Source of the DNA: a virus
Taxonomy: Duplodnaviria > Caudoviricetes
IMG/VR virus record: IMGVR_UViG_3300040811_001901
Location: 1 to 53,249 of that record
Direction: 5' to 3' (one strand)
Length of the DNA: 53,249 nucleotides
A model generated the notes under the pieces. That model saw only the letters and a list, made by a program, of their open reading frames with translations. It made no database searches and was not told where the DNA came from. A program made the translations under genes and the position numbers. Of this stretch, positions 1 to 53,249 are shown piece after piece (the stretch's first letter is position 1; every line of letters starts with the position of its first letter).

Positions 1-2
1 AT

Positions 3-89
3 ACTTATGTAGTTAGTCATGGATGGACTCATCCTCTATTAGAAAAAATTGAAGTCGTAAAACGAGAAAATGTGAGCGCACTTGAATGA
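3..89 (+). CDS. C-terminal fragment of SbcC/Rad50-like recombination ATPase (T5 D13-like), 5'-truncated by window
   Basis: Frame reads TYVVSHGWTHPLLEKIEVVKRENVSALE*. The hydrophobic-SH H-loop resembles ABC/SMC ATPases, and it lies just upstream of D14/D15-like genes as in T5. Confidence 0.65.
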   Translation, partial: TYVVSHGWTHPLLEKIEVVKRENVSALE

Positions 90-158
90 GAAACAATAGG
101 TTGGCAGCACAACGAAGAATGTGGCTATTAGTCAAATCTAAGAAGGAGGAATTAAAAA

Positions 159-377
159 GTGAGAAAGATGAGTACGAGAGAAAGTACGGAAAATGCTCTG
201 AGACTATATCTCTCAGGAAAAATGCAGTATCATGCAGCAAACGTAAAAATTTATCTTGAAAATCCAGTAGGAATTGGAGAGCATCCAGACGTATTGGGAG
301 CTTTAGAGGATGAGTTAGGTAAAGTTGCTGAATATAAGGAAAAGATAGATATTTTAAGAGAAATATGTGATGGTTGA
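159..377 (+). CDS. small conserved phage hypothetical protein (NPVGIGEHPD motif)
   Basis: AGGAGG at 144-149 precedes the GTG start; overlaps the next gene; motif recalled from aquatic phages. Confidence 0.7.
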   Translation: MRKMSTRESTENALRLYLSGKMQYHAANVKIYLENPVGIGEHPDVLGALEDELGKVAEYKEKIDILREICDG

Positions 378-828
378 CAGTAGAGCAAAAGGAGCGAGAG
401 GTGAATACCTTGTTCGAGATATGCTTCGTACTGCTACTAACTTACAATTCGAAAGAGTCCCTAATTCAGGGGCTCTTGAGTATTTAAAGGGCGATCTATA
501 TGTTCCGAATGAGAAAAATAGATTTTGTATCGAAGTAAAAAATTACTCAGAATCACCTCTCTCAGATAAGATATTTACTGCGAAAAAGACAAATAATCTT
601 ATTCGCTGGTGGAGAAAAGTAGAAAAACAAGCCGCAGGAGGGGAGCAAGAGCCTCTGCTGTTTTTTAAGTATAATCGCTCTCCGGTATTTGTTGTAACAA
701 ATTTACAGCCAAATGCAACAGACGAGTGGATGTACATACAATTTTTAAATTGTTTTATATTATTAGCCGAAGATTGGCTAGAGAATGAAACAGTGGAGTT
801 TTTAAGAAATGGCATTCAGTTTCAGTGA
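367..828 (+). CDS. Holliday junction resolvase-like PD-(D/E)xK nuclease (T5 D14-like)
   Basis: SRAKGARGE N-terminus, KGDL and IEVK motifs; position before the flap endonuclease. Confidence 0.85.
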   Translation: MMVDSRAKGARGEYLVRDMLRTATNLQFERVPNSGALEYLKGDLYVPNEKNRFCIEVKNYSESPLSDKIFTAKKTNNLIRWWRKVEKQAAGGEQEPLLFFKYNRSPVFVVTNLQPNATDEWMYIQFLNCFILLAEDWLENETVEFLRNGIQFQ

Positions 829-1654
829 AAAAATAGTGAATCCAAGTGATAAAACTACACTTATAGTAGATGCGCTAAACTTAGCATTTCGATGGAAGCA
901 TCAAGGACGTACAGACTTTCGATATGATTATCAACGTACTGTAGAGTCTCTTGCAAAGTCTTATGACTGTAAAAATTTAATTATTGCAGCAGACTGGGGG
1001 TCTTCTAGCTATAGAAAAGGTATTAATTCTGAGTACAAGCAAAATCGAAAAGAAAAGTTTGCAGAACAAACTGAAGAAGAACGAATCGCATTTGAAGAGT
1101 TTTTCGAAGAATTCGAAGCATCACTAGAAGTATTAGAAGAAGCAGGATACCCTGTTCTTCGATACAAAGGTGTAGAGGCAGATGATATTGCCGCTCACTT
1201 GGTAAAAGAAAGAAATAAGTATGGTTTAGAATATATTTGGCTTATTTCGAGTGATAGAGATTGGGATTTACTCATTCAAGAAAATGTTGGACGATTCTCA
1301 TATGTGACGAGGAAGGAAGTCACGCTTGATACATGGTCTGACCATTATGAATGTTCTCCCGAAGAATACATCTCTCTTAAATGTCTCACAGGAGACAAAG
1401 GCGACAATGTCCCAGGCATACCTGGAATAGGGCCAAAGAGAGCTGTACAGCTAATTCAAGAATATGGGGATGCAATGAGTATTTATGATGCAACTCCAAT
1501 TGATAGTCGATATAAGTTTATTCAAGCATTAAATGAAAATGCAGAACAAATTTTAGAAAACTATGAACTTATGGATTTAATGACTTATTGCGATGATGCG
1601 ATTGGGCCTGATAATATATCAGATATACAAGGGAGAATGTTAAGTGTCGTTTAA
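809..1654 (+). CDS. 5'-3' exonuclease / flap endonuclease (T5 D15-like)
   Basis: LIVDALN, YKQNR, EADD, SSDRDWD and LTGDKGDNVPGIPGIGPKRA (H3TH) motifs. Confidence 0.93.
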   Translation: MAFSFSEKIVNPSDKTTLIVDALNLAFRWKHQGRTDFRYDYQRTVESLAKSYDCKNLIIAADWGSSSYRKGINSEYKQNRKEKFAEQTEEERIAFEEFFEEFEASLEVLEEAGYPVLRYKGVEADDIAAHLVKERNKYGLEYIWLISSDRDWDLLIQENVGRFSYVTRKEVTLDTWSDHYECSPEEYISLKCLTGDKGDNVPGIPGIGPKRAVQLIQEYGDAMSIYDATPIDSRYKFIQALNENAEQILENYELMDLMTYCDDAIGPDNISDIQGRMLSVV

Positions 1655-3425
1655 TGTAACAGTAGATTATCGACGAGATCGATATCTATCAGAGTTTAGT
1701 AAGAAAACTCTGCAAGACAGATATTTAATTGATGGAGAAATATCTCCTCAAGACGCGTTTGCACGAGCAGCAAAGGCTTTTGCTAATGATGAAGCTCATG
1801 CACAGCGATTGTATGATTATGCTAGTAAACTCTGGTTTATGTTTAGTACCCCTATACTTTCTAATGGAGGCACTACTCGCGGCCTTCCTATTAGCTGCTT
1901 TCTCAACTATGTGGATGATAGCAGAGAAGGTCTTACAAATCACTACACCGAGAATGCTTTCCTTAGCAGTGTTGGTGGGGGTATTGGCGGGTGCTGGAAC
2001 GGGGTCAGGAGCGTAGGCTCGAAAACGAGCAATGGCTCCGAAAGTACGGGTGTTATTCCCTTTTTGAAAGTAGTAGATGCAGAAATGTTGGCGTTCAGCC
2101 AGGGTGTTACTCGTCGAGGAAGCTACGCTGCATATCTTGACATTTCACATCCTGAAATTGAAGAATTTTTGGATGTTCGTAAGCCGACTGGTGGTGACGT
2201 AAATCGTAAGTCTGTAAACTTGCATCATGGAGTAATTATTCCAGACGCTTTTATGGAACTTATCGAAGGTGCTACGAGAGAAGAAGGGTTTGATGACTCC
2301 TGGGACTTGATTGATCCTCATTCTGGCAGAGTTACAAAGACTGTATCCGCTAAAACACTTTGGGTAAAACTTATTCAAAATCGTGTAGAAACTGGCGAAC
2401 CTTATATTATGTTTAATGATACTGTGCAAGATGCTTTGCCTCAGTGTCAGAAAGATAAAGGATTACAAGTTCATCACTCAAATCTTTGTAGTGAAATTAC
2501 TCTTGCAACAGACGACGACCGTACAGCAGTATGCTGTCTATCAAGTGTAAATTTGGAAGAATTTGATGAGTGGCAGCACGACCCGCATTTTATCCCTGAC
2601 CTAGTAGCAATGCTTGATAATGTTCTTACACACTTTATTGAGAATGCACCAAACGAGCTGTGGAGAGCAGCACATAGTGCAGAACAAGAAAGAAGTATTG
2701 GTCTCGGAGCAATGGGTTTTCATGCCTATCTTCAGAGACACCATACGCCACTCGAAGGGGTAATGGCGAAGAGCGCAAACATGAGAATGTTTCGCCACAT
2801 AAAAACGGAGGCGCTAGATGCAACTCGTAAATTGGCTGAAGAAAGGGGCGAAGCTCCTGATGCAGTGGGTTATGGCGTTCGCAATGTTCATCTCTTGGCT
2901 GTTGCTCCTAATGCTAGTAGTAGTATTATCTGCGGTAACACTAGCCCTAGTATTGAGCCTTACAGAGCTAACGCGTTTACTCAGAAGACTAAATCCGGAT
3001 CCAGTCTTCAAAAAAATGAGTACCTTGAGCACATTCTTCAAGAGATAGGAGAAGATAACGATGAAGTATGGAAAAGTATTGTTACAAACGGCGGTTCAGT
3101 TCAGCATCTTGACTTTCTTGATGACTTTACAAAAGACGTCTTTAAAACCGCAGTTGAAATTGACCAAAGATGGCTTATTGATTTTGCAGCCGATCGACAA
3201 CAATATATCTGCCAAAGTCAATCCCTAAATGTTTTCTTTCCTGCAAACGTATCAAAGCAGGAACTTCATGCTATTCATATGATGGCTTGGAAGAAAAAAG
3301 TAAAAACTCTATACTATTTGCGAAGTGAAGCGTATAAACGTGCGGAAAATGTATCTGATGAAGCTCTTCGACAGTATATTTTTGAAAGCATAGATGATGA
3401 AGGATGCCTTGCCTGTGAAGGATAA
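1644..3425 (+). CDS. nrdA: ribonucleotide reductase class I alpha subunit (short, no obvious ATP cone)
   Basis: STPILSN, ISCF, SNLCSE catalytic motif, VCCLSS, APNASSS, TLYYLR, C-terminal CLAC. Confidence 0.95.
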   Translation: MSFNVTVDYRRDRYLSEFSKKTLQDRYLIDGEISPQDAFARAAKAFANDEAHAQRLYDYASKLWFMFSTPILSNGGTTRGLPISCFLNYVDDSREGLTNHYTENAFLSSVGGGIGGCWNGVRSVGSKTSNGSESTGVIPFLKVVDAEMLAFSQGVTRRGSYAAYLDISHPEIEEFLDVRKPTGGDVNRKSVNLHHGVIIPDAFMELIEGATREEGFDDSWDLIDPHSGRVTKTVSAKTLWVKLIQNRVETGEPYIMFNDTVQDALPQCQKDKGLQVHHSNLCSEITLATDDDRTAVCCLSSVNLEEFDEWQHDPHFIPDLVAMLDNVLTHFIENAPNELWRAAHSAEQERSIGLGAMGFHAYLQRHHTPLEGVMAKSANMRMFRHIKTEALDATRKLAEERGEAPDAVGYGVRNVHLLAVAPNASSSIICGNTSPSIEPYRANAFTQKTKSGSSLQKNEYLEHILQEIGEDNDEVWKSIVTNGGSVQHLDFLDDFTKDVFKTAVEIDQRWLIDFAADRQQYICQSQSLNVFFPANVSKQELHAIHMMAWKKKVKTLYYLRSEAYKRAENVSDEALRQYIFESIDDEGCLACEG

Positions 3426-3645
3426 AATAACAGTATGGGGTATGGAAGATTGTCGATTTTGTCACTTGGCAGTAGATTTGGCAAAAAGTAAGGGGTTTGA
3501 AGTCGAAAAGATCGAAGCAAGCCATGATATGTTAAAATTTAGTAAATTATTTCCCAATGTAAAAACAGTACCTCAGATACTTATTGGGGATACTTGGATC
3601 GGGGGATATAGCGACTTAGCACAAGTCTTAGAGAGCATTGAATGA
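3394..3645 (+). CDS. glutaredoxin (start may be GTG at 3415)
   Basis: CRFC active site, TVPQI cis-Pro, IGGYSDL; lies between nrdA and nrdB. Confidence 0.9.
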   Translation: MMKDALPVKDKITVWGMEDCRFCHLAVDLAKSKGFEVEKIEASHDMLKFSKLFPNVKTVPQILIGDTWIGGYSDLAQVLESIE

Positions 3646-4601
3646 ATTTATTGACAGAAAGAGAATATTACAAGCCTTTTAATTACCCTTGGGCTTTTAA
3701 ACACTATAAAACTCAACAGCATATGCACTGGCTTCCTGATGAAGTCAATCTTGCAGATGACTTACGAGACTATCGAGATAAGTTGACTCCTGAGAATCGT
3801 CGACTTATCAATCAGATTTTTAGATTCTTTACACAAGCTGATGTAGATGTTTGTTGTGGATATGCAAAGCATTATCTACCAACATTTAAGCAGCCTGAAG
3901 TAAGAATGATGCTATCTGCTTTTGCAGCAATGGAAGCAGTGCATCAAGAAGCATATTCATTATTGTTAGAAACTCTTGGTTTTGGTGACGACGAATATCA
4001 AAAGTTTTTTGAGCACAAAGCAATGATGGATAAACACGAGCATCTTTCCAACTTTGGAATGGATACTCCAATGAATATCGCTAAAACAATGGCAATTTAC
4101 TCTGGATTTACAGAAGGAGTACAATTGTTCAGTAGTTTTGCTATTCTACTTAACTTTCCAAGACATAACTTGATGAAAGGTATGGGACAGATTGTTACAT
4201 GGTCGATTCGTGATGAAACATTGCACGTTGAAGGTATGTCACAACTATTCCGTACTTTTATTCAAGAGAATCCAGAGCTATGGAACGATGATCTAAAGTA
4301 TGAGATTTACTGTGCCGCAGAGCGCACTGTGGAGCTTGAAGATGCTTTTATTGACTTATGTTTTGAAGGTGCGGAAGTGCCTGATCTAACAGCGGAGGAA
4401 GTAAAAGAGTATATTCGATATATTGCAGATCGTCGACTTCTTGGTCTAGGAATGAAGAAAATTTTTGGAAGTGAAAATAATCCTCTACCTTGGCTTGACT
4501 ATATGTTGAACGGGGTAGAGCACACTAACTTTTTTGAAAACCGTGCCACCGAGTACGCTCGAGCTAGTACTACGGGTAACTGGCAAGATATATTTAAATA
4601 G
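3642..4601 (+). CDS. nrdB: ribonucleotide reductase class I beta subunit
   Basis: WLPDE, FFTQAD, EAVHQEAY (radical Tyr), TEG, DETLH, NFFENRATEY. Confidence 0.95.
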   Translation: MNLLTEREYYKPFNYPWAFKHYKTQQHMHWLPDEVNLADDLRDYRDKLTPENRRLINQIFRFFTQADVDVCCGYAKHYLPTFKQPEVRMMLSAFAAMEAVHQEAYSLLLETLGFGDDEYQKFFEHKAMMDKHEHLSNFGMDTPMNIAKTMAIYSGFTEGVQLFSSFAILLNFPRHNLMKGMGQIVTWSIRDETLHVEGMSQLFRTFIQENPELWNDDLKYEIYCAAERTVELEDAFIDLCFEGAEVPDLTAEEVKEYIRYIADRRLLGLGMKKIFGSENNPLPWLDYMLNGVEHTNFFENRATEYARASTTGNWQDIFK

Positions 4602-4610
4602 GAACCTATT

Positions 4611-4793
4611 ATGGCGAATGAAAATATCAATCTCGACCTTTCTCTAGAAGAGATCAATGTAATTCTAGGCGGATTGGGAGAGCTCCCCGCGAAAGCAAGT
4701 ATGGGAGTAATTACTAAAATTCAACAGCAAGCGAGCCCGCAGGTTCAACCAGAACCTCAGCCCGCACCGGCTGAAGAAGGAGAGGAGGCGTAA
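4611..4793 (+). CDS. small hypothetical protein
   Basis: AGGA RBS; 60-aa ORF ending in the terminator. Confidence 0.65.
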   Translation: MANENINLDLSLEEINVILGGLGELPAKASMGVITKIQQQASPQVQPEPQPAPAEEGEEA

Positions 4794-4806
4794 GCCTCCT
4801 TTTTTA
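4783..4806 (+). terminator. intrinsic terminator closing the plus-strand operon
   Basis: AGGAGGC-GTAA-GCCTCCT followed by T6; GNRA loop contains the stop codon; sits at the convergence point. Confidence 0.85.
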
Positions 4807-4824
4807 ATACCTTATATAGTACCA

Positions 4825-5058
4825 TTACGGGGTCTCAACGGGGTCTTCTGCCAGAGCAGTAATTACACCAACAGCAATCTTGTGTTCAACACCTCTCGCT
4901 ACTTCAGAAACACGAATTTCTGTAGCTTCCGCATCGTATGCTCCATCAGTAAAGACTGCATTTACGCCGCGAGTGTGTGTAATTGTTCCATCTGTAAAAG
5001 TTACCTCTACAGTTGTATTTTCACCTTCTGGTGCGTTATATGTATATGTTACGCTCAT
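4825..5058 (-). CDS. small fibre-associated hypothetical protein
   Basis: ATGA overlap with the upstream fibre gene; last gene of the minus-strand operon. Confidence 0.65.
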
Positions 5059-6965
5059 TTTAATTTATCCTTTAGTTCTTCAATTTGAGCTTGTTGCTCT
5101 TTGATTGCTTCGACTAGCAAAGCACACACCCTATCGTATTGAATAGTTTTGTAATTCTCACCAGACTTAGATGTACCCATTTTGTGTGATTGGTCTTCTT
5201 TGCTATTCGGCTCCGGTGAAAACGTATCGAACGGGGCTAACTTAACTAGTTGCGGCATAACCTTTTCTACGTCTTGTGCTATCAAACCGACATCATTAAA
5301 CTTTGTCTCTGGCTTAAAACCCAATTCGTCTGCCTTATCATTCCAGTCAAACGTTACACCTTTTATTTGTTTAACTTTATCTATTGCATTTTCAATAGGC
5401 TTGATGTTGGTTTTTAATCTTTCATCCGATGAGTAAGCAGTAATATTATACTGAGCGGTGATGTTACCCCCAAAAATAGCATCGTTATTTGTTAGGTTCC
5501 AATACACCGGCCACATGTTGTTAACGGTACCCCAAGACGTAGAATCCGTAGCCTGGTTTCCGCGTAATATGTACATTAGATTACTGTTATTATGAAGCAT
5601 AGCACCGCGGTGATTGGTATCGCGGAAGTATATTGTCGGTGCATCGTTACGAATCCAGATAGCGTTGCTATCAGTAGAGCTGTTGGTTTTTATAGCAGAA
5701 AGTTCTGTACCATCTAACAAATCAGCATCCAAGCCAGAGCCAGAGCCGTCGTTTCCTGAATCCCATAGAGTATGTGTATTATCCCGCGTAAAAGAACCGC
5801 TATCTGGAAGTTTCAATCTCCATGCGTATGCTGAACTTAAAAATCCTTGAGAGCCGCCGCCTCCATAAACCAAAAACTGTTGAGCCCCGGTGCTATCTAA
5901 ACCATGTATAGAAGCTTCGTTATTATCCCCAGCATTTTGAATAGTTAATGTTTTCCAAGAGTGTGAAGTAGAGTGGGTTAAAGTAGCATCACCAAGAGTT
6001 AACGAGCTAAGAGTAATATTCGTGCCCGTGTCATTAGCATCGCTACGCAAAAAGCTAGAAGCCTGTAGCCCATCAACAGTATCAGCATCTAAACCTGAGC
6101 CAGCGCCGTCGTTTGTAGCACCCCAAAGAGTTCCTTGAACATCAGTAGATAGAGAGCCAGCAGTAGTAAGCACGGCCCTTTGAGTAGCATTACAAACAAA
6201 TGATAATTGATGGTTGGTGTACGTACCTACATGCCCCATGGTACCACCATGCCAAGAGTCATGTGCGTAAATACCCATTCGTACATTAGCTGTTTTTACA
6301 TTAACTCTTGCATGGCCGCTACCATGAATATTTAACTGCCTATTCCACCCGTCATAATTGGTATTTGCTTCTCCAATGGAAATACCTCCGTAGGTAGCAC
6401 CCGTAACTTGAAGATTTCCGCTGGTAACATCATTAGCATCGGAGCGTAGAAACTGAGAAGCACTTAAACCGCCTACAGTTCCTGCATCATAAGAAGTAGA
6501 ACCCGCGGGTCCAGTAGGTCCAGTAGGGCCAGTAGGTCCTGTTGGCCCAGGCGATCCATTACTTCCAGCAGGTCCCGTAGGTCCCGTAGGTCCGGTAGGT
6601 CCGGTAGGTCCATCTGCTCCATCAACTCCTATACTTCCATCCGCTCCAGCGGGTCCCGCAGGTCCGGTAGGTCCGGTAGGTCCGGTAGGTCCGGTAGGTC
6701 CACTTAAAGTTTGACTTGCTACATAATCAATTACAGCAGCGGAAGTAGGAAGAGCAGTATCAGTATCATGATTTGCAATTTCTTCTGACGCAGTAACTAC
6801 TGCATCATTGTGCAGTTTTGCAAAAGTAACACTCTCATCTTTAATTGCAGCAGTTTCAACAGAGGCATCTCGAAAAGTATTCTTACCCGCTTTTACATTT
6901 CCAGATACATCTGTTTCTAGCCCACGAAGCCATTCTGCTAGTTTTCTTCCTTTAGATTTTGACAT
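5055..6965 (-). CDS. tail fibre with collagen-like segment and C-terminal peptidase S74 intramolecular chaperone
   Basis: (GPT)n, repeated GSGLDAD..DG / FLRSDAND motifs, SDERLKTNI...GLIAQDV, C-terminal coiled coil. Confidence 0.85.
6501..6701 (-). repeat. collagen-like Gly-Pro-Thr tandem repeats
   Basis: Three GPT runs; exact 9-nt unit GGTCCGGTA x4 at 6661-6696. Confidence 0.9.
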
Positions 6966-6968
6966 TAA

Positions 6969-7526
6969 TTACTCCGGTTGAGTCGGCCATACTATATTAG
7001 TAGGGAATCCTGCTTGAGCGGGTATATCTCGTAGTGCTTGTCTATAGTCTAGCCACGCTTGGGAAGCCTCTGGAGTATCAGAAAATACTAAATAATCTGT
7101 TTCTCTTAAGAGATAAAAACGCTTTCCTCGTGCTCTATCAGCTAACTCTTCTTCTGTTAAATCTACGACTTCCCAATACTCTATAATATTGTCCTCTGTT
7201 TGTCGAACCGCCGAAACTAATTTTTGAGTATCAAAATTATACTCAGGCTCTGGCTCAGTAAGTATTTCTTTTAGCTTTTCTCGCACAGCCGGTTGAGGAC
7301 CAGTTAAAGACTCTGCAAGCATAGGAGGGGCATTTACAGATTTTTCCCATGTATCACAGATAACATGAGCAAAAGTTTCTATTTGATCTCTAACTGCCTC
7401 TTCCGATAAATCCCCTAATCTAAAACTTTGTACTAGCTCTTGATGATTTTCGTTATCTGAAGTATATCGTACTGATATAGAAAGAGTGTTTGCGTTATAT
7501 TCTATTATTTCATAAGTATAGTTCAT
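6969..7526 (-). CDS. tail fibre assembly chaperone-like protein
   Basis: C-terminal R..LL.ETD...W..YRQALRDIP....FP..IVWPTQP motif. Confidence 0.75.
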   Translation of the reverse strand: MNYTYEIIEYNANTLSISVRYTSDNENHQELVQSFRLGDLSEEAVRDQIETFAHVICDTWEKSVNAPPMLAESLTGPQPAVREKLKEILTEPEPEYNFDTQKLVSAVRQTEDNIIEYWEVVDLTEEELADRARGKRFYLLRETDYLVFSDTPEASQAWLDYRQALRDIPAQAGFPTNIVWPTQPE

Positions 7527-8521
7527 GCCGTATAAGTTCCTGAGTTTGCTGAGGAGCCGCTAGACGTTACATTCTTTACTAGAGTTGCTCCGATGTAAAT
7601 ATAAATATATCCTACGCCATTTCGTGAGCCATTACTGCCCGTAACTGTCACAGTAGAAGAGCCGCTATAGGCAGAAGTTCTTCCGTAGCCTCCACCACCT
7701 CCACCTCCGCCTCCGCCGGCGTTGCCGCCTCCTCCACCGCCGCCTCCGTAGCCTCCGCCGCCACCGCCACCAAAACCGTCGCCTGCAGAAGCCCCGTTTC
7801 CGCCGTAACCACCATTATATCCTAGACTATTTGCTCCATAAGCATAGGAAGTAAGAGGATTCTTTCCGCTTCCTCCTGCTGTAGATGTTCCTGCATTGCC
7901 GGGATTTCCTCTTGTCGATGCTCCTGCAGAGCCTCCTGTACCGCCGGAGCCACCGCCACCACCACCGCCAATCCATACGCTATTATCACCCGAGCCCGCG
8001 TTTCCTCCGCTATTTGCGCCACCTCCGTTGCCCCCTCTTCCATCTGAAGGATCTGCATAGCCATAACCTTCTCCACCGCCACCGCCTCCTCCACCGGCAA
8101 TTCCGAGAATTACACCTCCGCTTGTCCAGCGAACTACAGAAGCGCCGCCTCCAGGGGCTCCCCAGTCTATTCTACCACCATTACTGGGAACATTGGTACC
8201 TCGTCCTCCAGAATATAATTGAAATTGCGTGCCTCCGGGAACGGCTACTTGACAACGAGTATAGCCGCCATAACCTCTTCCTGATTGAGCGTTATAATTG
8301 CCGCTAGTATTTGCAGCACCTCTGCCCCCATAAATACGAAAATCAAGAGATACTGAAGAAGAAGCTCCGTACCACTCATTAAAGCTCATTTGAACGCCAG
8401 AGGCTTTACTAATAAGTGCTCGAATATCTGCATCATTAATAGTGCAAGTTGTACCAGAGACTCCACCAGCCTCTACATGAATATCGTTAAGACTAATTGA
8501 TCCGCTAGTCTGAATAGCCAT
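7523..8521 (-). CDS. glycine-rich fibre-tip adhesin-like protein
   Basis: Start taken at ATG 8521 (AAGGAG RBS), N-terminus MAIQTSGSISLNDI; many Gly5-9 runs. Confidence 0.7.
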   Translation of the reverse strand: MAIQTSGSISLNDIHVEAGGVSGTTCTINDADIRALISKASGVQMSFNEWYGASSSVSLDFRIYGGRGAANTSGNYNAQSGRGYGGYTRCQVAVPGGTQFQLYSGGRGTNVPSNGGRIDWGAPGGGASVVRWTSGGVILGIAGGGGGGGGEGYGYADPSDGRGGNGGGANSGGNAGSGDNSVWIGGGGGGGSGGTGGSAGASTRGNPGNAGTSTAGGSGKNPLTSYAYGANSLGYNGGYGGNGASAGDGFGGGGGGGYGGGGGGGGNAGGGGGGGGGGYGRTSAYSGSSTVTVTGSNGSRNGVGYIYIYIGATLVKNVTSSGSSANSGTYTA

Positions 8522-8523
8522 TC

Positions 8524-8564
8524 TTTCTCCTTTGGTTCGCCCCAATCTCCGAGTGAGGTAATTA
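8524..8564 (-). repeat. 41-bp intergenic element, copy 1 (hairpin plus RBS)
   Basis: 39/41 identical to 46232-46272. Confidence 0.9.
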
Positions 8565-10700
8565 TTACGCCGGTACTATAATTATGCCAAAGCCTATTAA
8601 ACGGCTACTACTTGAATGAAAATTATTATTTGTTAAAACATAATCATTGCCGGTGCTGCCGCCTTCCATAAGATAGCACAGGCTGCCACTTATATAAGCC
8701 AATATTGGTTCAACGAGACCTGATCCCCAGCCGCTTGAATATGTTGTAACAATACCACCTCCAACATTAGCACCATCTCCTGAAAAAGGTAATCCACCTA
8801 AAACCATATAAGTTCCACTAATTGATCCAGCATTAGTTAATTGAACATCAAATGTAATATGGACTACATTTCCAATTTTTCTATATCTTCCTCTTTGCGT
8901 AGAATAACTTTGCCCAGAAGCTCCACTATTTCCTGTGATCGTTGGATCCCAAGTCCCTTCCTCGTAATCGTCTAAATGATTAGCTGACCCAGTACCGCCG
9001 AGATATGCGCCGCCTGATAGGTAGAGGTCTTTAAATCTTCTACTATCTTGACCTAAATCAATCGTAGCATCGATGGAAGCGCCGTTTCTAACTGGCAATA
9101 TTTTTGCCGCCGCGCCATGACACAATAAACCAGCACCAGCAGTAGTACCTCCTTGAATATATAAACTATCTCCACCCTCAATACCAATACTACCCAAAGT
9201 GGTACCATCTTTGCGTAGAAGTACAACAGCTCCGTCATCCGTCTTTCGATTGAAAGTTGCCGCAGGGTTAGATGCTACGGTGCTTCTGACACCGCCTGTA
9301 TTAGACAGTTCTACACCGGCATCATTGACACCTGCGCTGGTAGGGTTAGCATTAGTAGTACCAACCAGCAAGTTGCCGCTGGAGTCGATGCGCATACGTT
9401 CGTTAGCGTTAGTATAAAACGCCATTGGGTAGGCACCATCAGAATATATAACTCTTGCGTAAGCACCTGAGCTAAAGCCAGCACCAGTGCTGTTGTCTAT
9501 CATGTGATAAAAATTACCACTAGAGTTTTTGTTGTGTAGACCAGCAAAACCTGTAGTAGCTTCGCTTCTTATCTGAGCCGCTGTTGTGCCATTAATATGT
9601 AACGGTGTAGCAGGACTCGCGGTGCCAATACCAACGCTGCCGCTAGAGTCAATAACCATTCTGCTGCTGACTGTTCCATTGCCTGTATAAAATTTAAACC
9701 CACCACCATTTATTCCTTCAAGCAAACCGTATTGAGTCGTTGTAGAGCCAAACGATATTGAAGGTGCGCCGGTAGATTTTCCTAAAATTAACTGTGATCC
9801 TGCTGCAGAATATACTTGTAACGGGCCGCCGCCGCCTTGAGTCATTCCAGTAGTGCCAATACCAACGTTGCCGCCGTAGGTCATGTTTAAAATATTACTA
9901 TTAACAGCGGAAGCAAAAGTATGAGCTATCTTGGTTGTATCGCTTGTTACGCCCGAGTAATAAGTAATTCCATATGAATCACTAGACTTGCCTATGGTAT
10001 ATGCAGAGATAGCGCTGTTATAAGAGAAAGCTAACTTACCATCAACCACTAATTTTTGGTCTGGACTCGTAGTGCCAATCCCAACGTTGCCATTAGTATG
10101 AATTCTCATTCTTTCGGTATAAGAACCTCCGCCCATAAATTTAACTGGACCGGCACCACTCCACCCATACTCGGCTTCATTAGAAGAGTTAATTCGAACT
10201 AGCGTTCTAGCATTAGCACTAGTATCATAAGATCTAAGGTCATAATTATTATCTACAAAAACATGCCCAGCAGATACATTTAAACCTTTATTAAAATTCC
10301 AATCGTCATTCGTACCATTGTAAGTCAGCGTAGCACTTGCACCATCAACTGTAATACCAGCACCATTTGCAGCGGCTGCGTTTGCCGCGCCACTTGCAAG
10401 AGTAATATTCAAATCATCAACTGTCATTGTAGTCGAGTTGATAGTCGTAGTAGTACCATCGACTTGTAAATTACCCGCAACTACTAAAGTTCCAGTATTA
10501 TCGCCTACGGCCGCAGGGTCGATAGTAAATGTAGAAGGCCCAGCAATATAGCCAGTAGTAGTAATATTTCCAGAAGTTAGCGTGGTTACTGTAGCAGCGG
10601 ACGCAGTTGTTGCCCCAATAGTAACACCATCAATGGCTCCTCCATCAATGTCTACTTCTGGGTCTACAATCTGTGTTGGAAATTTTCCTAAAAATGGCAT
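8565..10700 (-). CDS. tail fibre with GNVGIG repeats and LDDYEEGTW-type C-terminal tip domain
   Basis: GNLQVDGTTTTINST shaft, ERMRI..GNVGIGT repeats, RFKDLYLSG, LDDYEEGTW. Confidence 0.8.
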   Translation of the reverse strand: MPFLGKFPTQIVDPEVDIDGGAIDGVTIGATTASAATVTTLTSGNITTTGYIAGPSTFTIDPAAVGDNTGTLVVAGNLQVDGTTTTINSTTMTVDDLNITLASGAANAAAANGAGITVDGASATLTYNGTNDDWNFNKGLNVSAGHVFVDNNYDLRSYDTSANARTLVRINSSNEAEYGWSGAGPVKFMGGGSYTERMRIHTNGNVGIGTTSPDQKLVVDGKLAFSYNSAISAYTIGKSSDSYGITYYSGVTSDTTKIAHTFASAVNSNILNMTYGGNVGIGTTGMTQGGGGPLQVYSAAGSQLILGKSTGAPSISFGSTTTQYGLLEGINGGGFKFYTGNGTVSSRMVIDSSGSVGIGTASPATPLHINGTTAAQIRSEATTGFAGLHNKNSSGNFYHMIDNSTGAGFSSGAYARVIYSDGAYPMAFYTNANERMRIDSSGNLLVGTTNANPTSAGVNDAGVELSNTGGVRSTVASNPAATFNRKTDDGAVVLLRKDGTTLGSIGIEGGDSLYIQGGTTAGAGLLCHGAAAKILPVRNGASIDATIDLGQDSRRFKDLYLSGGAYLGGTGSANHLDDYEEGTWDPTITGNSGASGQSYSTQRGRYRKIGNVVHITFDVQLTNAGSISGTYMVLGGLPFSGDGANVGGGIVTTYSSGWGSGLVEPILAYISGSLCYLMEGGSTGNDYVLTNNNFHSSSSRLIGFGIIIVPA

Positions 10701-13700
10701 TTTATGCTCCTTTCAATGCTGCTACTTCGGCTTTGAGTTCTTGAATCATTGCTTGTTGTTCTTGGATGGCTCCGGTCAAAACTGCCACAAACTTCATGTA
10801 GTCAACGCCATACATCGGATCGTCCAAATCATCATCAATAGGGTTTACACGATTAGCAAACTCAGGTGTTTCCATCAATTCCTGAGCAATAAAACCGCTG
10901 TCCTCTGCCCCATTAGATTTCCATGAATACTTGCGAGGCTTTAGCTTCATTACATCAACAAGCGCGTTGTCATAATCTCTGATGTTTTCTTTTAGGCGAG
11001 CGTCTGAGGATGGGTTATAGGAAGTAGTTGAAGTTGTAGCGCGAATGCTACCTACTGCTACGCCATCAAAGCGCTCAAAACTAATCAAGGTTCCTGTATT
11101 TCCGCCAGTAATATAATCGTTGTGAATTAACACAGGAGTAAAGTTGGTTCCAGAGCTATTTTGAAGAACATAAACCCCAGTACCACTGCCGCCGTTACTT
11201 GCAGTAATTTTTCCTGAAGCTGAAGTAGTACCAACCAGCAAGTTGCCGCTGGCATCAAGTCGCATCCTTTCTGTTAGCTCATCAGTAGTCGTAATAGCTG
11301 TGCCGTGGGTATAGAACCTGATCTGCGTACCCCAATCGCCTCCGTTCTGACGAGCAAAGCCGATACCAGCGGAAAGAGTATCTTCCGCGCCAGCTAATAT
11401 CGCCATTTCTGAGTTTGTTCCTGATAGGCCACTAGTAGACGTTAATCTTATAGCGCCCCCATCAAAAGCAGAGCCAGAAGTTTTTGAGTTAGTGTTTGGA
11501 GTTAACTTAACAGTAAGAGGATTGAAAAGCGTCGTCGTACCAATACCAACGCGGCTGCTGTCATCGATTTTTACCGCAACATTCGGGCCATTTAGAAATG
11601 AGTAAATGTGTTTATTTGCGGCAGTAGTTTGAATCTGAAATCCGTTAGAAACCCCAGAAATACCACTAAAAAGAGATGAACTTGCCACTCCAGATGCAGA
11701 TACCTGCGTTATATTTCCGTCTTGATCTATTGAGCAGGAACCGGCTTGACCGAAGTAAGTTCCTCCAACTATCACGTTGCCCAACGTGTCGAGACGCATA
11801 CGTTCGGTTAGCGTGGAAGTGCCGCTTTGTCTTGTGTAAAGTTTGAGTGCTGGATCGCCCGTTCCTTCAATAGCGGCGTTAACATTTCCTGAGCCAATAG
11901 TTCCGTCATACCATTGAATTTTTTGTCCTCTATCTACGCTAACGTTGCCGCTGGAGTCTATGCGCATGGCCTCAGTGCTATTAACAGTAAACCTCATGTG
12001 ATTATCACTATGGAAATACTGCAACATGCCAATATTGCTACTGTCTGCGTCGGCAAAGTTAATCTGAGAGTTCCCTGCTGTATTTGTGCTCGTAAGAATT
12101 AACTGAGCTAAGTCACCGCCAGAGGTAAGTCCAATTTGTGCATTACCTGATCCTGTTCGTGCATCAATCAAATAAGCAGGACTCGCAGTGCCAATACCAA
12201 CATTCTCTGACGCATCAATCGTAATCGCAGTAGATGTAGCGTTGTCATCAATACCCGTCGAAGCAAAACTCGAAATACTGCCACCATTTATAACATCACC
12301 CGAGATTTGATCATTTGCAAAAGTTAAAGTTTTACTTGACAAGTCGAGAGCAGCTTTGAGTTGTGCGTCTCCAACTGTATTGTCCGAAGGAGTACCAATA
12401 TCTACTGCGTCTCCAATTACAAGTATATAATCAATTACATCACTTGCTGTAAGTGCTGAAGCAAATACAATATTCGAACCGGATACAGTGTATGCGCTTT
12501 CAGGGGCCTGGGTTACGCCATTTAGAGATACAATTAAATTTCTTGCACTTTCAGGAATATATGCCGAGCCGCTTACTGTCAGAGCATAGGTATCCGTAGC
12601 TGACGTAGTAATTGAATCTATCAGCTGAAATGCTCCGACTTGTGGGGATTTTCCTATGAATGGCATTGTTTATGCTCCTTTTAGTGTTGCTACTTCGGCT
12701 TCAAGTGTTTCAATTCGTGTTACTGCTTCTTGTAGAGCCGCAGTCAGCAGAGGTACCAGCTTAGACTGGTCTATGCCTTGATACTCTGGGTTGCCTTCAT
12801 CGTCTACTGCATCCTTAGCGCCTGTAATAGCTTCTGGCACAACGTCTTGAACTTCGTGTGCAATAAAGCCGTCTACGGTCTTATCTGGATCAGCAATGAA
12901 GTTAAAGCGGTGTACAGGGATTTGCTTGAGACGATCAATGCCGTTATCAAGGTTAACTACGTTTTCTTTGAGGCGGTAGTCTGATAAACTCTGGTATGCG
13001 GTAGTAGAGCCATTTGTTACTATTTGCCCAACCTTGCCGTTTGGATTATAAAAAGCAGCTACGGCATCTGCTCCAGATAATGTAGTGGCAGCTTTGAGGA
13101 TGCCTCTGTTGTTGTCTTTGTATAGCACTATTCCGTTTGATGGAGTTCCTGAATTTGTTGTACCAACCAGCACGTTGCCGCTGGAGTCTATGCGCATACG
13201 TTCTGTGGCGCTAGTACCAAAGCTCATAAAGCTGGCTTCTCTGTTCCAAATATACGCCGCGCTGGCAAAAGTAATTAACTCTAAACCATCACTAGCTGTT
13301 GACCCTGTTACGCTGTCTGTAATGTGTACTGAAGACCCGCCACCAGCCGCACTATGAACCTGTAGTTTTCTTCCGTATCCAGCAACGGGGGCAACACCAA
13401 TACCAACATTGCCGCTGGCGTCGATACGCATACGTTCTGGAGTTGTTGGTCCTGTATAAAACCGCGTAAAACCATGCGACAAAATATTTAAAGCATCGGG
13501 AGCGTTGTGCTGAAAACCTATGTATCCACGATATGCCTCGTTGCCTGAAGTACCATCCGCAAACATTAGATAGTTTGCATCGGAAGTAGCACTAGCCGCT
13601 ATGGTAATACCGCCTTGGTCGGGGGCGGCAACCACCAAGTTATCAGCGTAGTAAGAGCTTGGACTCGTAGTGCCAATCCCAACTTTGCCGCTGGCGTCGA

Positions 13701-14229
13701 TACGCATTCCTTCTGTAAAGCCAGATTTAAAAAAGCGTAATGCGTTGTCAGCGTTGTTGAATAAAACACCGCCTACTAAATCTGCATCTGAATCACCAAA
13801 TGTTATGCCAGCGTTTCCTGTATTACCGCTTACAACTGAAATATAAGTGCTTGTGTTGGTTGCGGTAATATCTTCTACTTGAAGTTTTGAAACAGAGTTA
13901 GGACTCGCAGTGCCAATACCAACGTTGCCGCTGGAGTCGATACGCATACGCTCTGTAGAGGCTGTATTAAACGTAAAGGCTCTACGGTTCGCTGTTGTTG
14001 CGTGTGATTCATGGTAAAACTTTAAGTGAAAATCCTTTTGTCCATTAGTGCCAGGATTACCAAAATAAATTCCACTTTCGCCGGTTGAAGCAGTTAATAA
14101 ACTAAGACCAACATTGCCGCTGTTTTCTAAAACAAGTTCATCAGCATCGGCATCCGCACTAACACTGCCTGCACTTGCAGAAAACACATTTAGTTTTCCG
14201 TCTGGACTCGCAGTGCCAACACCAACATT
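9354..14229 (-). repeat. dispersed in-frame ~50-bp repeat family (ERMRIDSSGNVGIGTxSP), about 14 full or partial copies here and 2 more at 47204-47502
   Basis: Reference copy 13901-13953; exact 29-nt match 9354-9382 = 11224-11252; exact 24-nt match 10062-10085 = 13660-13683. Confidence 0.85.
10702..12666 (-). CDS. tail fibre with GNVGIG repeats and peptidase S74 chaperone
   Basis: VSLNGVTQ.P domain, TGIDDNATS, ERMR repeats, SDARLKENI...GFIAQEL, coiled coil. Confidence 0.85.
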   Translation of the reverse strand: MPFIGKSPQVGAFQLIDSITTSATDTYALTVSGSAYIPESARNLIVSLNGVTQAPESAYTVSGSNIVFASALTASDVIDYILVIGDAVDIGTPSDNTVGDAQLKAALDLSSKTLTFANDQISGDVINGGSISSFASTGIDDNATSTAITIDASENVGIGTASPAYLIDARTGSGNAQIGLTSGGDLAQLILTSTNTAGNSQINFADADSSNIGMLQYFHSDNHMRFTVNSTEAMRIDSSGNVSVDRGQKIQWYDGTIGSGNVNAAIEGTGDPALKLYTRQSGTSTLTERMRLDTLGNVIVGGTYFGQAGSCSIDQDGNITQVSASGVASSSLFSGISGVSNGFQIQTTAANKHIYSFLNGPNVAVKIDDSSRVGIGTTTLFNPLTVKLTPNTNSKTSGSAFDGGAIRLTSTSGLSGTNSEMAILAGAEDTLSAGIGFARQNGGDWGTQIRFYTHGTAITTTDELTERMRLDASGNLLVGTTSASGKITASNGGSGTGVYVLQNSSGTNFTPVLIHNDYITGGNTGTLISFERFDGVAVGSIRATTSTTSYNPSSDARLKENIRDYDNALVDVMKLKPRKYSWKSNGAEDSGFIAQELMETPEFANRVNPIDDDLDDPMYGVDYMKFVAVLTGAIQEQQAMIQELKAEVAALKGA

Positions 14230-14373
14230 CTCACTAGCATCAATCGTAATCGCCGTTGAAGTTGCATTATCATCAATACCCGTCGAAGAAAAATTAGTAA
14301 GCGGATAGGAAAGATCCGCGGTTTCGACTGTACCCGCTGGAATTGCTAGACTGTTGAGGCGTGTGATTGCCAT
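12670..14373 (-). CDS. tail fibre with GNVGIG repeats and peptidase S74 chaperone
   Basis: Five repeat units; SDYRLKENV...GFIAHEVQ...IDQSKLVPLL. Confidence 0.85.
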   Translation of the reverse strand: MAITRLNSLAIPAGTVETADLSYPLTNFSSTGIDDNATSTAITIDASENVGVGTASPDGKLNVFSASAGSVSADADADELVLENSGNVGLSLLTASTGESGIYFGNPGTNGQKDFHLKFYHESHATTANRRAFTFNTASTERMRIDSSGNVGIGTASPNSVSKLQVEDITATNTSTYISVVSGNTGNAGITFGDSDADLVGGVLFNNADNALRFFKSGFTEGMRIDASGKVGIGTTSPSSYYADNLVVAAPDQGGITIAASATSDANYLMFADGTSGNEAYRGYIGFQHNAPDALNILSHGFTRFYTGPTTPERMRIDASGNVGIGVAPVAGYGRKLQVHSAAGGGSSVHITDSVTGSTASDGLELITFASAAYIWNREASFMSFGTSATERMRIDSSGNVLVGTTNSGTPSNGIVLYKDNNRGILKAATTLSGADAVAAFYNPNGKVGQIVTNGSTTAYQSLSDYRLKENVVNLDNGIDRLKQIPVHRFNFIADPDKTVDGFIAHEVQDVVPEAITGAKDAVDDEGNPEYQGIDQSKLVPLLTAALQEAVTRIETLEAEVATLKGA

Positions 14374-14705
14374 TAGGTAATCTCCATTACTCCGAGAACA
14401 ACGTCAATAGCACTTGCAGTTCCTGCCTGTACCTTGAGTGCATCTGATGCTTCTAATATGTATTTTTGCCCTGCGAGCGTTTCCAAGGTAGTATTTCCTG
14501 GAATTGAAACATTTTCTAGTAATTGATGAGTAGTGCTCGCAGAATTATCTGAATATTGCACCTGTACTGTAACTGCCTGAGTGTTTTTGTTGGCAATTGC
14601 CAAACCCAATACTACAGAAGTTGTAGCCGAGGGAGCAGTATAAAGCGTATCATACGCTGAATTACTTACATCTGCCAAGGCTGCGTTTTTAAATGTATTT
14701 GCCAT
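14373..14705 (-). CDS. small beta-rich virion protein (fibre connector-like)
   Basis: MANTFKN...LYTAP...ILEASDALKV pattern; translationally coupled to the fibre gene. Confidence 0.65.
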   Translation of the reverse strand: MANTFKNAALADVSNSAYDTLYTAPSATTSVVLGLAIANKNTQAVTVQVQYSDNSASTTHQLLENVSIPGNTTLETLAGQKYILEASDALKVQAGTASAIDVVLGVMEIT

Positions 14706-14709
14706 AATT

Positions 14710-16296
14710 TTATCCTAAAGCGATTGCCAAAGCTGTTGCATCGTCTACTGAAGCATAACTACCAAAGTCACTAATCTGTGACTCAGTAATACTTAAAGCT
14801 GCTTGGTGCTGGGTTACGCTTGATTGCGTGATATTTGTGTCCGGTACGTTCGCCCAAGTTACAGACGCAGACAGATCATTAGTTTCTGCCGTCAAGTAAG
14901 ACTGCAAATCACTAATTTGAGATTCAGTGATCGACAGGGCCGCTTGATGCTGGGTTACGTTGCTTTCTGCTATTCGCGCATCAGCAAAGGTGCCTGACTG
15001 TATATCTGCTGCTGTTAGCGCCCTAGCCGCCGCCTGATTGCTGGCATTACCGATAAAGACGTCGCCATCATCAAGATTTGGAACAGCATTTGTTCGTCCT
15101 GCACCCCCTACCTTAATAACACCATTACTACTAGCACTTCTTATAATTTTACCAATATTTTGAAGTAAGTTGTTTTCTCCGGTTGGAGGCGTTGATGTAA
15201 AACCTCCGGCGGTAGTAGCACTTACATATAAAGTGTCTCCTACAGTGAAAGCACTTGTATCTAATGCAGCACCTCCACTACCATATAGATTGCCAAAAGT
15301 TACAACTTGACCCGAGGCGCCATTTGCAACATCGGATAGCATGAGTCCAAAAGCAGGCATTGTAGAAGCACTGTTTGCTTGAGCTTTTGATACTATAGTG
15401 TTGTCTCCGGCAGCGCCACTAATATAAACAACGTCGCCTTTGCTTAAAGCTTCCCCCGCTTGAACTGTAAATCGGATTCCTCCGTCTAAATCTCCTTTTA
15501 TTTCATAAGAAGATTCTGGAAATCCAGACATTGTAATATCGCCTGAAAATGTGGATTCCCCGCCAACGGTTAAGTTTCCGCCAACTGCTAAATCTCCGCT
15601 ATACTCACCAATTGTAACGGCTCGACCCATATCTACGATATAGTCGACCACGTCGCCTGTTACAAGTGCGGGACTGAATGTAATTGTAGAGCCAGAAATT
15701 GTAAAAGAGTCGCCAGGCTCCTGGGTTATGCCGTTGAGAGATACTATAAGAGCATTTTGAGAAGAAGGAGTATACGCAGACGAATTTAAAGTAAGACTAT
15801 ATGCAGCCTGAGCATTTACAGTAGTAATTGCATCAAGTTTTGTAGGATCTTGTAAGCTGCCGCTAGTTGTTACATTTGTAAATGCAGCTATTCGTACTTC
15901 ATCATTTGCGGTAAGTGAGTTTGTAAATACTACCGAAGTGCCGTTTGTTGCAGTATAGTCAACTCCGTCATCTTGAAATACTCCATTGAGAAATACAAGT
16001 ATAGAGCCCGCGGTGTAAGAAAGAGTAGCAGAATTATTGTCAGAGCCAGAAAAAGTAGTTTGATTGGAAGTTGCAGTATATTCATACTCAATCATTCCAG
16101 CTTCTAGATAAGAAACTGTATTTCCACCTACACCACCACCACCAATTTCTACAATAGACTCAATACCGTTAACAGCCTTTTTGATGTACATTTTACCATC
16201 ATAGGTGTTAATTGCAACTTCGCCAAGTGCTAAATTGGATGTAGTAGGTGTAGCGCCCGAAGTAGCCGAGCGCTTTAGTTTAATCGTCTGTGCCAT
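14710..16296 (-). CDS. fibre/structural protein (IKLKRS...GEVAIN N-terminus; ends ATALAIALG)
   Basis: Two VFLNG/VSLNG domains, GEALSKGDVVYI domain, duplicated VTQHQAALSITESQISD. Confidence 0.7.
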   Translation of the reverse strand: MAQTIKLKRSATSGATPTTSNLALGEVAINTYDGKMYIKKAVNGIESIVEIGGGGVGGNTVSYLEAGMIEYEYTATSNQTTFSGSDNNSATLSYTAGSILVFLNGVFQDDGVDYTATNGTSVVFTNSLTANDEVRIAAFTNVTTSGSLQDPTKLDAITTVNAQAAYSLTLNSSAYTPSSQNALIVSLNGITQEPGDSFTISGSTITFSPALVTGDVVDYIVDMGRAVTIGEYSGDLAVGGNLTVGGESTFSGDITMSGFPESSYEIKGDLDGGIRFTVQAGEALSKGDVVYISGAAGDNTIVSKAQANSASTMPAFGLMLSDVANGASGQVVTFGNLYGSGGAALDTSAFTVGDTLYVSATTAGGFTSTPPTGENNLLQNIGKIIRSASSNGVIKVGGAGRTNAVPNLDDGDVFIGNASNQAAARALTAADIQSGTFADARIAESNVTQHQAALSITESQISDLQSYLTAETNDLSASVTWANVPDTNITQSSVTQHQAALSITESQISDFGSYASVDDATALAIALG

Positions 16297-16315
16297 TTGG
16301 CTTCCTCTTTAAACT

Positions 16316-16327
16316 GCGTATATACGC
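16316..16327. promoter_or_regulatory. perfect 12-bp palindrome GCGTATATACGC, possible operator or hairpin
   Basis: Intergenic; lies between a minus-strand TATAAT (16333-16338) and the RBS of the 16296 gene. Confidence 0.4.
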
Positions 16328-16342
16328 GAAGGATTATATTGT

Positions 16343-17680
16343 TTAGAATGTTCCGCCGTCGAGTACCGTAATCTGAGTCTGGAAGTTGACAGTTGTCAAC
16401 AAGTTAGCAGTAGTCAAAGTATTGCTATTATTGGGATCGGGCTCAAATACTTGCCAAATGTCAGAAGTCTCATTCCAACGCAAGTAAACATTTGTTGCTG
16501 TGCCTCGCTCAATTTCAATACCTGCATTCTGAGAAGGAGTACCAGTTTCATCACGATTGAGAAGAATAATATTATCTCCAATCTCAACAGTGTTTGAATT
16601 TACTGTAGTAGTTGTACCATTTACAGTAAGGTCGCCCGCAATTGTAACTGCACCATCATCTGCAATAGTCATCACAGAAGAGAAAGAGTTTACACCAGTT
16701 CCGCTCGTTGTGCCATCAGCAGTTTGGAAAATAATTGAACCACCTGCCCCAGAACCTGTACCTGCACCGGCTTGGAAGGTAAGATCTGTACCTGCTACGT
16801 CTGTACCAGAGCCATCAATACCGTGTAGAGTATTCAACCCGTCAAGACTTGCAGCAGTTGTACCTAGGTCAATTTCTGTAGAGCCAACTGTTACAGAATC
16901 ATTTACGAGCATTGCATTTGTAACGCCTAGAGCTTTAATTCTTAGAGTATCAGCATTAGTTTCAATTGAAGAGTTATCTACATTTACTGCAAGAACGCCG
17001 CTAGTTGCTCCAAGACCGTCTCCAGCGATTGCAGTAATTAAATCTGCTACAGCTTCTTTTTTATTGTTATTACTGTCATCCGAATCGATAAATACAAAAC
17101 TATCATTCGCTACATCAATTGCAGTATCAGTAACTTCATTAAGAGATAGTGTAAAAGTTACATCATCACCTACGTTACTAGTTACTATTCCTTCTCCACC
17201 AAGAAGTTTTAGTTTATCTAAAGTGAGGTCTACTCCATTATCTACAGCATCATCGCTCTGAATTGTAAGAGTTGTAGAAATTGCTACTGAGCCCGCTGCG
17301 GTTAATCGACCTTGTTGGTCAACTGTAAAAGTAGGAATAGCAGTAGTAGAGCCATACGAGCCAGGAGTTACAGCAGTATCGTCAAGATCTATATTAAGAG
17401 TAGCTGTTGTTCCGGCTTTAGCAATAGTGGTAGTAATACCAGTATCACCAACAATATCAAGAAGATCCTGAATATTAATAGTTACATCAGTGCCTGAGTC
17501 TCCTCCAACTGTAAGAGGCGCGGTAGATGCAATTACAATATTGCCAGTAGTTCCGTCGGGATGCCCGATAAAAAGTTTATCTGAATTACTTGAATATGCA
17601 AGTTCACCTGCCGCAAGGCTTGAAGACGGAGCGGCTGTGGTGGAACTGCGCTTAATTTGAATAGTTTGAGTAGTGGCCAT
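16343..17680 (-). CDS. fibre/structural protein (IQIKRS...AGELAY N-terminus; ends LDGGTF)
   Basis: VTPGSYGS...FTVDQQGRLTAA, GDLTVNGTTTTVNS, AGIEIERG motifs typical of phage fibre shafts. Confidence 0.7.
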   Translation of the reverse strand: MATTQTIQIKRSSTTAAPSSSLAAGELAYSSNSDKLFIGHPDGTTGNIVIASTAPLTVGGDSGTDVTINIQDLLDIVGDTGITTTIAKAGTTATLNIDLDDTAVTPGSYGSTTAIPTFTVDQQGRLTAAGSVAISTTLTIQSDDAVDNGVDLTLDKLKLLGGEGIVTSNVGDDVTFTLSLNEVTDTAIDVANDSFVFIDSDDSNNNKKEAVADLITAIAGDGLGATSGVLAVNVDNSSIETNADTLRIKALGVTNAMLVNDSVTVGSTEIDLGTTAASLDGLNTLHGIDGSGTDVAGTDLTFQAGAGTGSGAGGSIIFQTADGTTSGTGVNSFSSVMTIADDGAVTIAGDLTVNGTTTTVNSNTVEIGDNIILLNRDETGTPSQNAGIEIERGTATNVYLRWNETSDIWQVFEPDPNNSNTLTTANLLTTVNFQTQITVLDGGTF

Positions 17681-17700
17681 TTAAATGGTCTCCAGCAGCC

Positions 17701-18048
17701 TTAAAAGGCCCCTCCGTCTAATCGACTATCTACTTGGGTTGCAAGTAGGGGGTACCAATCTAAAGTACCATTGATTGTCCGGTAAACGTAAAAAATATCA
17801 TTTAAAGTATCGTACCAAGTATCGCCCTCTTCTACATTTGTAGTTGGGGTAATACTACCACGAAAACTTTGGTCTGCAAGCTGTTCCAAAGCTGTTTGCA
17901 AATTTGTTGATGTAATAGTATTGTAAGGCGTTACAGCTATTTGATCCGCACTTACATCAGGAAGAATTAGGGCAGCTTCTACTACCGTAACTTCCTGAGA
18001 TACTTCTACTTCCGTGATATACGGAGCAACTGTTATTGTAGTAGACAT
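17701..18048 (-). CDS. small structural protein (ends LDGGAF)
   Basis: NLQTALEQL and EGDTWYDT motifs; coupled to neighbours. Confidence 0.6.
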   Translation of the reverse strand: MSTTITVAPYITEVEVSQEVTVVEAALILPDVSADQIAVTPYNTITSTNLQTALEQLADQSFRGSITPTTNVEEGDTWYDTLNDIFYVYRTINGTLDWYPLLATQVDSRLDGGAF

Positions 18049-18389
18049 TATCGCGTAACTTCCTGAGAAACAGTTGCTTGGCCTTCCATAAGTCTATAAA
18101 CTATTGGATTTGCCCCGGAAGTATAAAGTTCTAAATCATAATAATATAATCCTGCTGCAATGCCTTCTGTTACAGTATTTGACAGTTGCATTTTTAATAC
18201 TCCCCCTGTAGGGTTAGTAACAGTGCAGGTAAAAGTAGCCGTTATATCGGCGGCAGTTTTTGTTGAACGCATTTGAGCCCGAGCAGAGTAGCCCGACAAG
18301 TTTTTAATGGATCCGTCTTCCTTTACAGTAAGCTGAAGGGCATAGTCGGATCCTTGGTCAATGAATAAGTTGTAACTTCCTGCGCTCAT
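18048..18389 (-). CDS. fibre collar/anchor Ig-like protein (T5 p132/BppU-N-like)
   Basis: YNLFIDQGSD...NLSGYSARAQMR...GLYYYDLEL; first gene after J, heading the fibre operon. Confidence 0.55.
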   Translation of the reverse strand: MSAGSYNLFIDQGSDYALQLTVKEDGSIKNLSGYSARAQMRSTKTAADITATFTCTVTNPTGGVLKMQLSNTVTEGIAAGLYYYDLELYTSGANPIVYRLMEGQATVSQEVTR

Positions 18390-18409
18390 TTAAATCTCTC
18401 CATGATGAA

Positions 18410-18438
18410 ATTATAACAAAGGGGACATTTTATGTCAA
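18410..18438 (-). promoter_or_regulatory. consensus sigma70 promoter for the fibre operon
   Basis: TTGACA(18438-18433)-17 nt-TATAAT(18415-18410), with A-rich UP region. Confidence 0.85.
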
Positions 18439-18456
18439 GTTTTATTTTTTTGCTGG

Positions 18457-21400
18457 TTATAGCTTTCCTAGTTTAACTCTTAAAACGCTACCGTCATAGA
18501 TATAAATTGCATTCGCACTTCCTGAAGTATCTAATATAATTGCATTTTCAACAACAGTGTGACTACTATCTGCATTGTCAAAAAGAACGCCAGATGTGCC
18601 AAGAGTAATCTTTCCTGCTTGTACAACTGTAGAGGAGAGACCTATAAAATCTAGATTTGCTTCATTTTGAGTCGCTAAATCTCCAAGACCCGTAATGTAG
18701 CTACTAGTAGCCGAAATACTGTCTAGAGAAGCTAAATCTCCGAACGCAGTAGTCGCAGCTATTCCATTTGCTAAAGCCGTAAGATTACTATAGCTATTTC
18801 CTGTTCCACCGCTTGTAGTAGGTAAGTTTCCTGATATATCATTTACTAAATCAACAGTGTTTTGACTTGCTAAGCTTCCTAAGTCCTGAGTAAGAGATAA
18901 TCCTGCACTACTTAATTGTGCTGTAGAAATACTCGAACCAGTCACACCTGCAACAGAAGTAACGGGAGTAAAGTTAAGTTTTGAAGCAATAATTGTATTT
19001 GTTCTAATTAATCCGCCATCAATAGTGGTAGTATTACTTGTACCTGTAGTTGCTCCATTATCATTAATCCATTCTATAGGATTAAATCCATCAATATTAT
19101 TTGTACTTGAAAAAGTTACTAATCCAGTAAACCCAATTCCTTGTATTGCTCCAGAGCCTGCGGAAGGACTAGAATTTTTAGTAACACTTGGATAGCCATT
19201 ATTATATGTTCCACTTTCTGTCGCCGTAAATGTAAAATACCAGTACTTATTCGTATTTCCGGCAACAAAAGTAGGACTGTTTGTACTCCAATTACCATCA
19301 CTGCTGGCTACACTTCCATCTGTAAAATTAGGAGTAAAGGTACTTAAAGCTGGAATAGTTGGCGCAGAAGTAGAGCTACTTTGATAATAAATATACGCAA
19401 AAACAGATCGAGGACCGGGGTTACCATCTACACCTACTGAACCCTGAATAGTTGTAGGGACTTTTACAGTAGCGGTGCCTAAATTAACCCCGGTTGTTCC
19501 ATCTGAAGTTGTGCCCGTTACTGTAACACTTACTGTTACAGAAGCTTTTGCTGCAGCCTCTGTTAGATTATTAATAAAAGTAAGAGTTTTATCTCCAATT
19601 CCTATAGAAGAATTTAAACCAGCATTTGAGTTGTTTAAAGTCCAACTTGCTCCAGTAGCAGTAGCACCGTTTACATTTAAAGAAATAGTAGAAGTACTAG
19701 TCGGATCATAGGCACTTCCATCATAGTCAAAACTTACAGGTTCTGCAGTTAGAGAAAGCGCAACACCATCAATACCTTGAACTCCTTGTAGCATTAAGGG
19801 TACAGTAGAAGTATCCATAACAGTAGTACTAGTACTATCAGTAAATACTTTAAGAGTTGTAGAGTCTGCAACTACAGGGTCAGGAGCACTAGATGTAAAA
19901 TCTTTTGAAGGAGCAGTCGTACTTGCAAGCGTTCGAGTTCCTCCATCTAGCTCATAGTAATAATTTGTTACACTTGCTTCTTCTCCATTTTCCGTTATTC
20001 TATTAACAGCAAATGTAACAGTACCAGTAGAGGGGCCATAAGTATCTGAATCGGGGTCATAAGTTACAACATCGACACTTGGAATAATTTTAAGTTGAAC
20101 ACCTCCAAAGAGTCTTTGAAGAACAAAAATGGCATTTTGAGTAGCATAAGCAGCATTAGTTTTATGGGTCGCAGAGATTGTAATTGCACTTCTAAGAAAT
20201 TGGTCGCTACCTAAATTTGTAATATTTAGTTGATTTGTGTTTGTAGAATCAAATGCTAGTGTAGCAGTACTAGTAGAAGTGGTTCCTCCTATAAGAGTTG
20301 TGCTTTGAGATACAGAAAAGTTCCAGTCATCAGGATCTTCCAAGACTCCATCTTTATATATATTTGCAGTTGTAGATACTGTTACAGCTAATTCTGAAGA
20401 ACCTTCTCCCTGTGCAAGACGAGGAACCACAACTGCGTCATAGTCATTTGTTAAATCTATAACAAGACTATCTGGGGTGCTTCTACTTAATGAAATTGTT
20501 ACAGCATCCTCTGCTAGAACAGTGTCATTATTAGTATCTTGAGAATCATATAACTTTACTGTATAAGTATACTCGTTTACATCATTGTTTGAATCATAAT
20601 AAGGTAAATTAGAAGTATTAGGAACACTAATTGCTGTTACAACCCTACTTCCTGAGCCCCCTGCAGTACCTGTTAGAGGACTACTTAGAGCACCTCCTGT
20701 AATTTCATATTTCCAAGTTGCTTCATCTCCTATAAAACCCCTTAAACTAAAAGTATGATTAGTTGCAGGGCTTTGAGTAGTAGTATCTTGATCGTAAACA
20801 TAATGAGAAGGAGTTGCAAAAATACTAACATATGCTCCGGAAGTATTTTTAGTAAACTGTTGAGTAACTTCAAGCTCTTCTTCTACAAATCCACCATCTC
20901 CTCCACGAATAAATAATCCTGCAGTAAACTCAATACTACCTTTAGAGGCTGTTTTTGGAAATGCTGTAATATTTCCAAAAGAAACTGCGGCAGTACTTCC
21001 ATTAGAAGGATAAGTAGGATTACTGTCCGCTGTTACATTTGTTGGATTTATAGTCTTTAATCTCCAAAAAGCATTAACATTGGAAGGAATAGTTGCTCCG
21101 GAAGCGTAGTAAGGCAAATTAAATCCGGTTAAGAAACAATTAACAGTAGTACTTGTACCAGCAAAACTCTGTGGAATTAATGAAGCATTTGAAGAAACTT
21201 CTTGTGAAGGGTTACTTAGTACTAATCGAGCTCCTCCAAATCCTTGCTTTGATTTTGTAAACGGCTGAGTAATTCGAATAGCATTGTCAGACCCTGTATC
21301 CTCTATATCAATTATATACTGAATACCTGCTGTTTCTTGTGTCCAGCCAGTTTTAGAAAATTTATGATCGGCATAAGTAACAATATAGTCGCTATTTTCA

Positions 21401-24400
21401 TCTCCACCAGTTTGAGCACCTACTTGAAGTGCAGAGCTTGAAGGCACTACATTAGTGCTTATATTGTAATAACCTAACTTACTTGAAGGAGCTGCAGCAT
21501 CCCAAGTAGCTGTACTTAAATTAGTAAGCTCTAGAATTTCGGCACCTTTTCCGACTTCAATAGTTGTTCCAGTATCCAGTACAGTAACGAATCCATTTGC
21601 ATCAGCGGTTCCTACAACTTCACCGTCAAAATCCGTAGGAATAGAGTTACCTGAAGCATTACTCATCGCTACCCAATAACCGCCTTTTAGGGCATGAACA
21701 CCGATGATAGTAACTTCATCTGTTGATGTAAATGGCCCCGTTGAACCTTCACGAGCTTCTACAGTTACAAGGAAAGTTTTTTGATTTTTATTATCTCCCC
21801 AATTCCCCTCATATGTTGTTGGAACTGTAACGGTTGCTGTAGCAACAATACCGTCTTCAACATCTACTTCCTTAGTGGTTCCCCAAACGTATGTTGCTCC
21901 CGGAGTAGTATTATCATATCCGGGGTCTCCCGCTAATGTAAAAGCTGTAGTATCGGAAAGATTTTGACCATTAAATATGAACTTAAATTGAGGATCATCA
22001 TAATTTCTTGCAGTAGCAGTAAAAGTTAGAACTCTATCCCCATTTCCTCCAATAATAGGATTTGCTCCAGCCTCATCATAAATAATACTATAGTCTTCAG
22101 CTCTTAGTTCTACGGTTTTTCCATCTATACCGGTAGCACCAGAACTGGTTTTAAGTATATAGCCTTCTCCAGTTGTATTGACTCCGGTGTTATTTGATTC
22201 TCTTACTTCTGCAGTAATTTTTATTTCTACACCATCTTCCCAACTAATCGCATTTGCTTCTGTAGCTGTGAAAAGATCTTCAGTATAGTCTAGTGCTCCA
22301 TTATTTCCCACAAAAGGAATATCAAGATTGTCATCCTCCATATCAAAGTCGAGAGCAGATCCCGCGCCTTCAACCTTTATAATTCTAAATTGGGGATTGT
22401 TAAATCCAGAAGCGATAAGAGTAACAGTGAGGGGGCTAGTAAATTGAGTTTCTTGAGTTGTTCCATTTTCGCTGTATAAAATCGAGCCTACATCTGGTCG
22501 TACTAAAACATCTAAAGCTCCTACATTTAGTCCTTCGTTTACCTCTATGAAACTATCTACAATAAAAGTATGAACATCATCCGTATTATTATACCCATTC
22601 CATTTTACACGACCAAACACAGCATCATCATTGTAGTCTGGACGATAGTTTAATTTATAAAGTCTACTTACAGAAATTGCTTCACTAAAACTTCTATCTA
22701 AAATTGCGGTGCTATCGTCAATTACAGCAATTACTTTTGCTGCTTTGACTTTTGCACGCGTAACGAAACCTGTTAGAAGGGTATAAGTTCCTCCTAGCTC
22801 TGATGTAATCAGTGGATCTGTTAAAGCAGCATCATGATAAAGTTGATATCTTTCGACTGAACCAGTCTGTTTTACATAATAATACTGCCCATTTACATTT
22901 GTAGCCCCACTAACTCTTTCAAAAGTAACAATATCTCCATCAAGCCAGTCAGGGTCAGTAGCTACTCCTACATTCTCCCATTCTCGTAGTCTTACGGATA
23001 CTACACCTTCAGAATTATAGTCCGATAGCTGTTCCACTTTGTACATTTCGAAACTTTGTGCTTTTCCGTCAAAGTGTACAATATCTCGAATTCTTAAATC
23101 AGATAAAAAGTCTCCATTTGCAGTTGCAACTAAGCGATTAGATCCAGCAGCTACGCTTGCGGCTGTATAACCTCCGCCGAATAATGTAGTCCAACTCTGT
23201 TCGCTTCCTCTCCAACCAAAACCGTTTGTATTAATTTTATGATAAAAAGGAACATTGTCTAATGTTCTAGTATTCCAATAGCTTAAGCTAGTGCTGCCAT
23301 CATAGTGTAGATAGTGCCATTCAGAGTCTCCGGTCCACCCATCGGGTCTATCGGTTGAAGTTCCCGCATTATTTGCAACATATACTAAAGGTCCAGATAC
23401 TGCTAAGCCAAATAACCCTACACTCTGTAAATTTGTAGCGATACCAGTAGTACCACCAAACATAGAATTAGCAATAGAAAAGCCTCTAGCGGCAGTATCT
23501 CTTTTCCATATAAGTTTATACCTATCTTCTTCATCGACAATTTCTGAATTATGTACATTGTATGCAGTAGAGTTTGCAATTATACCTTTTGGAAGACCAC
23601 CAACCACTCTACGTACATTTGTACCGAAAGGATCATTTACGTCATAAGTTACAGATACATAGTCTGAGTAGTTTCCTTTATTTGAACGAGTACGCACTCT
23701 AAAGATGTAAATACCATCAGCTAACCCTTCGAAACGATAAGAGTTTTTTGTAGTAAAAAGAGGATTATCTAAATCAGGAACTGTATGATAAATTTCATAA
23801 GAATCTAAAAATTGATATTCTCGCTCTCGTGTATCTCCATTTCCGTCTGTGTAAGTTTCTTGAGGAATATCCCACTCTATTCTAAGTTCATCTCCGGGCT
23901 TGGAAGAATCAGTTTCACTAACTACATATATATTACCAGGAGCCGGAACATTTGCATCAGGATCTTCAATATCCGCGTAAGTATTATCAGGAATCACTCC
24001 AAGTGCATAGTCTTTATCTACAGCATCATACTTTGAGTTATAATGCTCTACAGCAGAAATACCATAAATATTTTTAGAATCTTCAAAAGAGATTCCTAAT
24101 ACCCTATATTGTTTTGAAGATCCTAATATACCTACATCATTTGAATTTTTTGCAACAAGAGCAAATATAGTTCCCTCTGCAGGAAGTTCTGCTGATGAAT
24201 ACCAAGATTCCCCAGATGCCATACTTACAGCAGTAATTCCATCACTAGTATTTAAAGTGACATCTTTTGTAACAACATAACTATAAGGCTTCCAATCTAA
24301 AGGAAGAGGAGTTCCTGAAGAATCGGCAAAAGCATTTGAAGCTTTTTCTTCACTATTTACAGTACCTAAAGCGAGAGTTGTGCCCACTCCATCACCGTCT

Positions 24401-26850
24401 GTATCAAGGTATACTCGAGCTGTTATTCGATCGCCTCTTTGATAAGTTTTGCCGTCTAAAGTAAGAGGATTTAACCCAGCATAAAAAGCAGCATAGCTAG
24501 TAACAAGAGTGCTTAATTCATAAGTAATAGCTAGTCCATCTGAATCTGTTATATTTGTTATGGCTCTGTCTAATAGTAGTCTATTATCTACTGTAATGTC
24601 TACTATTTTACCGCTAAAATCTATTCCGTATCGGTCTCGGTCTTGTACATTTATAATATCCCCGGGACGAATATATGCGCCTTGTAGACCTGTTTGAAAA
24701 CTTACAACTTCTTTTTGATTCTGAGCAGTCCAAAGTTTCCATCGTCCATATCGAATAGCCTGACCTTCAGAAGTTGCTCCAAATGCGACAGCCTTTTGAG
24801 ATATAATTTTTCTTTGTGCAACTATATCTTCCCTATCTTCTACAATTAGATTTACTGGCTCATAGTTACGAGTAGGGTCATTCCAAGTAACTACTACTTG
24901 GTTGCTTCGAGTTTTTCTACCTGTACTTTCATAGTTGAATTTTCCATCTATAACGTTTGCTTTGGAAAAAGTATAAACAGGCTCTCCGGGTACATCTTGT
25001 ATAGGAGAAAGTTTGCCATCCAACCAATAAAGCATTCCGGTAAATAAACTTGCAAAATCTTTAAGAACTTTATAAACATCTGTTGCTTTTGCAAGATATA
25101 TGTTTGCTCGAAAACGGGGCTCAGTTCCTCCATTTCCATCGTCAACAAGTTCATCACAATATTTTGCAATTCTATATAAGGCAAACTTATCTATGTTATA
25201 TTCTTCTAGCCAGTTGCCTGCCCCATATCTAGCATTAGTAACAATGTCATAAAATACCCACGCAGGATTATCAGTATAATAAAGTTCTGTTTTAAAAGTT
25301 CCATCCCACCAAGAGTCATATTCAGCAACCCCTGTAGATGAGTATTCTCGAGGAGTATAAGCTGTAGGAATCTCAACCATTAACCCTTTAAGTAAGTAAC
25401 TTCGACTTGGTAATTGATTATAGGTTTTAGAAGAAAAACTAATTGCAGCAATTGCAGTATGTGGATAAATAAAACTATCTTGAATAGTGGAACTTAGATT
25501 AGCGCCTCCAGTAGAAGCAGTAGCTTGAAGATTCCATTTATCAACATCAGTTTCTCCACCATTTGAACCATCTGCCCTTACAGGGAGTCCCGCATCACGA
25601 GTTAATCGAGTCAGTCTAAGTTCAAAATCGTCAAAAGGCTTAAACCTATCCAGTCCTATTGTATGATCGAAGGAGACTGGTGCTGTTGTTCTTCCACGAT
25701 GTACAATAAAAGTACCATACTGGCTAAATAATTTTCTGAAAGGACTCCATGTATTATTTATTTTTGTTCTTACTTCAAAAACATATATTGCATATGCATC
25801 TTCTTTATCTCCATTTTCAGTATTATAGAGAATAAGAGAATTATAATTTATTCGAACATTTATTTCATTAACTTGTGAAGGAGCAGAGGCTCCAAAAGCA
25901 GAAGAATTAAATAATTGTTGAGCTCCAGAATTTTGAACATAAGACTGCCCCGTAGGATAACCAAAAGTGCTTATACCAGAATAAGGGCTGCCAGATTTGT
26001 AGTTATTTAATTCCGTGGAATTACTAAATTGCTTTAAAGATACAACAGTAGTATTGCCTGTTTTTGTAACCCCTCCAGAGACTCCATGCACTTGTGAGAT
26101 TGGAGACTGCTCTAATAATCCTTGTCTAAATTGTAAAGTTGAACCCTCTACTTTCGATGTTGAAGCATTTGGATCGGGATTATCAGGAGTTGTTGTTATT
26201 GAAGCCGAAACAGTAAAATTAGCATTTGTTAAATTACTATAGTTATGTAAAGCATCTACTAAAGTAAAAGAAGTATCGGAAACATATGTTGCTATTTTTG
26301 CGGCTTGAAAGAGAACTAACTCCCAATTTGCTGCGGATCCAAAACCCCGTCGTATAGGAAGACTGTACATTGTGATTGTATTAGTACTACTATTCCAATA
26401 ACTATATCCACCATATTTTCTACCAGTAACGGTATTTCTAACTATGGTATAGTATTTATCTAATTCATAGTTCTGCCAATTACTATTTAGAGTAGTTGAA
26501 GGAGTAATTGTAGTTACCGTAACAGGCACATAACTACCACTAGCTGCTTGAGTTATAGATGAAACACTAGATGTCTCTACTTCTATATGAGCAATTTTAC
26601 CTACATCTGTTTCTTGTATTGTACCATTAGTTACTGTCATTGCAGTAGAGGAAGTAGGAGTTAAAGTAAGAGAAAGAGCACTTCCTGAATCTGTAAGACT
26701 TCCTACTAGAGTTGCATTTTCAAAAGGAACATCATTAATGTAAACATCATTCATACCTTTTTCAAGGCCATAAATAGGGCCTTCACAAAGCATATCAACA
26801 ACACCAATGTACTGTTTACTAGATCCTGTTAAGTTGGTTGTATTTGCCAT
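18457..26850 (-). CDS. tail tip attachment / central fibre protein (lambda J-like), 2797 aa
   Basis: DMLCEGPIYGL, YTDNPAWVFYD, YCDELV, EPRF, FN3-like segment, C-terminal LRVKLGKL; follows I/K/L/M. Confidence 0.88.
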   Translation of the reverse strand: MANTTNLTGSSKQYIGVVDMLCEGPIYGLEKGMNDVYINDVPFENATLVGSLTDSGSALSLTLTPTSSTAMTVTNGTIQETDVGKIAHIEVETSSVSSITQAASGSYVPVTVTTITPSTTLNSNWQNYELDKYYTIVRNTVTGRKYGGYSYWNSSTNTITMYSLPIRRGFGSAANWELVLFQAAKIATYVSDTSFTLVDALHNYSNLTNANFTVSASITTTPDNPDPNASTSKVEGSTLQFRQGLLEQSPISQVHGVSGGVTKTGNTTVVSLKQFSNSTELNNYKSGSPYSGISTFGYPTGQSYVQNSGAQQLFNSSAFGASAPSQVNEINVRINYNSLILYNTENGDKEDAYAIYVFEVRTKINNTWSPFRKLFSQYGTFIVHRGRTTAPVSFDHTIGLDRFKPFDDFELRLTRLTRDAGLPVRADGSNGGETDVDKWNLQATASTGGANLSSTIQDSFIYPHTAIAAISFSSKTYNQLPSRSYLLKGLMVEIPTAYTPREYSSTGVAEYDSWWDGTFKTELYYTDNPAWVFYDIVTNARYGAGNWLEEYNIDKFALYRIAKYCDELVDDGNGGTEPRFRANIYLAKATDVYKVLKDFASLFTGMLYWLDGKLSPIQDVPGEPVYTFSKANVIDGKFNYESTGRKTRSNQVVVTWNDPTRNYEPVNLIVEDREDIVAQRKIISQKAVAFGATSEGQAIRYGRWKLWTAQNQKEVVSFQTGLQGAYIRPGDIINVQDRDRYGIDFSGKIVDITVDNRLLLDRAITNITDSDGLAITYELSTLVTSYAAFYAGLNPLTLDGKTYQRGDRITARVYLDTDGDGVGTTLALGTVNSEEKASNAFADSSGTPLPLDWKPYSYVVTKDVTLNTSDGITAVSMASGESWYSSAELPAEGTIFALVAKNSNDVGILGSSKQYRVLGISFEDSKNIYGISAVEHYNSKYDAVDKDYALGVIPDNTYADIEDPDANVPAPGNIYVVSETDSSKPGDELRIEWDIPQETYTDGNGDTREREYQFLDSYEIYHTVPDLDNPLFTTKNSYRFEGLADGIYIFRVRTRSNKGNYSDYVSVTYDVNDPFGTNVRRVVGGLPKGIIANSTAYNVHNSEIVDEEDRYKLIWKRDTAARGFSIANSMFGGTTGIATNLQSVGLFGLAVSGPLVYVANNAGTSTDRPDGWTGDSEWHYLHYDGSTSLSYWNTRTLDNVPFYHKINTNGFGWRGSEQSWTTLFGGGYTAASVAAGSNRLVATANGDFLSDLRIRDIVHFDGKAQSFEMYKVEQLSDYNSEGVVSVRLREWENVGVATDPDWLDGDIVTFERVSGATNVNGQYYYVKQTGSVERYQLYHDAALTDPLITSELGGTYTLLTGFVTRAKVKAAKVIAVIDDSTAILDRSFSEAISVSRLYKLNYRPDYNDDAVFGRVKWNGYNNTDDVHTFIVDSFIEVNEGLNVGALDVLVRPDVGSILYSENGTTQETQFTSPLTVTLIASGFNNPQFRIIKVEGAGSALDFDMEDDNLDIPFVGNNGALDYTEDLFTATEANAISWEDGVEIKITAEVRESNNTGVNTTGEGYILKTSSGATGIDGKTVELRAEDYSIIYDEAGANPIIGGNGDRVLTFTATARNYDDPQFKFIFNGQNLSDTTAFTLAGDPGYDNTTPGATYVWGTTKEVDVEDGIVATATVTVPTTYEGNWGDNKNQKTFLVTVEAREGSTGPFTSTDEVTIIGVHALKGGYWVAMSNASGNSIPTDFDGEVVGTADANGFVTVLDTGTTIEVGKGAEILELTNLSTATWDAAAPSSKLGYYNISTNVVPSSSALQVGAQTGGDENSDYIVTYADHKFSKTGWTQETAGIQYIIDIEDTGSDNAIRITQPFTKSKQGFGGARLVLSNPSQEVSSNASLIPQSFAGTSTTVNCFLTGFNLPYYASGATIPSNVNAFWRLKTINPTNVTADSNPTYPSNGSTAAVSFGNITAFPKTASKGSIEFTAGLFIRGGDGGFVEEELEVTQQFTKNTSGAYVSIFATPSHYVYDQDTTTQSPATNHTFSLRGFIGDEATWKYEITGGALSSPLTGTAGGSGSRVVTAISVPNTSNLPYYDSNNDVNEYTYTVKLYDSQDTNNDTVLAEDAVTISLSRSTPDSLVIDLTNDYDAVVVPRLAQGEGSSELAVTVSTTANIYKDGVLEDPDDWNFSVSQSTTLIGGTTSTSTATLAFDSTNTNQLNITNLGSDQFLRSAITISATHKTNAAYATQNAIFVLQRLFGGVQLKIIPSVDVVTYDPDSDTYGPSTGTVTFAVNRITENGEEASVTNYYYELDGGTRTLASTTAPSKDFTSSAPDPVVADSTTLKVFTDSTSTTVMDTSTVPLMLQGVQGIDGVALSLTAEPVSFDYDGSAYDPTSTSTISLNVNGATATGASWTLNNSNAGLNSSIGIGDKTLTFINNLTEAAAKASVTVSVTVTGTTSDGTTGVNLGTATVKVPTTIQGSVGVDGNPGPRSVFAYIYYQSSSTSAPTIPALSTFTPNFTDGSVASSDGNWSTNSPTFVAGNTNKYWYFTFTATESGTYNNGYPSVTKNSSPSAGSGAIQGIGFTGLVTFSSTNNIDGFNPIEWINDNGATTGTSNTTTIDGGLIRTNTIIASKLNFTPVTSVAGVTGSSISTAQLSSAGLSLTQDLGSLASQNTVDLVNDISGNLPTTSGGTGNSYSNLTALANGIAATTAFGDLASLDSISATSSYITGLGDLATQNEANLDFIGLSSTVVQAGKITLGTSGVLFDNADSSHTVVENAIILDTSGSANAIYIYDGSVLRVKLGKL

Positions 26851-26863
26851 TTATAATTATTCC

Positions 26864-27592
26864 TTAATCAAACTCTGGACTTGATAATTTATCATCATTA
26901 GGGGATGGTCCGCCTCCGCCTCCGCCGCCTCCGCCGTCGCCATTATTTTGAGGAGGAGTCCAATCTTCACTAGGCTCTACAAAATCAACAAACTGTCTCT
27001 CAGAGTTTTTAATTTCGAAAGATATAGGGCGACCCGGTATTCTTAGTTGTCCATACAAAATGGGAACGGGGTCTCCTTCTAAAATTGTTTGTCCTGAACC
27101 TTGAAATAGGTAGCTTTCGTCTTGTTGTATCCCATCAGTTGATGGATCCGGGGCCATTAATTGTTGAATACCTGCAATTGCTAAGTTTATAGCTAATCCA
27201 ACTACCATTGACCCAGCAAGACTTAATCCTCCACCTGCCGCCATTGCCCAGCCTCCGGCAGCAAATCCTCCTGTAAAGTAAACAACTGCTATAATGGCGA
27301 TTGCTGCAAAAATTTTACCTAAAGCTGATTTTGATCCTGCTGGAATAGCAACAATAGTAAAACTACCTTCATTTTGTTTTAGAAAGAGCTCTTCTTCCAT
27401 TTCTAGAGGCTTTCCTTCTACTGCGCAAGTAAATCCGATTCCTTTTTCATGACACTCAAGCATGTAATCTCTAAAACCTTCTAGATTTGTTTCAAAGCAT
27501 GAGACTGCTTCCTTAAAGGTAGAAACATCCATAGAAAACTCAGAACCGAATTTTTCTGCAATTTCTCCTTCTAAATATACTTTACGCAACAT
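26864..27592 (-). CDS. tail assembly protein (lambda I-like)
   Basis: LRKVYLEG ubiquitin-like start, hydrophobic Gly/Ala segment, SYLF...EGDPVPILYG. Confidence 0.85.
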   Translation of the reverse strand: MLRKVYLEGEIAEKFGSEFSMDVSTFKEAVSCFETNLEGFRDYMLECHEKGIGFTCAVEGKPLEMEEELFLKQNEGSFTIVAIPAGSKSALGKIFAAIAIIAVVYFTGGFAAGGWAMAAGGGLSLAGSMVVGLAINLAIAGIQQLMAPDPSTDGIQQDESYLFQGSGQTILEGDPVPILYGQLRIPGRPISFEIKNSERQFVDFVEPSEDWTPPQNNGDGGGGGGGGGPSPNDDKLSSPEFD

Positions 27593-28268
27593 ATCTATAA
27601 ATTCCTGTTAAATTCTCCGCCCAAAAAGGATATAAATTTTCTCTACAAGAGATTCTATTTTCTGCATGATGAAAGAAAATGTCATTACCCAGGTACACTC
27701 CACAATGATTTGCAACTTTATTTCTTATTGTAAAAATTAACACATCATTTTTCTCTAAAGTGTTTACTTTTTTATGGTTCCAGTTTTTAATATTTTCTTC
27801 TGTAAAATAGTCCAACCCTCTAATCCACCAATCATCTTCAAAAGGTTCTCGAGGTGGAATATGAATATTTTCTTTTGCAAGCCAATCTCTCATTGCTTCG
27901 AAGCAGTCTAGTTTTCCAAACTGGTATTCTCTACCAATAAGAGGATAAGCTTTTGTTTTTGGTTCTATAATATTTAATTCCATTTCTGGATAACTAAATA
28001 TATAATAGGGAATTCCGAGAGCATTGCAACAGTCTATATCGTGTTGAGAAGGCTCATTTGTAGCGTCTGGATGACTATGTACAATTGCAAATATATCTGC
28101 TTTTCTTTTAATATCTAAGTACTCTAAAGAAGACATAACAAAATTTTCATTTGTAGAAGCAGTATTCGTGCAAGGAAACCATTTCTTCTTTCCTTTAACT
28201 ATTCCAATTACTCCACAGCCTTCGCGTGGATACTCTTTTTCAAAATGTTTTTCTATCTCTTCAATCAT
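27582..28268 (-). CDS. tail assembly protein (lambda K-like; JAB/MPN plus NlpC/P60)
   Basis: YPREGCG, HSHPD...PS..D, DC...NHCGVYLG...HH. Confidence 0.9.
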   Translation of the reverse strand: MIEEIEKHFEKEYPREGCGVIGIVKGKKKWFPCTNTASTNENFVMSSLEYLDIKRKADIFAIVHSHPDATNEPSQHDIDCCNALGIPYYIFSYPEMELNIIEPKTKAYPLIGREYQFGKLDCFEAMRDWLAKENIHIPPREPFEDDWWIRGLDYFTEENIKNWNHKKVNTLEKNDVLIFTIRNKVANHCGVYLGNDIFFHHAENRISCRENLYPFWAENLTGIYRYVA

Positions 28269-29209
28269 CTGTACTTCTTCGATCCGGGGAATCCTCCAAA
28301 AGGTAATGGCACAGCTTGGTTTGCTGAAGCTCCATCTCCTTGGAATCGAAGTTTACAAGCTGCCAATGTTTTTTGGCAAAGATCTATACGTTTCCAATAC
28401 TTTCTATAATATCTAGGATCTTTTGCAGAAGTATGCGTAAAGAGAGCTTCCCATACTTCTAGTTTGCCATTAGTCGTTGTTTTACGAATAGCGCCCTGTG
28501 AGTATCCTTGGCTACTCCAAGCAGTTATAGAAGCAGGAGTTCCCAAATCTGTATTCTCTATATCATACAATTTCGTTTGTGTAGAATCATTTGCATAAGT
28601 ACATCCTCCTCCAAGACCGTCTGCTCTTCCTTGATACTGCCAAGAACAATACCTACCAATTACCATTCTTGATGGAATTTGAGCACCTTCTATATCCATT
28701 GGAGAAGCTAATTCAAAAGTTACAACAATATTATTTTCGGAAGCAACTCTATCTATATAATAAGTTTGAGAGGGAAACTCTTCACCAGTACTCAGTTTAC
28801 TTTTTAAAGTTTTTCTGTAGACTATCTTAGTACCAATTAGCTCGTCATTTCTTTCAAACGCATCGACTCCTGCCGTACCCGCTACTCTTAAATCTTGCAA
28901 AACTGCTTCATTATTTGTATCTAAAGTTTTTGTAAGATTAGGTATGTTTGCAATCGCAAGACTAGGTCGAGCATAGGCCCCAGAAGAGTTAAATTCAATT
29001 CCGGTTATTTGAATTGGAATTGCTAAGTAAGTAGTTCCATTGAAAACAATATCTGTATTACCATCATTATTTTGGTCTGTTTCACTATTAGTAAGATAAT
29101 ATTTTCCCGCACCAGACGTAGAAGAATACCCGGGCAAAGTAATATCAAATAATTCTATAAGTTCGTCATCAATTTCTGATAACTGTACTGTATCTATTAA
29201 GTCTGTCAT
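28265..29209 (-). CDS. minor tail protein (lambda L-like)
   Basis: IELFDI, FELASPMD, four Cys (CSWQY, GCTY, C..TLAACKLRF), PFGGFPG. Confidence 0.88.
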   Translation of the reverse strand: MTDLIDTVQLSEIDDELIELFDITLPGYSSTSGAGKYYLTNSETDQNNDGNTDIVFNGTTYLAIPIQITGIEFNSSGAYARPSLAIANIPNLTKTLDTNNEAVLQDLRVAGTAGVDAFERNDELIGTKIVYRKTLKSKLSTGEEFPSQTYYIDRVASENNIVVTFELASPMDIEGAQIPSRMVIGRYCSWQYQGRADGLGGGCTYANDSTQTKLYDIENTDLGTPASITAWSSQGYSQGAIRKTTTNGKLEVWEALFTHTSAKDPRYYRKYWKRIDLCQKTLAACKLRFQGDGASANQAVPLPFGGFPGSKKYR

Positions 29210-29655
29210 TAGGGTTCGTAAACCTTTCTAAAATTTCCTGTTAAAGTATGAATATCGTTTTGTCCGTAGTTAATGTCATAGTTTTCGCAAACTACTTTTA
29301 CCGTTTCCTCTGAAATTACTGCGTCAAAATTTAGTCCAGCTTTTACATCTAAGAAAGCACTAAGAACTTCGATCTCTTCCCAAGGACGATTTTTAAAGGC
29401 AAAGTTAAAAGTAGTTTCTTGGGTATTTATTCCGTCTCTTACTCTTTGCTCATACCCATCTCCAAATTTTGCAACTAAAAGTCGATGTTTTACTCTTTTT
29501 GTAAAGCCTCTATCAAATGCAAAAACTTTTGAAGCAGCAGAATTTGGAAAAACTTCGTTTAAAAGTGCTGTTGCTGTTCCTGCACTTGGAAATCTTGCCG
29601 CTATTTCAGTAGATACTTCAGTTTTTAATACATCTATTTTAAATATTCTTGCCAT
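29209..29655 (-). CDS. distal tail protein (lambda M-like)
   Basis: AKFGDGYEQRVRDGIN...FRKVYEP. Confidence 0.85.
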   Translation of the reverse strand: MARIFKIDVLKTEVSTEIAARFPSAGTATALLNEVFPNSAASKVFAFDRGFTKRVKHRLLVAKFGDGYEQRVRDGINTQETTFNFAFKNRPWEEIEVLSAFLDVKAGLNFDAVISEETVKVVCENYDINYGQNDIHTLTGNFRKVYEP

Positions 29656-32600
29656 TATGCTACTCCGTATGGATTAAGAATTCCACCCGAACGCTTTTGA
29701 TTGAGAAGCTCTTGTTGTACTGCACCTGCAATTACTTTTCCTAAATCCATCCCTTGTTGATCCCCCGAAGCATCTTGATTAGTATTTCCGCTAGAGTCTA
29801 CTGTCACATTTACAGTAACGTTATTATTTTGTTGGCCTGCTCCATTCATTGCAACAGGTATAGCTTTTCCATCAGGAAGAGGTACAATTGCTTCATTATG
29901 TCTGCCCTCTCCAACCATTCCAAGCGTTGGTTTATTTACAACTCCTCCTTTTGCAAATGCTCGGAAGCCGCCTGGGGCATAACCTCCTTTCGCGAAGAAG
30001 AATCCGGCAACCATACCAAGAATATCAGCGAAGCCACCACCGCCGCCACCACCGCCGAAAAGACCCATTATGCCATTAACAATATCTCCAAACATTTGAT
30101 CAAAGCCACTTAAAGCTCCTCCAAACACATCGCCAAGACCTTTTAAGAAAGGAGCTTCTCCGCTAAATAAACGACCTAAAGAATCTACAAAGTTTCCAAA
30201 GATTCCTCCACTCACACCCCTCTCTGCCGTCATCCCCTCTCCAGAAGCGGTCGTTTTGCCCGCCCCAGATTTAAAGAAATAGTCAAAGATACTTCCACTT
30301 TTTACTTTCTCAAAAATGTTTGAAAAGAATCCTCCAATCTTTTCAAAAATTGTTTGCTCAACTCCTGCAGCGCCTCCTCCTGCAGGATCTGTAGTGTCTC
30401 CTCCTGGCAGTCCAGAATCTGTAGGGGGTTTAACTATATCTCCCAACCCTTCTGGGAGTGAGGATTCTGGGCATAGTTTCATACACCCCATTTCTCCCGT
30501 TCCGGGAATAGGAGCACCTCCAGGTCCTGGAACAGAAGTTGTTGCGCCTGAAGCACCTCTTTTCATTGCATTTTCAATATCAGTAGCAACTGTTTTGCCC
30601 GCAGACTCCATATTTGTTTGAATTTGCTGACCTCCGGCTTTTGCTGCTTTAGTCATAGCTTCTTGCATTTCTTCCGCAGGGCTCTTAATTCCTAAGAGTT
30701 TTTTCATTATTTTTGCAGTCATAATTGCTGCAAGTTGATCTGCAATAGACTCTAAAATTCCTTTTGCAATGTTTAGAATCGCATCTTTTAAGCTACTTTC
30801 TTCACCTTTAATAAGAGCTGCAATATTTCTCTGAAGCCCGCTCTCTAATGCTTGGGCGGCTGCATCCCCTATTTGAGCAAGCTCGTCTTTTTGTCTTTTT
30901 AGAGCTTCGGTTTGCTCGTTTAAAACCATTAATTCAGCTTTTGAAATTTCTAAGGTGCGAAGCCTTGCTGCTTGGTTTTCGCTAAGTATTTGCGCTTTTT
31001 CACGGTCTTTTTCGTTAGTACTTGCCCCCAGCTTAGCAATGTCAGCTACTGCATTCTTGGACACAATATTTGCTTGAAAAATTTTCTGTTCAAGAGCATA
31101 CTTTTTGTTTGCATTTTTTAGTAAGTCTGCTTCTATTTTAAGTTCTCTCTTAAGTAGAGAGGTTTTACCTCTAGAAGCCTTTAACTCTCCTGCAGTTATT
31201 AGTAAAGACTGCATAGCAACTTCATGTTCAGTATTAGCCAAGCTTTGTACTAACGCTAATCGTTGTTGTAAGAAAGCTATTCTCTTTTTTTCGGAGTCTA
31301 TAGCGTCCGGATCTCCTTGAGTAGCTAGATTCGCTTTTGTTAATCTTAGTTCCTCATTCATATTAATAAGAAGCTGATCATACTCAGATAACGGAAATAC
31401 TCTTTGTTCCGCCCTATTTATTGCTTGAGAGTTTTCATTCTGTAATCGAGTTAAATGAGTTATTGCAGCAGATAAAGCCATTACTTCGGTTCTCTGCTCC
31501 AATAATTGATCAATATCTACGTCTTGCTTATTATTTAGCTTATCGAGAGTTTCTAAGTAAGCAACTACTGTTTTATTTGCTTGGAATCTTGCATTATCTA
31601 TTCCTACCAAAGCTTTTCTATCTTCTAGCAATACTCCGATACTTGTTTCTACAACATTTAAATTATTTTTATTTGCGTCTAAATAATCTCCTAATGTTTG
31701 TGTAGATCTTTCTCGTATTTGATTTAGTTCTTTTTCAATTACAGCTACTTCCCTTACAACTCTTCCCGAATCAGGGTCTACTGCAACTCCTTCTCTTCTA
31801 GCCTTTCTAGAAGCTGCGGCTGTGCCCGACCCGCTAGTTACTTTTCTGGATCTGTTTAACTCATCTTCTAGTTTCTTTAATTTATTAAGGTCGCGTTCAG
31901 TACTTGCTGCCATCTCTTTTATATACTGATTAACTAATCCATCCCCGGAACCTGCTCCTAAATCTTTTGCTAATTTAAAATTAGATACATTTGCAAGTCT
32001 TTTCCCGAACGCTTCTATTGCTTTATTTCCATTTTCAAACTCAGAGTTCATTATATTTTGCACTTTTATAAACTCTTCTGTTTCGGATTTTAAATCTTCA
32101 AGTTTACTTTTCATATAATCATACTTAGGTGCAGCTTTTTCCGCTTCGTCCCCTGATCGGAAAAAAGAAACTGCAAGAGCTCCTAAACTAATAATTAAGC
32201 TAACCCAAGATAATGCGCCAAGAGCAAGAGAAATTCCTGCAGCAGCTCTGCTTGCAAATGTAACCATACCGGCAAATACTCTCTTTGAAGTAACTCCAAT
32301 GGCGGAGATAGAAGCTCTTACTTTTACTGACATTACAGCAAAAGCTCCCTCTATCTTTTTAGTGGTAAGTTTATTTGCTCGCTCCATTTCATTTAGAGTT
32401 CTATATACTTCTCCTCTAATTTGCTTATTTGCAATTTTGTACCCTCTAACTTGATTTTGAAGATTTAAACGAACTTGAGCAATTTGAGCATCACTTAACT
32501 GCTTACCATCTTTTAGTTTTTGCAATAAACTTCTTTTATGTGCTTGAACATCCTTTAAGCGAGTTTTTGCATTTTCTGCTACTTCTTTTTTTAGAGTTGC

Positions 32601-33644
32601 TTGTAAAAATGCTGAATTTTTTACAACTTCATCTTTTCCTAAGCTTTCTTGTAATGACTTTTTTGCTTTTGCTGAGCTTTTTTCTGCCCTATCTGCTAAG
32701 TCAGATAGACCTTCCCCAAGCTTACTCAAACTCGGAAGAGCCGCAGTCAATATTTGTGCGCCAAAAGGGGCAAATGCTAAAAATATTAATTCAGGAAATT
32801 TTTGTAAAGTTGTTGCAATTGGAGTTAAAAACTTTACTGCAAAGTCTCGTAATTTATTTACAATTTCTTCAAATGCTGTAGAAAGTTTAGCAAACTCATT
32901 TGCGCCCCCTCCTGTAGCTTCAAGCAATTTTCCATACTTTTCTTCTGCTTCTCCAAGAACTTTATTTGCTACAGCTTGGCTTCTCTGAAAAGAATTTAAC
33001 TCTCCGGTAATTCCAAGTGCATCTTTATACTCTTGAGTTGCTTCTTCTAGTCGAAGAATAATACCTAATTCGTCAAGAAGTTCGGGCTCCGCTTTTGTAA
33101 TACCACGAACAAGACGATTAAATGAGTCTGTAAGATCTCTGCCAAGAACAGTCGATGCGTCTTTTGCAGCTTTTGAAATCTGAGTAATTTGAGTAGGATC
33201 AAGGCCTGCTGCGGTTCCGATTGCTGCCGCCTGCGCAGCGTCTCGGAAGCCTAACTGAGCATCTGTTGCGGCCTGAATATCCTTTGTTAAAGAACGAAGA
33301 GAAGTACCTGTGGCTGCAGCGTATGCAGTTTGTCCTTCCTGAAGAAGTTTTAAACTACCAGCATCTTTCAAAAAGTTAAATGCGGCACTTACGGCAAAAA
33401 CCTGAGCAGCAAGAGTAGCATACGCCGGTACAATGCCACCGGAGATACCCTGTGCCATTTTAGAAAAGTTTTTGGTAGAGTTTGCAGAAGCCTGAGCAGC
33501 TCCTTTAAGATTTCGATCAGCAGTTCTAGCAGACTTTCCAGCTTTGTCCAGCCCCGCAGCAGCTTGTTCAGCTTTTTGACCAATAATTTTAAGGTTACCT
33601 TTTTCAGTAACCTTAATAGTTAAATTGATTTCATTTTTTGCCAT
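29655..33644 (-). CDS. tape measure protein
   Basis: 1329 aa, helical and Ala/Lys-rich; ELLDELGI; hydrophobic stretches; C-terminal FAKGG...VGEG..EAIVPL. Confidence 0.9.
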   Translation of the reverse strand: MAKNEINLTIKVTEKGNLKIIGQKAEQAAAGLDKAGKSARTADRNLKGAAQASANSTKNFSKMAQGISGGIVPAYATLAAQVFAVSAAFNFLKDAGSLKLLQEGQTAYAAATGTSLRSLTKDIQAATDAQLGFRDAAQAAAIGTAAGLDPTQITQISKAAKDASTVLGRDLTDSFNRLVRGITKAEPELLDELGIILRLEEATQEYKDALGITGELNSFQRSQAVANKVLGEAEEKYGKLLEATGGGANEFAKLSTAFEEIVNKLRDFAVKFLTPIATTLQKFPELIFLAFAPFGAQILTAALPSLSKLGEGLSDLADRAEKSSAKAKKSLQESLGKDEVVKNSAFLQATLKKEVAENAKTRLKDVQAHKRSLLQKLKDGKQLSDAQIAQVRLNLQNQVRGYKIANKQIRGEVYRTLNEMERANKLTTKKIEGAFAVMSVKVRASISAIGVTSKRVFAGMVTFASRAAAGISLALGALSWVSLIISLGALAVSFFRSGDEAEKAAPKYDYMKSKLEDLKSETEEFIKVQNIMNSEFENGNKAIEAFGKRLANVSNFKLAKDLGAGSGDGLVNQYIKEMAASTERDLNKLKKLEDELNRSRKVTSGSGTAAASRKARREGVAVDPDSGRVVREVAVIEKELNQIRERSTQTLGDYLDANKNNLNVVETSIGVLLEDRKALVGIDNARFQANKTVVAYLETLDKLNNKQDVDIDQLLEQRTEVMALSAAITHLTRLQNENSQAINRAEQRVFPLSEYDQLLINMNEELRLTKANLATQGDPDAIDSEKKRIAFLQQRLALVQSLANTEHEVAMQSLLITAGELKASRGKTSLLKRELKIEADLLKNANKKYALEQKIFQANIVSKNAVADIAKLGASTNEKDREKAQILSENQAARLRTLEISKAELMVLNEQTEALKRQKDELAQIGDAAAQALESGLQRNIAALIKGEESSLKDAILNIAKGILESIADQLAAIMTAKIMKKLLGIKSPAEEMQEAMTKAAKAGGQQIQTNMESAGKTVATDIENAMKRGASGATTSVPGPGGAPIPGTGEMGCMKLCPESSLPEGLGDIVKPPTDSGLPGGDTTDPAGGGAAGVEQTIFEKIGGFFSNIFEKVKSGSIFDYFFKSGAGKTTASGEGMTAERGVSGGIFGNFVDSLGRLFSGEAPFLKGLGDVFGGALSGFDQMFGDIVNGIMGLFGGGGGGGGFADILGMVAGFFFAKGGYAPGGFRAFAKGGVVNKPTLGMVGEGRHNEAIVPLPDGKAIPVAMNGAGQQNNNVTVNVTVDSSGNTNQDASGDQQGMDLGKVIAGAVQQELLNQKRSGGILNPYGVA

Positions 33645-34488
33645 TAGCCACGAACATTATGGGTATATGTCTTTCCACCCCCTGCAGCCTTAGTTTTACG
33701 CTGCTCTGCTTTTCTTCTATTTTCTGCTTCTTCTGCTTTATGGTTTACTACTATACCTTCATAAAGCTTTGCAAAGAAAAGTATGGTTTTTACATCTTCT
33801 AAATCGTATATTTTAAATATATGCTCTAAACTTGACCATTCCTTTCCTAGATACGTTCCTGACATTCCATCCCACCGATCTGGCAGAAGTCCAAACACAA
33901 AAAATGCCACTTGAACCTCTTCCGGAAAAGCAGAAGAATCGAGTGGCATTTTTTCTGGATCAGGTTCTTGACCTAATTGTTCACAAATAAGTAAATACTT
34001 ATCTACATCTATTTGTGACGAAGATTCTTTTACTAGCCGTTCAAGTAGCCTTTGTATTTCGGCTACTTGCTGCTGGTAAAATTTTCAAGATCACCTACTG
34101 TTTCAGTTACCCAAGTATCGAAATCTCCTGCATTCTTCATTAGAAGCTCTGCATTCTCTTGAGTGTAGGCAAGCTCGTCATCTGGGTCCTGTTCAGAAAT
34201 ATCTACCAAAAGAAGCTCTTCTAGGTATCGAAATTTCAGTCCCTTCCACCCTTTGATAACTGCTTTGCAATATTCGGTTAAAAACTTTTCTTCATCAAGC
34301 TCTTCTTCAGGCTGTCGAGTTTTCTTGCTAAACTTTGTAGTTACGCACTTTTTGCGTAGCTTTAGTAGTTCTTCTCGTGCCAAGTAGCATAGGTCTACAG
34401 ACATATCAGCGCAGCCAGGGAAGTCGATTGTTACAGTTTTGCTCGGAGTCATAAGACTCGCAAGAGAAACAGGTTTTTTATCCGTCAT
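33644..34488 (-). CDS. tail assembly chaperone G (34063-34488) and -1 frameshift fusion GT (about 281 aa)
   Basis: Located between tail tube and TMP; -1 frame is open from the slippery site into the 33949 ORF. Confidence 0.8.
34042..34084 (-). other. programmed -1 frameshift signal
   Basis: A_AAT_TTT (34084-34078), 8-nt spacer, 9-bp stem CAAGTAGCC/GGCTACTTG. Confidence 0.8.
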
Positions 34489-34531
34489 ACATTTGTCCTT
34501 AAAAGAAAGTTGTTATTGATTTATACCACAT

Positions 34532-34560
34532 ATTATAACGAAAGGCAGCAAAAATGTCAA
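34532..34560 (-). promoter_or_regulatory. consensus sigma70 promoter for chaperone/TMP/tip genes
   Basis: TTGACA-17-TATAAT. Confidence 0.85.
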
Positions 34561-34584
34561 GAAATATTTTTACCACCTGGAAAG

Positions 34585-34608
34585 AAAAAACCCGCCGAAG
34601 CGGGTTTT
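34585..34608 (-). terminator. intrinsic terminator after the tail tube gene
   Basis: CCCGC-TTCG-GCGGG-T6. Confidence 0.88.
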
Positions 34609-34624
34609 GGTAGACTAAGTTAGA

Positions 34625-36217
34625 TTAGGGGTAGCTAGTTACTGCTCCACTATCCTCATTACCATAGTAGGTAAGTACGATTTCGTCCGCATTGTCGAAG
34701 TCATTCGTATAAGCACCAAATCCAGTCTCAAGAGAAATAACATCTTCTACTGAGTGTACTGGTACATCAATGTGTACTTTCGGCATACTTACATAAAGAC
34801 GTGGATTCCCATCTACTGCTCCACCAATTTGGAAAGTTACTTGGAAATCGTTTACAACTTTATCCAAACCTTCGCCAGAAGTAGTCATGTTGTTAAACAA
34901 TTCTACAGAAGAGCCTTTGTGAGTGCCATTCGCAGGATCTGCGGTAGTGTCAAGCGTCAAGTAGCAGTTAAAGTTACCTGTTACAGTTCGACCACCCGTT
35001 ACACCTTCGATTGGAATGTTTACATTACCAAGTTCTTCCGGTACCAGATAAGTAATGTTATTAGATACTGTTACGTTACCTCCGGTAAGAGTTAGGCTAT
35101 AGTCGCCTGAAGGGAAGGCAGTAGTATCAGTAGTACTTACGATACACTGAGTCAAACGATTTCGAATAAATGCTGAAGTTTGATCAACACCCGCATCGAT
35201 TGCAAAATTAGCTGTAGTAGCCCCGGTAGCAATACCCATCTTCAAGTCAGCACTGCTATCAAGGAAAATATCCCCTGCAGTAGCGCCTGTAATAGTTGTA
35301 CCAGATTGTACAGTTACCACGCCTGCGGACTGCTTATCTACAATATTCTTTGCAAAACCTGACCAGTTAATTGTAGCAATACCATCAACATCGAAGTCAA
35401 TAGAAGCTTCGTTAATTTGAGCATTTTCCAGCTTGTATACCATTGGGTTGGTAGTGCTAGTTTCCATTACAAAATAAAGGTTACAGGTTGCAAGTACCGC
35501 ACGGTTTGACTGACCAAAGTTAATAGTTTGTCCCGCATCGGTAGGCATAGCTACGGCACTGCCAAAGTCTGAGTTTGAATCCGCCTGAGAATTACGATAA
35601 AAACCAGTTGTTGCATCATCATCAATTGCATCAATGTCAATTGTAACAGACCCAGTACCATCACCAATCAAAGAGGCTGGAACAATAAAAGTTTGGGCAG
35701 CAGTATATCCTGTACCACCACTTACTATTTGTACATCGCTTGCATTGCCTGCAGCATTAACAATAATTTGGAAAGTACCTGCAGTACCTCCATGAGTACC
35801 TGTTACAAGTGAGTTATCACTATCAATAATGTAGGTGCCGGGGGTTCGATCGCCTGCACTATCCGCAGAGCTGAAATCAAGAGTAGCCAAAGCACCTTGA
35901 GAGCCAATAGTTCCATACTTATCAGCACCGGCCATTACAGCCCATAGAACTTCTTCTACAGCGTGATGCTCAGTACTCGTGTAGAACGGACGTACATATG
36001 TGCTAAAAGACCACTCAGCCGGAGCCAGAGAGTCTGTAAACAGTCGTCGACCACGACGGCTGATACCGTCTGCACCCTGCATTTCTGCGAGAGTAATATC
36101 AGACGTATTAGTAGACTGTGAGAAACTGAACCCGTCAAGAACTGGAACTTCCCACAACTTACTATCAAACTCTACATAGAGTTTTGAGTCTCTACTAAAG
36201 AATAATTGTTGTGCCAT
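34625..36217 (-). CDS. major tail tube protein (T5 pb6-like)
   Basis: FFSRDSK, VLDGFSFSQ, EWSFSTYVRP, IATINWSG, TGGNVTVSNNITYLVPEELG. Confidence 0.85.
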   Translation of the reverse strand: MAQQLFFSRDSKLYVEFDSKLWEVPVLDGFSFSQSTNTSDITLAEMQGADGISRRGRRLFTDSLAPAEWSFSTYVRPFYTSTEHHAVEEVLWAVMAGADKYGTIGSQGALATLDFSSADSAGDRTPGTYIIDSDNSLVTGTHGGTAGTFQIIVNAAGNASDVQIVSGGTGYTAAQTFIVPASLIGDGTGSVTIDIDAIDDDATTGFYRNSQADSNSDFGSAVAMPTDAGQTINFGQSNRAVLATCNLYFVMETSTTNPMVYKLENAQINEASIDFDVDGIATINWSGFAKNIVDKQSAGVVTVQSGTTITGATAGDIFLDSSADLKMGIATGATTANFAIDAGVDQTSAFIRNRLTQCIVSTTDTTAFPSGDYSLTLTGGNVTVSNNITYLVPEELGNVNIPIEGVTGGRTVTGNFNCYLTLDTTADPANGTHKGSSVELFNNMTTSGEGLDKVVNDFQVTFQIGGAVDGNPRLYVSMPKVHIDVPVHSVEDVISLETGFGAYTNDFDNADEIVLTYYGNEDSGAVTSYP

Positions 36218-36281
36218 AGTTTATCTCCTATGAACTTTGAAAAGAGGCGAACGTGAATCCTTTGATTCGTGTCGCTCGTTT

Positions 36282-36743
36282 CTAGTATCGAACCTCTATA
36301 AGTATTTCTCCTACTCCTAAAGGATCTAATACACCTTCATCAGTATCTATGCTGATGATTGTGATTTGGTGGGTAAATTTTAAGTCCCCTCGTCTATCAT
36401 AGTATTCAAATCTACTATTATCTTCTAATACAGTTTCTACATCTTCCAGAAGCTCATCTAATGCTTCTACTGCATCTTCTTGATTCACATAACAACGAAC
36501 AGTTATATTCAAAAAACGGTCTTTATAACCTCCGCCTTGATACTCTCGTCGCTCTGAACCTGCATTGAGATGAATAGCGGGAAACTCTTCTACCTCATCC
36601 CAAAATTTCAGTCTTGGACTTACTTCTGCTACAGAAGTTTGAAAATAACCGGTACCATCTATAAGTTCTAGTTTATTTGCAAGTCCTTGCGTTATAGCGG
36701 CACGTCGGCTAGAAAATTCTCTGTTTTTTGTAACTACCGCCAC
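36282..36743 (-). CDS. tail terminator (T5 p142-like)
   Basis: KFWDEVEEFP, TDEGVL.P.GVGEI; position before the tube gene. Confidence 0.75.
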   Translation of the reverse strand: MAVVTKNREFSSRRAAITQGLANKLELIDGTGYFQTSVAEVSPRLKFWDEVEEFPAIHLNAGSERREYQGGGYKDRFLNITVRCYVNQEDAVEALDELLEDVETVLEDNSRFEYYDRRGDLKFTHQITIISIDTDEGVLDPLGVGEILIEVRY

Positions 36744-38086
36744 TAAACTCTCCTAGTATAGAATCTTCCTATTGCCATTTGTGTTGCTAATTCTCTTATT
36801 GACGCATCAATAACCCTTCGAGGGTCTCTTTCAGGCGTTGCCCAGGGGGCTCTACCACTTCCCATTTCAAAAACTTGATAAGGGCTTTTATCGTAAGTAT
36901 ATCCCACACTTGGAAACCCTTTGTTAGTAGTTAATACATCTACTACCCTAACACTACTAGCAAATCTTCCCGTTCTGCTCTCGAGGCCGGGCGCTCTCAT
37001 ATTCTTTTCTACTGTTTGCGGCAATTTTTGATTTAGCATTGCCATTATTGCAAACATACTTCCCATATTCTGTTGTGGGGCTTTTCTAGAGGCTATTCGC
37101 CTTTTCTTTATAGGGCTGCCCGTACTTTTATCCATTACATTTTTACTAGCTATTTTCTTTCTGCCAGGCGGCCCTTCTTTGATTTTTGTAGATTCGCTAG
37201 TAGTTTTTAAAGTTTTCTTGTCTTTAAAAGGGTCTATTAAAACTTTTAGCGTTTTTTTGCGCTGCCCTTCCGCTAAACTATCTGATCCTTGTATTTCTGC
37301 AATATTTAACTTTGCTACTGCTTCTTCTAATTTTTTCGCGAGGGCTTTTTCCTTTCCGCCACCCTGTATAGCGTTAAGAATCTGACTACCTAACACTACG
37401 TCAATTTTTCCGTCTTTTGAGTTTTTATAAATTTCTAAAATCATTCCCAGCCCTTGGGATTCTAACTCTTTTTTAATTTCTGGAGTAATTGTAGAATCTC
37501 CATATGCTTCCATCAAAGCTTCGTGTACTCCATTATTTAAGAATTCTTCAATGTTACTGCTTCCACCTTCATGCTCTAAGTTAAAAACTTGTCCTGCATT
37601 TTTTAAGTCCCGTGTTTCTCCTGGCTTACTGCTACTAGGACGAGTTAAGGGCTCCCCGAGCATTTTTATAAAATCATTATAAAATTTATCAAGAGGCTTT
37701 TTGTACATTTGATAAACTCTATCAAAGTTATTTTTAGAACCTCCGTCTACTTGTTCTACTACTGCTACTACTCCGCCCCTAATATTTTTTACAGTGATTC
37801 CTTTTGAGGGGTTGTGTCTTTTTCCAAAAGCTTTTCTAACATCCGTTGTTAAAGTAGTTATTAGTTTTGCTAACTTAGGCTCTATGTTTTTTAACGCCTG
37901 CCGCCCTTCTGCCGTGCCTCCCGAAGATCGATTTAATAAGTCACGAATTGTCTGCTTAACTTTCGAACCTCTATATGTAAATACATGGGTTCTTTTATTT
38001 GCTACAACTCTTCTATAATCGTCCGAACTTTTTTTAAGCTCAGAATCTAATTTAGTTAAAAACTGCGCTAGTTTAGGGCTACTCAT
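36743..38086 (-). CDS. tail completion/neck protein (T5 p143-like C-terminus)
   Basis: LESRTGRFASSV...YQVFE...RDPRRVIDASIRELA; synteny. Confidence 0.65.
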   Translation of the reverse strand: MSSPKLAQFLTKLDSELKKSSDDYRRVVANKRTHVFTYRGSKVKQTIRDLLNRSSGGTAEGRQALKNIEPKLAKLITTLTTDVRKAFGKRHNPSKGITVKNIRGGVVAVVEQVDGGSKNNFDRVYQMYKKPLDKFYNDFIKMLGEPLTRPSSSKPGETRDLKNAGQVFNLEHEGGSSNIEEFLNNGVHEALMEAYGDSTITPEIKKELESQGLGMILEIYKNSKDGKIDVVLGSQILNAIQGGGKEKALAKKLEEAVAKLNIAEIQGSDSLAEGQRKKTLKVLIDPFKDKKTLKTTSESTKIKEGPPGRKKIASKNVMDKSTGSPIKKRRIASRKAPQQNMGSMFAIMAMLNQKLPQTVEKNMRAPGLESRTGRFASSVRVVDVLTTNKGFPSVGYTYDKSPYQVFEMGSGRAPWATPERDPRRVIDASIRELATQMAIGRFYTRRV

Positions 38087-38676
38087 TAAAAGTTTTTATA
38101 CAAATCTAGCACTCTTTTAATATGGTCAGGAAAAGCTACATTATTTCTCTGACTAGTGCTTGCTTGGTTCTGTATACTGGCACCCGCAATAGTTCTTCGC
38201 TCTTTGTGCTCATCTTTTAAATAGTAAGTAACAAGATCTGTAACTGCTAAACGAAGATCAACAGGAATACTTGCGTATCCTGCAGTATAAGTTATACGAA
38301 CTGCTCCTGGGCCACGTCTCCAATTCTTATAACTACTTCCACCTGTTGTGCGAATAACACTATCTGTAACAGAATCAAGATAGTATTCATGCGCAGCAGT
38401 AGTTAAAATATTATAAGAATCTTCGTAAGTATCTCTTTCTTCTACAGATACAATCGTATTTACAGGACTTTCAGTTAGTTGAACAATATGAGTGTCCCAG
38501 TCAATATTAATTGTATCTATTTTATTTGTAGAGTAGTAATCTACAAAACTATTTCCACAATAAGTTTTTACTAATTGACTCACAGAAGGAATCAGATAAT
38601 TTAAGCGCAAATCATCCTTGGGCTTTTCAATGCCTTCAGACTCTTTGTATTCTTCTACTGTTATCAAATTTGCCAT
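38086..38676 (-). CDS. head completion / head-tail adaptor (T5 p144-like)
   Basis: ITYTAGY..IP.DL.LA...FPDHIKRVLDLYK; follows the capsid gene. Confidence 0.8.
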   Translation of the reverse strand: MANLITVEEYKESEGIEKPKDDLRLNYLIPSVSQLVKTYCGNSFVDYYSTNKIDTINIDWDTHIVQLTESPVNTIVSVEERDTYEDSYNILTTAAHEYYLDSVTDSVIRTTGGSSYKNWRRGPGAVRITYTAGYASIPVDLRLAVTDLVTYYLKDEHKERRTIAGASIQNQASTSQRNNVAFPDHIKRVLDLYKNF

Positions 38677-38691
38677 ATAGAGTCAATTAAT

Positions 38692-38722
38692 AAAAACTTG
38701 GGGAGGCGAACCTCCCCAGTTT
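38692..38722 (-). terminator. intrinsic terminator after the capsid gene
   Basis: GGGGAGG-TTCG-CCTCCCC followed by AAGTTTTT. Confidence 0.85.
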
Positions 38723-38731
38723 ATGCAGCAA

Positions 38732-40132
38732 TTAAGCTACTACGTCGAGTCGAACTACAGATACGTCAGCTGCAGTATCAGCTACGAGCTGGTTAAAGCC
38801 CAGAGACTGAGTAGCAACAATAACGTTACGCTGGTTCATTACTTCGTAATCTTGCTCAACATTTACACCACGCAGACGTGGGATTGCAAAGTTACGAACG
38901 TTGACTGCGAGACCAACACAAGCATCTTCAGCTTCCGCAGGGAAGTTGTCAGATACGATTACGGGCGTACCATAAATCGCACCTACTTGACCGGTCAGCT
39001 TGGTAGCAACGTCAGAACCTACATCAGTGATATCGGCAAAACCGGCATCAGCGATCAGATCGTAGTAACGCTTCTGAGATACAACATATACCAGCTCATC
39101 AGGCATCATGCCATACTTACCCATCAGCTTACGGGCTGAGAGGAAGTCGGCTGCGTCTACCGCAGTAGAAGCCAGAGCAGCAGCAGATACAGAAGTATCA
39201 AACGTATTCGTGCCAGCAAGCTTAATCAGACCATCAAAGTCATCAGAGCCGCCAGTAGCTACGTGGTTCAGCAGAGCATCGTCTACAGCGCGAGCGTGTG
39301 AACGTGCAACTGATTCTACGAGCATAGGCATCAGATTGATCAGGATTTCCTCGTCAACGTGGTTATCCATCAACGTGGTTGAAATCAATCGGTAAGCCTT
39401 CAGAACTACCTGAGCAGGCTGAGGAGCAGCGCCGCCTCGAGTCTGCAAATTACCTGAAGTAGCTGCACCAGTCTGGAACGTAGCCAGACCTGTATCCTGT
39501 TGGATGGGCAGTACTTGAGCTTGAGAATTGATCTGGATCTCACGGAACGCACGAGCCAGTCGCAGTTCACGCATGATTTCCTTCTCAATTTGGCTAGATA
39601 CTTCAGTAGCGATGTTAGGAGCAGAAGATGAATAAGTTACACCAGCTTTCTCAATGATACCGCGACCATAAGAAGTGCCTTCCATGCCCTTACCAGTCAT
39701 TACACCCAGCAGGTGAGCGTGCATGAACTCTTTGCCCCACTTAGAAATGGTGTCGCCTTCTGAACGATCAGAGAATACACGCTTAGACTCACGCATCTTG
39801 GTGATTTCTTCGCTCTTCTCTTCCAGTTGCTTCTGATACGACAGAATTACTTCGTCGATCTTAGCATCCTTCTCAGACAGCTTAGCTTCGATGTCAGCCA
39901 TCAGGCGCTCAGCACCTGACTCAACACCAACGCTTACAGCAGCCTTGACTTCTTCTTCTTGAGCAGCTTTCTCAGCAGCTTCAGCGGCCGCCTTCTCTTC
40001 TGCTTCTTGAGCTGCCTTTTCTTCGGCAGCCTTTGACTCAGCTTGCTTCATAGCGATCTTAGCAGCAGTCTCCTCTGCTACTTTCTTCGCAAAAGCTTCC
40101 AAGTCGACTTCGGGAGTTTGTACTTCCGACAT
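38732..40132 (-). CDS. major capsid protein precursor from internal in-frame start (466 aa)
   Basis: AAGAGGAG 6 nt upstream of in-frame ATG (Met204, MSEVQTPE). Confidence 0.7.
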   Translation of the reverse strand: MSEVQTPEVDLEAFAKKVAEETAAKIAMKQAESKAAEEKAAQEAEEKAAAEAAEKAAQEEEVKAAVSVGVESGAERLMADIEAKLSEKDAKIDEVILSYQKQLEEKSEEITKMRESKRVFSDRSEGDTISKWGKEFMHAHLLGVMTGKGMEGTSYGRGIIEKAGVTYSSSAPNIATEVSSQIEKEIMRELRLARAFREIQINSQAQVLPIQQDTGLATFQTGAATSGNLQTRGGAAPQPAQVVLKAYRLISTTLMDNHVDEEILINLMPMLVESVARSHARAVDDALLNHVATGGSDDFDGLIKLAGTNTFDTSVSAAALASTAVDAADFLSARKLMGKYGMMPDELVYVVSQKRYYDLIADAGFADITDVGSDVATKLTGQVGAIYGTPVIVSDNFPAEAEDACVGLAVNVRNFAIPRLRGVNVEQDYEVMNQRNVIVATQSLGFNQLVADTAADVSVVRLDVVA

Positions 40133-40741
40133 AATGATCTCCTCTTTCGCGGATTTTTCCGCTTCGTCCGGTGTTTCACTAGCTACCGATGAATTTTCAT
40201 CCTTAGCCAGAGACTGACCGGCTAGATCTACACGATTGGTGAAAGTTTTCTTGAACTCATTATACTCTTCCATAGAGTCAAATGACTTCGCCAGAGAAAA
40301 AGTTGCTGCTTGATTACAGGGTACGGAAACAACCGACACCTCAAACAACTCAGCATCCTTAATCTTTAATCCGTCAGTTTCCGTTAGATAATCAGCATCC
40401 TTGACTCGGAAACCAACAGAAAAAGCTCCAAGAATGCCTTCTTTTACAAGTTGCGCCACATGGTCAGGCGCGGATTTAGAAATTTTCGCCTTTAATTCAA
40501 GACCGTTTTCAGTGACTTTAAGTCCTGTTGCGCGTCCGATCGGCTTGTTATAGTCATGATTGAAAAGAATAATAGGATTCTTTTCAAAGTTGTTCAGACC
40601 ACCCTTAGTCCACGCCTCTGCGTCAATTGTATCTCCAGCACGATCAAAATCACTCGTACTCGCCATACCACAGATGTGAACTCCTCCATCATCCTCATCG
40701 AGAGCTTTGAAAGTGGAGGTAAGATTAAAAATCTTTTCCAT
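38732..40741 (-). CDS. prohead protease - scaffold (delta) domain - HK97-fold major capsid protein fusion
   Basis: Protease motifs LFNHD, FSVGF, EVSVVSVPCN; charged coiled coil; capsid motifs G.IYGTPVIVSD, NVEQDY; no stop between them. Confidence 0.9.
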   Translation of the reverse strand: MEKIFNLTSTFKALDEDDGGVHICGMASTSDFDRAGDTIDAEAWTKGGLNNFEKNPIILFNHDYNKPIGRATGLKVTENGLELKAKISKSAPDHVAQLVKEGILGAFSVGFRVKDADYLTETDGLKIKDAELFEVSVVSVPCNQAATFSLAKSFDSMEEYNEFKKTFTNRVDLAGQSLAKDENSSVASETPDEAEKSAKEEIIMSEVQTPEVDLEAFAKKVAEETAAKIAMKQAESKAAEEKAAQEAEEKAAAEAAEKAAQEEEVKAAVSVGVESGAERLMADIEAKLSEKDAKIDEVILSYQKQLEEKSEEITKMRESKRVFSDRSEGDTISKWGKEFMHAHLLGVMTGKGMEGTSYGRGIIEKAGVTYSSSAPNIATEVSSQIEKEIMRELRLARAFREIQINSQAQVLPIQQDTGLATFQTGAATSGNLQTRGGAAPQPAQVVLKAYRLISTTLMDNHVDEEILINLMPMLVESVARSHARAVDDALLNHVATGGSDDFDGLIKLAGTNTFDTSVSAAALASTAVDAADFLSARKLMGKYGMMPDELVYVVSQKRYYDLIADAGFADITDVGSDVATKLTGQVGAIYGTPVIVSDNFPAEAEDACVGLAVNVRNFAIPRLRGVNVEQDYEVMNQRNVIVATQSLGFNQLVADTAADVSVVRLDVVA

Positions 40742-41052
40742 TAGTCTTCACTCTTTTCTTCTGCCGGAGCAGCCTTGCTCAGAGCTTCTAGTGGATCTTT
40801 TTTAGGCTCTGGTGCAGGTTTCGGAGCAGGTGCTGGCTCCGGTTTCTTACCCAATTCGGGGTGCTTCAATTTAAGTGCATGAGTAAGGAACTTCCATGCC
40901 TTAAAACTTCTTTTTACCGAAATAGCGTGAATAGCATCTTTCGATCCTACAATATTCATATATGATTTGTAGTCAATATCAAGAGGTAGCTCAAACTCTT
41001 TAAAGTGCTTATATGCTGTGTCCAGCACAAGTTGCTTTTGTCGAACTGCCAT
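40741..41052 (-). CDS. hypothetical protein with Pro/Ala linker
   Basis: Coupled start/stop overlaps between portal and protease. Confidence 0.7.
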   Translation of the reverse strand: MAVRQKQLVLDTAYKHFKEFELPLDIDYKSYMNIVGSKDAIHAISVKRSFKAWKFLTHALKLKHPELGKKPEPAPAPKPAPEPKKDPLEALSKAAPAEEKSED

Positions 41053-42239
41053 TAATCTTCTCCTTCTTCAATAGGGCGACCACCCTCGTCTGGATTTGTT
41101 GCACTTCCTGCAATATTTGCAGGTACTCTTAAGTCATCAAATCCTTCAATCAGCTCGAAGTTAAGTGCTTCACGAGCTTCGTTTGGACTAATAATGCCAG
41201 TATTAACAAGAGCTGAGTAATACTGTGCTTGATCTCGAAGTTCCGGCTGCAGTGCTGGAATTTCAGTCACGTCTTCGGTTAACTCAAAACCAAAATATCT
41301 TTCAAGAGCAAGGTTAATTTTTTGTACTATGGGAAGAATTGTCTCAAGGTAGTACATTCGCATATTTGGGCGAAGATTTGCATTATTACCTGAGTCAAGC
41401 ATGATCGGGGGTATACCCAGAGCTTTTAGAATAATCTTCTCATTTTCAGAAATTGCCGCTTGAAAATCTAATTCTCTGAAGTTTACATTTGAGATGGAAT
41501 CTACTTCAATTCCGCCATCAAGAATAAGAGGTCTACGACCCCCTGCATCAGGACGGTATCGGGCTGTCCAAGATTGAATCATGCGCTCTTTAATTTTTTC
41601 AGACAAGGTGTTAGGAGACTTAAGTACAAGACCCGGAACAGCTCCATTCTTAAAGAAGTTGTCTTGGAAGTCCCGCATATTCTTCATAAGAACCATTGTC
41701 CGGAGCGCAGGCTTCAATCGAGAAACTCCTCTATAGATTGAGTAGAAAGAGTTTTCCTTAATATGAATAATCTCACTTGGAGAATAATTCACAGCTTCAT
41801 TATAAGTAAACTTATCAATATAAGTTGTTTCACTTGCATGAATAGTCATTTTACTTGCAGGCAAGTGATAAAGATGTACTCCATCGAAGTAAATAAAGAC
41901 GTTTCCATCTATAATATAATCTGTAATTAGATTCCGACGAAATGTGCTAATATCCTGAAAAAGGTTTGGTTCTTTGTTCAAAAGAAGATTTACTCTTGAA
42001 CGCTTAATGCCTTTTACTACACTATTCCCAGGAGATTGTAGTCCGACTTTTACATCTATCTCTGCACAATCGTCTACAATCATATTTACGCCACGATTAA
42101 CGATTTCTAAATCTTCATACGCTCGCTCGTAGCTAAACGTAGGCTCTCGTGACGAGATAGTTTTCTCGGTAAAATATGGCTGTGCAGGATTTAACTTTTC
42201 CTCCACATCTTTATTCTGCCAAAAGTTATACCAAGCCAT
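41052..42239 (-). CDS. portal protein (HK97/T5-like)
   Basis: EIIHIK, GVSRL, FFKNGAVPG, ALGIPPIML, GIISPNEAR. Confidence 0.92.
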   Translation of the reverse strand: MAWYNFWQNKDVEEKLNPAQPYFTEKTISSREPTFSYERAYEDLEIVNRGVNMIVDDCAEIDVKVGLQSPGNSVVKGIKRSRVNLLLNKEPNLFQDISTFRRNLITDYIIDGNVFIYFDGVHLYHLPASKMTIHASETTYIDKFTYNEAVNYSPSEIIHIKENSFYSIYRGVSRLKPALRTMVLMKNMRDFQDNFFKNGAVPGLVLKSPNTLSEKIKERMIQSWTARYRPDAGGRRPLILDGGIEVDSISNVNFRELDFQAAISENEKIILKALGIPPIMLDSGNNANLRPNMRMYYLETILPIVQKINLALERYFGFELTEDVTEIPALQPELRDQAQYYSALVNTGIISPNEAREALNFELIEGFDDLRVPANIAGSATNPDEGGRPIEEGED

Positions 42240-42591
42240 GCTTTCCTCTTTGAATCTCTACCCAACGTTTTTGTTTAGGCGCTGAATGTAGTGTTGGGTT
42301 ACGCCCATAAATTGAATGCAATTTTAAGTGGTGCGCATGACATATTGTGACAGTTTCATCATACAACTCTTCAATATGCTCGTTAATAAACTCATCTCTA
42401 AAGTCCCGAATATCCTCCATGTGGTAACCTTTTTCTTTAACCCACTTTTGAAGGAGAGGACTCAAACTGTAATAGTGATGAAAGTCGAGTTCAGTATCTA
42501 CGCCACAAATGTAGCACTCTGACCCTTTCTCATACCTTGCTTTTGCTTTGTCCCGAATATACTTTACGGGATCTCGTTTTAGCTCTGTCAT
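42226..42591 (-). CDS. HNH endonuclease (T5 nicking-endonuclease-like)
   Basis: CYIC...FHH...CHAHHLKLH; lies between terL and portal. Confidence 0.75.
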   Translation of the reverse strand: MTELKRDPVKYIRDKAKARYEKGSECYICGVDTELDFHHYYSLSPLLQKWVKEKGYHMEDIRDFRDEFINEHIEELYDETVTICHAHHLKLHSIYGRNPTLHSAPKQKRWVEIQRGKHGLV

Positions 42592-42619
42592 CTTTGAATC
42601 TATTACTTTTAATAACGAA

Positions 42620-42648
42620 ATTATATCGTGAGGGAACTAAATTGTCAA
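42620..42648 (-). promoter_or_regulatory. consensus sigma70 promoter for the head operon
   Basis: TTGACA-17-TATAAT. Confidence 0.85.
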
Positions 42649-42670
42649 CTACTATTTTTCTGTGGTCCCT

Positions 42671-43975
42671 TCAGAAGCCCGTAGAAGAAGTTTCAAATGA
42701 ATATAACGCATATCGAAGTGCATCTGCCATGTGTGATGCCATATTGTGTTTTGGTTTTTCTCGTGCTAGATTTGGATTGGGGTCCCACTGATACTGGTCA
42801 AGAGCAGAAAGACTTTCCTTGCATCTTTGGTCTACTACCAATTTATCATTGTCAACAATGCCAGCCACATGAGCAATACCATCAAGTACAGACTTCTTGG
42901 CATTTGTGGTAGTAATATCAAAGTTCTGAGCAAAGTCAAATCGAGTTTGCTGAGCCGCTGAGTCAATGAAGATATAATCAATATCCCACTTTTCCATAAG
43001 TCTACGAATCTCTGTCGCGTGTTGTTCAGTAGTTTTTTCAGCATCTAAGTACTCGTCGAGTAAATAGTACTTTTCTTCGTCCCAGTCGTACGCCAAAACG
43101 CAAAAGGCAGTGGGATCTCTATACCCCACATCAAGCCCAGCGAATATATCCATGTTTGAAATTTGGAATTCTTCCAAGTTCTCAATACACTCTTCGTGGT
43201 TAAAGTTCCAAATCTGTCCCTCATAGGTATTGAAATCGGCTTCATATTCTTGTTTGAATTCGGCTTCGGACATACTTTTTCGAGCTTCCGAGATATCGCT
43301 TTCAGACATGCGAGGATTATCCTTATAAGTTGCTCGTATCGAAGCCCACTCTGGAAATTCATCTGTAAACCCCCTATTAAAAAATTCTGCAAACCAGTTA
43401 TTTTTTCCTCGAGGAGTAGAAATAAAAAGTGCTTTTGAATTATCTTTGTCAAGTGTAGGACGTAGTGCAACATTGAAAGCTTCTTTTCCATCTGCCAACG
43501 CTGCTTCGTCAAATATAATAAGATCGTAACTTCTGCCTACACAGGAATCGACCTGATTGATGGATCCCATCCGAATGGTGGAACCGTTAGTTAGCTCAAT
43601 TACTTTATCTTTCGCATTATCCTTTGCAACCTCTAAATCAAAATGTTTGATAAGCTGTCGCTGAAGGTCGAAAGAAATCTGAGACAAGGCGTAGTTCGGA
43701 GACATAATTAATATGTGTGAACCAGGAACTAGTGATACTAGCTGCCCAATTATATTTGCGATATACGTTTTGCCTTGCCTTCGAGAAATAGCTGCCGTGA
43801 CAAAACGGTATTTATTGTTATTAATCGCATTTATGATCGCCATTTGAGACGGAAGAGGTGTAACGCCGAGTAGATCCAAATAAGGATCTACTGGAAGTTT
43901 GAGAAACCTCGTCTCAGATTGAAAATCGACAATGTGCTCGGAGATTAAATCTCTTCTACTTATTTCTACTGCCAT
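42671..43975 (-). CDS. terL: terminase large subunit
   Basis: SRRQGKT Walker A, LIIFDEAA Walker B, ISTPRG, GLDVG, HMADALRY. Confidence 0.95.
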   Translation of the reverse strand: MAVEISRRDLISEHIVDFQSETRFLKLPVDPYLDLLGVTPLPSQMAIINAINNNKYRFVTAAISRRQGKTYIANIIGQLVSLVPGSHILIMSPNYALSQISFDLQRQLIKHFDLEVAKDNAKDKVIELTNGSTIRMGSINQVDSCVGRSYDLIIFDEAALADGKEAFNVALRPTLDKDNSKALFISTPRGKNNWFAEFFNRGFTDEFPEWASIRATYKDNPRMSESDISEARKSMSEAEFKQEYEADFNTYEGQIWNFNHEECIENLEEFQISNMDIFAGLDVGYRDPTAFCVLAYDWDEEKYYLLDEYLDAEKTTEQHATEIRRLMEKWDIDYIFIDSAAQQTRFDFAQNFDITTTNAKKSVLDGIAHVAGIVDNDKLVVDQRCKESLSALDQYQWDPNPNLAREKPKHNMASHMADALRYALYSFETSSTGF

Positions 43976-43984
43976 GTTACCTTC

Positions 43985-44161
43985 TTATTTTTCTTTGGCT
44001 TTTCCGATATTCAATGCAAATACATCAATCCACTTATAAAACTTTGCCCATAGTTTATCATCCATAGGCGTGGGAGTTGTTGCTGCAATTGCAGAACAAA
44101 CACAACAAATTACAGGAAGTGCATATAGTATGTCAAACACTGTTAAAATAAAACTGATCAT
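43985..44161 (-). CDS. 58-aa membrane protein, holin-like (not in ORF track)
   Basis: MISFILTVFDILYALPVICCVCSAIAATTPTPMDDKLWAKFYKWIDVFALNIGKAKEK; ATGA overlap with the upstream gene. Confidence 0.65.
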   Translation of the reverse strand: MISFILTVFDILYALPVICCVCSAIAATTPTPMDDKLWAKFYKWIDVFALNIGKAKEK

Positions 44162-44481
44162 TTCTTACCGCTCCATGCTTGGGCACCAAAAAAGGCAGCC
44201 ACTAAGCCTGCGACAGCGACAAAGTATGTCGGTGCCATATCACCAAGAATGCTGGAAGCTTTTTCTAGCCCAGCAACATCAGCAATAACAACAGCGAAGG
44301 GATACAACAACATACCAGCAAGAGAGAACCAAGCCATATTTCGTTGTGCATCTCGCATTGCATCTTGATCTTCAAGTTCTTTACGTTTAAACTCAAGATA
44401 CAATGCCTCTTCTTCGGGACTTACTTTGCCATCCCCATTTGAATCTGCAGGATGAAAACTTTTTTCTTCACTCATTACCAC
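44158..44481 (-). CDS. two-TM membrane protein with EF-hand-like loop, holin-like
   Basis: DSNGDGKVSPEE loop, two hydrophobic helices, basic C-terminus. Confidence 0.65.
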   Translation of the reverse strand: MVMSEEKSFHPADSNGDGKVSPEEEALYLEFKRKELEDQDAMRDAQRNMAWFSLAGMLLYPFAVVIADVAGLEKASSILGDMAPTYFVAVAGLVAAFFGAQAWSGKK

Positions 44482-44780
44482 TTCACCTTGTCAGCCCAGT
44501 ATGCTGCCGACATCTTGCCCTTTGCAATGTTTCTACGATGACGAGCCTTAAAAGATGCACGCTTTTTCTTCATTGCTGTAGACTCTCCTTTCCTCGGCTT
44601 TCCTGCAGTTTTTGCTCCCTGCTGACCGAAACGAATAGTCTTAATTTTTGACCCAACTTTTGCCACAACAATATGTGACTTTTTTGGATGGCTAGGAGTA
44701 CGTTTTGGTTTATTAAACCCCGGTACTCCTGCTCTCTTTAAGCGAGGGTCTCGCTTTTTACCTTTTCTTTTTGCCGCCAC
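44475..44780 (-). CDS. small highly basic protein
   Basis: K/R-rich; KTIRFGQQG...RASFKARH...SAAYWA motif. Confidence 0.75.
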   Translation of the reverse strand: MAAKRKGKKRDPRLKRAGVPGFNKPKRTPSHPKKSHIVVAKVGSKIKTIRFGQQGAKTAGKPRKGESTAMKKKRASFKARHRRNIAKGKMSAAYWADKVKW

Positions 44781-45051
44781 GTCTCATTCTCGCTTTCCGC
44801 TTGGTGAAAGTTTTCACCATAGTCGGCTTGCCACCTGGGTTACCTGCTGCTCTCTTACGACGAATCGCAGACCTTTTCTGCGCTTTTGTCATGCGAGCAG
44901 CTTTTGAAGCAGGCACACATTTAGGGTACTTTCCTTTTTTCGAAGTTTTACGGCCACAAGGCATATATCCCCCGCCCTTTTTTGGACGAGAGATATCTAC
45001 CCACTTCTCTTTAAACCATTTTGTTAAACCACCACTTGGTTTACGTGCCAT
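44758..45051 (-). CDS. small highly basic protein
   Basis: GGLTKWFKEKWVDI...CGR...YPKCVP. Confidence 0.75.
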   Translation of the reverse strand: MARKPSGGLTKWFKEKWVDISRPKKGGGYMPCGRKTSKKGKYPKCVPASKAARMTKAQKRSAIRRKRAAGNPGGKPTMVKTFTKRKARMRRGGKKKR

Positions 45052-45210
45052 TTACTTTTTCCTGCGCTTCTTCATAATGGCTGCACGAAGTGCTGGAGGT
45101 AACTTTTTCTGCTTTGCAGTCAAACCTCCCATAGACTTTTTCTTTTTACCACCGCGCTTTTTGCCTTTCATTGGCTTTTTCTTTTTACCATGTCCATAAT
45201 GTCCTGGCAT
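45052..45210 (-). CDS. 52-aa Lys-rich protein (not in ORF track)
   Basis: MPGHYGHGKKKKPMKGKKRGGKKKKSMGGLTAKQKKLPPALRAAIMKKRRKK; fills the gap exactly, with a GGAG RBS. Confidence 0.7.
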   Translation of the reverse strand: MPGHYGHGKKKKPMKGKKRGGKKKKSMGGLTAKQKKLPPALRAAIMKKRRKK

Positions 45211-45395
45211 TATTTACTCCCCATGCGGTATTTACCGCCTCGTGCCTTGTAAGTTTTCACAAGCCACCCATTTGCGTAAGCTGAAGGATATACCTTAAAC
45301 TTCCTCTTTGCTTCCGCTTTCACTCTCGAGTACAACTTCTTGTTTGTCGGCACTGGTTTCTTTTTTGCCGTTTTACGTCTTCGACGAGCTGCCAT
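45210..45395 (-). CDS. small highly basic protein
   Basis: PTNKKLY..VK...K.KFKVYPSAYANGWLVK.YK.RGG.Y. Confidence 0.75.
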   Translation of the reverse strand: MAARRRRKTAKKKPVPTNKKLYSRVKAEAKRKFKVYPSAYANGWLVKTYKARGGKYRMGSK

Positions 45396-45408
45396 CTAGT
45401 TTCTCCAT

Positions 45409-45488
45409 GTAGCAATTATGCTTCTAGGGAAGATAAGAATACTTTTCTTTCCAGTGCTCTACTTCATCTAAGTAGCAATTATGCTTCT
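45409..45488. repeat. 17-bp direct repeat, 63-nt period
   Basis: GTAGCAATTATGCTTCT at 45409-45425 and 45472-45488. Confidence 0.85.
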
Positions 45489-45633
45489 GGCTTTGAGCCC
45501 ACGAAAGCTCTTGAATTAAACGATTATACCATTGTTTATCGTATTCATTATGAGCTTTATTCATATCTTCCGAGAGCTGAGATATGCGAACCTCAAGATA
45601 CTCGTAAATATCTGGTTGCCTACCGCGTCTCAT
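45424..45633 (-). CDS. hypothetical protein
   Basis: 69-aa ORF abutting the upstream stop; KQWYNRLIQEL.W. Confidence 0.6.
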   Translation of the reverse strand: MRRGRQPDIYEYLEVRISQLSEDMNKAHNEYDKQWYNRLIQELSWAQSQKHNCYLDEVEHWKEKYSYLP

Positions 45634-45942
45634 TTACCAAGAAACGCCAGTGCCAGACGTAGGTGTAGCTTTCTCTGCGATCTGTGCATCAATAGCCGCC
45701 TCTGTAGCCGCTACTTGCTCGTCACCCAGAGCTGCCTTAGCCCAGCCAACAGCCGTAGCTTCAGTAATGTCAGCCCACTCTACAAACGACTCACCCGGAG
45801 CCTCAAGGCCAACAGTGCCATATGAAGAGCCAGAGTTATCTCCGTCCTCTTTAGATACACGCCAGTGTACGGTATTGACTACGTTGGTGTGTCCGTCTTG
45901 TGAAACGGTGTAGTCCATTGCTGATACAGTCCAGTTAAACAT
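45634..45942 (-). CDS. small fibre-associated protein
   Basis: AGGAG RBS; W.V..MD...NVV..VHW pattern; ends in W. Confidence 0.7.
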   Translation of the reverse strand: MFNWTVSAMDYTVSQDGHTNVVNTVHWRVSKEDGDNSGSSYGTVGLEAPGESFVEWADITEATAVGWAKAALGDEQVAATEAAIDAQIAEKATPTSGTGVSW

Positions 45943-45972
45943 AGTTTATTCTCCTTTAAATAGCCGCAATAA

Positions 45973-46227
45973 TTAAGGCGTAGGTGCCTCTGCTTGTGCT
46001 GCTTGCCATGCTGAAATAATATCAGCAGTGTGTACAGCGGCGCAGATCGCCTGTACTTCTGCACTTTCATTTGTTGTATCATCGCCTGGATTTATTACGT
46101 GACGATGAAAACTTCTTGAAAGTTCTACATCGTCTCGCTCAATAACCGTAGCTGTTCGTACTTGTACGTGCTTAAATGCGCCTATAATTTCGATTTTATC
46201 TTCTTCTGTTCTCTCTGTTAAAGCCAT
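45973..46227 (-). CDS. small fibre-associated protein (MALTE..EEDKIE...SRSFHRHV)
   Basis: AAGGAG RBS within the 41-bp element; follows an LDDYEEGTW fibre. Confidence 0.75.
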   Translation of the reverse strand: MALTERTEEDKIEIIGAFKHVQVRTATVIERDDVELSRSFHRHVINPGDDTTNESAEVQAICAAVHTADIISAWQAAQAEAPTP

Positions 46228-46231
46228 TGCT

Positions 46232-46272
46232 TTTCTCCTTTGGTCCGCCCCAATCTCCGAGTGGGGTAATTA
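46232..46272 (-). repeat. 41-bp intergenic element, copy 2
   Basis: 39/41 identical to 8524-8564. Confidence 0.9.
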
Positions 46273-48192
46273 AGTTCTTTGATATGTTGCATGAAAATCC
46301 AGTCTAGCTCCACTAACATCTGAATATCTTATTGCCTGATCCCCATGTCTATAAAAAAGTACATTTGCTCCAGCGTTTTCAATTACAGATACAAGTGTGT
46401 CACCCATACTATCATTCATGTTAGTATAGCCATGTCCTCCATGGCCCGCATAAAAGCCATTAACATTTGAGGTAAACGGAATATTTAAAGCAACATTAGC
46501 AGTATTTGTTGTAGTTGGAAACACTATAGATGCACTGATATAAACGAGAGATCCTATTTTAATATAATAACTTCTATTCGTAGCCACAGTCAGACCCTGT
46601 CCGCTCGCATCAGCAGCACTCCAAGTCCCTTCTTCGTAATCGTCTAACGCATTAGCGGCGGCTGTGTCGCCATTGAACTTCATCCCGTCTGCGTCAATTC
46701 GTGCTGCCTCACTGCTTCCCGTTACAAATTGGTGCGCTTTGTTGCTTGGAACCGTATATGTAATCGGATAGCCTGAATATAAGTGTAATCCTGTTGTGGC
46801 TCGAGTGTCATAAGGCAAGGTCAGGGAACCGAAAACAGTGGCATCAGTATTGAACATCCATTGTATGCCGCCGTCTGTGCCAGTAGCACCTGACTTCAAT
46901 CTATAATATGCTGTAGTTGAGTCGCCTAAAACTAAATGCCCCGAAGTGTTAAATCTGCCTACCTCTGAGCGCACGCCGGAGTGGTATTTTTGAATGACTA
47001 GTGGTGAAGCAGTGCCTGGTGTTGTATCTGTGTCACCGTATAAGATGATTGACTTAGATACACCATTACCTGACGACAATAATTCTAAAATTGCGCTTCT
47101 ATCATTAACAGAGTCAATAGCTCTTACAGATAGAGTTGTATTACCGCTAGAATTTAATTGTAACGTTTTACTTGAAGAGATTACTGGTGATACTGAAGAT
47201 ACACCAATACTAACGTTGCCGCTGTCGTCGATACGCATACGTTCCGTTGAGGTATTTCCTGTAAAGAATTTTATAGATCGACCACCAACTCCTGGCCTAC
47301 ACTGAAGCACAAGGTCTCCAGAGCTAAAGTCAGTGACATTAGCAGCTGCTGAAAAAACACCTCCTAATCCTGCAGTAGGAACACCCGCAGTTAAATCGTA
47401 GCGAGCGACGACAAATCCTTGATTGTCTATTCCAAATGTTATATTAGAATCCGGAGCCCCTGTACCAATATTAACTCCACCATCAGCGATACGCATGCGT
47501 TCTGTTCTATCGGTCGTAAAAATAACATCGTCTGGGCCGTCTGCGGCTACGTATAAATCGTAACCTGAAGTAGAAACGATTTGCGGCATTCCAGTTGCAG
47601 CACCGGGATTTGTTCTTGTACTACCTGCGCCTCGTATTATTAATTGATTGGCAGAGTCGTTTTTAATTACAAGACCGGTCCCTGTGCTTGCGTCAGGTTC
47701 TTCAATTAAAATATTTCCGTCATAGACATGAAGTAGTTCTACAGGATCTATACCAATGCCTAAGTTTTTATTAAATGACCATGCATCATTCGTAGATCCG
47801 TATGTAAGAGCTGCACTAGCACCATCAACTGTAATACCCGCTCCATTTGCCGCCGCAGCATTTGCTGCTCCAGAAGCAAGAGTAATATTTAAATCATCTA
47901 CAGTCATTGTAGTTGAGTTGATAGTTGTAGTAGTGCCATCAACTTGCAGATTGCCTGCAATTACAAGAGTTCCAGTATTGTCTCCTACTGCTGCAGGGTC
48001 GATAGTAAATGTAGAGGGTCCGGCAATATATCCGGTAACAGTAATATTACCAGAGGAATCAATAGTAAGTGCAGTAGTACTGGCGTTATCATCAATACCA
48101 GTAGAGGAAAAATCAGTAAGAGGGTAGTCTAAATCGGCGGAGACAATTGTATCGTCTGGAATGCCGAGACTATTAATAGTAGTACGAGCCAT
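46270..48192 (-). CDS. tail fibre paralogue with LDDYEEGTW tip domain
   Basis: Shares its N-terminus with the 12670-14373 product and a shaft segment with the 8565-10700 product. Confidence 0.8.
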   Translation of the reverse strand: MARTTINSLGIPDDTIVSADLDYPLTDFSSTGIDDNASTTALTIDSSGNITVTGYIAGPSTFTIDPAAVGDNTGTLVIAGNLQVDGTTTTINSTTMTVDDLNITLASGAANAAAANGAGITVDGASAALTYGSTNDAWSFNKNLGIGIDPVELLHVYDGNILIEEPDASTGTGLVIKNDSANQLIIRGAGSTRTNPGAATGMPQIVSTSGYDLYVAADGPDDVIFTTDRTERMRIADGGVNIGTGAPDSNITFGIDNQGFVVARYDLTAGVPTAGLGGVFSAAANVTDFSSGDLVLQCRPGVGGRSIKFFTGNTSTERMRIDDSGNVSIGVSSVSPVISSSKTLQLNSSGNTTLSVRAIDSVNDRSAILELLSSGNGVSKSIILYGDTDTTPGTASPLVIQKYHSGVRSEVGRFNTSGHLVLGDSTTAYYRLKSGATGTDGGIQWMFNTDATVFGSLTLPYDTRATTGLHLYSGYPITYTVPSNKAHQFVTGSSEAARIDADGMKFNGDTAAANALDDYEEGTWSAADASGQGLTVATNRSYYIKIGSLVYISASIVFPTTTNTANVALNIPFTSNVNGFYAGHGGHGYTNMNDSMGDTLVSVIENAGANVLFYRHGDQAIRYSDVSGARLDFHATYQRT

Positions 48193-48413
48193 TAGATTTT
48201 ATCCAATAGAGCTACGCCCATAGTGACAACTAGCCCGCTTAGAAAGATAATTACGCCACCAGCAACTTTCATCAGTTTGCCTTCGATTCTTTCTAAAGTT
48301 TCGTCTATTTCTTCAAGCCGATTGAAGGTAGTTTTCCATCGTTCTTCGCATTGTGCATCATGTGTTGACATGAAGACTTCAAGCTTATGAACTTTCTCGT
48401 CAAGATTCTCCAT
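48192..48413 (-). CDS. small coiled-coil protein with C-terminal TM helix
   Basis: H.AQCEERW coiled coil followed by VAGGVIIFLSGLVVTMGVALL. Confidence 0.65.
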   Translation of the reverse strand: MENLDEKVHKLEVFMSTHDAQCEERWKTTFNRLEEIDETLERIEGKLMKVAGGVIIFLSGLVVTMGVALLDKI

Positions 48414-48861
48414 TTATTAATTTATCCATCAACTTTCCATAGTTGCCTTGGCCAAATGGAGTACTACCGTCGTTAATCTGAACATTTGTTTGATTACGAA
48501 TATTTGTAGTGGCTTTTTCAGCATCCGCCTGGGCCTTGATCTCATCCATTCTCATTCTATGAGCCATTTGAAGAAGATCGGCTAAGTCTTTATTAGAATA
48601 CATGCCAGTATCCTGTGCTTCTTCAAGTTTGGATTGTATCATCTCATCTAAGGCGGATGCAATATTATTCTTATTGCGAAAGCCCATGTCAAGATAAACT
48701 GTGTCAATATACTTTTTAACTTCGCGTTTATTTAAAGCTTCTACAACCCTGTTTTCAGGAACCTGGAGATGTTCGCAAACGCCGCGAATATTCCCGAACT
48801 GTAAATACGAATTCGCAATTTCAAGTCCCTCTGGGGAAATTGTAGTTACTTCTTTACTCAT
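48400..48861 (-). CDS. terS: terminase small subunit (T5-like)
   Basis: ISPEGLEIANSYL HTH-like start, YIDTVYLD.G.RN, KDLADLL, QTNVQIN, NYGKLM. Confidence 0.7.
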   Translation of the reverse strand: MSKEVTTISPEGLEIANSYLQFGNIRGVCEHLQVPENRVVEALNKREVKKYIDTVYLDMGFRNKNNIASALDEMIQSKLEEAQDTGMYSNKDLADLLQMAHRMRMDEIKAQADAEKATTNIRNQTNVQINDGSTPFGQGNYGKLMDKLINGES

Positions 48862-48868
48862 AATGTGT

Positions 48869-48897
48869 ATTCTACCTTAAGAGGGTTAAAATGTCAA
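48869..48897 (-). promoter_or_regulatory. sigma70 promoter, probably giving a leaderless terS mRNA
   Basis: TTGACA-17-TAGAAT; only 7 nt to the ATG and no SD sequence. Confidence 0.75.
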
Positions 48898-48907
48898 GAA
48901 TTAATTT

Positions 48908-49426
48908 TCAGCTGGTTATAAAACTCGGAGGCGTTGGCCACGGTATTACATTTTCACTTGAATAATTTTCCGGGGTTGCTGCAATCATATTTGGTAGATT
49001 TCTCAGAGCTTGTCTGTATTCTCTTGCTTCTGCGATTTCAAGTTCGGTAAGGTCAGCATCCGGCATTTGTGTCCAATCACATACCGCTAGTTTATTATCT
49101 CTTAGAAATCTTATATAATTTAACCAAGCTGTTTGATCATACGTCCACTCAGACCCCGTCCAGACCCCTGCTATATTTGGGGGAGGCCCTCGATATTCCC
49201 AAGAAGAGGTGGAAAAATCCCAATAATAATTTTTTAGAAATCCACTTTGCTGAGAATCTTCAGGACCAAATACAGGCCAAACAAAATCAGAGTGAATATG
49301 AATAATATACTCTTCAGAGTTTGTTGGCGAAAGACCCTCTTCTGGATTATTGGGCATAGCCATGTCTAGTTGACTTATGTGACCAGTTGTAGGATGTACA
49401 TAGGCTATATGTGTTATATCAGACAT
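48908..49426 (-). CDS. tail fibre assembly chaperone-like protein
   Basis: IR..RD.KL..CDWTQMPD...YRQALRNLP...WPTPP. Confidence 0.75.
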   Translation of the reverse strand: MSDITHIAYVHPTTGHISQLDMAMPNNPEEGLSPTNSEEYIIHIHSDFVWPVFGPEDSQQSGFLKNYYWDFSTSSWEYRGPPPNIAGVWTGSEWTYDQTAWLNYIRFLRDNKLAVCDWTQMPDADLTELEIAEAREYRQALRNLPNMIAATPENYSSENVIPWPTPPSFITS

Positions 49427-50156
49427 TAAAAGTTTCTCCTTTTAAGATATTAGTAAAATTAATAATTGGTATTGTCCCAATAAAAGGCGCAGTATATAGA
49501 TGCTTATAATATACTCCGTTGTAGGGGCCTTGACTACCTCTATAATAATTATTTGCTACTGACCAACCTTCTAAAGAACTGGAGCCAACACCTCCTGAAA
49601 CAAACCTAGACCAGTTTGTGCTATAATATAAAGATGTACCCCCTAAAAGAGCTTCCTGCTGAGCTCCCGTACCATTCTGAGGATCTGTATAAAGTCCATT
49701 TTGAGTGCCCCAACCTCTGCGAGAGTTATACCCAAAATAGCTGGTAGGCTCAAAGTTAGCATTTCCGAAAGTTCTACTATCTAGTACTAAAACATTGTTT
49801 GAGTTATAAACTTGTAGTCCATAAGTTTGATTTGTGTCAGGAGATAGATTAGCCGAAGTAACTCCGTAAGAATTAATCGCGGGTCTTAGAAGCGCATAAT
49901 CTAAAGAGGCTGCTGTTGTCGATCCTGTAAGTCGAATTTGTACTACTTCATTGTTTGTATTATCTGTTACTGTATGCTTATGGTACTCAACATGACTATT
50001 ATTTGAAGGCGTAGGGAATTTTACAAATAAAAGTTCATCATTGTAAACTGTCCAAGAGCTTGCAGTTCCTATTTGAGCTAATTCATACTTCCATCCTTCG
50101 TCTGAGTCAAACTGAAGTATAGTATTGCTTGTGTCTACCCGTAATCCGTATCCCAT
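49419..50156 (-). CDS. tail-tip associated protein (YGL-motif)
   Basis: MGYGLRV..FDS and YGLQVYN...LDSR motifs. Confidence 0.55.
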   Translation of the reverse strand: MGYGLRVDTSNTILQFDSDEGWKYELAQIGTASSWTVYNDELLFVKFPTPSNNSHVEYHKHTVTDNTNNEVVQIRLTGSTTAASLDYALLRPAINSYGVTSANLSPDTNQTYGLQVYNSNNVLVLDSRTFGNANFEPTSYFGYNSRRGWGTQNGLYTDPQNGTGAQQEALLGGTSLYYSTNWSRFVSGGVGSSSLEGWSVANNYYRGSQGPYNGVYYKHLYTAPFIGTIPIINFTNILKGETFNV

Positions 50157-50160
50157 AATT

Positions 50161-52440
50161 TTATCCTATTCTATGCACTTGATACCTAAAGGTTTGACTA
50201 TATCCTGATGTATTTTCAAAACCTATGCGGCCATTATTTGCGTCTCTTATAGGTTTTATCATCAATTGACCGTCAAAAGGTGCGAGAACTAATATGCTTA
50301 TTTTTGTTTCGTCGGATACTGCGCTTCCCAAGTTCGTCAACGCTGTGGGGTAAGTAGTAACTCCTGACCCAAGTGTTAGTTTACCTCCAGCAATTACATT
50401 AAAAGTTCTATGCCCCGGAGTAAATACTTTTGCTGTTCCATTTAATCCTCGTATTTCTAGCCCGTAGGCTCCGCTACCAGTACTAAGACTTCCTGAACCT
50501 CCACTTGATGACGATCCCTGAGAAGTGTCAGCAATTGTTACACTAGCTGAAGGGCTACCAGTGCTTGCATTATTACTATCTGTAGATGCTAAAGTTAAAG
50601 TTGCTGTTTCTGAGCCTTCTGTTGTAGCATCATTTGAAAAAGTAACTTGTACCGAACCTGTATTATTATTTATAGTAATAGTTCCTGTAAGGTTTCCTGT
50701 AATGTCTCCCGAAGTAATTCCACTAAGAGTATAGCCTACAGTTGTGCCATTTGCAACATTTGAAGTAGTTACCGTAAATGTTGTGCTTTGTCCTTCATTT
50801 ATAGACGTAGGGCTTGCAGAAACGCTGTAATTTGCGGGAGGCGGCTGTCGTGTTATTATAAAAGAATCGCCCGTATTTTGCCAAGTTCCCGAGCCCCCGT
50901 TAGTTGCAGGTATTCTTGCTTGACTAAAATATGTATAGTAATTTCCTGCGGAGGGTAATTCTGATTCACTATAACTAATTGTAAAACCAGCTTCTCCAGG
51001 GTTATAAGTGGAAACCCATCTAGGAATATCATTTGTGTAGAGTCTGTACTGAGTGCCCGAAGTATCTCCGGTAACATTTACAGTAGGATTAGTTGTTGTA
51101 TCATTATGAGTAAGACTAGTTGTACTTGGAGTTAGTGTAATAGAGGTGTCTGGTTGGTCAACTACATAGCTAGAACCTGTATAAGTCATGATTGTGCTGC
51201 TTTGAATTGTAAAGCCTGTGGCACAAGCCCATATATAAACAGTGTCTGCTGTGCTATTCCCCGGTCCTGATATATTGGTTCCACTTGCAGAAGGTCCATA
51301 AAGTGTTCTACTACTGCTAGTATTATACGTTCTTCCCACTAAGCTTCCTAAGCTGCCATAAGTTGCTGTACTTCCTTGAGAAGCTCCTGCAGTATAAAAT
51401 GCAAAATATCTTGTAGTTGATCCACATCCAGTTAAACTATTTGTATAAGTTGTTGTACTTGAATTTAGAAGAACTGGATCTGTTCCTATAGAGATATTTA
51501 ACTCCAATGTAGGAGTTGTCGAGTCTGTAGTTACAGAAGTGGTCCCCTGGGAGCTAATTGCTACTCCATTTACCTGTCGAGCTCTTAAAGTATAAGTTGT
51601 ACCTGCCGATAATCCTGTAAAAGTTTTTGGTGAAGTATACCAATTTGAGTTATTTATACTTACTTGTAAAGTTCCTACGTTTGGGGAGCCCGCAGTTGCA
51701 GTTCCTACAAAACTTGTTTCTCCAATACTGCTTGCAGCAACACTTGGTTGCCCAGGAGTTTTATCAATAGTCACATATACAGGGCCAGCTACAATAGCTC
51801 CTGAAGTACTCCCAATCCTTAAAGTTGCTGCTGCTGCAGAAGTTTGAGCCCCTGAAAAAGAAGAAGATGCAGTAGCACTAAAGGTTCCCGAAGTTCCAGT
51901 TACTGTGCCCGTAGCACCTCCAAAGAAGGTACTATTATAGTAATATGTGCCACTAGTGGAGGCAGTCCAGCTAAACGTTACATTATTGCCACTAGCTACA
52001 GTAGTTGGGGATGCGCTAAGACTATAAGTAGTAGAAGAGCCTCCATCATCCCACTCTACTTTTACATTTCCTGATGTGCCAAAAGGATTGGAATTACTTG
52101 ACCAATTCCAAGATGTTCGATTATTACTACTATCATAACTATAGGTTGCGGCAGTTCTACTAAAAGTAGTGCTTCCGACTGTCATTGTAGCCCAGCCAGA
52201 ATTAGCTCGATTTCCTGTTAATTGAAGTATAACAGACCCGGTACTACCTCCATCTGTAGTAGCCCAATTGCATATATAAACATCTGCTCCACTATATACA
52301 GAATCTAAATTAACATTTGAAGTACCTCCAGAGGTATTGGAAATAGTTCCTATGCTGGTAGCTGTATTAAAGCCATAGTTAGCTAGGCTACCGTATGTAA
52401 AAGCGCCTACAGCAACATATTTTGTTTGAAGAATTGCCAT
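50161..52440 (-). CDS. Ser/Thr-rich virion protein with FN3/Ig/Calx-beta-like domains, candidate receptor-binding protein
   Basis: Start taken at ATG 52440 (TAATG coupling); FTGLSAGTTY.LRAR, SINEGQSTTFTV...D..TEGSET, YGLEI. Confidence 0.6.
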   Translation of the reverse strand: MAILQTKYVAVGAFTYGSLANYGFNTATSIGTISNTSGGTSNVNLDSVYSGADVYICNWATTDGGSTGSVILQLTGNRANSGWATMTVGSTTFSRTAATYSYDSSNNRTSWNWSSNSNPFGTSGNVKVEWDDGGSSTTYSLSASPTTVASGNNVTFSWTASTSGTYYYNSTFFGGATGTVTGTSGTFSATASSSFSGAQTSAAAATLRIGSTSGAIVAGPVYVTIDKTPGQPSVAASSIGETSFVGTATAGSPNVGTLQVSINNSNWYTSPKTFTGLSAGTTYTLRARQVNGVAISSQGTTSVTTDSTTPTLELNISIGTDPVLLNSSTTTYTNSLTGCGSTTRYFAFYTAGASQGSTATYGSLGSLVGRTYNTSSSRTLYGPSASGTNISGPGNSTADTVYIWACATGFTIQSSTIMTYTGSSYVVDQPDTSITLTPSTTSLTHNDTTTNPTVNVTGDTSGTQYRLYTNDIPRWVSTYNPGEAGFTISYSESELPSAGNYYTYFSQARIPATNGGSGTWQNTGDSFIITRQPPPANYSVSASPTSINEGQSTTFTVTTSNVANGTTVGYTLSGITSGDITGNLTGTITINNNTGSVQVTFSNDATTEGSETATLTLASTDSNNASTGSPSASVTIADTSQGSSSSGGSGSLSTGSGAYGLEIRGLNGTAKVFTPGHRTFNVIAGGKLTLGSGVTTYPTALTNLGSAVSDETKISILVLAPFDGQLMIKPIRDANNGRIGFENTSGYSQTFRYQVHRIG

Positions 52441-52979
52441 TATTCTACAGCCACATATGCTTTCATTACTTGAGGAATACTCTCTAAGCCATAGTACACT
52501 CCCCAAAGCCATACATCTGGCTCTACTTCAAGAGGTACAGGAAAAGTAATATTATTAGACTCAGCATATTGTTTTGCTTCTTGAATAGAAGTTGCAAAAT
52601 AATAATCTACTCCTACAAGCTCTCCTAGATTGTTGTGGGTAAGTGTTTTTGCATCATAAGTTCCAATGTAAGAACTATCTTCTGTTTTATATAACCTTTC
52701 TTGAGTTACTAGGTCAATTTTTATACCATAAACTGTTGTTGAGCCTTCTAAAGGTGTAATAGGAGATTCACCTAAAAGATATACACTTAAAGTCTGATTA
52801 TTATAAAGTTTATAGGGAGCTGTAGACCCTGTCCAAAGAACAGGACTATCAAAGGTACGCCCTTCTAATAAATCTGCTGATTGCGAGGCGGACTTATCAA
52901 TACGAACGATTTGATTATTTGAATACACATGGTCTATAAAATGACCACTTGTATATCTTGTCATTGAATCCCAGCCCAT
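52440..52979 (-). CDS. hypothetical protein
   Basis: 179-aa ORF coupled to its neighbours. Confidence 0.6.
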   Translation of the reverse strand: MGWDSMTRYTSGHFIDHVYSNNQIVRIDKSASQSADLLEGRTFDSPVLWTGSTAPYKLYNNQTLSVYLLGESPITPLEGSTTVYGIKIDLVTQERLYKTEDSSYIGTYDAKTLTHNNLGELVGVDYYFATSIQEAKQYAESNNITFPVPLEVEPDVWLWGVYYGLESIPQVMKAYVAVE

Positions 52980-52982
52980 CTT

Positions 52983-53249
52983 TTAGCCCCACTGATTCGC
53001 CATAGCTAAAGCGATGCCCATATAAGTTAATGAACGTTCTTTTGCGCGGTTAGGGGTGTTTGGTGTGTTGTCCCTACCACAATCATATTGATTAGCCCAC
53101 CTCTGATACTTGCGACCAGAAGGAGACTCGATTATTCGTGGTGGAATCTCATCGGTAGGTTCAAGTTTAGCCAAGCCCCTCATCCATAGCCCTGTCTTTT
53201 TGCTAGCATCATCTCCAAACATATAGGGATGAATATATTGGGGCTTGGG
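52983..53249 (-). CDS. C-terminal part of phage DNA cytosine methyltransferase-like protein, truncated by window
   Basis: Frame open to the window end: PKPQYIHPYMFG..SKKTGLW.RGL...RS.TY.GIA.AMANQWG. Confidence 0.6.
   Translation of the reverse strand, partial: PKPQYIHPYMFGDDASKKTGLWMRGLAKLEPTDEIPPRIIESPSGRKYQRWANQYDCGRDNTPNTPNRAKERSLTYMGIALAMANQWG

Follow-up and report, generated by a model that had tools for sequence, protein, structure and literature searches.

Analysis of the window (the whole 53,249-nt stretch of DNA, IMG/VR record IMGVR_UViG_3300040811_001901, about 55% complete) revealed two tail fiber genes, the tips of which are each enclosed by a 5' arm encoding the peptide LDDYEEGTW and by a non-coding 3' arm. 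These arms very probably represent the borders of an exchangeable tail fiber tip module, one that occurs very commonly among aquatic phages. The earlier note on this DNA had described the tip as a swappable cassette bounded by both arms, and this was borne out by natural relatives, including loci L216 and L253, three further pairs of loci and several reciprocal pairs.

Fiber genes and tip domains

The fiber genes and their modules are the following:

8565..10700, minus strand: fiber 1 gene, 711 aa, consisting of shaft, junction peptide and tip (ORF; phrog_9942, E-value 1.4e-23, and phrog_18345)
46270..48192, minus strand: fiber 2 gene, 640 aa (ORF and PHROG search)
10287..10574 in fiber 1 and 47767–48054 in fiber 2, minus strand: shaft module common to both fibers (DNA repeat comparison)
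47203..47247, minus strand: second module junction of fiber 2, TERMRIDDSGNVSIG, with the ERMRID motif (repeat families D3, D5–D9)
8568..8948, minus strand: tip 1, 127 aa, head domain of all-beta fold with a probable receptor-binding function (AlphaFold2 and Foldseek)
46273..46620, minus strand: tip 2, 116 aa, diverged relative in the family of tip 1 (alignment and BLASTP)

Fiber 2 is located between the large terminase gene (42671–43975) and the small terminase gene (48400–48861). In agreement with the earlier note, the two fibers were found to have a common shaft module, which extends over 288 nt with 81% DNA identity and, according to search matches, resembles cyanomyovirus structural proteins. 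From this module to the arms, the sequences of the two genes are unrelated. Other junctions exist in these fibers, e.g., the ERMRID motif (TERMRIDDSGNVSIG), which recurs in all four long fibers; therefore, the arms are not unique. Locus L214 is 95.8% identical to positions 750–1298 of the fiber 2 locus, locus L216 is 93.6% identical over positions 1254–1881, and the two similarities overlap at the ERMRID motif only.

The tips proved to be as strongly divergent as had been claimed, with a global identity of 22%. BLASTP aligned them at 37% identity over the first 75 residues, the motif included, and returned no match for the C-terminal half. Tips 1 and 2 are diverged members of one large, unannotated all-beta fiber head family, to which at least 603 stretches in the scanned viral contigs belong. 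From these more than 600 stretches, 155 distinct complete loci were analyzed; in genome bins and isolates of bacteria, 60 loci were detected. The tip module spans podo-, myo- and siphoviruses with very different hosts. Its cultivable carriers include roseophage CRP-804 (host strain FZCC0196), the Methylophilales phage Melnitz and relatives of pelagiphage HTVC134P. In total, 72 tips could be aligned, with D, D, Y, E, E, G, W, G and P being invariant, and the mean identity among tips, between the invariant peptide and the conserved hairpin/start region, is 15%. Pfam searches assigned the tip to no Pfam family, and a search of the ESM Atlas provided no name for it.

The AlphaFold2 model of tip 1 is of medium confidence (pLDDT, 79.6; pTM, 0.73). 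Its best Foldseek match is the C-terminal domain of the Det7 tailspike gp208 (6f7k; E-value, 2.5e-4; TM, 0.66), the alignment of this medium-confidence model comprising 136 columns with 16% identity. A profile search of the tip family against the same Det7 domain gave an E-value of 8e-4. The weaker Foldseek matches (TM, 0.33–0.48) are heads of viral attachment proteins. Based on this resemblance in fold, the tip is probably a receptor-binding domain.

The 5' junction and tip exchange in natural relatives

The features of the left-hand border are:

8949..8975, minus strand: 5' arm of fiber 1, encoding LDDYEEGTW
46621..46647, minus strand: 5' arm of fiber 2, encoding LDDYEEGTW
8976..9035, minus strand: pre-arm block of fiber 1, RFKDLYLSGGAYLGGTGSANH, which together with the arm forms an 87-nt block common to many phages

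As previously described, the 5' arms of the two fibers are identical in 26 out of 27 bases, with a single difference; the pattern has no further copy, matching only these two sites in the whole window (chance expectation, 0.00). The proposal of a DNA-level constraint on the 5' arm did not hold. Across the 155 loci, the synonymous sites of the arm are not more conserved than those of amino-acid-identical codons just upstream, and for five out of six residue types they are less conserved. The shaft, which had been put forward as an internal control, fails as a statistical one, since the amino-acid-identical degenerate codons conserved are 7 out of 8 in the arm and 52 out of 88 in the shaft (binomial P = 0.10). 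Nor does the 26/27 identity indicate a constraint on DNA, as at least this level is reached by 5.1% of 10,153 pairs of unrelated phage arms encoding LDDYEEGTW, and by 4.4% of 2,850 GC-matched pairs. LDDYEEGTW is conserved because the protein needs that peptide; a side effect is that two such genes always have 18 or more of the 27 bases in common, typically 22–23, and that the similarity often comprises about 87 bases. D23–G28 and W30 are invariant in the 72-sequence tip alignment, and in the AlphaFold2 model of the tip the first long beta strand is formed by YEEGTW. DDYEEGTW or its shorter forms occurred in no paper of the literature searched (supplementary files aside).

Breakpoint mapping demonstrated that the ends of similarity cluster at the 5' arm. 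Of the 71 blastn HSPs that extend to the arm from its upstream side, 63 terminate between −3 and +12 nt relative to its last base, and 48 of these stop exactly on that base. Pelagiphages and one roseophage from GenBank match the pre-arm block of fiber 1, and their similarity ends at position 8949.

Five fiber pairs were found to be 85–97% identical up to the 5' arm and to carry unrelated tips thereafter. Between fiber 2 and locus L216, identity is 93.6% across a stretch of 628 nt that terminates one base beyond the arm; the tips that follow are unalignable, and identity returns at the stop codon (86% over 304 nt). Fiber 1 shares 88.5% identity with L253, from a related contig, over 261 nt ending at the arm, after which the tips are unrelated. 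Near-identical pre-arm sequence followed by unrelated tips was also observed for L144/L188, L139/L174 and L017/L023. Among the 155 loci, identity of at least 85% in the 123 nt before the arm was found for four pairs, and tip identity was below 21% in all four. No pair with both shaft and tip similar was present among the 155 distinct complete loci, an absence that may partly reflect sampling, as the loci were gathered via the motif or similarity to fiber 1 and exact duplicates were removed.

The reciprocal situation, one tip on unrelated shafts, was observed as well. L176 and L178 are 86–96% identical in arm, tip and hairpin, whereas the similarity of their shafts and of their downstream genes does not exceed noise; comparable cases are L147/L173 and L008/L011, and homologs of tip 1 (73–77% tip identity) are found on shafts that are about 30–35% identical overall. 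The earlier note had named congruent tip and shaft phylogenies as a refutation; over 11,935 locus pairs, shaft similarity is uncorrelated with tip similarity (Spearman, −0.005; P, 0.57).

For tip exchange within this genome, also suggested earlier, no evidence was found, the 3' arm of fiber 1 resembling that of fiber 2 no more closely than it resembles the arms of other contigs. As the arms are direct repeats separated by 37,672 bp, the head and tail genes would be lost in a single crossover between them. Since sharp borders at the domain edge are also expected from selection on chimeras, whatever the crossover site, the arms are established as borders, not as physical crossover points.

Estuary samples X1–X4 contain this phage at 95–96% of words. 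Mapping to the short assembled contigs of 24 runs produced hundreds of spurious joints, which arose from fiber-internal repeats. In one freshwater contig, 291 nt of tip 1 were matched (8684–8974, 11 differences) and were followed by unlike sequence; nothing was concluded from this contig.

The hairpin element and the genes behind the tip

The right-hand border comprises the following features:

8524..8564, minus strand: 3' arm of fiber 1 (orphan copy; covariance model, 26.5 bits, E-value 1.7e-5), with TAA at 8562–8564, hairpin at 8540–8558, GGA loop at 8548–8550, CGAAC at 8535–8539 and AAGGAG at 8527–8532
46228..46272, minus strand: 3' element of fiber 2 (covariance model, 33.3 bits, E-value 1.3e-7), with TAA at 46270–46272, hairpin at 46248–46266, GGA loop at 46256–46258, CGGAC at 46243–46247 and AAGGAG at 46235–46240
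45973..46227, minus strand: small conserved gene behind fiber 2, 84 aa (phrog_6228, E-value 9.9e-31)
7523..8521, minus strand: glycine-rich gene, 332 aa from the ATG at 8521 (phrog_26746)

The two 3' arms (TAATTACC[T/C]CACTCGGAGATTGGGGCG[A/G]ACCAAAGGAGAAA, at 8524–8564 and 46232–46272) are identical in 39 out of 41 positions, as claimed, and there is no third copy in the window: the 18-base core matches only two sites at up to three mismatches (0.01 expected), and two sites were obtained in none of 100 shuffles. The TAA of the arm is the actual stop codon of fiber 2, and in fiber 1 it is a second stop (8562–8564) right after the gene's own TAA (8565–8567).

Both arms contain a hairpin with GGA in the loop. 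The stem is directly followed by CGGAC in fiber 2 and by CGAAC in fiber 1, and the GGAG of the ribosome-binding site lies further downstream. A hairpin with GGAC or GTCAG behind it was detected in 53 out of 155 loci, compared with none of the 155 shuffled controls. In the hairpin alignment (A2), 91% of the cells are paired, a percentage that is partly circular because the hairpins were picked by a script requiring a stem; covariation is 0.94, compared with 0.22 in shuffles, of which 0 out of 500 reach 0.94. Four lines of evidence are independent of this selection. Loop positions G13 and A14 are invariant and G12 is present in at least 90% of the 31 aligned copies, the loop lying outside the selection rule; RNAalifold recovered the same helix independently; the 61 covariance model hits obtained from 486 kb are without exception on the fiber strand; and 57 of them lie within 25 nt past the stop codon of a tip, 40 of these 57 having been absent from model building. 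Several of the stem pairs are U–G. The fiber 1 hairpin is weak, its minimum free energy fold being no better than those of shuffles. Its stem includes a G–U pair, and it has A at a position that is G in at least 90% of the 31 copies. Folded thermodynamically on its own, neither arm exceeded shuffled sequences (z = 1.24 and 0.37).

The 45-nt element of fiber 2 is 98–100% identical to those of L008, L011 and L012, compared with just 71–82% identity for the next gene. The earlier note had taken the 3' arm for a crossover site preserved as DNA. Its nucleotide conservation was confirmed, and recombination as the cause was not, as the arm consists of a covarying hairpin and a translation start region, which provides a functional explanation for its conservation other than recombination. 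No Rfam family was found at the gathering threshold in the whole window, and around the fiber 2 arm (201 nt, 46150–46350) none up to E = 10. The hairpin joint appears to be so far undescribed, and the covarying GGA hairpin, which has a defined position in late operons, is a candidate for a new RNA element. A likeness of the arm to T3/T7-type promoters was considered and dropped because the stems covary and because the tail genes of the phage are lambda-like and its promoter repeats sigma-70-like.

A phrog_6228 homolog is the next gene after the tip in 127 out of 155 loci. The small gene gave no Pfam match (window copy) and no PDB match (46-sequence profile). The hairpin is missing from about two thirds of the loci, including 78 of the 127 that keep the small gene. 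At fiber 1, the glycine-rich gene now has the orphan arm as its ribosome-binding region; a homolog in contig G005 is 72% identical from the ATG on and has no arm upstream. A hairpin followed by a foreign gene, as at fiber 1, is also found in L188, where a nuclease gene is flanked by two hairpin copies. Nine out of 21 foreign downstream genes start with MAL or MAI.

Explanations of the borders and comparison with known systems

The module extends from the invariant LDDYEEGTW, the predicted first beta strand of an all-beta head of 100–135 residues at the fiber end, to a structured element right behind the stop codon, i.e., a 7–8-bp hairpin with a covarying stem and GGA in the loop, continuing through CGGAC and the ribosome-binding site to the first codons (M-A-L-T) of the phrog_6228 gene. 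Recombination as the mechanism, and the role of the hairpin, are inferences: two such phages co-infecting one cell may have an opportunity for homologous recombination, the tip would be replaced by one crossover within the shaft or junction and another within the hairpin/start region, and selection would retain only those chimeras that are jointed at the domain border. Fiber 2 may then be regarded as the canonical unit. Fiber 1 would represent a tip with an orphan, slightly decayed right-hand element fused at ATGGCT to the unrelated glycine-rich gene, as a scar left either by tip exchange or by the loss of the small gene through a deletion at a later time.

It is highly improbable that both arms are nucleotide-constant, dedicated crossover sites at which fibers 1 and 2 swap tips mutually, as the earlier note had it in its strict form. 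The 26/27 and 39/41 identities around unalignable tips would suit such sites, as would the 3' arm exceeding the neighboring coding gene in identity (98–100% against 71–82%) in four related contigs. However, the synonymous sites of the 5' arm are no more conserved than adjacent codons in 155 loci, the within-genome codon comparison (7/8 vs 52/88) gave P = 0.10, and 4–5% of unrelated pairs reach 26/27. Covariation of the 3' stem in other phages is consistent with a structure rather than an unvarying recombination sequence, the 3' arm of fiber 1 is as far from that of fiber 2 as from those of other contigs or farther, and with direct repeats 37,672 bp apart essential genes would be lost by a single crossover. 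An old fiber duplication, with the arms as slow-evolving leftovers and tips that diverged in place by point mutation without any swap, is very unlikely, even though the shaft module is common to both fibers (81% DNA identity), homology of the tips is detectable in their first 75 residues, and both arms have functional reasons for constancy. The closest relatives (L216 for fiber 2 and L253 for fiber 1) bear unrelated tips after near-identical pre-arm DNA, the fiber 1 tip is found on other shafts, and shafts and tips are incongruent among loci; the DNA from the common shaft module to the arms is unrelated, and the second stop codon of fiber 1, together with its missing small gene, resembles a junction scar. 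The chance of programmed diversification by a diversity-generating retroelement or a Mu G-segment-type invertase switch is practically negligible. Two alternative repeat-flanked tips do occur in one genome, but the repeats are direct, not inverted, and no reverse transcriptase, invertase or tip template repeat was found in the window (44 ORFs searched against PHROGs and 24 against Pfam, in a record that is about 55% complete).

Homing endonucleases, the genes of which would insert at the hairpin/start-codon joint so that double-strand-break repair co-converts the adjacent tip, appear quite unlikely as the cause. Three of the 19 scanned downstream genes other than phrog_6228 encode nucleases right behind the tip (HNH_3 in L138 and L186, the latter also with NUMOD4; Endonuclease_7 in L188, E-value 9e-23), and L188, with its nuclease gene between two hairpin copies, has a tip that differs from that of nuclease-free L144, the shafts being 95% identical. 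Nevertheless, no nuclease gene lies beside either fiber in the window, a nuclease is present in only 3 out of 155 loci, most of the swaps (L216, L253, L139/L174, L017/L023) have none nearby, and no cleavage site is known. A possible, though on balance unlikely, explanation is that the GGA-loop hairpin, CGGAC and GGAG form a translational operator, i.e., a platform for a CsrA/RsmA-like or phage protein that would control the small gene, its role as a border being incidental. CsrA is reported to recognize hairpin loops containing GGA and to repress translation (PMC13443453, PMC4894983). By eye, and from sequence only, the loop GGA with a second GGA near the ribosome-binding site resembles CsrA/RsmA-type sites; the loop GGA is invariant or nearly so in 31 copies, although the loop is outside the selection rule, CGGAC directly follows the stem, and the model hits, with their several U–G pairs, are all on the coding strand. 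On the other hand, the element has no Rfam family and the hairpin is absent from 78 out of 127 loci with the small gene. A related reading, which seems rather unlikely, is that the unit of hairpin, CGGAC, ribosome-binding site and ATG GCN (M-A-L-T), common to aquatic podo-, myo- and siphoviruses, is a portable connector, a late-gene counterpart of the PeSL cassettes discussed below, and persists partly for this reason and also as a GGA-hairpin operator. New tips, homing nucleases and other genes could then plug in behind any fiber of the family, and, if this is true, the connector and the LDDYEEGTW junction would be a common host-range module standard across unrelated phage families.

Under the favored explanation, that the arms are the borders of an exchangeable tip module, tip exchange is a further case of mosaic fibers recombining at conserved motifs, and the general principle is not new. 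It fits a well-known phage route to new hosts, the host-range effect being putative. The host range of uncultured aquatic phages is among the traits hardest to read from sequence. Here, a very large tip family without a Pfam name is defined by exact and easily recognized borders, which allow tips to be cataloged apart from shafts, tip types to be linked to hosts and the reshuffling of tips to be tracked. The same borders mark joining points for constructing chimeric fibers in cultivable marine model phages, with regard to receptor specificity.

The Mu G segment and the P1 C segment require inverted crossover sites and an invertase. Their likeness to the present case lies in alternative fiber tips in one genome; unlike them, the window has direct repeats, both of its fibers are complete genes, and no invertase was found among the scanned ORFs of this approximately 55% complete record. 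The C-terminal domain of Det7 gp208 (PDB 6f7d, 6f7k) has an all-beta fold that the medium-confidence tip model appears to match, with 16% sequence identity only. It lacks the LDDYEEGTW junction, the alignment starting at G-T/S-W/F, and sits behind the beta-helix body of a tailspike, not of a fiber. The trimeric attachment heads of reovirus sigma1 and of lactococcal and Listeria phage receptor-binding proteins are weaker fold matches (TM, 0.33–0.48).

As far as the sections cited here describe, distant Alteromonas phage families share host-recognition modules (PMC10579305), and marine 'metaviromic islands' contain hypervariable fiber genes (Mizuno et al. 2014, PMC3909814). In these cases too, marine phages of different families share or vary their fiber genes while the rest is conserved; the former concern whole modules of fiber and chaperone, the latter under-recruiting regions, and the cited sections of both works contain nothing on the tip family, the peptide junction or the hairpin.

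A parallel to the 3' element is provided by the PeSL cassettes, known from T4-type phages (Arbiol et al. 2010, PMC2839356; Comeau et al. 2014, PMC4122927), in which a short conserved intergenic stem-loop element likewise marks points of insertion or replacement of unrelated genes. Corresponding cases are the glycine-rich gene behind fiber 1, the L188 nuclease between two copies, the differing next genes of L176 and L178, and the foreign downstream genes with a MAL or MAI start (9 out of 21). PeSLs are reported to combine a strong sigma-70-like early promoter with a terminator (PMC2839356, PMC4122927). In the 3' arms, promoter-like sites were no commoner than in shuffles and none was common to both arms; a stem-loop is present, and zero terminator-like sites were found because no T run lies behind it. 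Unlike PeSLs, the element described here occurs in late structural operons, has a covarying stem and is bound to one gene junction.

The T-even gp37/gp38-type fibers, in which exchange within or near conserved motifs is referred to in the cited part of Trojet et al. (2011, PMC3157838), similarly have variable receptor-recognizing segments between strongly conserved motifs, and fibrous repeat motifs as extra junctions, the part played here by the ERMRID motif. As in these mosaics, a segment is replaced in near-identical relatives at motif borders, and the histories of the parts are incongruent. Unlike gp37/gp38, the tips belong to an unrelated protein family, the whole terminal domain is the unit of exchange, and the right border is a non-coding hairpin with a start region instead of a protein motif.

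Fibre genes and the borders of their tips

The complete IMG/VR record (53,249 bp) is estimated to cover about 55% of the genome, and its PHROG matches are those of a siphovirus whose tail module is lambda-like. Several side fibres lie behind the central fibre J. Fibres 1 and 2 both lack a Peptidase_S74 end, and fibre 2 is placed away from the other fibres, between the two terminase genes.

Genes and repeats of the window
Left end: RusA-like or PDDEXK nuclease and 5'-3' exonuclease
5055-6965: side fibre with collagen repeats, ending in a Peptidase_S74 chaperone domain
6969-7526: tail-fibre-assembly-like gene, between the collagen-repeat fibre and the poly-glycine gene
7523-8521: 332-residue, mostly poly-glycine protein (phrog_26746)
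8565-10700 (-): fibre 1
10702-12666 and 12670-14373: side fibres ending in a Peptidase_S74 chaperone domain
42671-43975: large terminase gene
45973-46227 (-): small gene of the phrog_6228 family
46270-48192 (-): fibre 2
48400-48861: small terminase gene
PHROG matches: tape measure protein (1,329 aa); minor tail proteins; central fibre J (2,797 aa); portal, terminase and protease-capsid fusion
18409-18449, 34531-34571, 42619-42659, 48868-48908: ~41-nt repeat family D13, in front of operons

Judged by eye, D13 on the gene strand resembles a sigma-70 promoter (TTGACA, 17 nt, TATAAT). Fibre 2 and the small gene form a unit (45973-48413) placed between the terminase genes. Since the structural module of T7-like pelagiphages and roseophages ends with the same unit, the unit may itself be mobile as a whole.

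As described in the earlier note, the 27-base 5' arms, which encode LDDYEEGTW, differ between fibres 1 and 2 at a single base, and the 41-base 3' arms behind the stop codons at two. Each arm occurs in the window only at its two fibres (0.00-0.01 expected by chance). The tips that follow LDDYEEGTW are strongly divergent (127 and 116 residues, 22% identity overall), with similarity detectable in the first 75 residues only, and the fibres also share a shaft block of 288 nt that is 81% identical. Fibre 1 ends in a double stop, TAA TAA, of which the second belongs to the 3' arm; in fibre 2, the TAA of the arm is the actual stop codon.

Exchange of tips and spread of the tip family

For comparison, homologous loci (L-numbers) were collected via the motif or via fibre 1, and exact duplicates were removed. 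Natural relatives among them bear out the proposal that tips swap as a cassette between genomes, with borders at the arms. Identity between fibre 2 and L216 is 93.6% over 628 nt, to an end point one base past the arm; their tips (348 and 361 nt) give no alignment, and identity returns one base ahead of the stop codon (86% over 304 nt). Fibre 1 matches the fibre of L253 at 88.5% identity over 261 nt up to the arm and is unrelated to it beyond; L253 has no right-hand element. In a set of 155 distinct complete loci, the 123 nt preceding the arm are at least 85% identical in four pairs; tip identity is below 21% in every one of these, and no pair combines a similar shaft with a similar tip. Identity in the aligned shaft-alike pairs stops 1-12 nt past the arm, and 63 of 71 blastn alignments reaching the fibre 1 arm from upstream end at -3 to +12 nt of its last base.

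The reciprocal pattern was found as well. In L176 and L178, arm, tip and hairpin are 86-96% identical, with shafts and downstream genes at noise level; the same holds for L147/L173 and L008/L011. Tip 1 is found again at 73-77% identity on shafts with an overall identity of ~30-35%, and a 1,244-residue protein carries it at 59%. Over 11,935 pairs, pre-arm and tip similarity are uncorrelated (Spearman -0.005, P 0.57), and tip identity reaches at most 26.8% in the 40 pairs whose upstream parts are at least 70% identical. This complete decoupling of tip and shaft is new. The sharp border at the domain edge marks where viable chimeras join, not the points at which strands crossed.

The proposal had also included exchange within a genome, and for this part the comparison of arms and repeats gave no evidence as regards fibres 1 and 2. 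The right-hand arm of fibre 1 is no nearer to that of fibre 2 than to those of other contigs. Since the arms repeat in direct orientation at a distance of 37,672 bp, a single crossover between them would delete the head and tail genes, and a tip swap in this genome is possible only by a double event, spanning 27 and 41 bases.

LDDYEEGTW with a tip of 118-135 residues is present in GenBank fibres of pelagiphages HTVC134P and HTVC119P, roseophage CRP-804 and Methylophilales myovirus Melnitz-3, whose tips have the landmarks Y-x-K-I-G and L-P-F in common. A degenerate DNA pattern for DDYEEGTW matched at least 121 stretches in viral contigs, and fibre 1 as a query at least 603, with 586 of the matches listed confirmed. 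A further 60 loci came from a species-representative bacterial genome collection, including isolates of Phyllobacterium, Polynucleobacter, Novosphingobium, Limnohabitans and Aminobacter. These loci (L261-L320) carry the exact DDYEEGTW in bacterial chromosomes or bins, of Devosia and others too, and presumably sit in prophages. Five of the 60 have the hairpin element described below, and in each case the contig is short or comes from a metagenome bin.

Alignment of 72 tips shows nine invariant residues: D, D, Y, E, E, G and W of the motif, together with one G and one P. No Pfam family matched consistently across these tips, the ESM Atlas search returned unnamed viral clusters only, and the motif was not found in the literature searched. 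The very large, unnamed family with exact borders, spanning three tail morphologies, is new. An AlphaFold2 model of the tip from the alignment is all-beta (pLDDT 79.6, pTM 0.73), with YEEGTW as the first long strand. Its top match by both Foldseek (E 2.5e-4, TM 0.66) and profile (E 8e-4) is the C-terminal domain of Det7 tailspike gp208, followed by weaker matches to reovirus sigma1 and to receptor-binding heads of lactococcal and Listeria phages. Based on these matches, it is likely that the tip binds a receptor.

In HTVC119P (MH598806; L004:2959-3358), a perfect 200-nt tandem duplication spans the pre-arm block and the LDDYEEGTW arm. The annotated tail-fibre CDS ends 15 codons past the first arm; because 200 is not divisible by three, it stops early and the actual tip is read behind the second copy in another frame. 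The duplication is either an assembly artefact or a genuine slip at the junction.

Conservation of the two arms

The near-identity of the 5' arms had been taken as upkeep of DNA for recombination. Among 143 unrelated arms encoding exactly LDDYEEGTW, 26-27 shared bases occur in 5.1% of 10,153 pairs, and in 4.4% of 2,850 pairs among loci of similar GC content. Within the genome, when only amino-acid-identical degenerate codons were counted, the same codon is used in 7 of 8 cases in the arm vs 52 of 88 in the shared shaft (P ~0.10). When the 155 loci are compared, L, D, Y, E and G show less codon identity in the arm than in the amino-acid-identical codons immediately upstream, and T alone shows more; the DNA similarity of the arm falls to a minimum of 18 of 27 bases. 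The 5' arm is not conserved as DNA but held by protein constraint, with its DNA similarity a by-product; maintenance of the arms as DNA for recombination is not supported.

The 3' arm is also found behind the tips of L007, L008, L010, L011, L012 and L216, always with the phrog_6228 gene next; L007 and L012 are the same over this region, so the six contigs count as five independent versions. Since 45 bases there are 98-100% identical to the fibre 2 copy and the gene behind only 71-82%, the 3' arm is conserved at the nucleotide level among related contigs. In distant phages its sequence varies and its shape is kept: the stop codon is followed by a 7-8-bp stem with a GGA-containing loop, CGGAC (or TAGTCAG), and a ribosome-binding site. 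Of 155 loci, 53 have this hairpin element, as against none of 155 shuffled controls. An alignment of 31 copies shows no variation at the loop G and A. In the first aligned copies, which had been selected for possessing the stem, compensatory changes affect 7/7 stem pairs, 84.8% of cells are paired (52.5% in shuffles), and the covariation score was matched by 0 of 500 shuffles.

A covariance model built on the first aligned copies matched only the two arms in the window. Other loci, 486 kb in all, gave 61 matches, every one on the fibre strand; 57 of these lie within 25 nt past the tip stop codon, 40 of them new. In a second set of 44 model matches, 91% of cells are paired and the covariation score is 0.94, vs 0.22 in shuffles. 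RNAalifold independently yields the same helix. Nothing resembling the element was found in Rfam, and neither a promoter nor a terminator consensus is present in it. The hairpin at the 3' border, with its GGA loop and covarying stem, appears to be a new element. GGA-loop hairpins are recognised by CsrA-type regulators, according to two reports (PMC13443453, PMC4894983). The element resembles such sites in sequence, having further GGA-type sites by the ribosome-binding site, and a CsrA-type regulator site is a tentative, rather doubtful candidate role.

Joints in and behind the fibres

The glycine-rich gene lies behind the 3' copy of fibre 1, where the small gene is missing. Its homologue on contig G005 is 72% identical from the ATG, with a different upstream region devoid of the element. 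The covariance model scores the fibre 1 copy at 26.5 bits vs 33.3 for fibre 2; the stem of the former includes a G-U pair, and one position has A in place of the G of at least 90% of copies. Because the similarity of the two fibre loci stops at ATGGCT and the stop codon is doubled, the 3' end of fibre 1 looks like a junction scar. Such a scar could have arisen by import of the tip together with the right-hand element, or by later loss of the small gene between two ATGGCT starts. In L166 (771-900), a short remnant resembling the start of the small gene (MALTEE...) comes behind the hairpin, ahead of an unrelated gene of 365 residues; this looks like a further decayed joint.

Among downstream genes that are not phrog_6228-like, 9 of 21 start with MAL or MAI, as the phrog_6228 gene does (background at most 10.7%, with phrog_6228 genes still counted in), which suggests that joints fall inside the first codons of the small gene. 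Foreign genes with such starts were seen in L138, L149, L160, L183, L186, L205, L211 and L069, and at 8513-8521 of the window. The right-hand joint is thus reused by other genes.

The arms are not the sole joints in the fibres. L214 is 95.8% identical to the fibre 2 locus over positions 750-1298, L216 matches 1254-1881, and their overlap is confined to TERMRIDDSGNVSIG (47203-47247), a motif that recurs many times in the four long fibres. A 48-78-nt DNA motif encoding (T)ERMRID(S)SGNVGIGT has at least 10 copies in these fibres.

Copies of the ERMRID motif
Fibre 2, coinciding with the second mosaic junction: 47196-47268
Other fibres: 9342-9425, 9612-9659, 10056-10133, 11223-11295, 11527-11574, 11757-11809, 11942-11997, 12178-12225, 13144-13977

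Three of the non-phrog_6228 downstream genes, directly behind the tip, encode homing-type nucleases.

Homing-type nuclease genes behind tips
L188:3310-3800: Endonuclease_7, between two hairpin copies
L138:1840-2385: HNH_3, directly behind the tip
L186:958-1491: HNH_3 and NUMOD4, directly behind the tip

Nuclease-driven co-conversion may therefore contribute to tip exchange: L188, with its Endonuclease_7 gene between hairpin copies, has a tip unlike that of its 95%-identical relative L144. However, no nuclease gene lies near fibre 1 or fibre 2 in the window. Although the element is without the promoter and terminator features that define PeSL cassettes, it works in the manner of these cassettes at the right-hand joint (PMC2839356, PMC4122927).

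Follow-up and report, generated by a model that had tools for sequence, protein, structure and literature searches.

Joints between shaft modules of tail fibres in a Caudoviricetes genome suggest places where whole modules are swapped, added, and lost

The stretch of DNA under analysis, hereinafter referred to as the window, comprises the 53,249 nucleotides of the virus record IMGVR_UViG_3300040811_001901, from a marine phage (Duplodnaviria; Caudoviricetes). Four fibre genes, A to D, are located on its minus strand and harbor a 57-nt in-frame repeat encoding the peptide xERMRIDSSGNVGIGTxSP (Table 1). Fifteen clear copies were found, i.e., strong copies of a 19-codon unit (A1-A4 in gene A, B1-B5 in gene B, C1-C5 in gene C, and D1 in gene D), together with a weak one (HMM score 7.1) in gene D; all 16 repeat starts listed in the initial annotation of this DNA fall within these real copies. 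Every copy is direct, in frame, on the minus strand, and embedded in a long ORF with the appearance of an expressed gene, and the copies are spaced by 168-309 nt, very close to the 170-310 nt originally claimed. The 18-nt core of the repeat (three mismatches at most) occurs at 8 places versus 0.02 expected, a number reached in 0 of 100 shuffles. The self-comparison suggested together with that list was performed as a whole-window self-BLAST, in which 27 of the 37 direct HSPs connect two fibre repeats. Exact in-register identities exist between different genes, including those of 29 nt (A4-B5) and 24 nt (B1-C2 and A1-C3) that had already been noticed, and one of 26 nt (B2-C5). Repeat pairs with an exact match of at least 20 nt are 6 out of 105, the null mean being 0.11 and the maximum 2 in 2000 simulations. 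The first repeat of gene B and the sequence upstream of it are 87% identical to those of C1 over 90 nt.

Table 1. Position of the fibre genes, repeats, shared cassettes, and recombination-type enzymes in the window.
Feature	Position	Strand	Remarks
Fibre gene A	8565-10700	-	711 aa; 4 repeats; without S74; own C-terminal domain; paralogue of D
Fibre gene B	10702-12666	-	654 aa; 5 repeats; C-terminal Peptidase_S74 at 10702-11007
Fibre gene C	12670-14373	-	567 aa; 5 repeats; C-terminal Peptidase_S74 at 12670-12984
Fibre gene D	46270-48192	-	640 aa; paralogue of A; 1 strong repeat and a weak one near 47449-47505
Repeat A4	9348-9404	-	last-repeat variant GNLLVG; 29 exact nt common to B5
Repeat A3	9612-9668	-	
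Repeat A2	9843-9899	-	degenerate 5' half; core GGNVGIGT retained
Repeat A1	10062-10118	-	
Repeat B5	11218-11274	-	last-repeat variant; 92%-identical segment in common with loci L044/L049 stops within B5
Repeat B4	11527-11583	-	degenerate
Repeat B3	11752-11808	-	one edge of the cassette shared with locus L023
Repeat B2	11920-11976	-	other edge of the cassette shared with L023; 26 exact nt common to C5
Repeat B1	12178-12234	-	first-repeat variant ITIDASENVGIG
Repeat C5	13150-13206	-	last-repeat variant
Repeat C4	13384-13440	-	
Repeat C3	13660-13716	-	
Repeat C2	13900-13956	-	nearest copy to consensus; downstream edge of the C module 1 cassette
Repeat C1	14203-14259	-	first-repeat variant; upstream edge of the C module 1 cassette
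Repeat D1	47191-47247	-	strong copy
Cassette, C module 1	13957-14202	-	82 aa; flanked by C1 (upstream) and C2 (downstream)
Cassette, B module 2	11809-11919	-	37 aa; edges at repeats B3 and B2
PDDEXK endonuclease	367-828	+	general recombination/replication enzyme
5'-3' flap exonuclease	809-1654	+	general recombination/replication enzyme

The only family recognized by a Pfam scan of the four fibre genes was Peptidase_S74, found in B and C (PF13884, E 6e-12 and 1.7e-9, respectively), where the chaperone site S-D-x-x-x-K is present in the form of SDARLKEN and SDYRLKEN; the same scan did not find it in A, which had no match, or in D, which had a sub-threshold match to DUF4251. At the protein level, the genes are collinear paralogues (A and D, 33% over 666 aa, E 6e-78; B and C, 30% over 591 aa, E 1e-50; A and C, 29% over 429 aa), which also match each other off-register. 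The spacers between the repeats, initially described as dissimilar and as unrelated modules, are indeed dissimilar as DNA; as protein, they belong to paralogues that align collinearly with 29-33% amino acid identity. Judging from these alignments and from the profile match to PDB 8OND described below, the spacers are diverged, collinear homologous modules of the fibre shaft, and the idea of unrelated modules has to be abandoned. Starting from two queries, 599 and 600 candidate stretches were collected, of which 485 and 570, respectively, turned out to be relatives; the best 80 per query make up the 160 viral-contig loci of the family survey. They contain 286 internal modules with a median length of 67 aa, with conserved motifs alternating with variable segments.

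A profile constructed on 26 sequences (A2) matched the PDB entries 8OND (E 7e-23, profile positions 131-333), 8OML (E 2e-14), and 8OJN (E 1e-9), and a single fibre sequence matched 8OND with an E of 4.5e-5. On the basis of these matches, the fibre shaft is related to the solved mosaic adhesive trimer (MAT) fibres of Bdellovibrio bacteriovorus (Caulton et al. 2024, PMC10769870), which that paper describes as intertwined trimeric beta-helices with a surface cleft between two capping loops that carry a conserved motif. The capping-loop motif as given there (V-G-G/N-pi-x-x-P-x-x-x-L) is similar to the VGIGTxSPxxxL of the window repeats, which is one residue longer before the proline. The AF2 monomer of gene C was poor (mean pLDDT 58.8, pTM 0.31). 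The same motif is present in phages of several families, as well as in the Bdellovibrio fibres, and the carriers of the fibre family include pelagiphages and cyanophages.

In the window repeats, the codons are equal in 526 of the 937 comparisons at amino acid-identical positions (56%). This number was compared with null distributions based on the codon usage of all ORFs (mean 355, z 7.3), of the fibre genes outside the repeats (340, z 8.7), and of the capsid-region genes (341, z 8.3), all corresponding to about 36-38%, and with a position-specific null (42%, z 5.4); no simulation under the usage nulls attained 526. Thus, the claim of a nucleotide conservation going beyond codon bias holds against every null adopted. 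The GC3 of the repeats is 0.46 versus 0.27-0.32 expected. Between paralogues, codon identity at aligned amino acid-identical sites is 0.56-0.86 inside the motif (0.34-0.40 expected) and 0.39-0.44 outside it (0.50 for A-D; 0.35-0.40 expected), so that saturation of synonymous sites is seen in the surrounding sequence and not within the motif. An "optimal codon" explanation was rejected, since the usage of the capsid-region genes fails to account for the excess; these genes do lean to some of the motif codons (CGT 0.34, ATC 0.35, and AAC 0.43) and show no preference for AGC, GGC, and GTT, which are dominant in the motif.

The survey returned 218 distinct copies of the motif, harbored by 117 of the 160 loci. 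Their codon identity is 59% within loci (1151/1949) and 41% between loci (97,051/235,485), with 35% expected from background usage. The between-locus pairs with at least 80% synonymous identity are 173, versus 20 expected under a column-shuffled null, and 48 pairs have at least 90%, versus 2.2 expected, i.e., synonymous states are linked across columns; it should be kept in mind that the pairs entering these statistics share phylogeny and are not independent. The codon choice is also position-specific, and is partly common to contigs with GC3 values between 0.09 and 0.64: the first glycine of the motif is encoded by GGC in 140 cases versus 52 expected, the later ones shun this codon (15 versus 30 and 25 versus 52), and isoleucine favors ATC in column 5 and ATT in column 13. 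The GC3 of the motif follows that of the genome (slope 0.93), exceeding it by a constant margin of about 0.1. No enrichment was observed for the palindrome AACGTT, which arises from the Asn-Val codons (32 observed versus 39 expected in 143 copies).

Single modules of the window are found in other viral contigs with 89-97% nucleotide identity and unrelated neighboring modules. The first of the five modules of gene C corresponds to module 6 of 7 in loci L046 and L047 and to a module of an L023 fibre (96% amino acid and 88.6-89.5% nucleotide identity), and is 83% identical at the amino acid level to a module of L050; the modules flanking its counterparts share 11% identity, and the identity begins within repeat C1 and ceases within repeat C2. 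Module 2 of gene B likewise has its counterpart at the second of four modules in an L023 fibre, with 100% amino acid identity and 97.4% nucleotide identity over 194 nt, repeat edges included; the flanking modules of that fibre are 15% identical. Thus, the search for the same spacers in a different order or in different genes, which had been indicated as a check, gave a positive outcome in these viral contigs. An amino acid identity of at least 80% is reached by 164 module pairs across the surveyed loci, and in 82 of them a flank lies below 40%. Of the 28 downstream boundaries, 23 have their change-point within the 57-nt motif, compared with 9 of the 28 upstream ones; considering internal cassettes, 17 of 18 boundaries are inside it. 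Sixteen of the 28 upstream boundaries, all of C-terminal modules, are located past the last motif, and other segments of the window break where the S74 domain begins, showing that the motif is not the sole junction. Within the motif, the breakpoints are scattered across its entire length rather than at a single site, and the junctions preserve the motif register without indels. Megablast with the fibre region as query retrieved no match among 50,697 phage records, so that these offered no close sequenced relative on which the order of the modules might be checked.

Gain or loss of a module is visible in loci L034 and L039, which are 99.5-99.8% identical to L055 apart from a single 231-nt unit consisting of one motif and one module. 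At the joint, L034 carries a hybrid motif, formed from the two L055 motifs and fused in a 15-nt identical stretch. The same pattern exists in cultured pelagiphages: nucleotides 139-378 of HTVC168P are 93.8% identical to nucleotides 952-1191 of HTVC134P, with the match stopping at the motif, and nucleotides 106-293 of Bylgja match nucleotides 919-1106 of HTVC134P at 87%, with the match beginning in a motif. Two estuary sequencing runs contain contigs with 0 differences to the window, and other contigs of the same runs diverge from it at 11774, 13396, and 13955, all positions lying within repeats. In two of the runs sharing 11-23% of the window words, cassette-sized pieces with 92-97% likeness were retrieved (window 13931-14232 in X5 and 11777-11938 in X18), on contigs ending at repeats. 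The exchange of modules, their positional shift, their gain or loss, and the breakpoints within repeats lend support, among relatives, to the recombination proposed initially; as for the modular cassette-shuffling system, the exchange of modules is borne out, and a dedicated system and unrelated modules are not.

These data suggest that the joints of the tail fibres are places where whole modules have been swapped, added, and lost. In our opinion, it is probable that the motif represents the in-frame joint of the shaft modules, and that crossovers in the motif replace, move, add, or delete modules. The repeat would code for the constant element that links one module to the next in shafts of the S74/MAT type, which are predicted to be trimeric beta-helices; this element would comprise a strand-turn-strand segment and a capping-loop-like stretch (xERMRIDSSGNVGIGTxSPxxxL). 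Each module would start and finish with the same approximately 19 residues, encoded by unusually similar DNA, so that recombination between two motifs would always be in frame and would keep the fold. The recombining copies might belong to one gene, to paralogous genes, or to co-infecting phages, and the crossovers would substitute one module, relocate it, or cause its gain or loss. The exchange is likely homology-driven, proceeding through identical stretches of 15-30 nt and the ordinary recombination enzymes of phage or host; recurrent exchange or conversion might keep the DNA of the motif alike, with a stronger effect inside one genome than across genomes. The replacement of a module would replace its surface cleft as well, which may bind host glycans.

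It might be argued that the mosaicism is an artefact, assemblers having fused the fibres of different phages at their common repeats. The comparative evidence comes mostly from metagenome assemblies, and the k-31 contigs of four runs stop exactly at repeats, each of which has several continuations, which leaves the joins of the window at C1, C2, B2, and B3 without independent bridging. However, the same architectures occur in separate metagenome records (L046 and L047, L044 and L049, L034 and L039), the exact repeats of the window do not exceed 29 nt, i.e., less than the usual read length, and genomes of cultured pelagiphages show a cassette shifted in the same way, with its end at the motif, which argues against it, so that an artefact appears very improbable. 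No more credible is a dedicated diversity generator targeting the repeats, be it a shufflon or other site-specific recombinase, a retroelement, or a set of silent cassettes. The regular alternation of repeats and variable segments in host-recognition genes would fit it, and so would the nuclease genes of the window; of these, the PDDEXK endonuclease and the flap exonuclease agree with the initial proposal that D13/D14/D15-like enzymes (here D14/D15-like) could serve, their role at the repeats being pure conjecture. On the other hand, a scan of 34 of the 41 ORFs of the window, which represents about 55% of the genome, turned up no integrase, invertase, or reverse transcriptase, in agreement with the original statement that the window lacks a dedicated recombinase. 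Hence, neither the reverse transcriptase with template repeat of a DGR nor the site-specific recombinase with inverted sites of a shufflon or invertase was seen in these ORFs, and a non-coding array of the CRISPR-like kind does not apply, the repeats being direct, coding, and in frame within long ORFs. Both the spread of the breakpoints over the whole motif and its presence in several phage families and in Bdellovibrio fibres speak against such a device.

More weight, even though we consider it unlikely, can be given to selection on codons or mRNA (translational accuracy or speed) at a motif critical for folding; illegitimate recombination might then occur anywhere, with only the in-frame joins at module boundaries surviving, and DNA similarity would not be needed for shuffling. 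The position-specific codons, shared by contigs of very different GC3, and the GC3 of the motif tracking that of the genome could reflect such selection instead of exchange, as could the shift of the capsid-region genes toward some motif codons and the location of the motif at a structural boundary. Nevertheless, the capsid-region null remains well below the observed value, and AGC, GGC, and GTT are not preferred in those genes; the identity within genomes (56-59%) exceeds both that between genomes and the position-specific null, the synonymous states are linked across columns, the junctions stay in register and contain no indels, and the joint of L034 falls within a run of identical nucleotides. 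Recombination may be the cause of the synonymous conservation, or it may merely make use of it. Returning to crossovers at the joint, a broader version is tentative, and we would list it as a possibility rather than an expectation: the 57-nt joint would be a universal linker of the Botstein type, whose DNA similarity is kept by second-order selection or by biased conversion and which, being common to fibres of several phage families in marine, estuarine, and freshwater samples, would maintain a shared stock of shaft cassettes that can replace one another and may bind glycans; the constant GC3 excess of the motif (+0.10), next to spacers poor in GC3, would be the footprint of recombination hot spots.

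If the motif is the joint at which modules are exchanged, the host range of abundant marine phages, among them pelagiphages and cyanophages with these fibres, would be reshuffled module by module through a recognizable joint. This joint might offer a practical handle for the module-wise annotation of fibres, for tracking the flow of cassettes in viromes, and for the design of chimeric fibres in phage-host pairs kept in the laboratory, and a clean natural case for asking whether conserved linkers drive phage mosaicism or just survive it.

Module swapping at fibre joints is a principle already known from other phage fibres. In the antireceptors of Streptococcus thermophilus phages, collagen-like repeats flank a variable region of host specificity and have been proposed as recombination hot spots; their motif is Gly-X-Y, and motif and fold are unlike those of the window fibres. 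The MAT fibres (PMC10769870) share with the latter a homologous shaft, and the presence of S74 in B and C and of other tips in A and D mirrors the S74 and non-S74 subgroups outlined there; the S74 phage fibres of T5 (L-shaped fibre, 4UW8) and K1F (endosialidase, 3GW6) are considered here together with MAT. The MAT fibres differ in that the parts of that paper at hand treat mosaicism at the level of proteins and domains, with "recombination" appearing in the methods only and with neither conservation of the joint at the DNA level nor mapping of crossovers. The survey of Smug et al. (2023, PMC10684548) likewise deals with the shuffling of fragments of phage receptor-binding proteins and ranks tail fibres with the classes showing the strongest enrichment in recent domain mosaicism; unlike the present analysis, it is based on HMMs and domains, and in the portion of its text at hand the word "breakpoint" is absent and junctions are not linked to a specific repeated DNA motif. 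A full-text literature search for "GNVGIG" retrieved no paper, and the accessible portions of the literature on fibre recombination and conserved linkers in pelagiphages and cyanophages report general modularity only, never describing the motif as a junction.

By analogy, the closest precedent is recombination at the conserved motifs of the fibre adhesins of T-even phages. The motifs of T-even gp37 are named "His box". Recombination at these conserved motifs of T-even tail fibres was reportedly described by Tetart et al. in 1996 and 1998. In gp38, glycine-rich motifs divide hypervariable segments (Trojet et al. 2011, PMC3157838); the term "His box" is absent from this last paper. As far as these accounts go, in both cases the fibres devoted to host recognition are built of variable segments separated by short motifs of high conservation, and exchanges forming chimeras occur in or near the conserved motifs; the duplication of a small domain is also recorded for the T-even phages. 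The protein family and the motif are different, since the only Pfam family of the window fibres is Peptidase_S74 and not gp37/gp38, and the variable units of the T-even adhesins are, in the same accounts, loops of a single tip domain, whereas those of the window fibres are entire modules of the shaft, about 40-85 aa long, 4-7 per gene, in several paralogous genes. The resemblance thus concerns the mode of working rather than family membership; like the T-even adhesins, the fibre family described here includes natural chimeras, recognized from sequences alone, whose exchange points lie in or near the motifs.

The repeats of the tail-fibre genes A–D correspond to an in-frame unit of 19 codons (57 nt) with the peptide consensus xERMRIDSSGNVGIGTxSP. 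Fifteen copies were defined in the window (A1–A4, B1–B5, C1–C5, and D1, numbered per fibre gene) and, together with a weak sixteenth copy in gene D, they cover all the positions listed in the initial annotation. The distance between copies is 168–309 nt, and the 18-nt core of the repeat has eight matches at three mismatches or fewer, where 0.02 are expected. In a self-comparison of the whole window, 27 out of 37 direct self-HSPs connect two repeats. The exact matches previously noticed between different genes are genuine (29, 26, 24, and 24 nt), and 6/105 repeat pairs share at least 20 exact nucleotides (null mean 0.11).

The segments separating the repeats (modules, or cassettes) had been described as unrelated spacers. 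This is not the case: at the protein level, the fibres are paralogous and collinear (A and D, E 6e-78; B and C, E 1e-50; A and C, E 8e-27), among which off-register matches are also present. A profile constructed on 26 sequences (profile A2) has matches among the solved MAT fibres of Bdellovibrio (8OND, E 7e-23; 8OML; 8OJN) and, at its C-terminus, to S74 chaperone structures; the window fibres are assigned to the S74/MAT fibre superfamily. The AF2 monomer model was poor. Caulton et al. 2024 (PMC10769870) describe MAT fibres as intertwined trimeric beta-helices, with a surface cleft enclosed by two capping loops whose conserved motif resembles the 3' half of the window repeat. On the basis of the profile match and of this likeness, each spacer may represent a single diverged beta-helix module, joined to its neighbours by the repeat.

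The BLASTN comparison of the window with 160 related viral-contig loci (L008, L023, etc.) returned 551 HSPs, most of which are 30–60-nt matches on the repeats; a few are long and near-identical (see the table). Module 1 of gene C shares 96% amino acid identity with module 6/7 of the L046/L047 fibre, and module 2 of gene B has a 100% identical counterpart in module 2/4 of an L023 fibre, the modules flanking these cassettes being only 11–15% identical. In the alignment labelled A1, the likeness turns on within repeat C1 and off within repeat C2. The 82-aa cassette shared by gene C (module 1) embeds a degenerate additional copy of the motif (ENSGNVGLS), which suggests that it is a fusion of two older units. 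A second recurrent breakpoint is the start of the S74 domain (autocleavage motif; window 10984–11031 and 12984), where segments in common with L067, L044/L049, L023, L008, and L009 start or stop.

Features of the fibre and structural regions, and segments shared with related loci (BLASTN)
Feature	Position	Strand	Remarks
Collagen/S74 fibre	5055–6965	-	after the fibre-like run
Fibre assembly chaperone	6969–7526		after the fibre-like run
Fibre-like gene	7523–8545		last of the run, after A
Fibre A	8565–10700	-	
Fibre B	10702–12666	-	
Fibre C	12670–14373	-	
Degenerate motif copy	14102–14147	-	inside C module 1
Fibre-like gene	14710–16296		in the run beyond the structural block
Fibre-like gene	16343–17680		in the run beyond the structural block
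Tail protein	18457–26850	-	2797 aa
Tape measure	29655–33644	-	
Major tail protein	34625–36217	-	
Protease-capsid fusion (apparent)	38732–40741	-	669 aa
Portal	41052–42239	-	
Terminase	42671–43975	-	
DUF7936 gene	45634–45942	-	102 aa, GC 0.515
ORF downstream of fibre D	45973–46227	-	84 aa
Fibre D	46270–48192	-	additional fibre
Second chaperone gene	48908–49426		
Shared segment	10701–11031		92.1% identity to L067
Shared segment	10984–11252		92.2% to L044/L049; start at S74 boundary, end within B5
Shared segment	11774–11967		97.4% to L023; both ends within repeats
Shared segment	13908–14249		89.5% to L023; both ends within repeats
Shared segment	13924–14231		88.6% to L046/L047; both ends within repeats

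The same pattern is found across the fibre family. An HMM built on the 15 window copies and applied to 1384 ORFs gave 659 matches in 211 of them; cutting at the matches of score at least 14 yielded 642 modules from 178 ORFs, 286 of the modules being internal (median 67 aa). In 82 of the 164 between-locus module pairs with at least 80% identity, at least one neighbouring module is less than 40% identical. Some cassettes occupy a shifted ordinal position (L011 3/5 vs. L049 2/3; L023 3/4 vs. L049 1/3; L062 1/7 vs. L072 2/5; L104 4/5 vs. L123 1/5). Change-point mapping covered 56 distinct boundaries (28 downstream and 28 upstream), falling within the 57-nt motif in 23/28 and 9/28 cases, respectively; 16 of the upstream boundaries outside the motif belong to C-terminal modules, where likeness begins deeper in, and three further upstream ones show no break. 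As for internal cassettes, 17/18 boundaries lie within the motif. The sole difference between L034/L039 and L055 is one 231-nt unit (motif plus module), and the joint in L034 combines both L055 motifs into a hybrid, fused within a 15-nt identical stretch, the hallmark of unequal crossover or of slippage at repeats.

An assembly artefact was considered as the source of the mosaic pattern and is judged very unlikely. In two estuary runs, the Logan k-31 contigs show zero differences from the window and end inside repeats, and other contigs depart from it at 11774, 13396, and 13955; thus, the assembly graph branches at the repeats, and the window's own joins have no independent bridging. However, identical mosaics were found again in contigs of different metagenome records, the exact repeats in the window (29 nt at most) are below the usual read length, and the genomes of cultured pelagiphages carry the same pattern. 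A 240-nt segment ending at the motif is shared by HTVC168P (nt 139–378) and HTVC134P (nt 952–1191) with 93.8% identity; Bylgja has a related segment starting within a motif.

Concerning the similarity of the motif at the DNA level, the same codon is used at 526/937 (56%) amino-acid-identical aligned positions of the 15 copies. This value was reached in 0/5000 simulations each when resampling codons from all ORFs (mean 355, z 7.3) or from fibre genes outside the repeats (mean 340, z 8.7), and in 0/3000 using capsid-region genes (mean 341, z 8.3). A stricter null, whose position-specific codon frequencies came from 218 copies of the motif on other contigs, predicted 389 (z 5.4, 0/3000). Since the identity exceeds every null (z 5.4–8.7), codon bias, which the initial annotation had named as an explanation that would refute its reading, does not account for it. 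Codon identity between paralogues is 0.56–0.86 inside the motif and 0.39–0.44 (A–D 0.50) outside it, where 0.35–0.40 is expected and synonymous sites are near saturation. The main rival, i.e., codon-level selection at a folding-critical joint, appears unlikely. Codon choice in the motif is position-specific and partly common to contigs with GC3 of 0.09–0.64, and motif GC3 follows genome GC3 (slope 0.93, plus about 0.1). In 68 related loci, motif GC3 is 0.41 vs. a contig background of 0.31, the modules between motifs lying below background (0.25); this surplus could have been left either by GC-biased conversion where crossovers occur or by codon selection. Motif codon identity is 59% within loci and 41% between loci (35% expected between loci), and synonymous states are linked across columns, with 48 between-locus pairs at 90% or more where 2.2 are expected, a linkage that fits common descent or exchange of motif DNA. 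Taken together, the data speak for recombination or conversion having homogenised the motif, most strongly within one genome.

The record is linear (53,249 bases, estimated completeness 55%), with gene GC3 of 0.17–0.44 and a siphovirus-type structural block on the minus strand, past which the fibre-like genes follow in the order 16343–17680, 14710–16296, C, B, A, and 7523–8545. Weak matches to T5 p143 and LtfC, plus a flap exonuclease, lend it a T5-like flavour. The protease-capsid gene is considered an apparent fusion because one ORF matches a head maturation protease over its N-terminal half and, over its C-terminal half, a major head protein. The 2797-aa tail protein has very low GC3 (0.17) and Phage-tail_3 (residues 590–740) as its sole recognised domain. 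The collagen/S74 fibre, adjoined by the first chaperone gene, has a collagen triple-helix repeat (self-repeats at 6502–6702) and a Peptidase_S74 domain, without the 57-nt motif. The DUF7936 gene, which adjoins fibre D away from fibres B and C, shares 82–89% nucleotide identity with the gene directly downstream of S74 fibres in seven loci (L034, L039, L043, L055, L064, L065, and L077); this gene may have a conserved accessory role to the fibre and move with or without it. More than 20 loci carry, just 3' of an A/D-type fibre, a stretch matching the 84-aa ORF at 66–78% nucleotide identity, and the 51-nt stretches directly 3' of genes A and D (8516–8564 and 46222–46272) are 90% identical to each other.

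The most convincing explanation, which we hold to be probable, is that the repeat is a module joint, and that recombination at the motif swaps, moves, adds, or drops modules; the PDDEXK endonuclease and the flap exonuclease of the window may be candidate participants. Of the interpretation initially proposed, module exchange is retained, while the unrelated spacers and the dedicated shuffling system are not. No integrase, invertase, or reverse transcriptase was found in the 34 of 41 window ORFs scanned, and a dedicated system is very unlikely; the phenomenon is classified as conserved-motif recombination in fibres, a known kind. In the open-access literature, no account was found of this motif as a DNA-level junction. 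For the fibre adhesins of T-even phages, it is established that exchange takes place at conserved motifs, according to Trojet et al. 2011 (PMC3157838), who cite Tetart et al. 1996 and 1998 for it, and fragment shuffling in receptor-binding proteins is broadly documented (Smug et al. 2023, PMC10684548).
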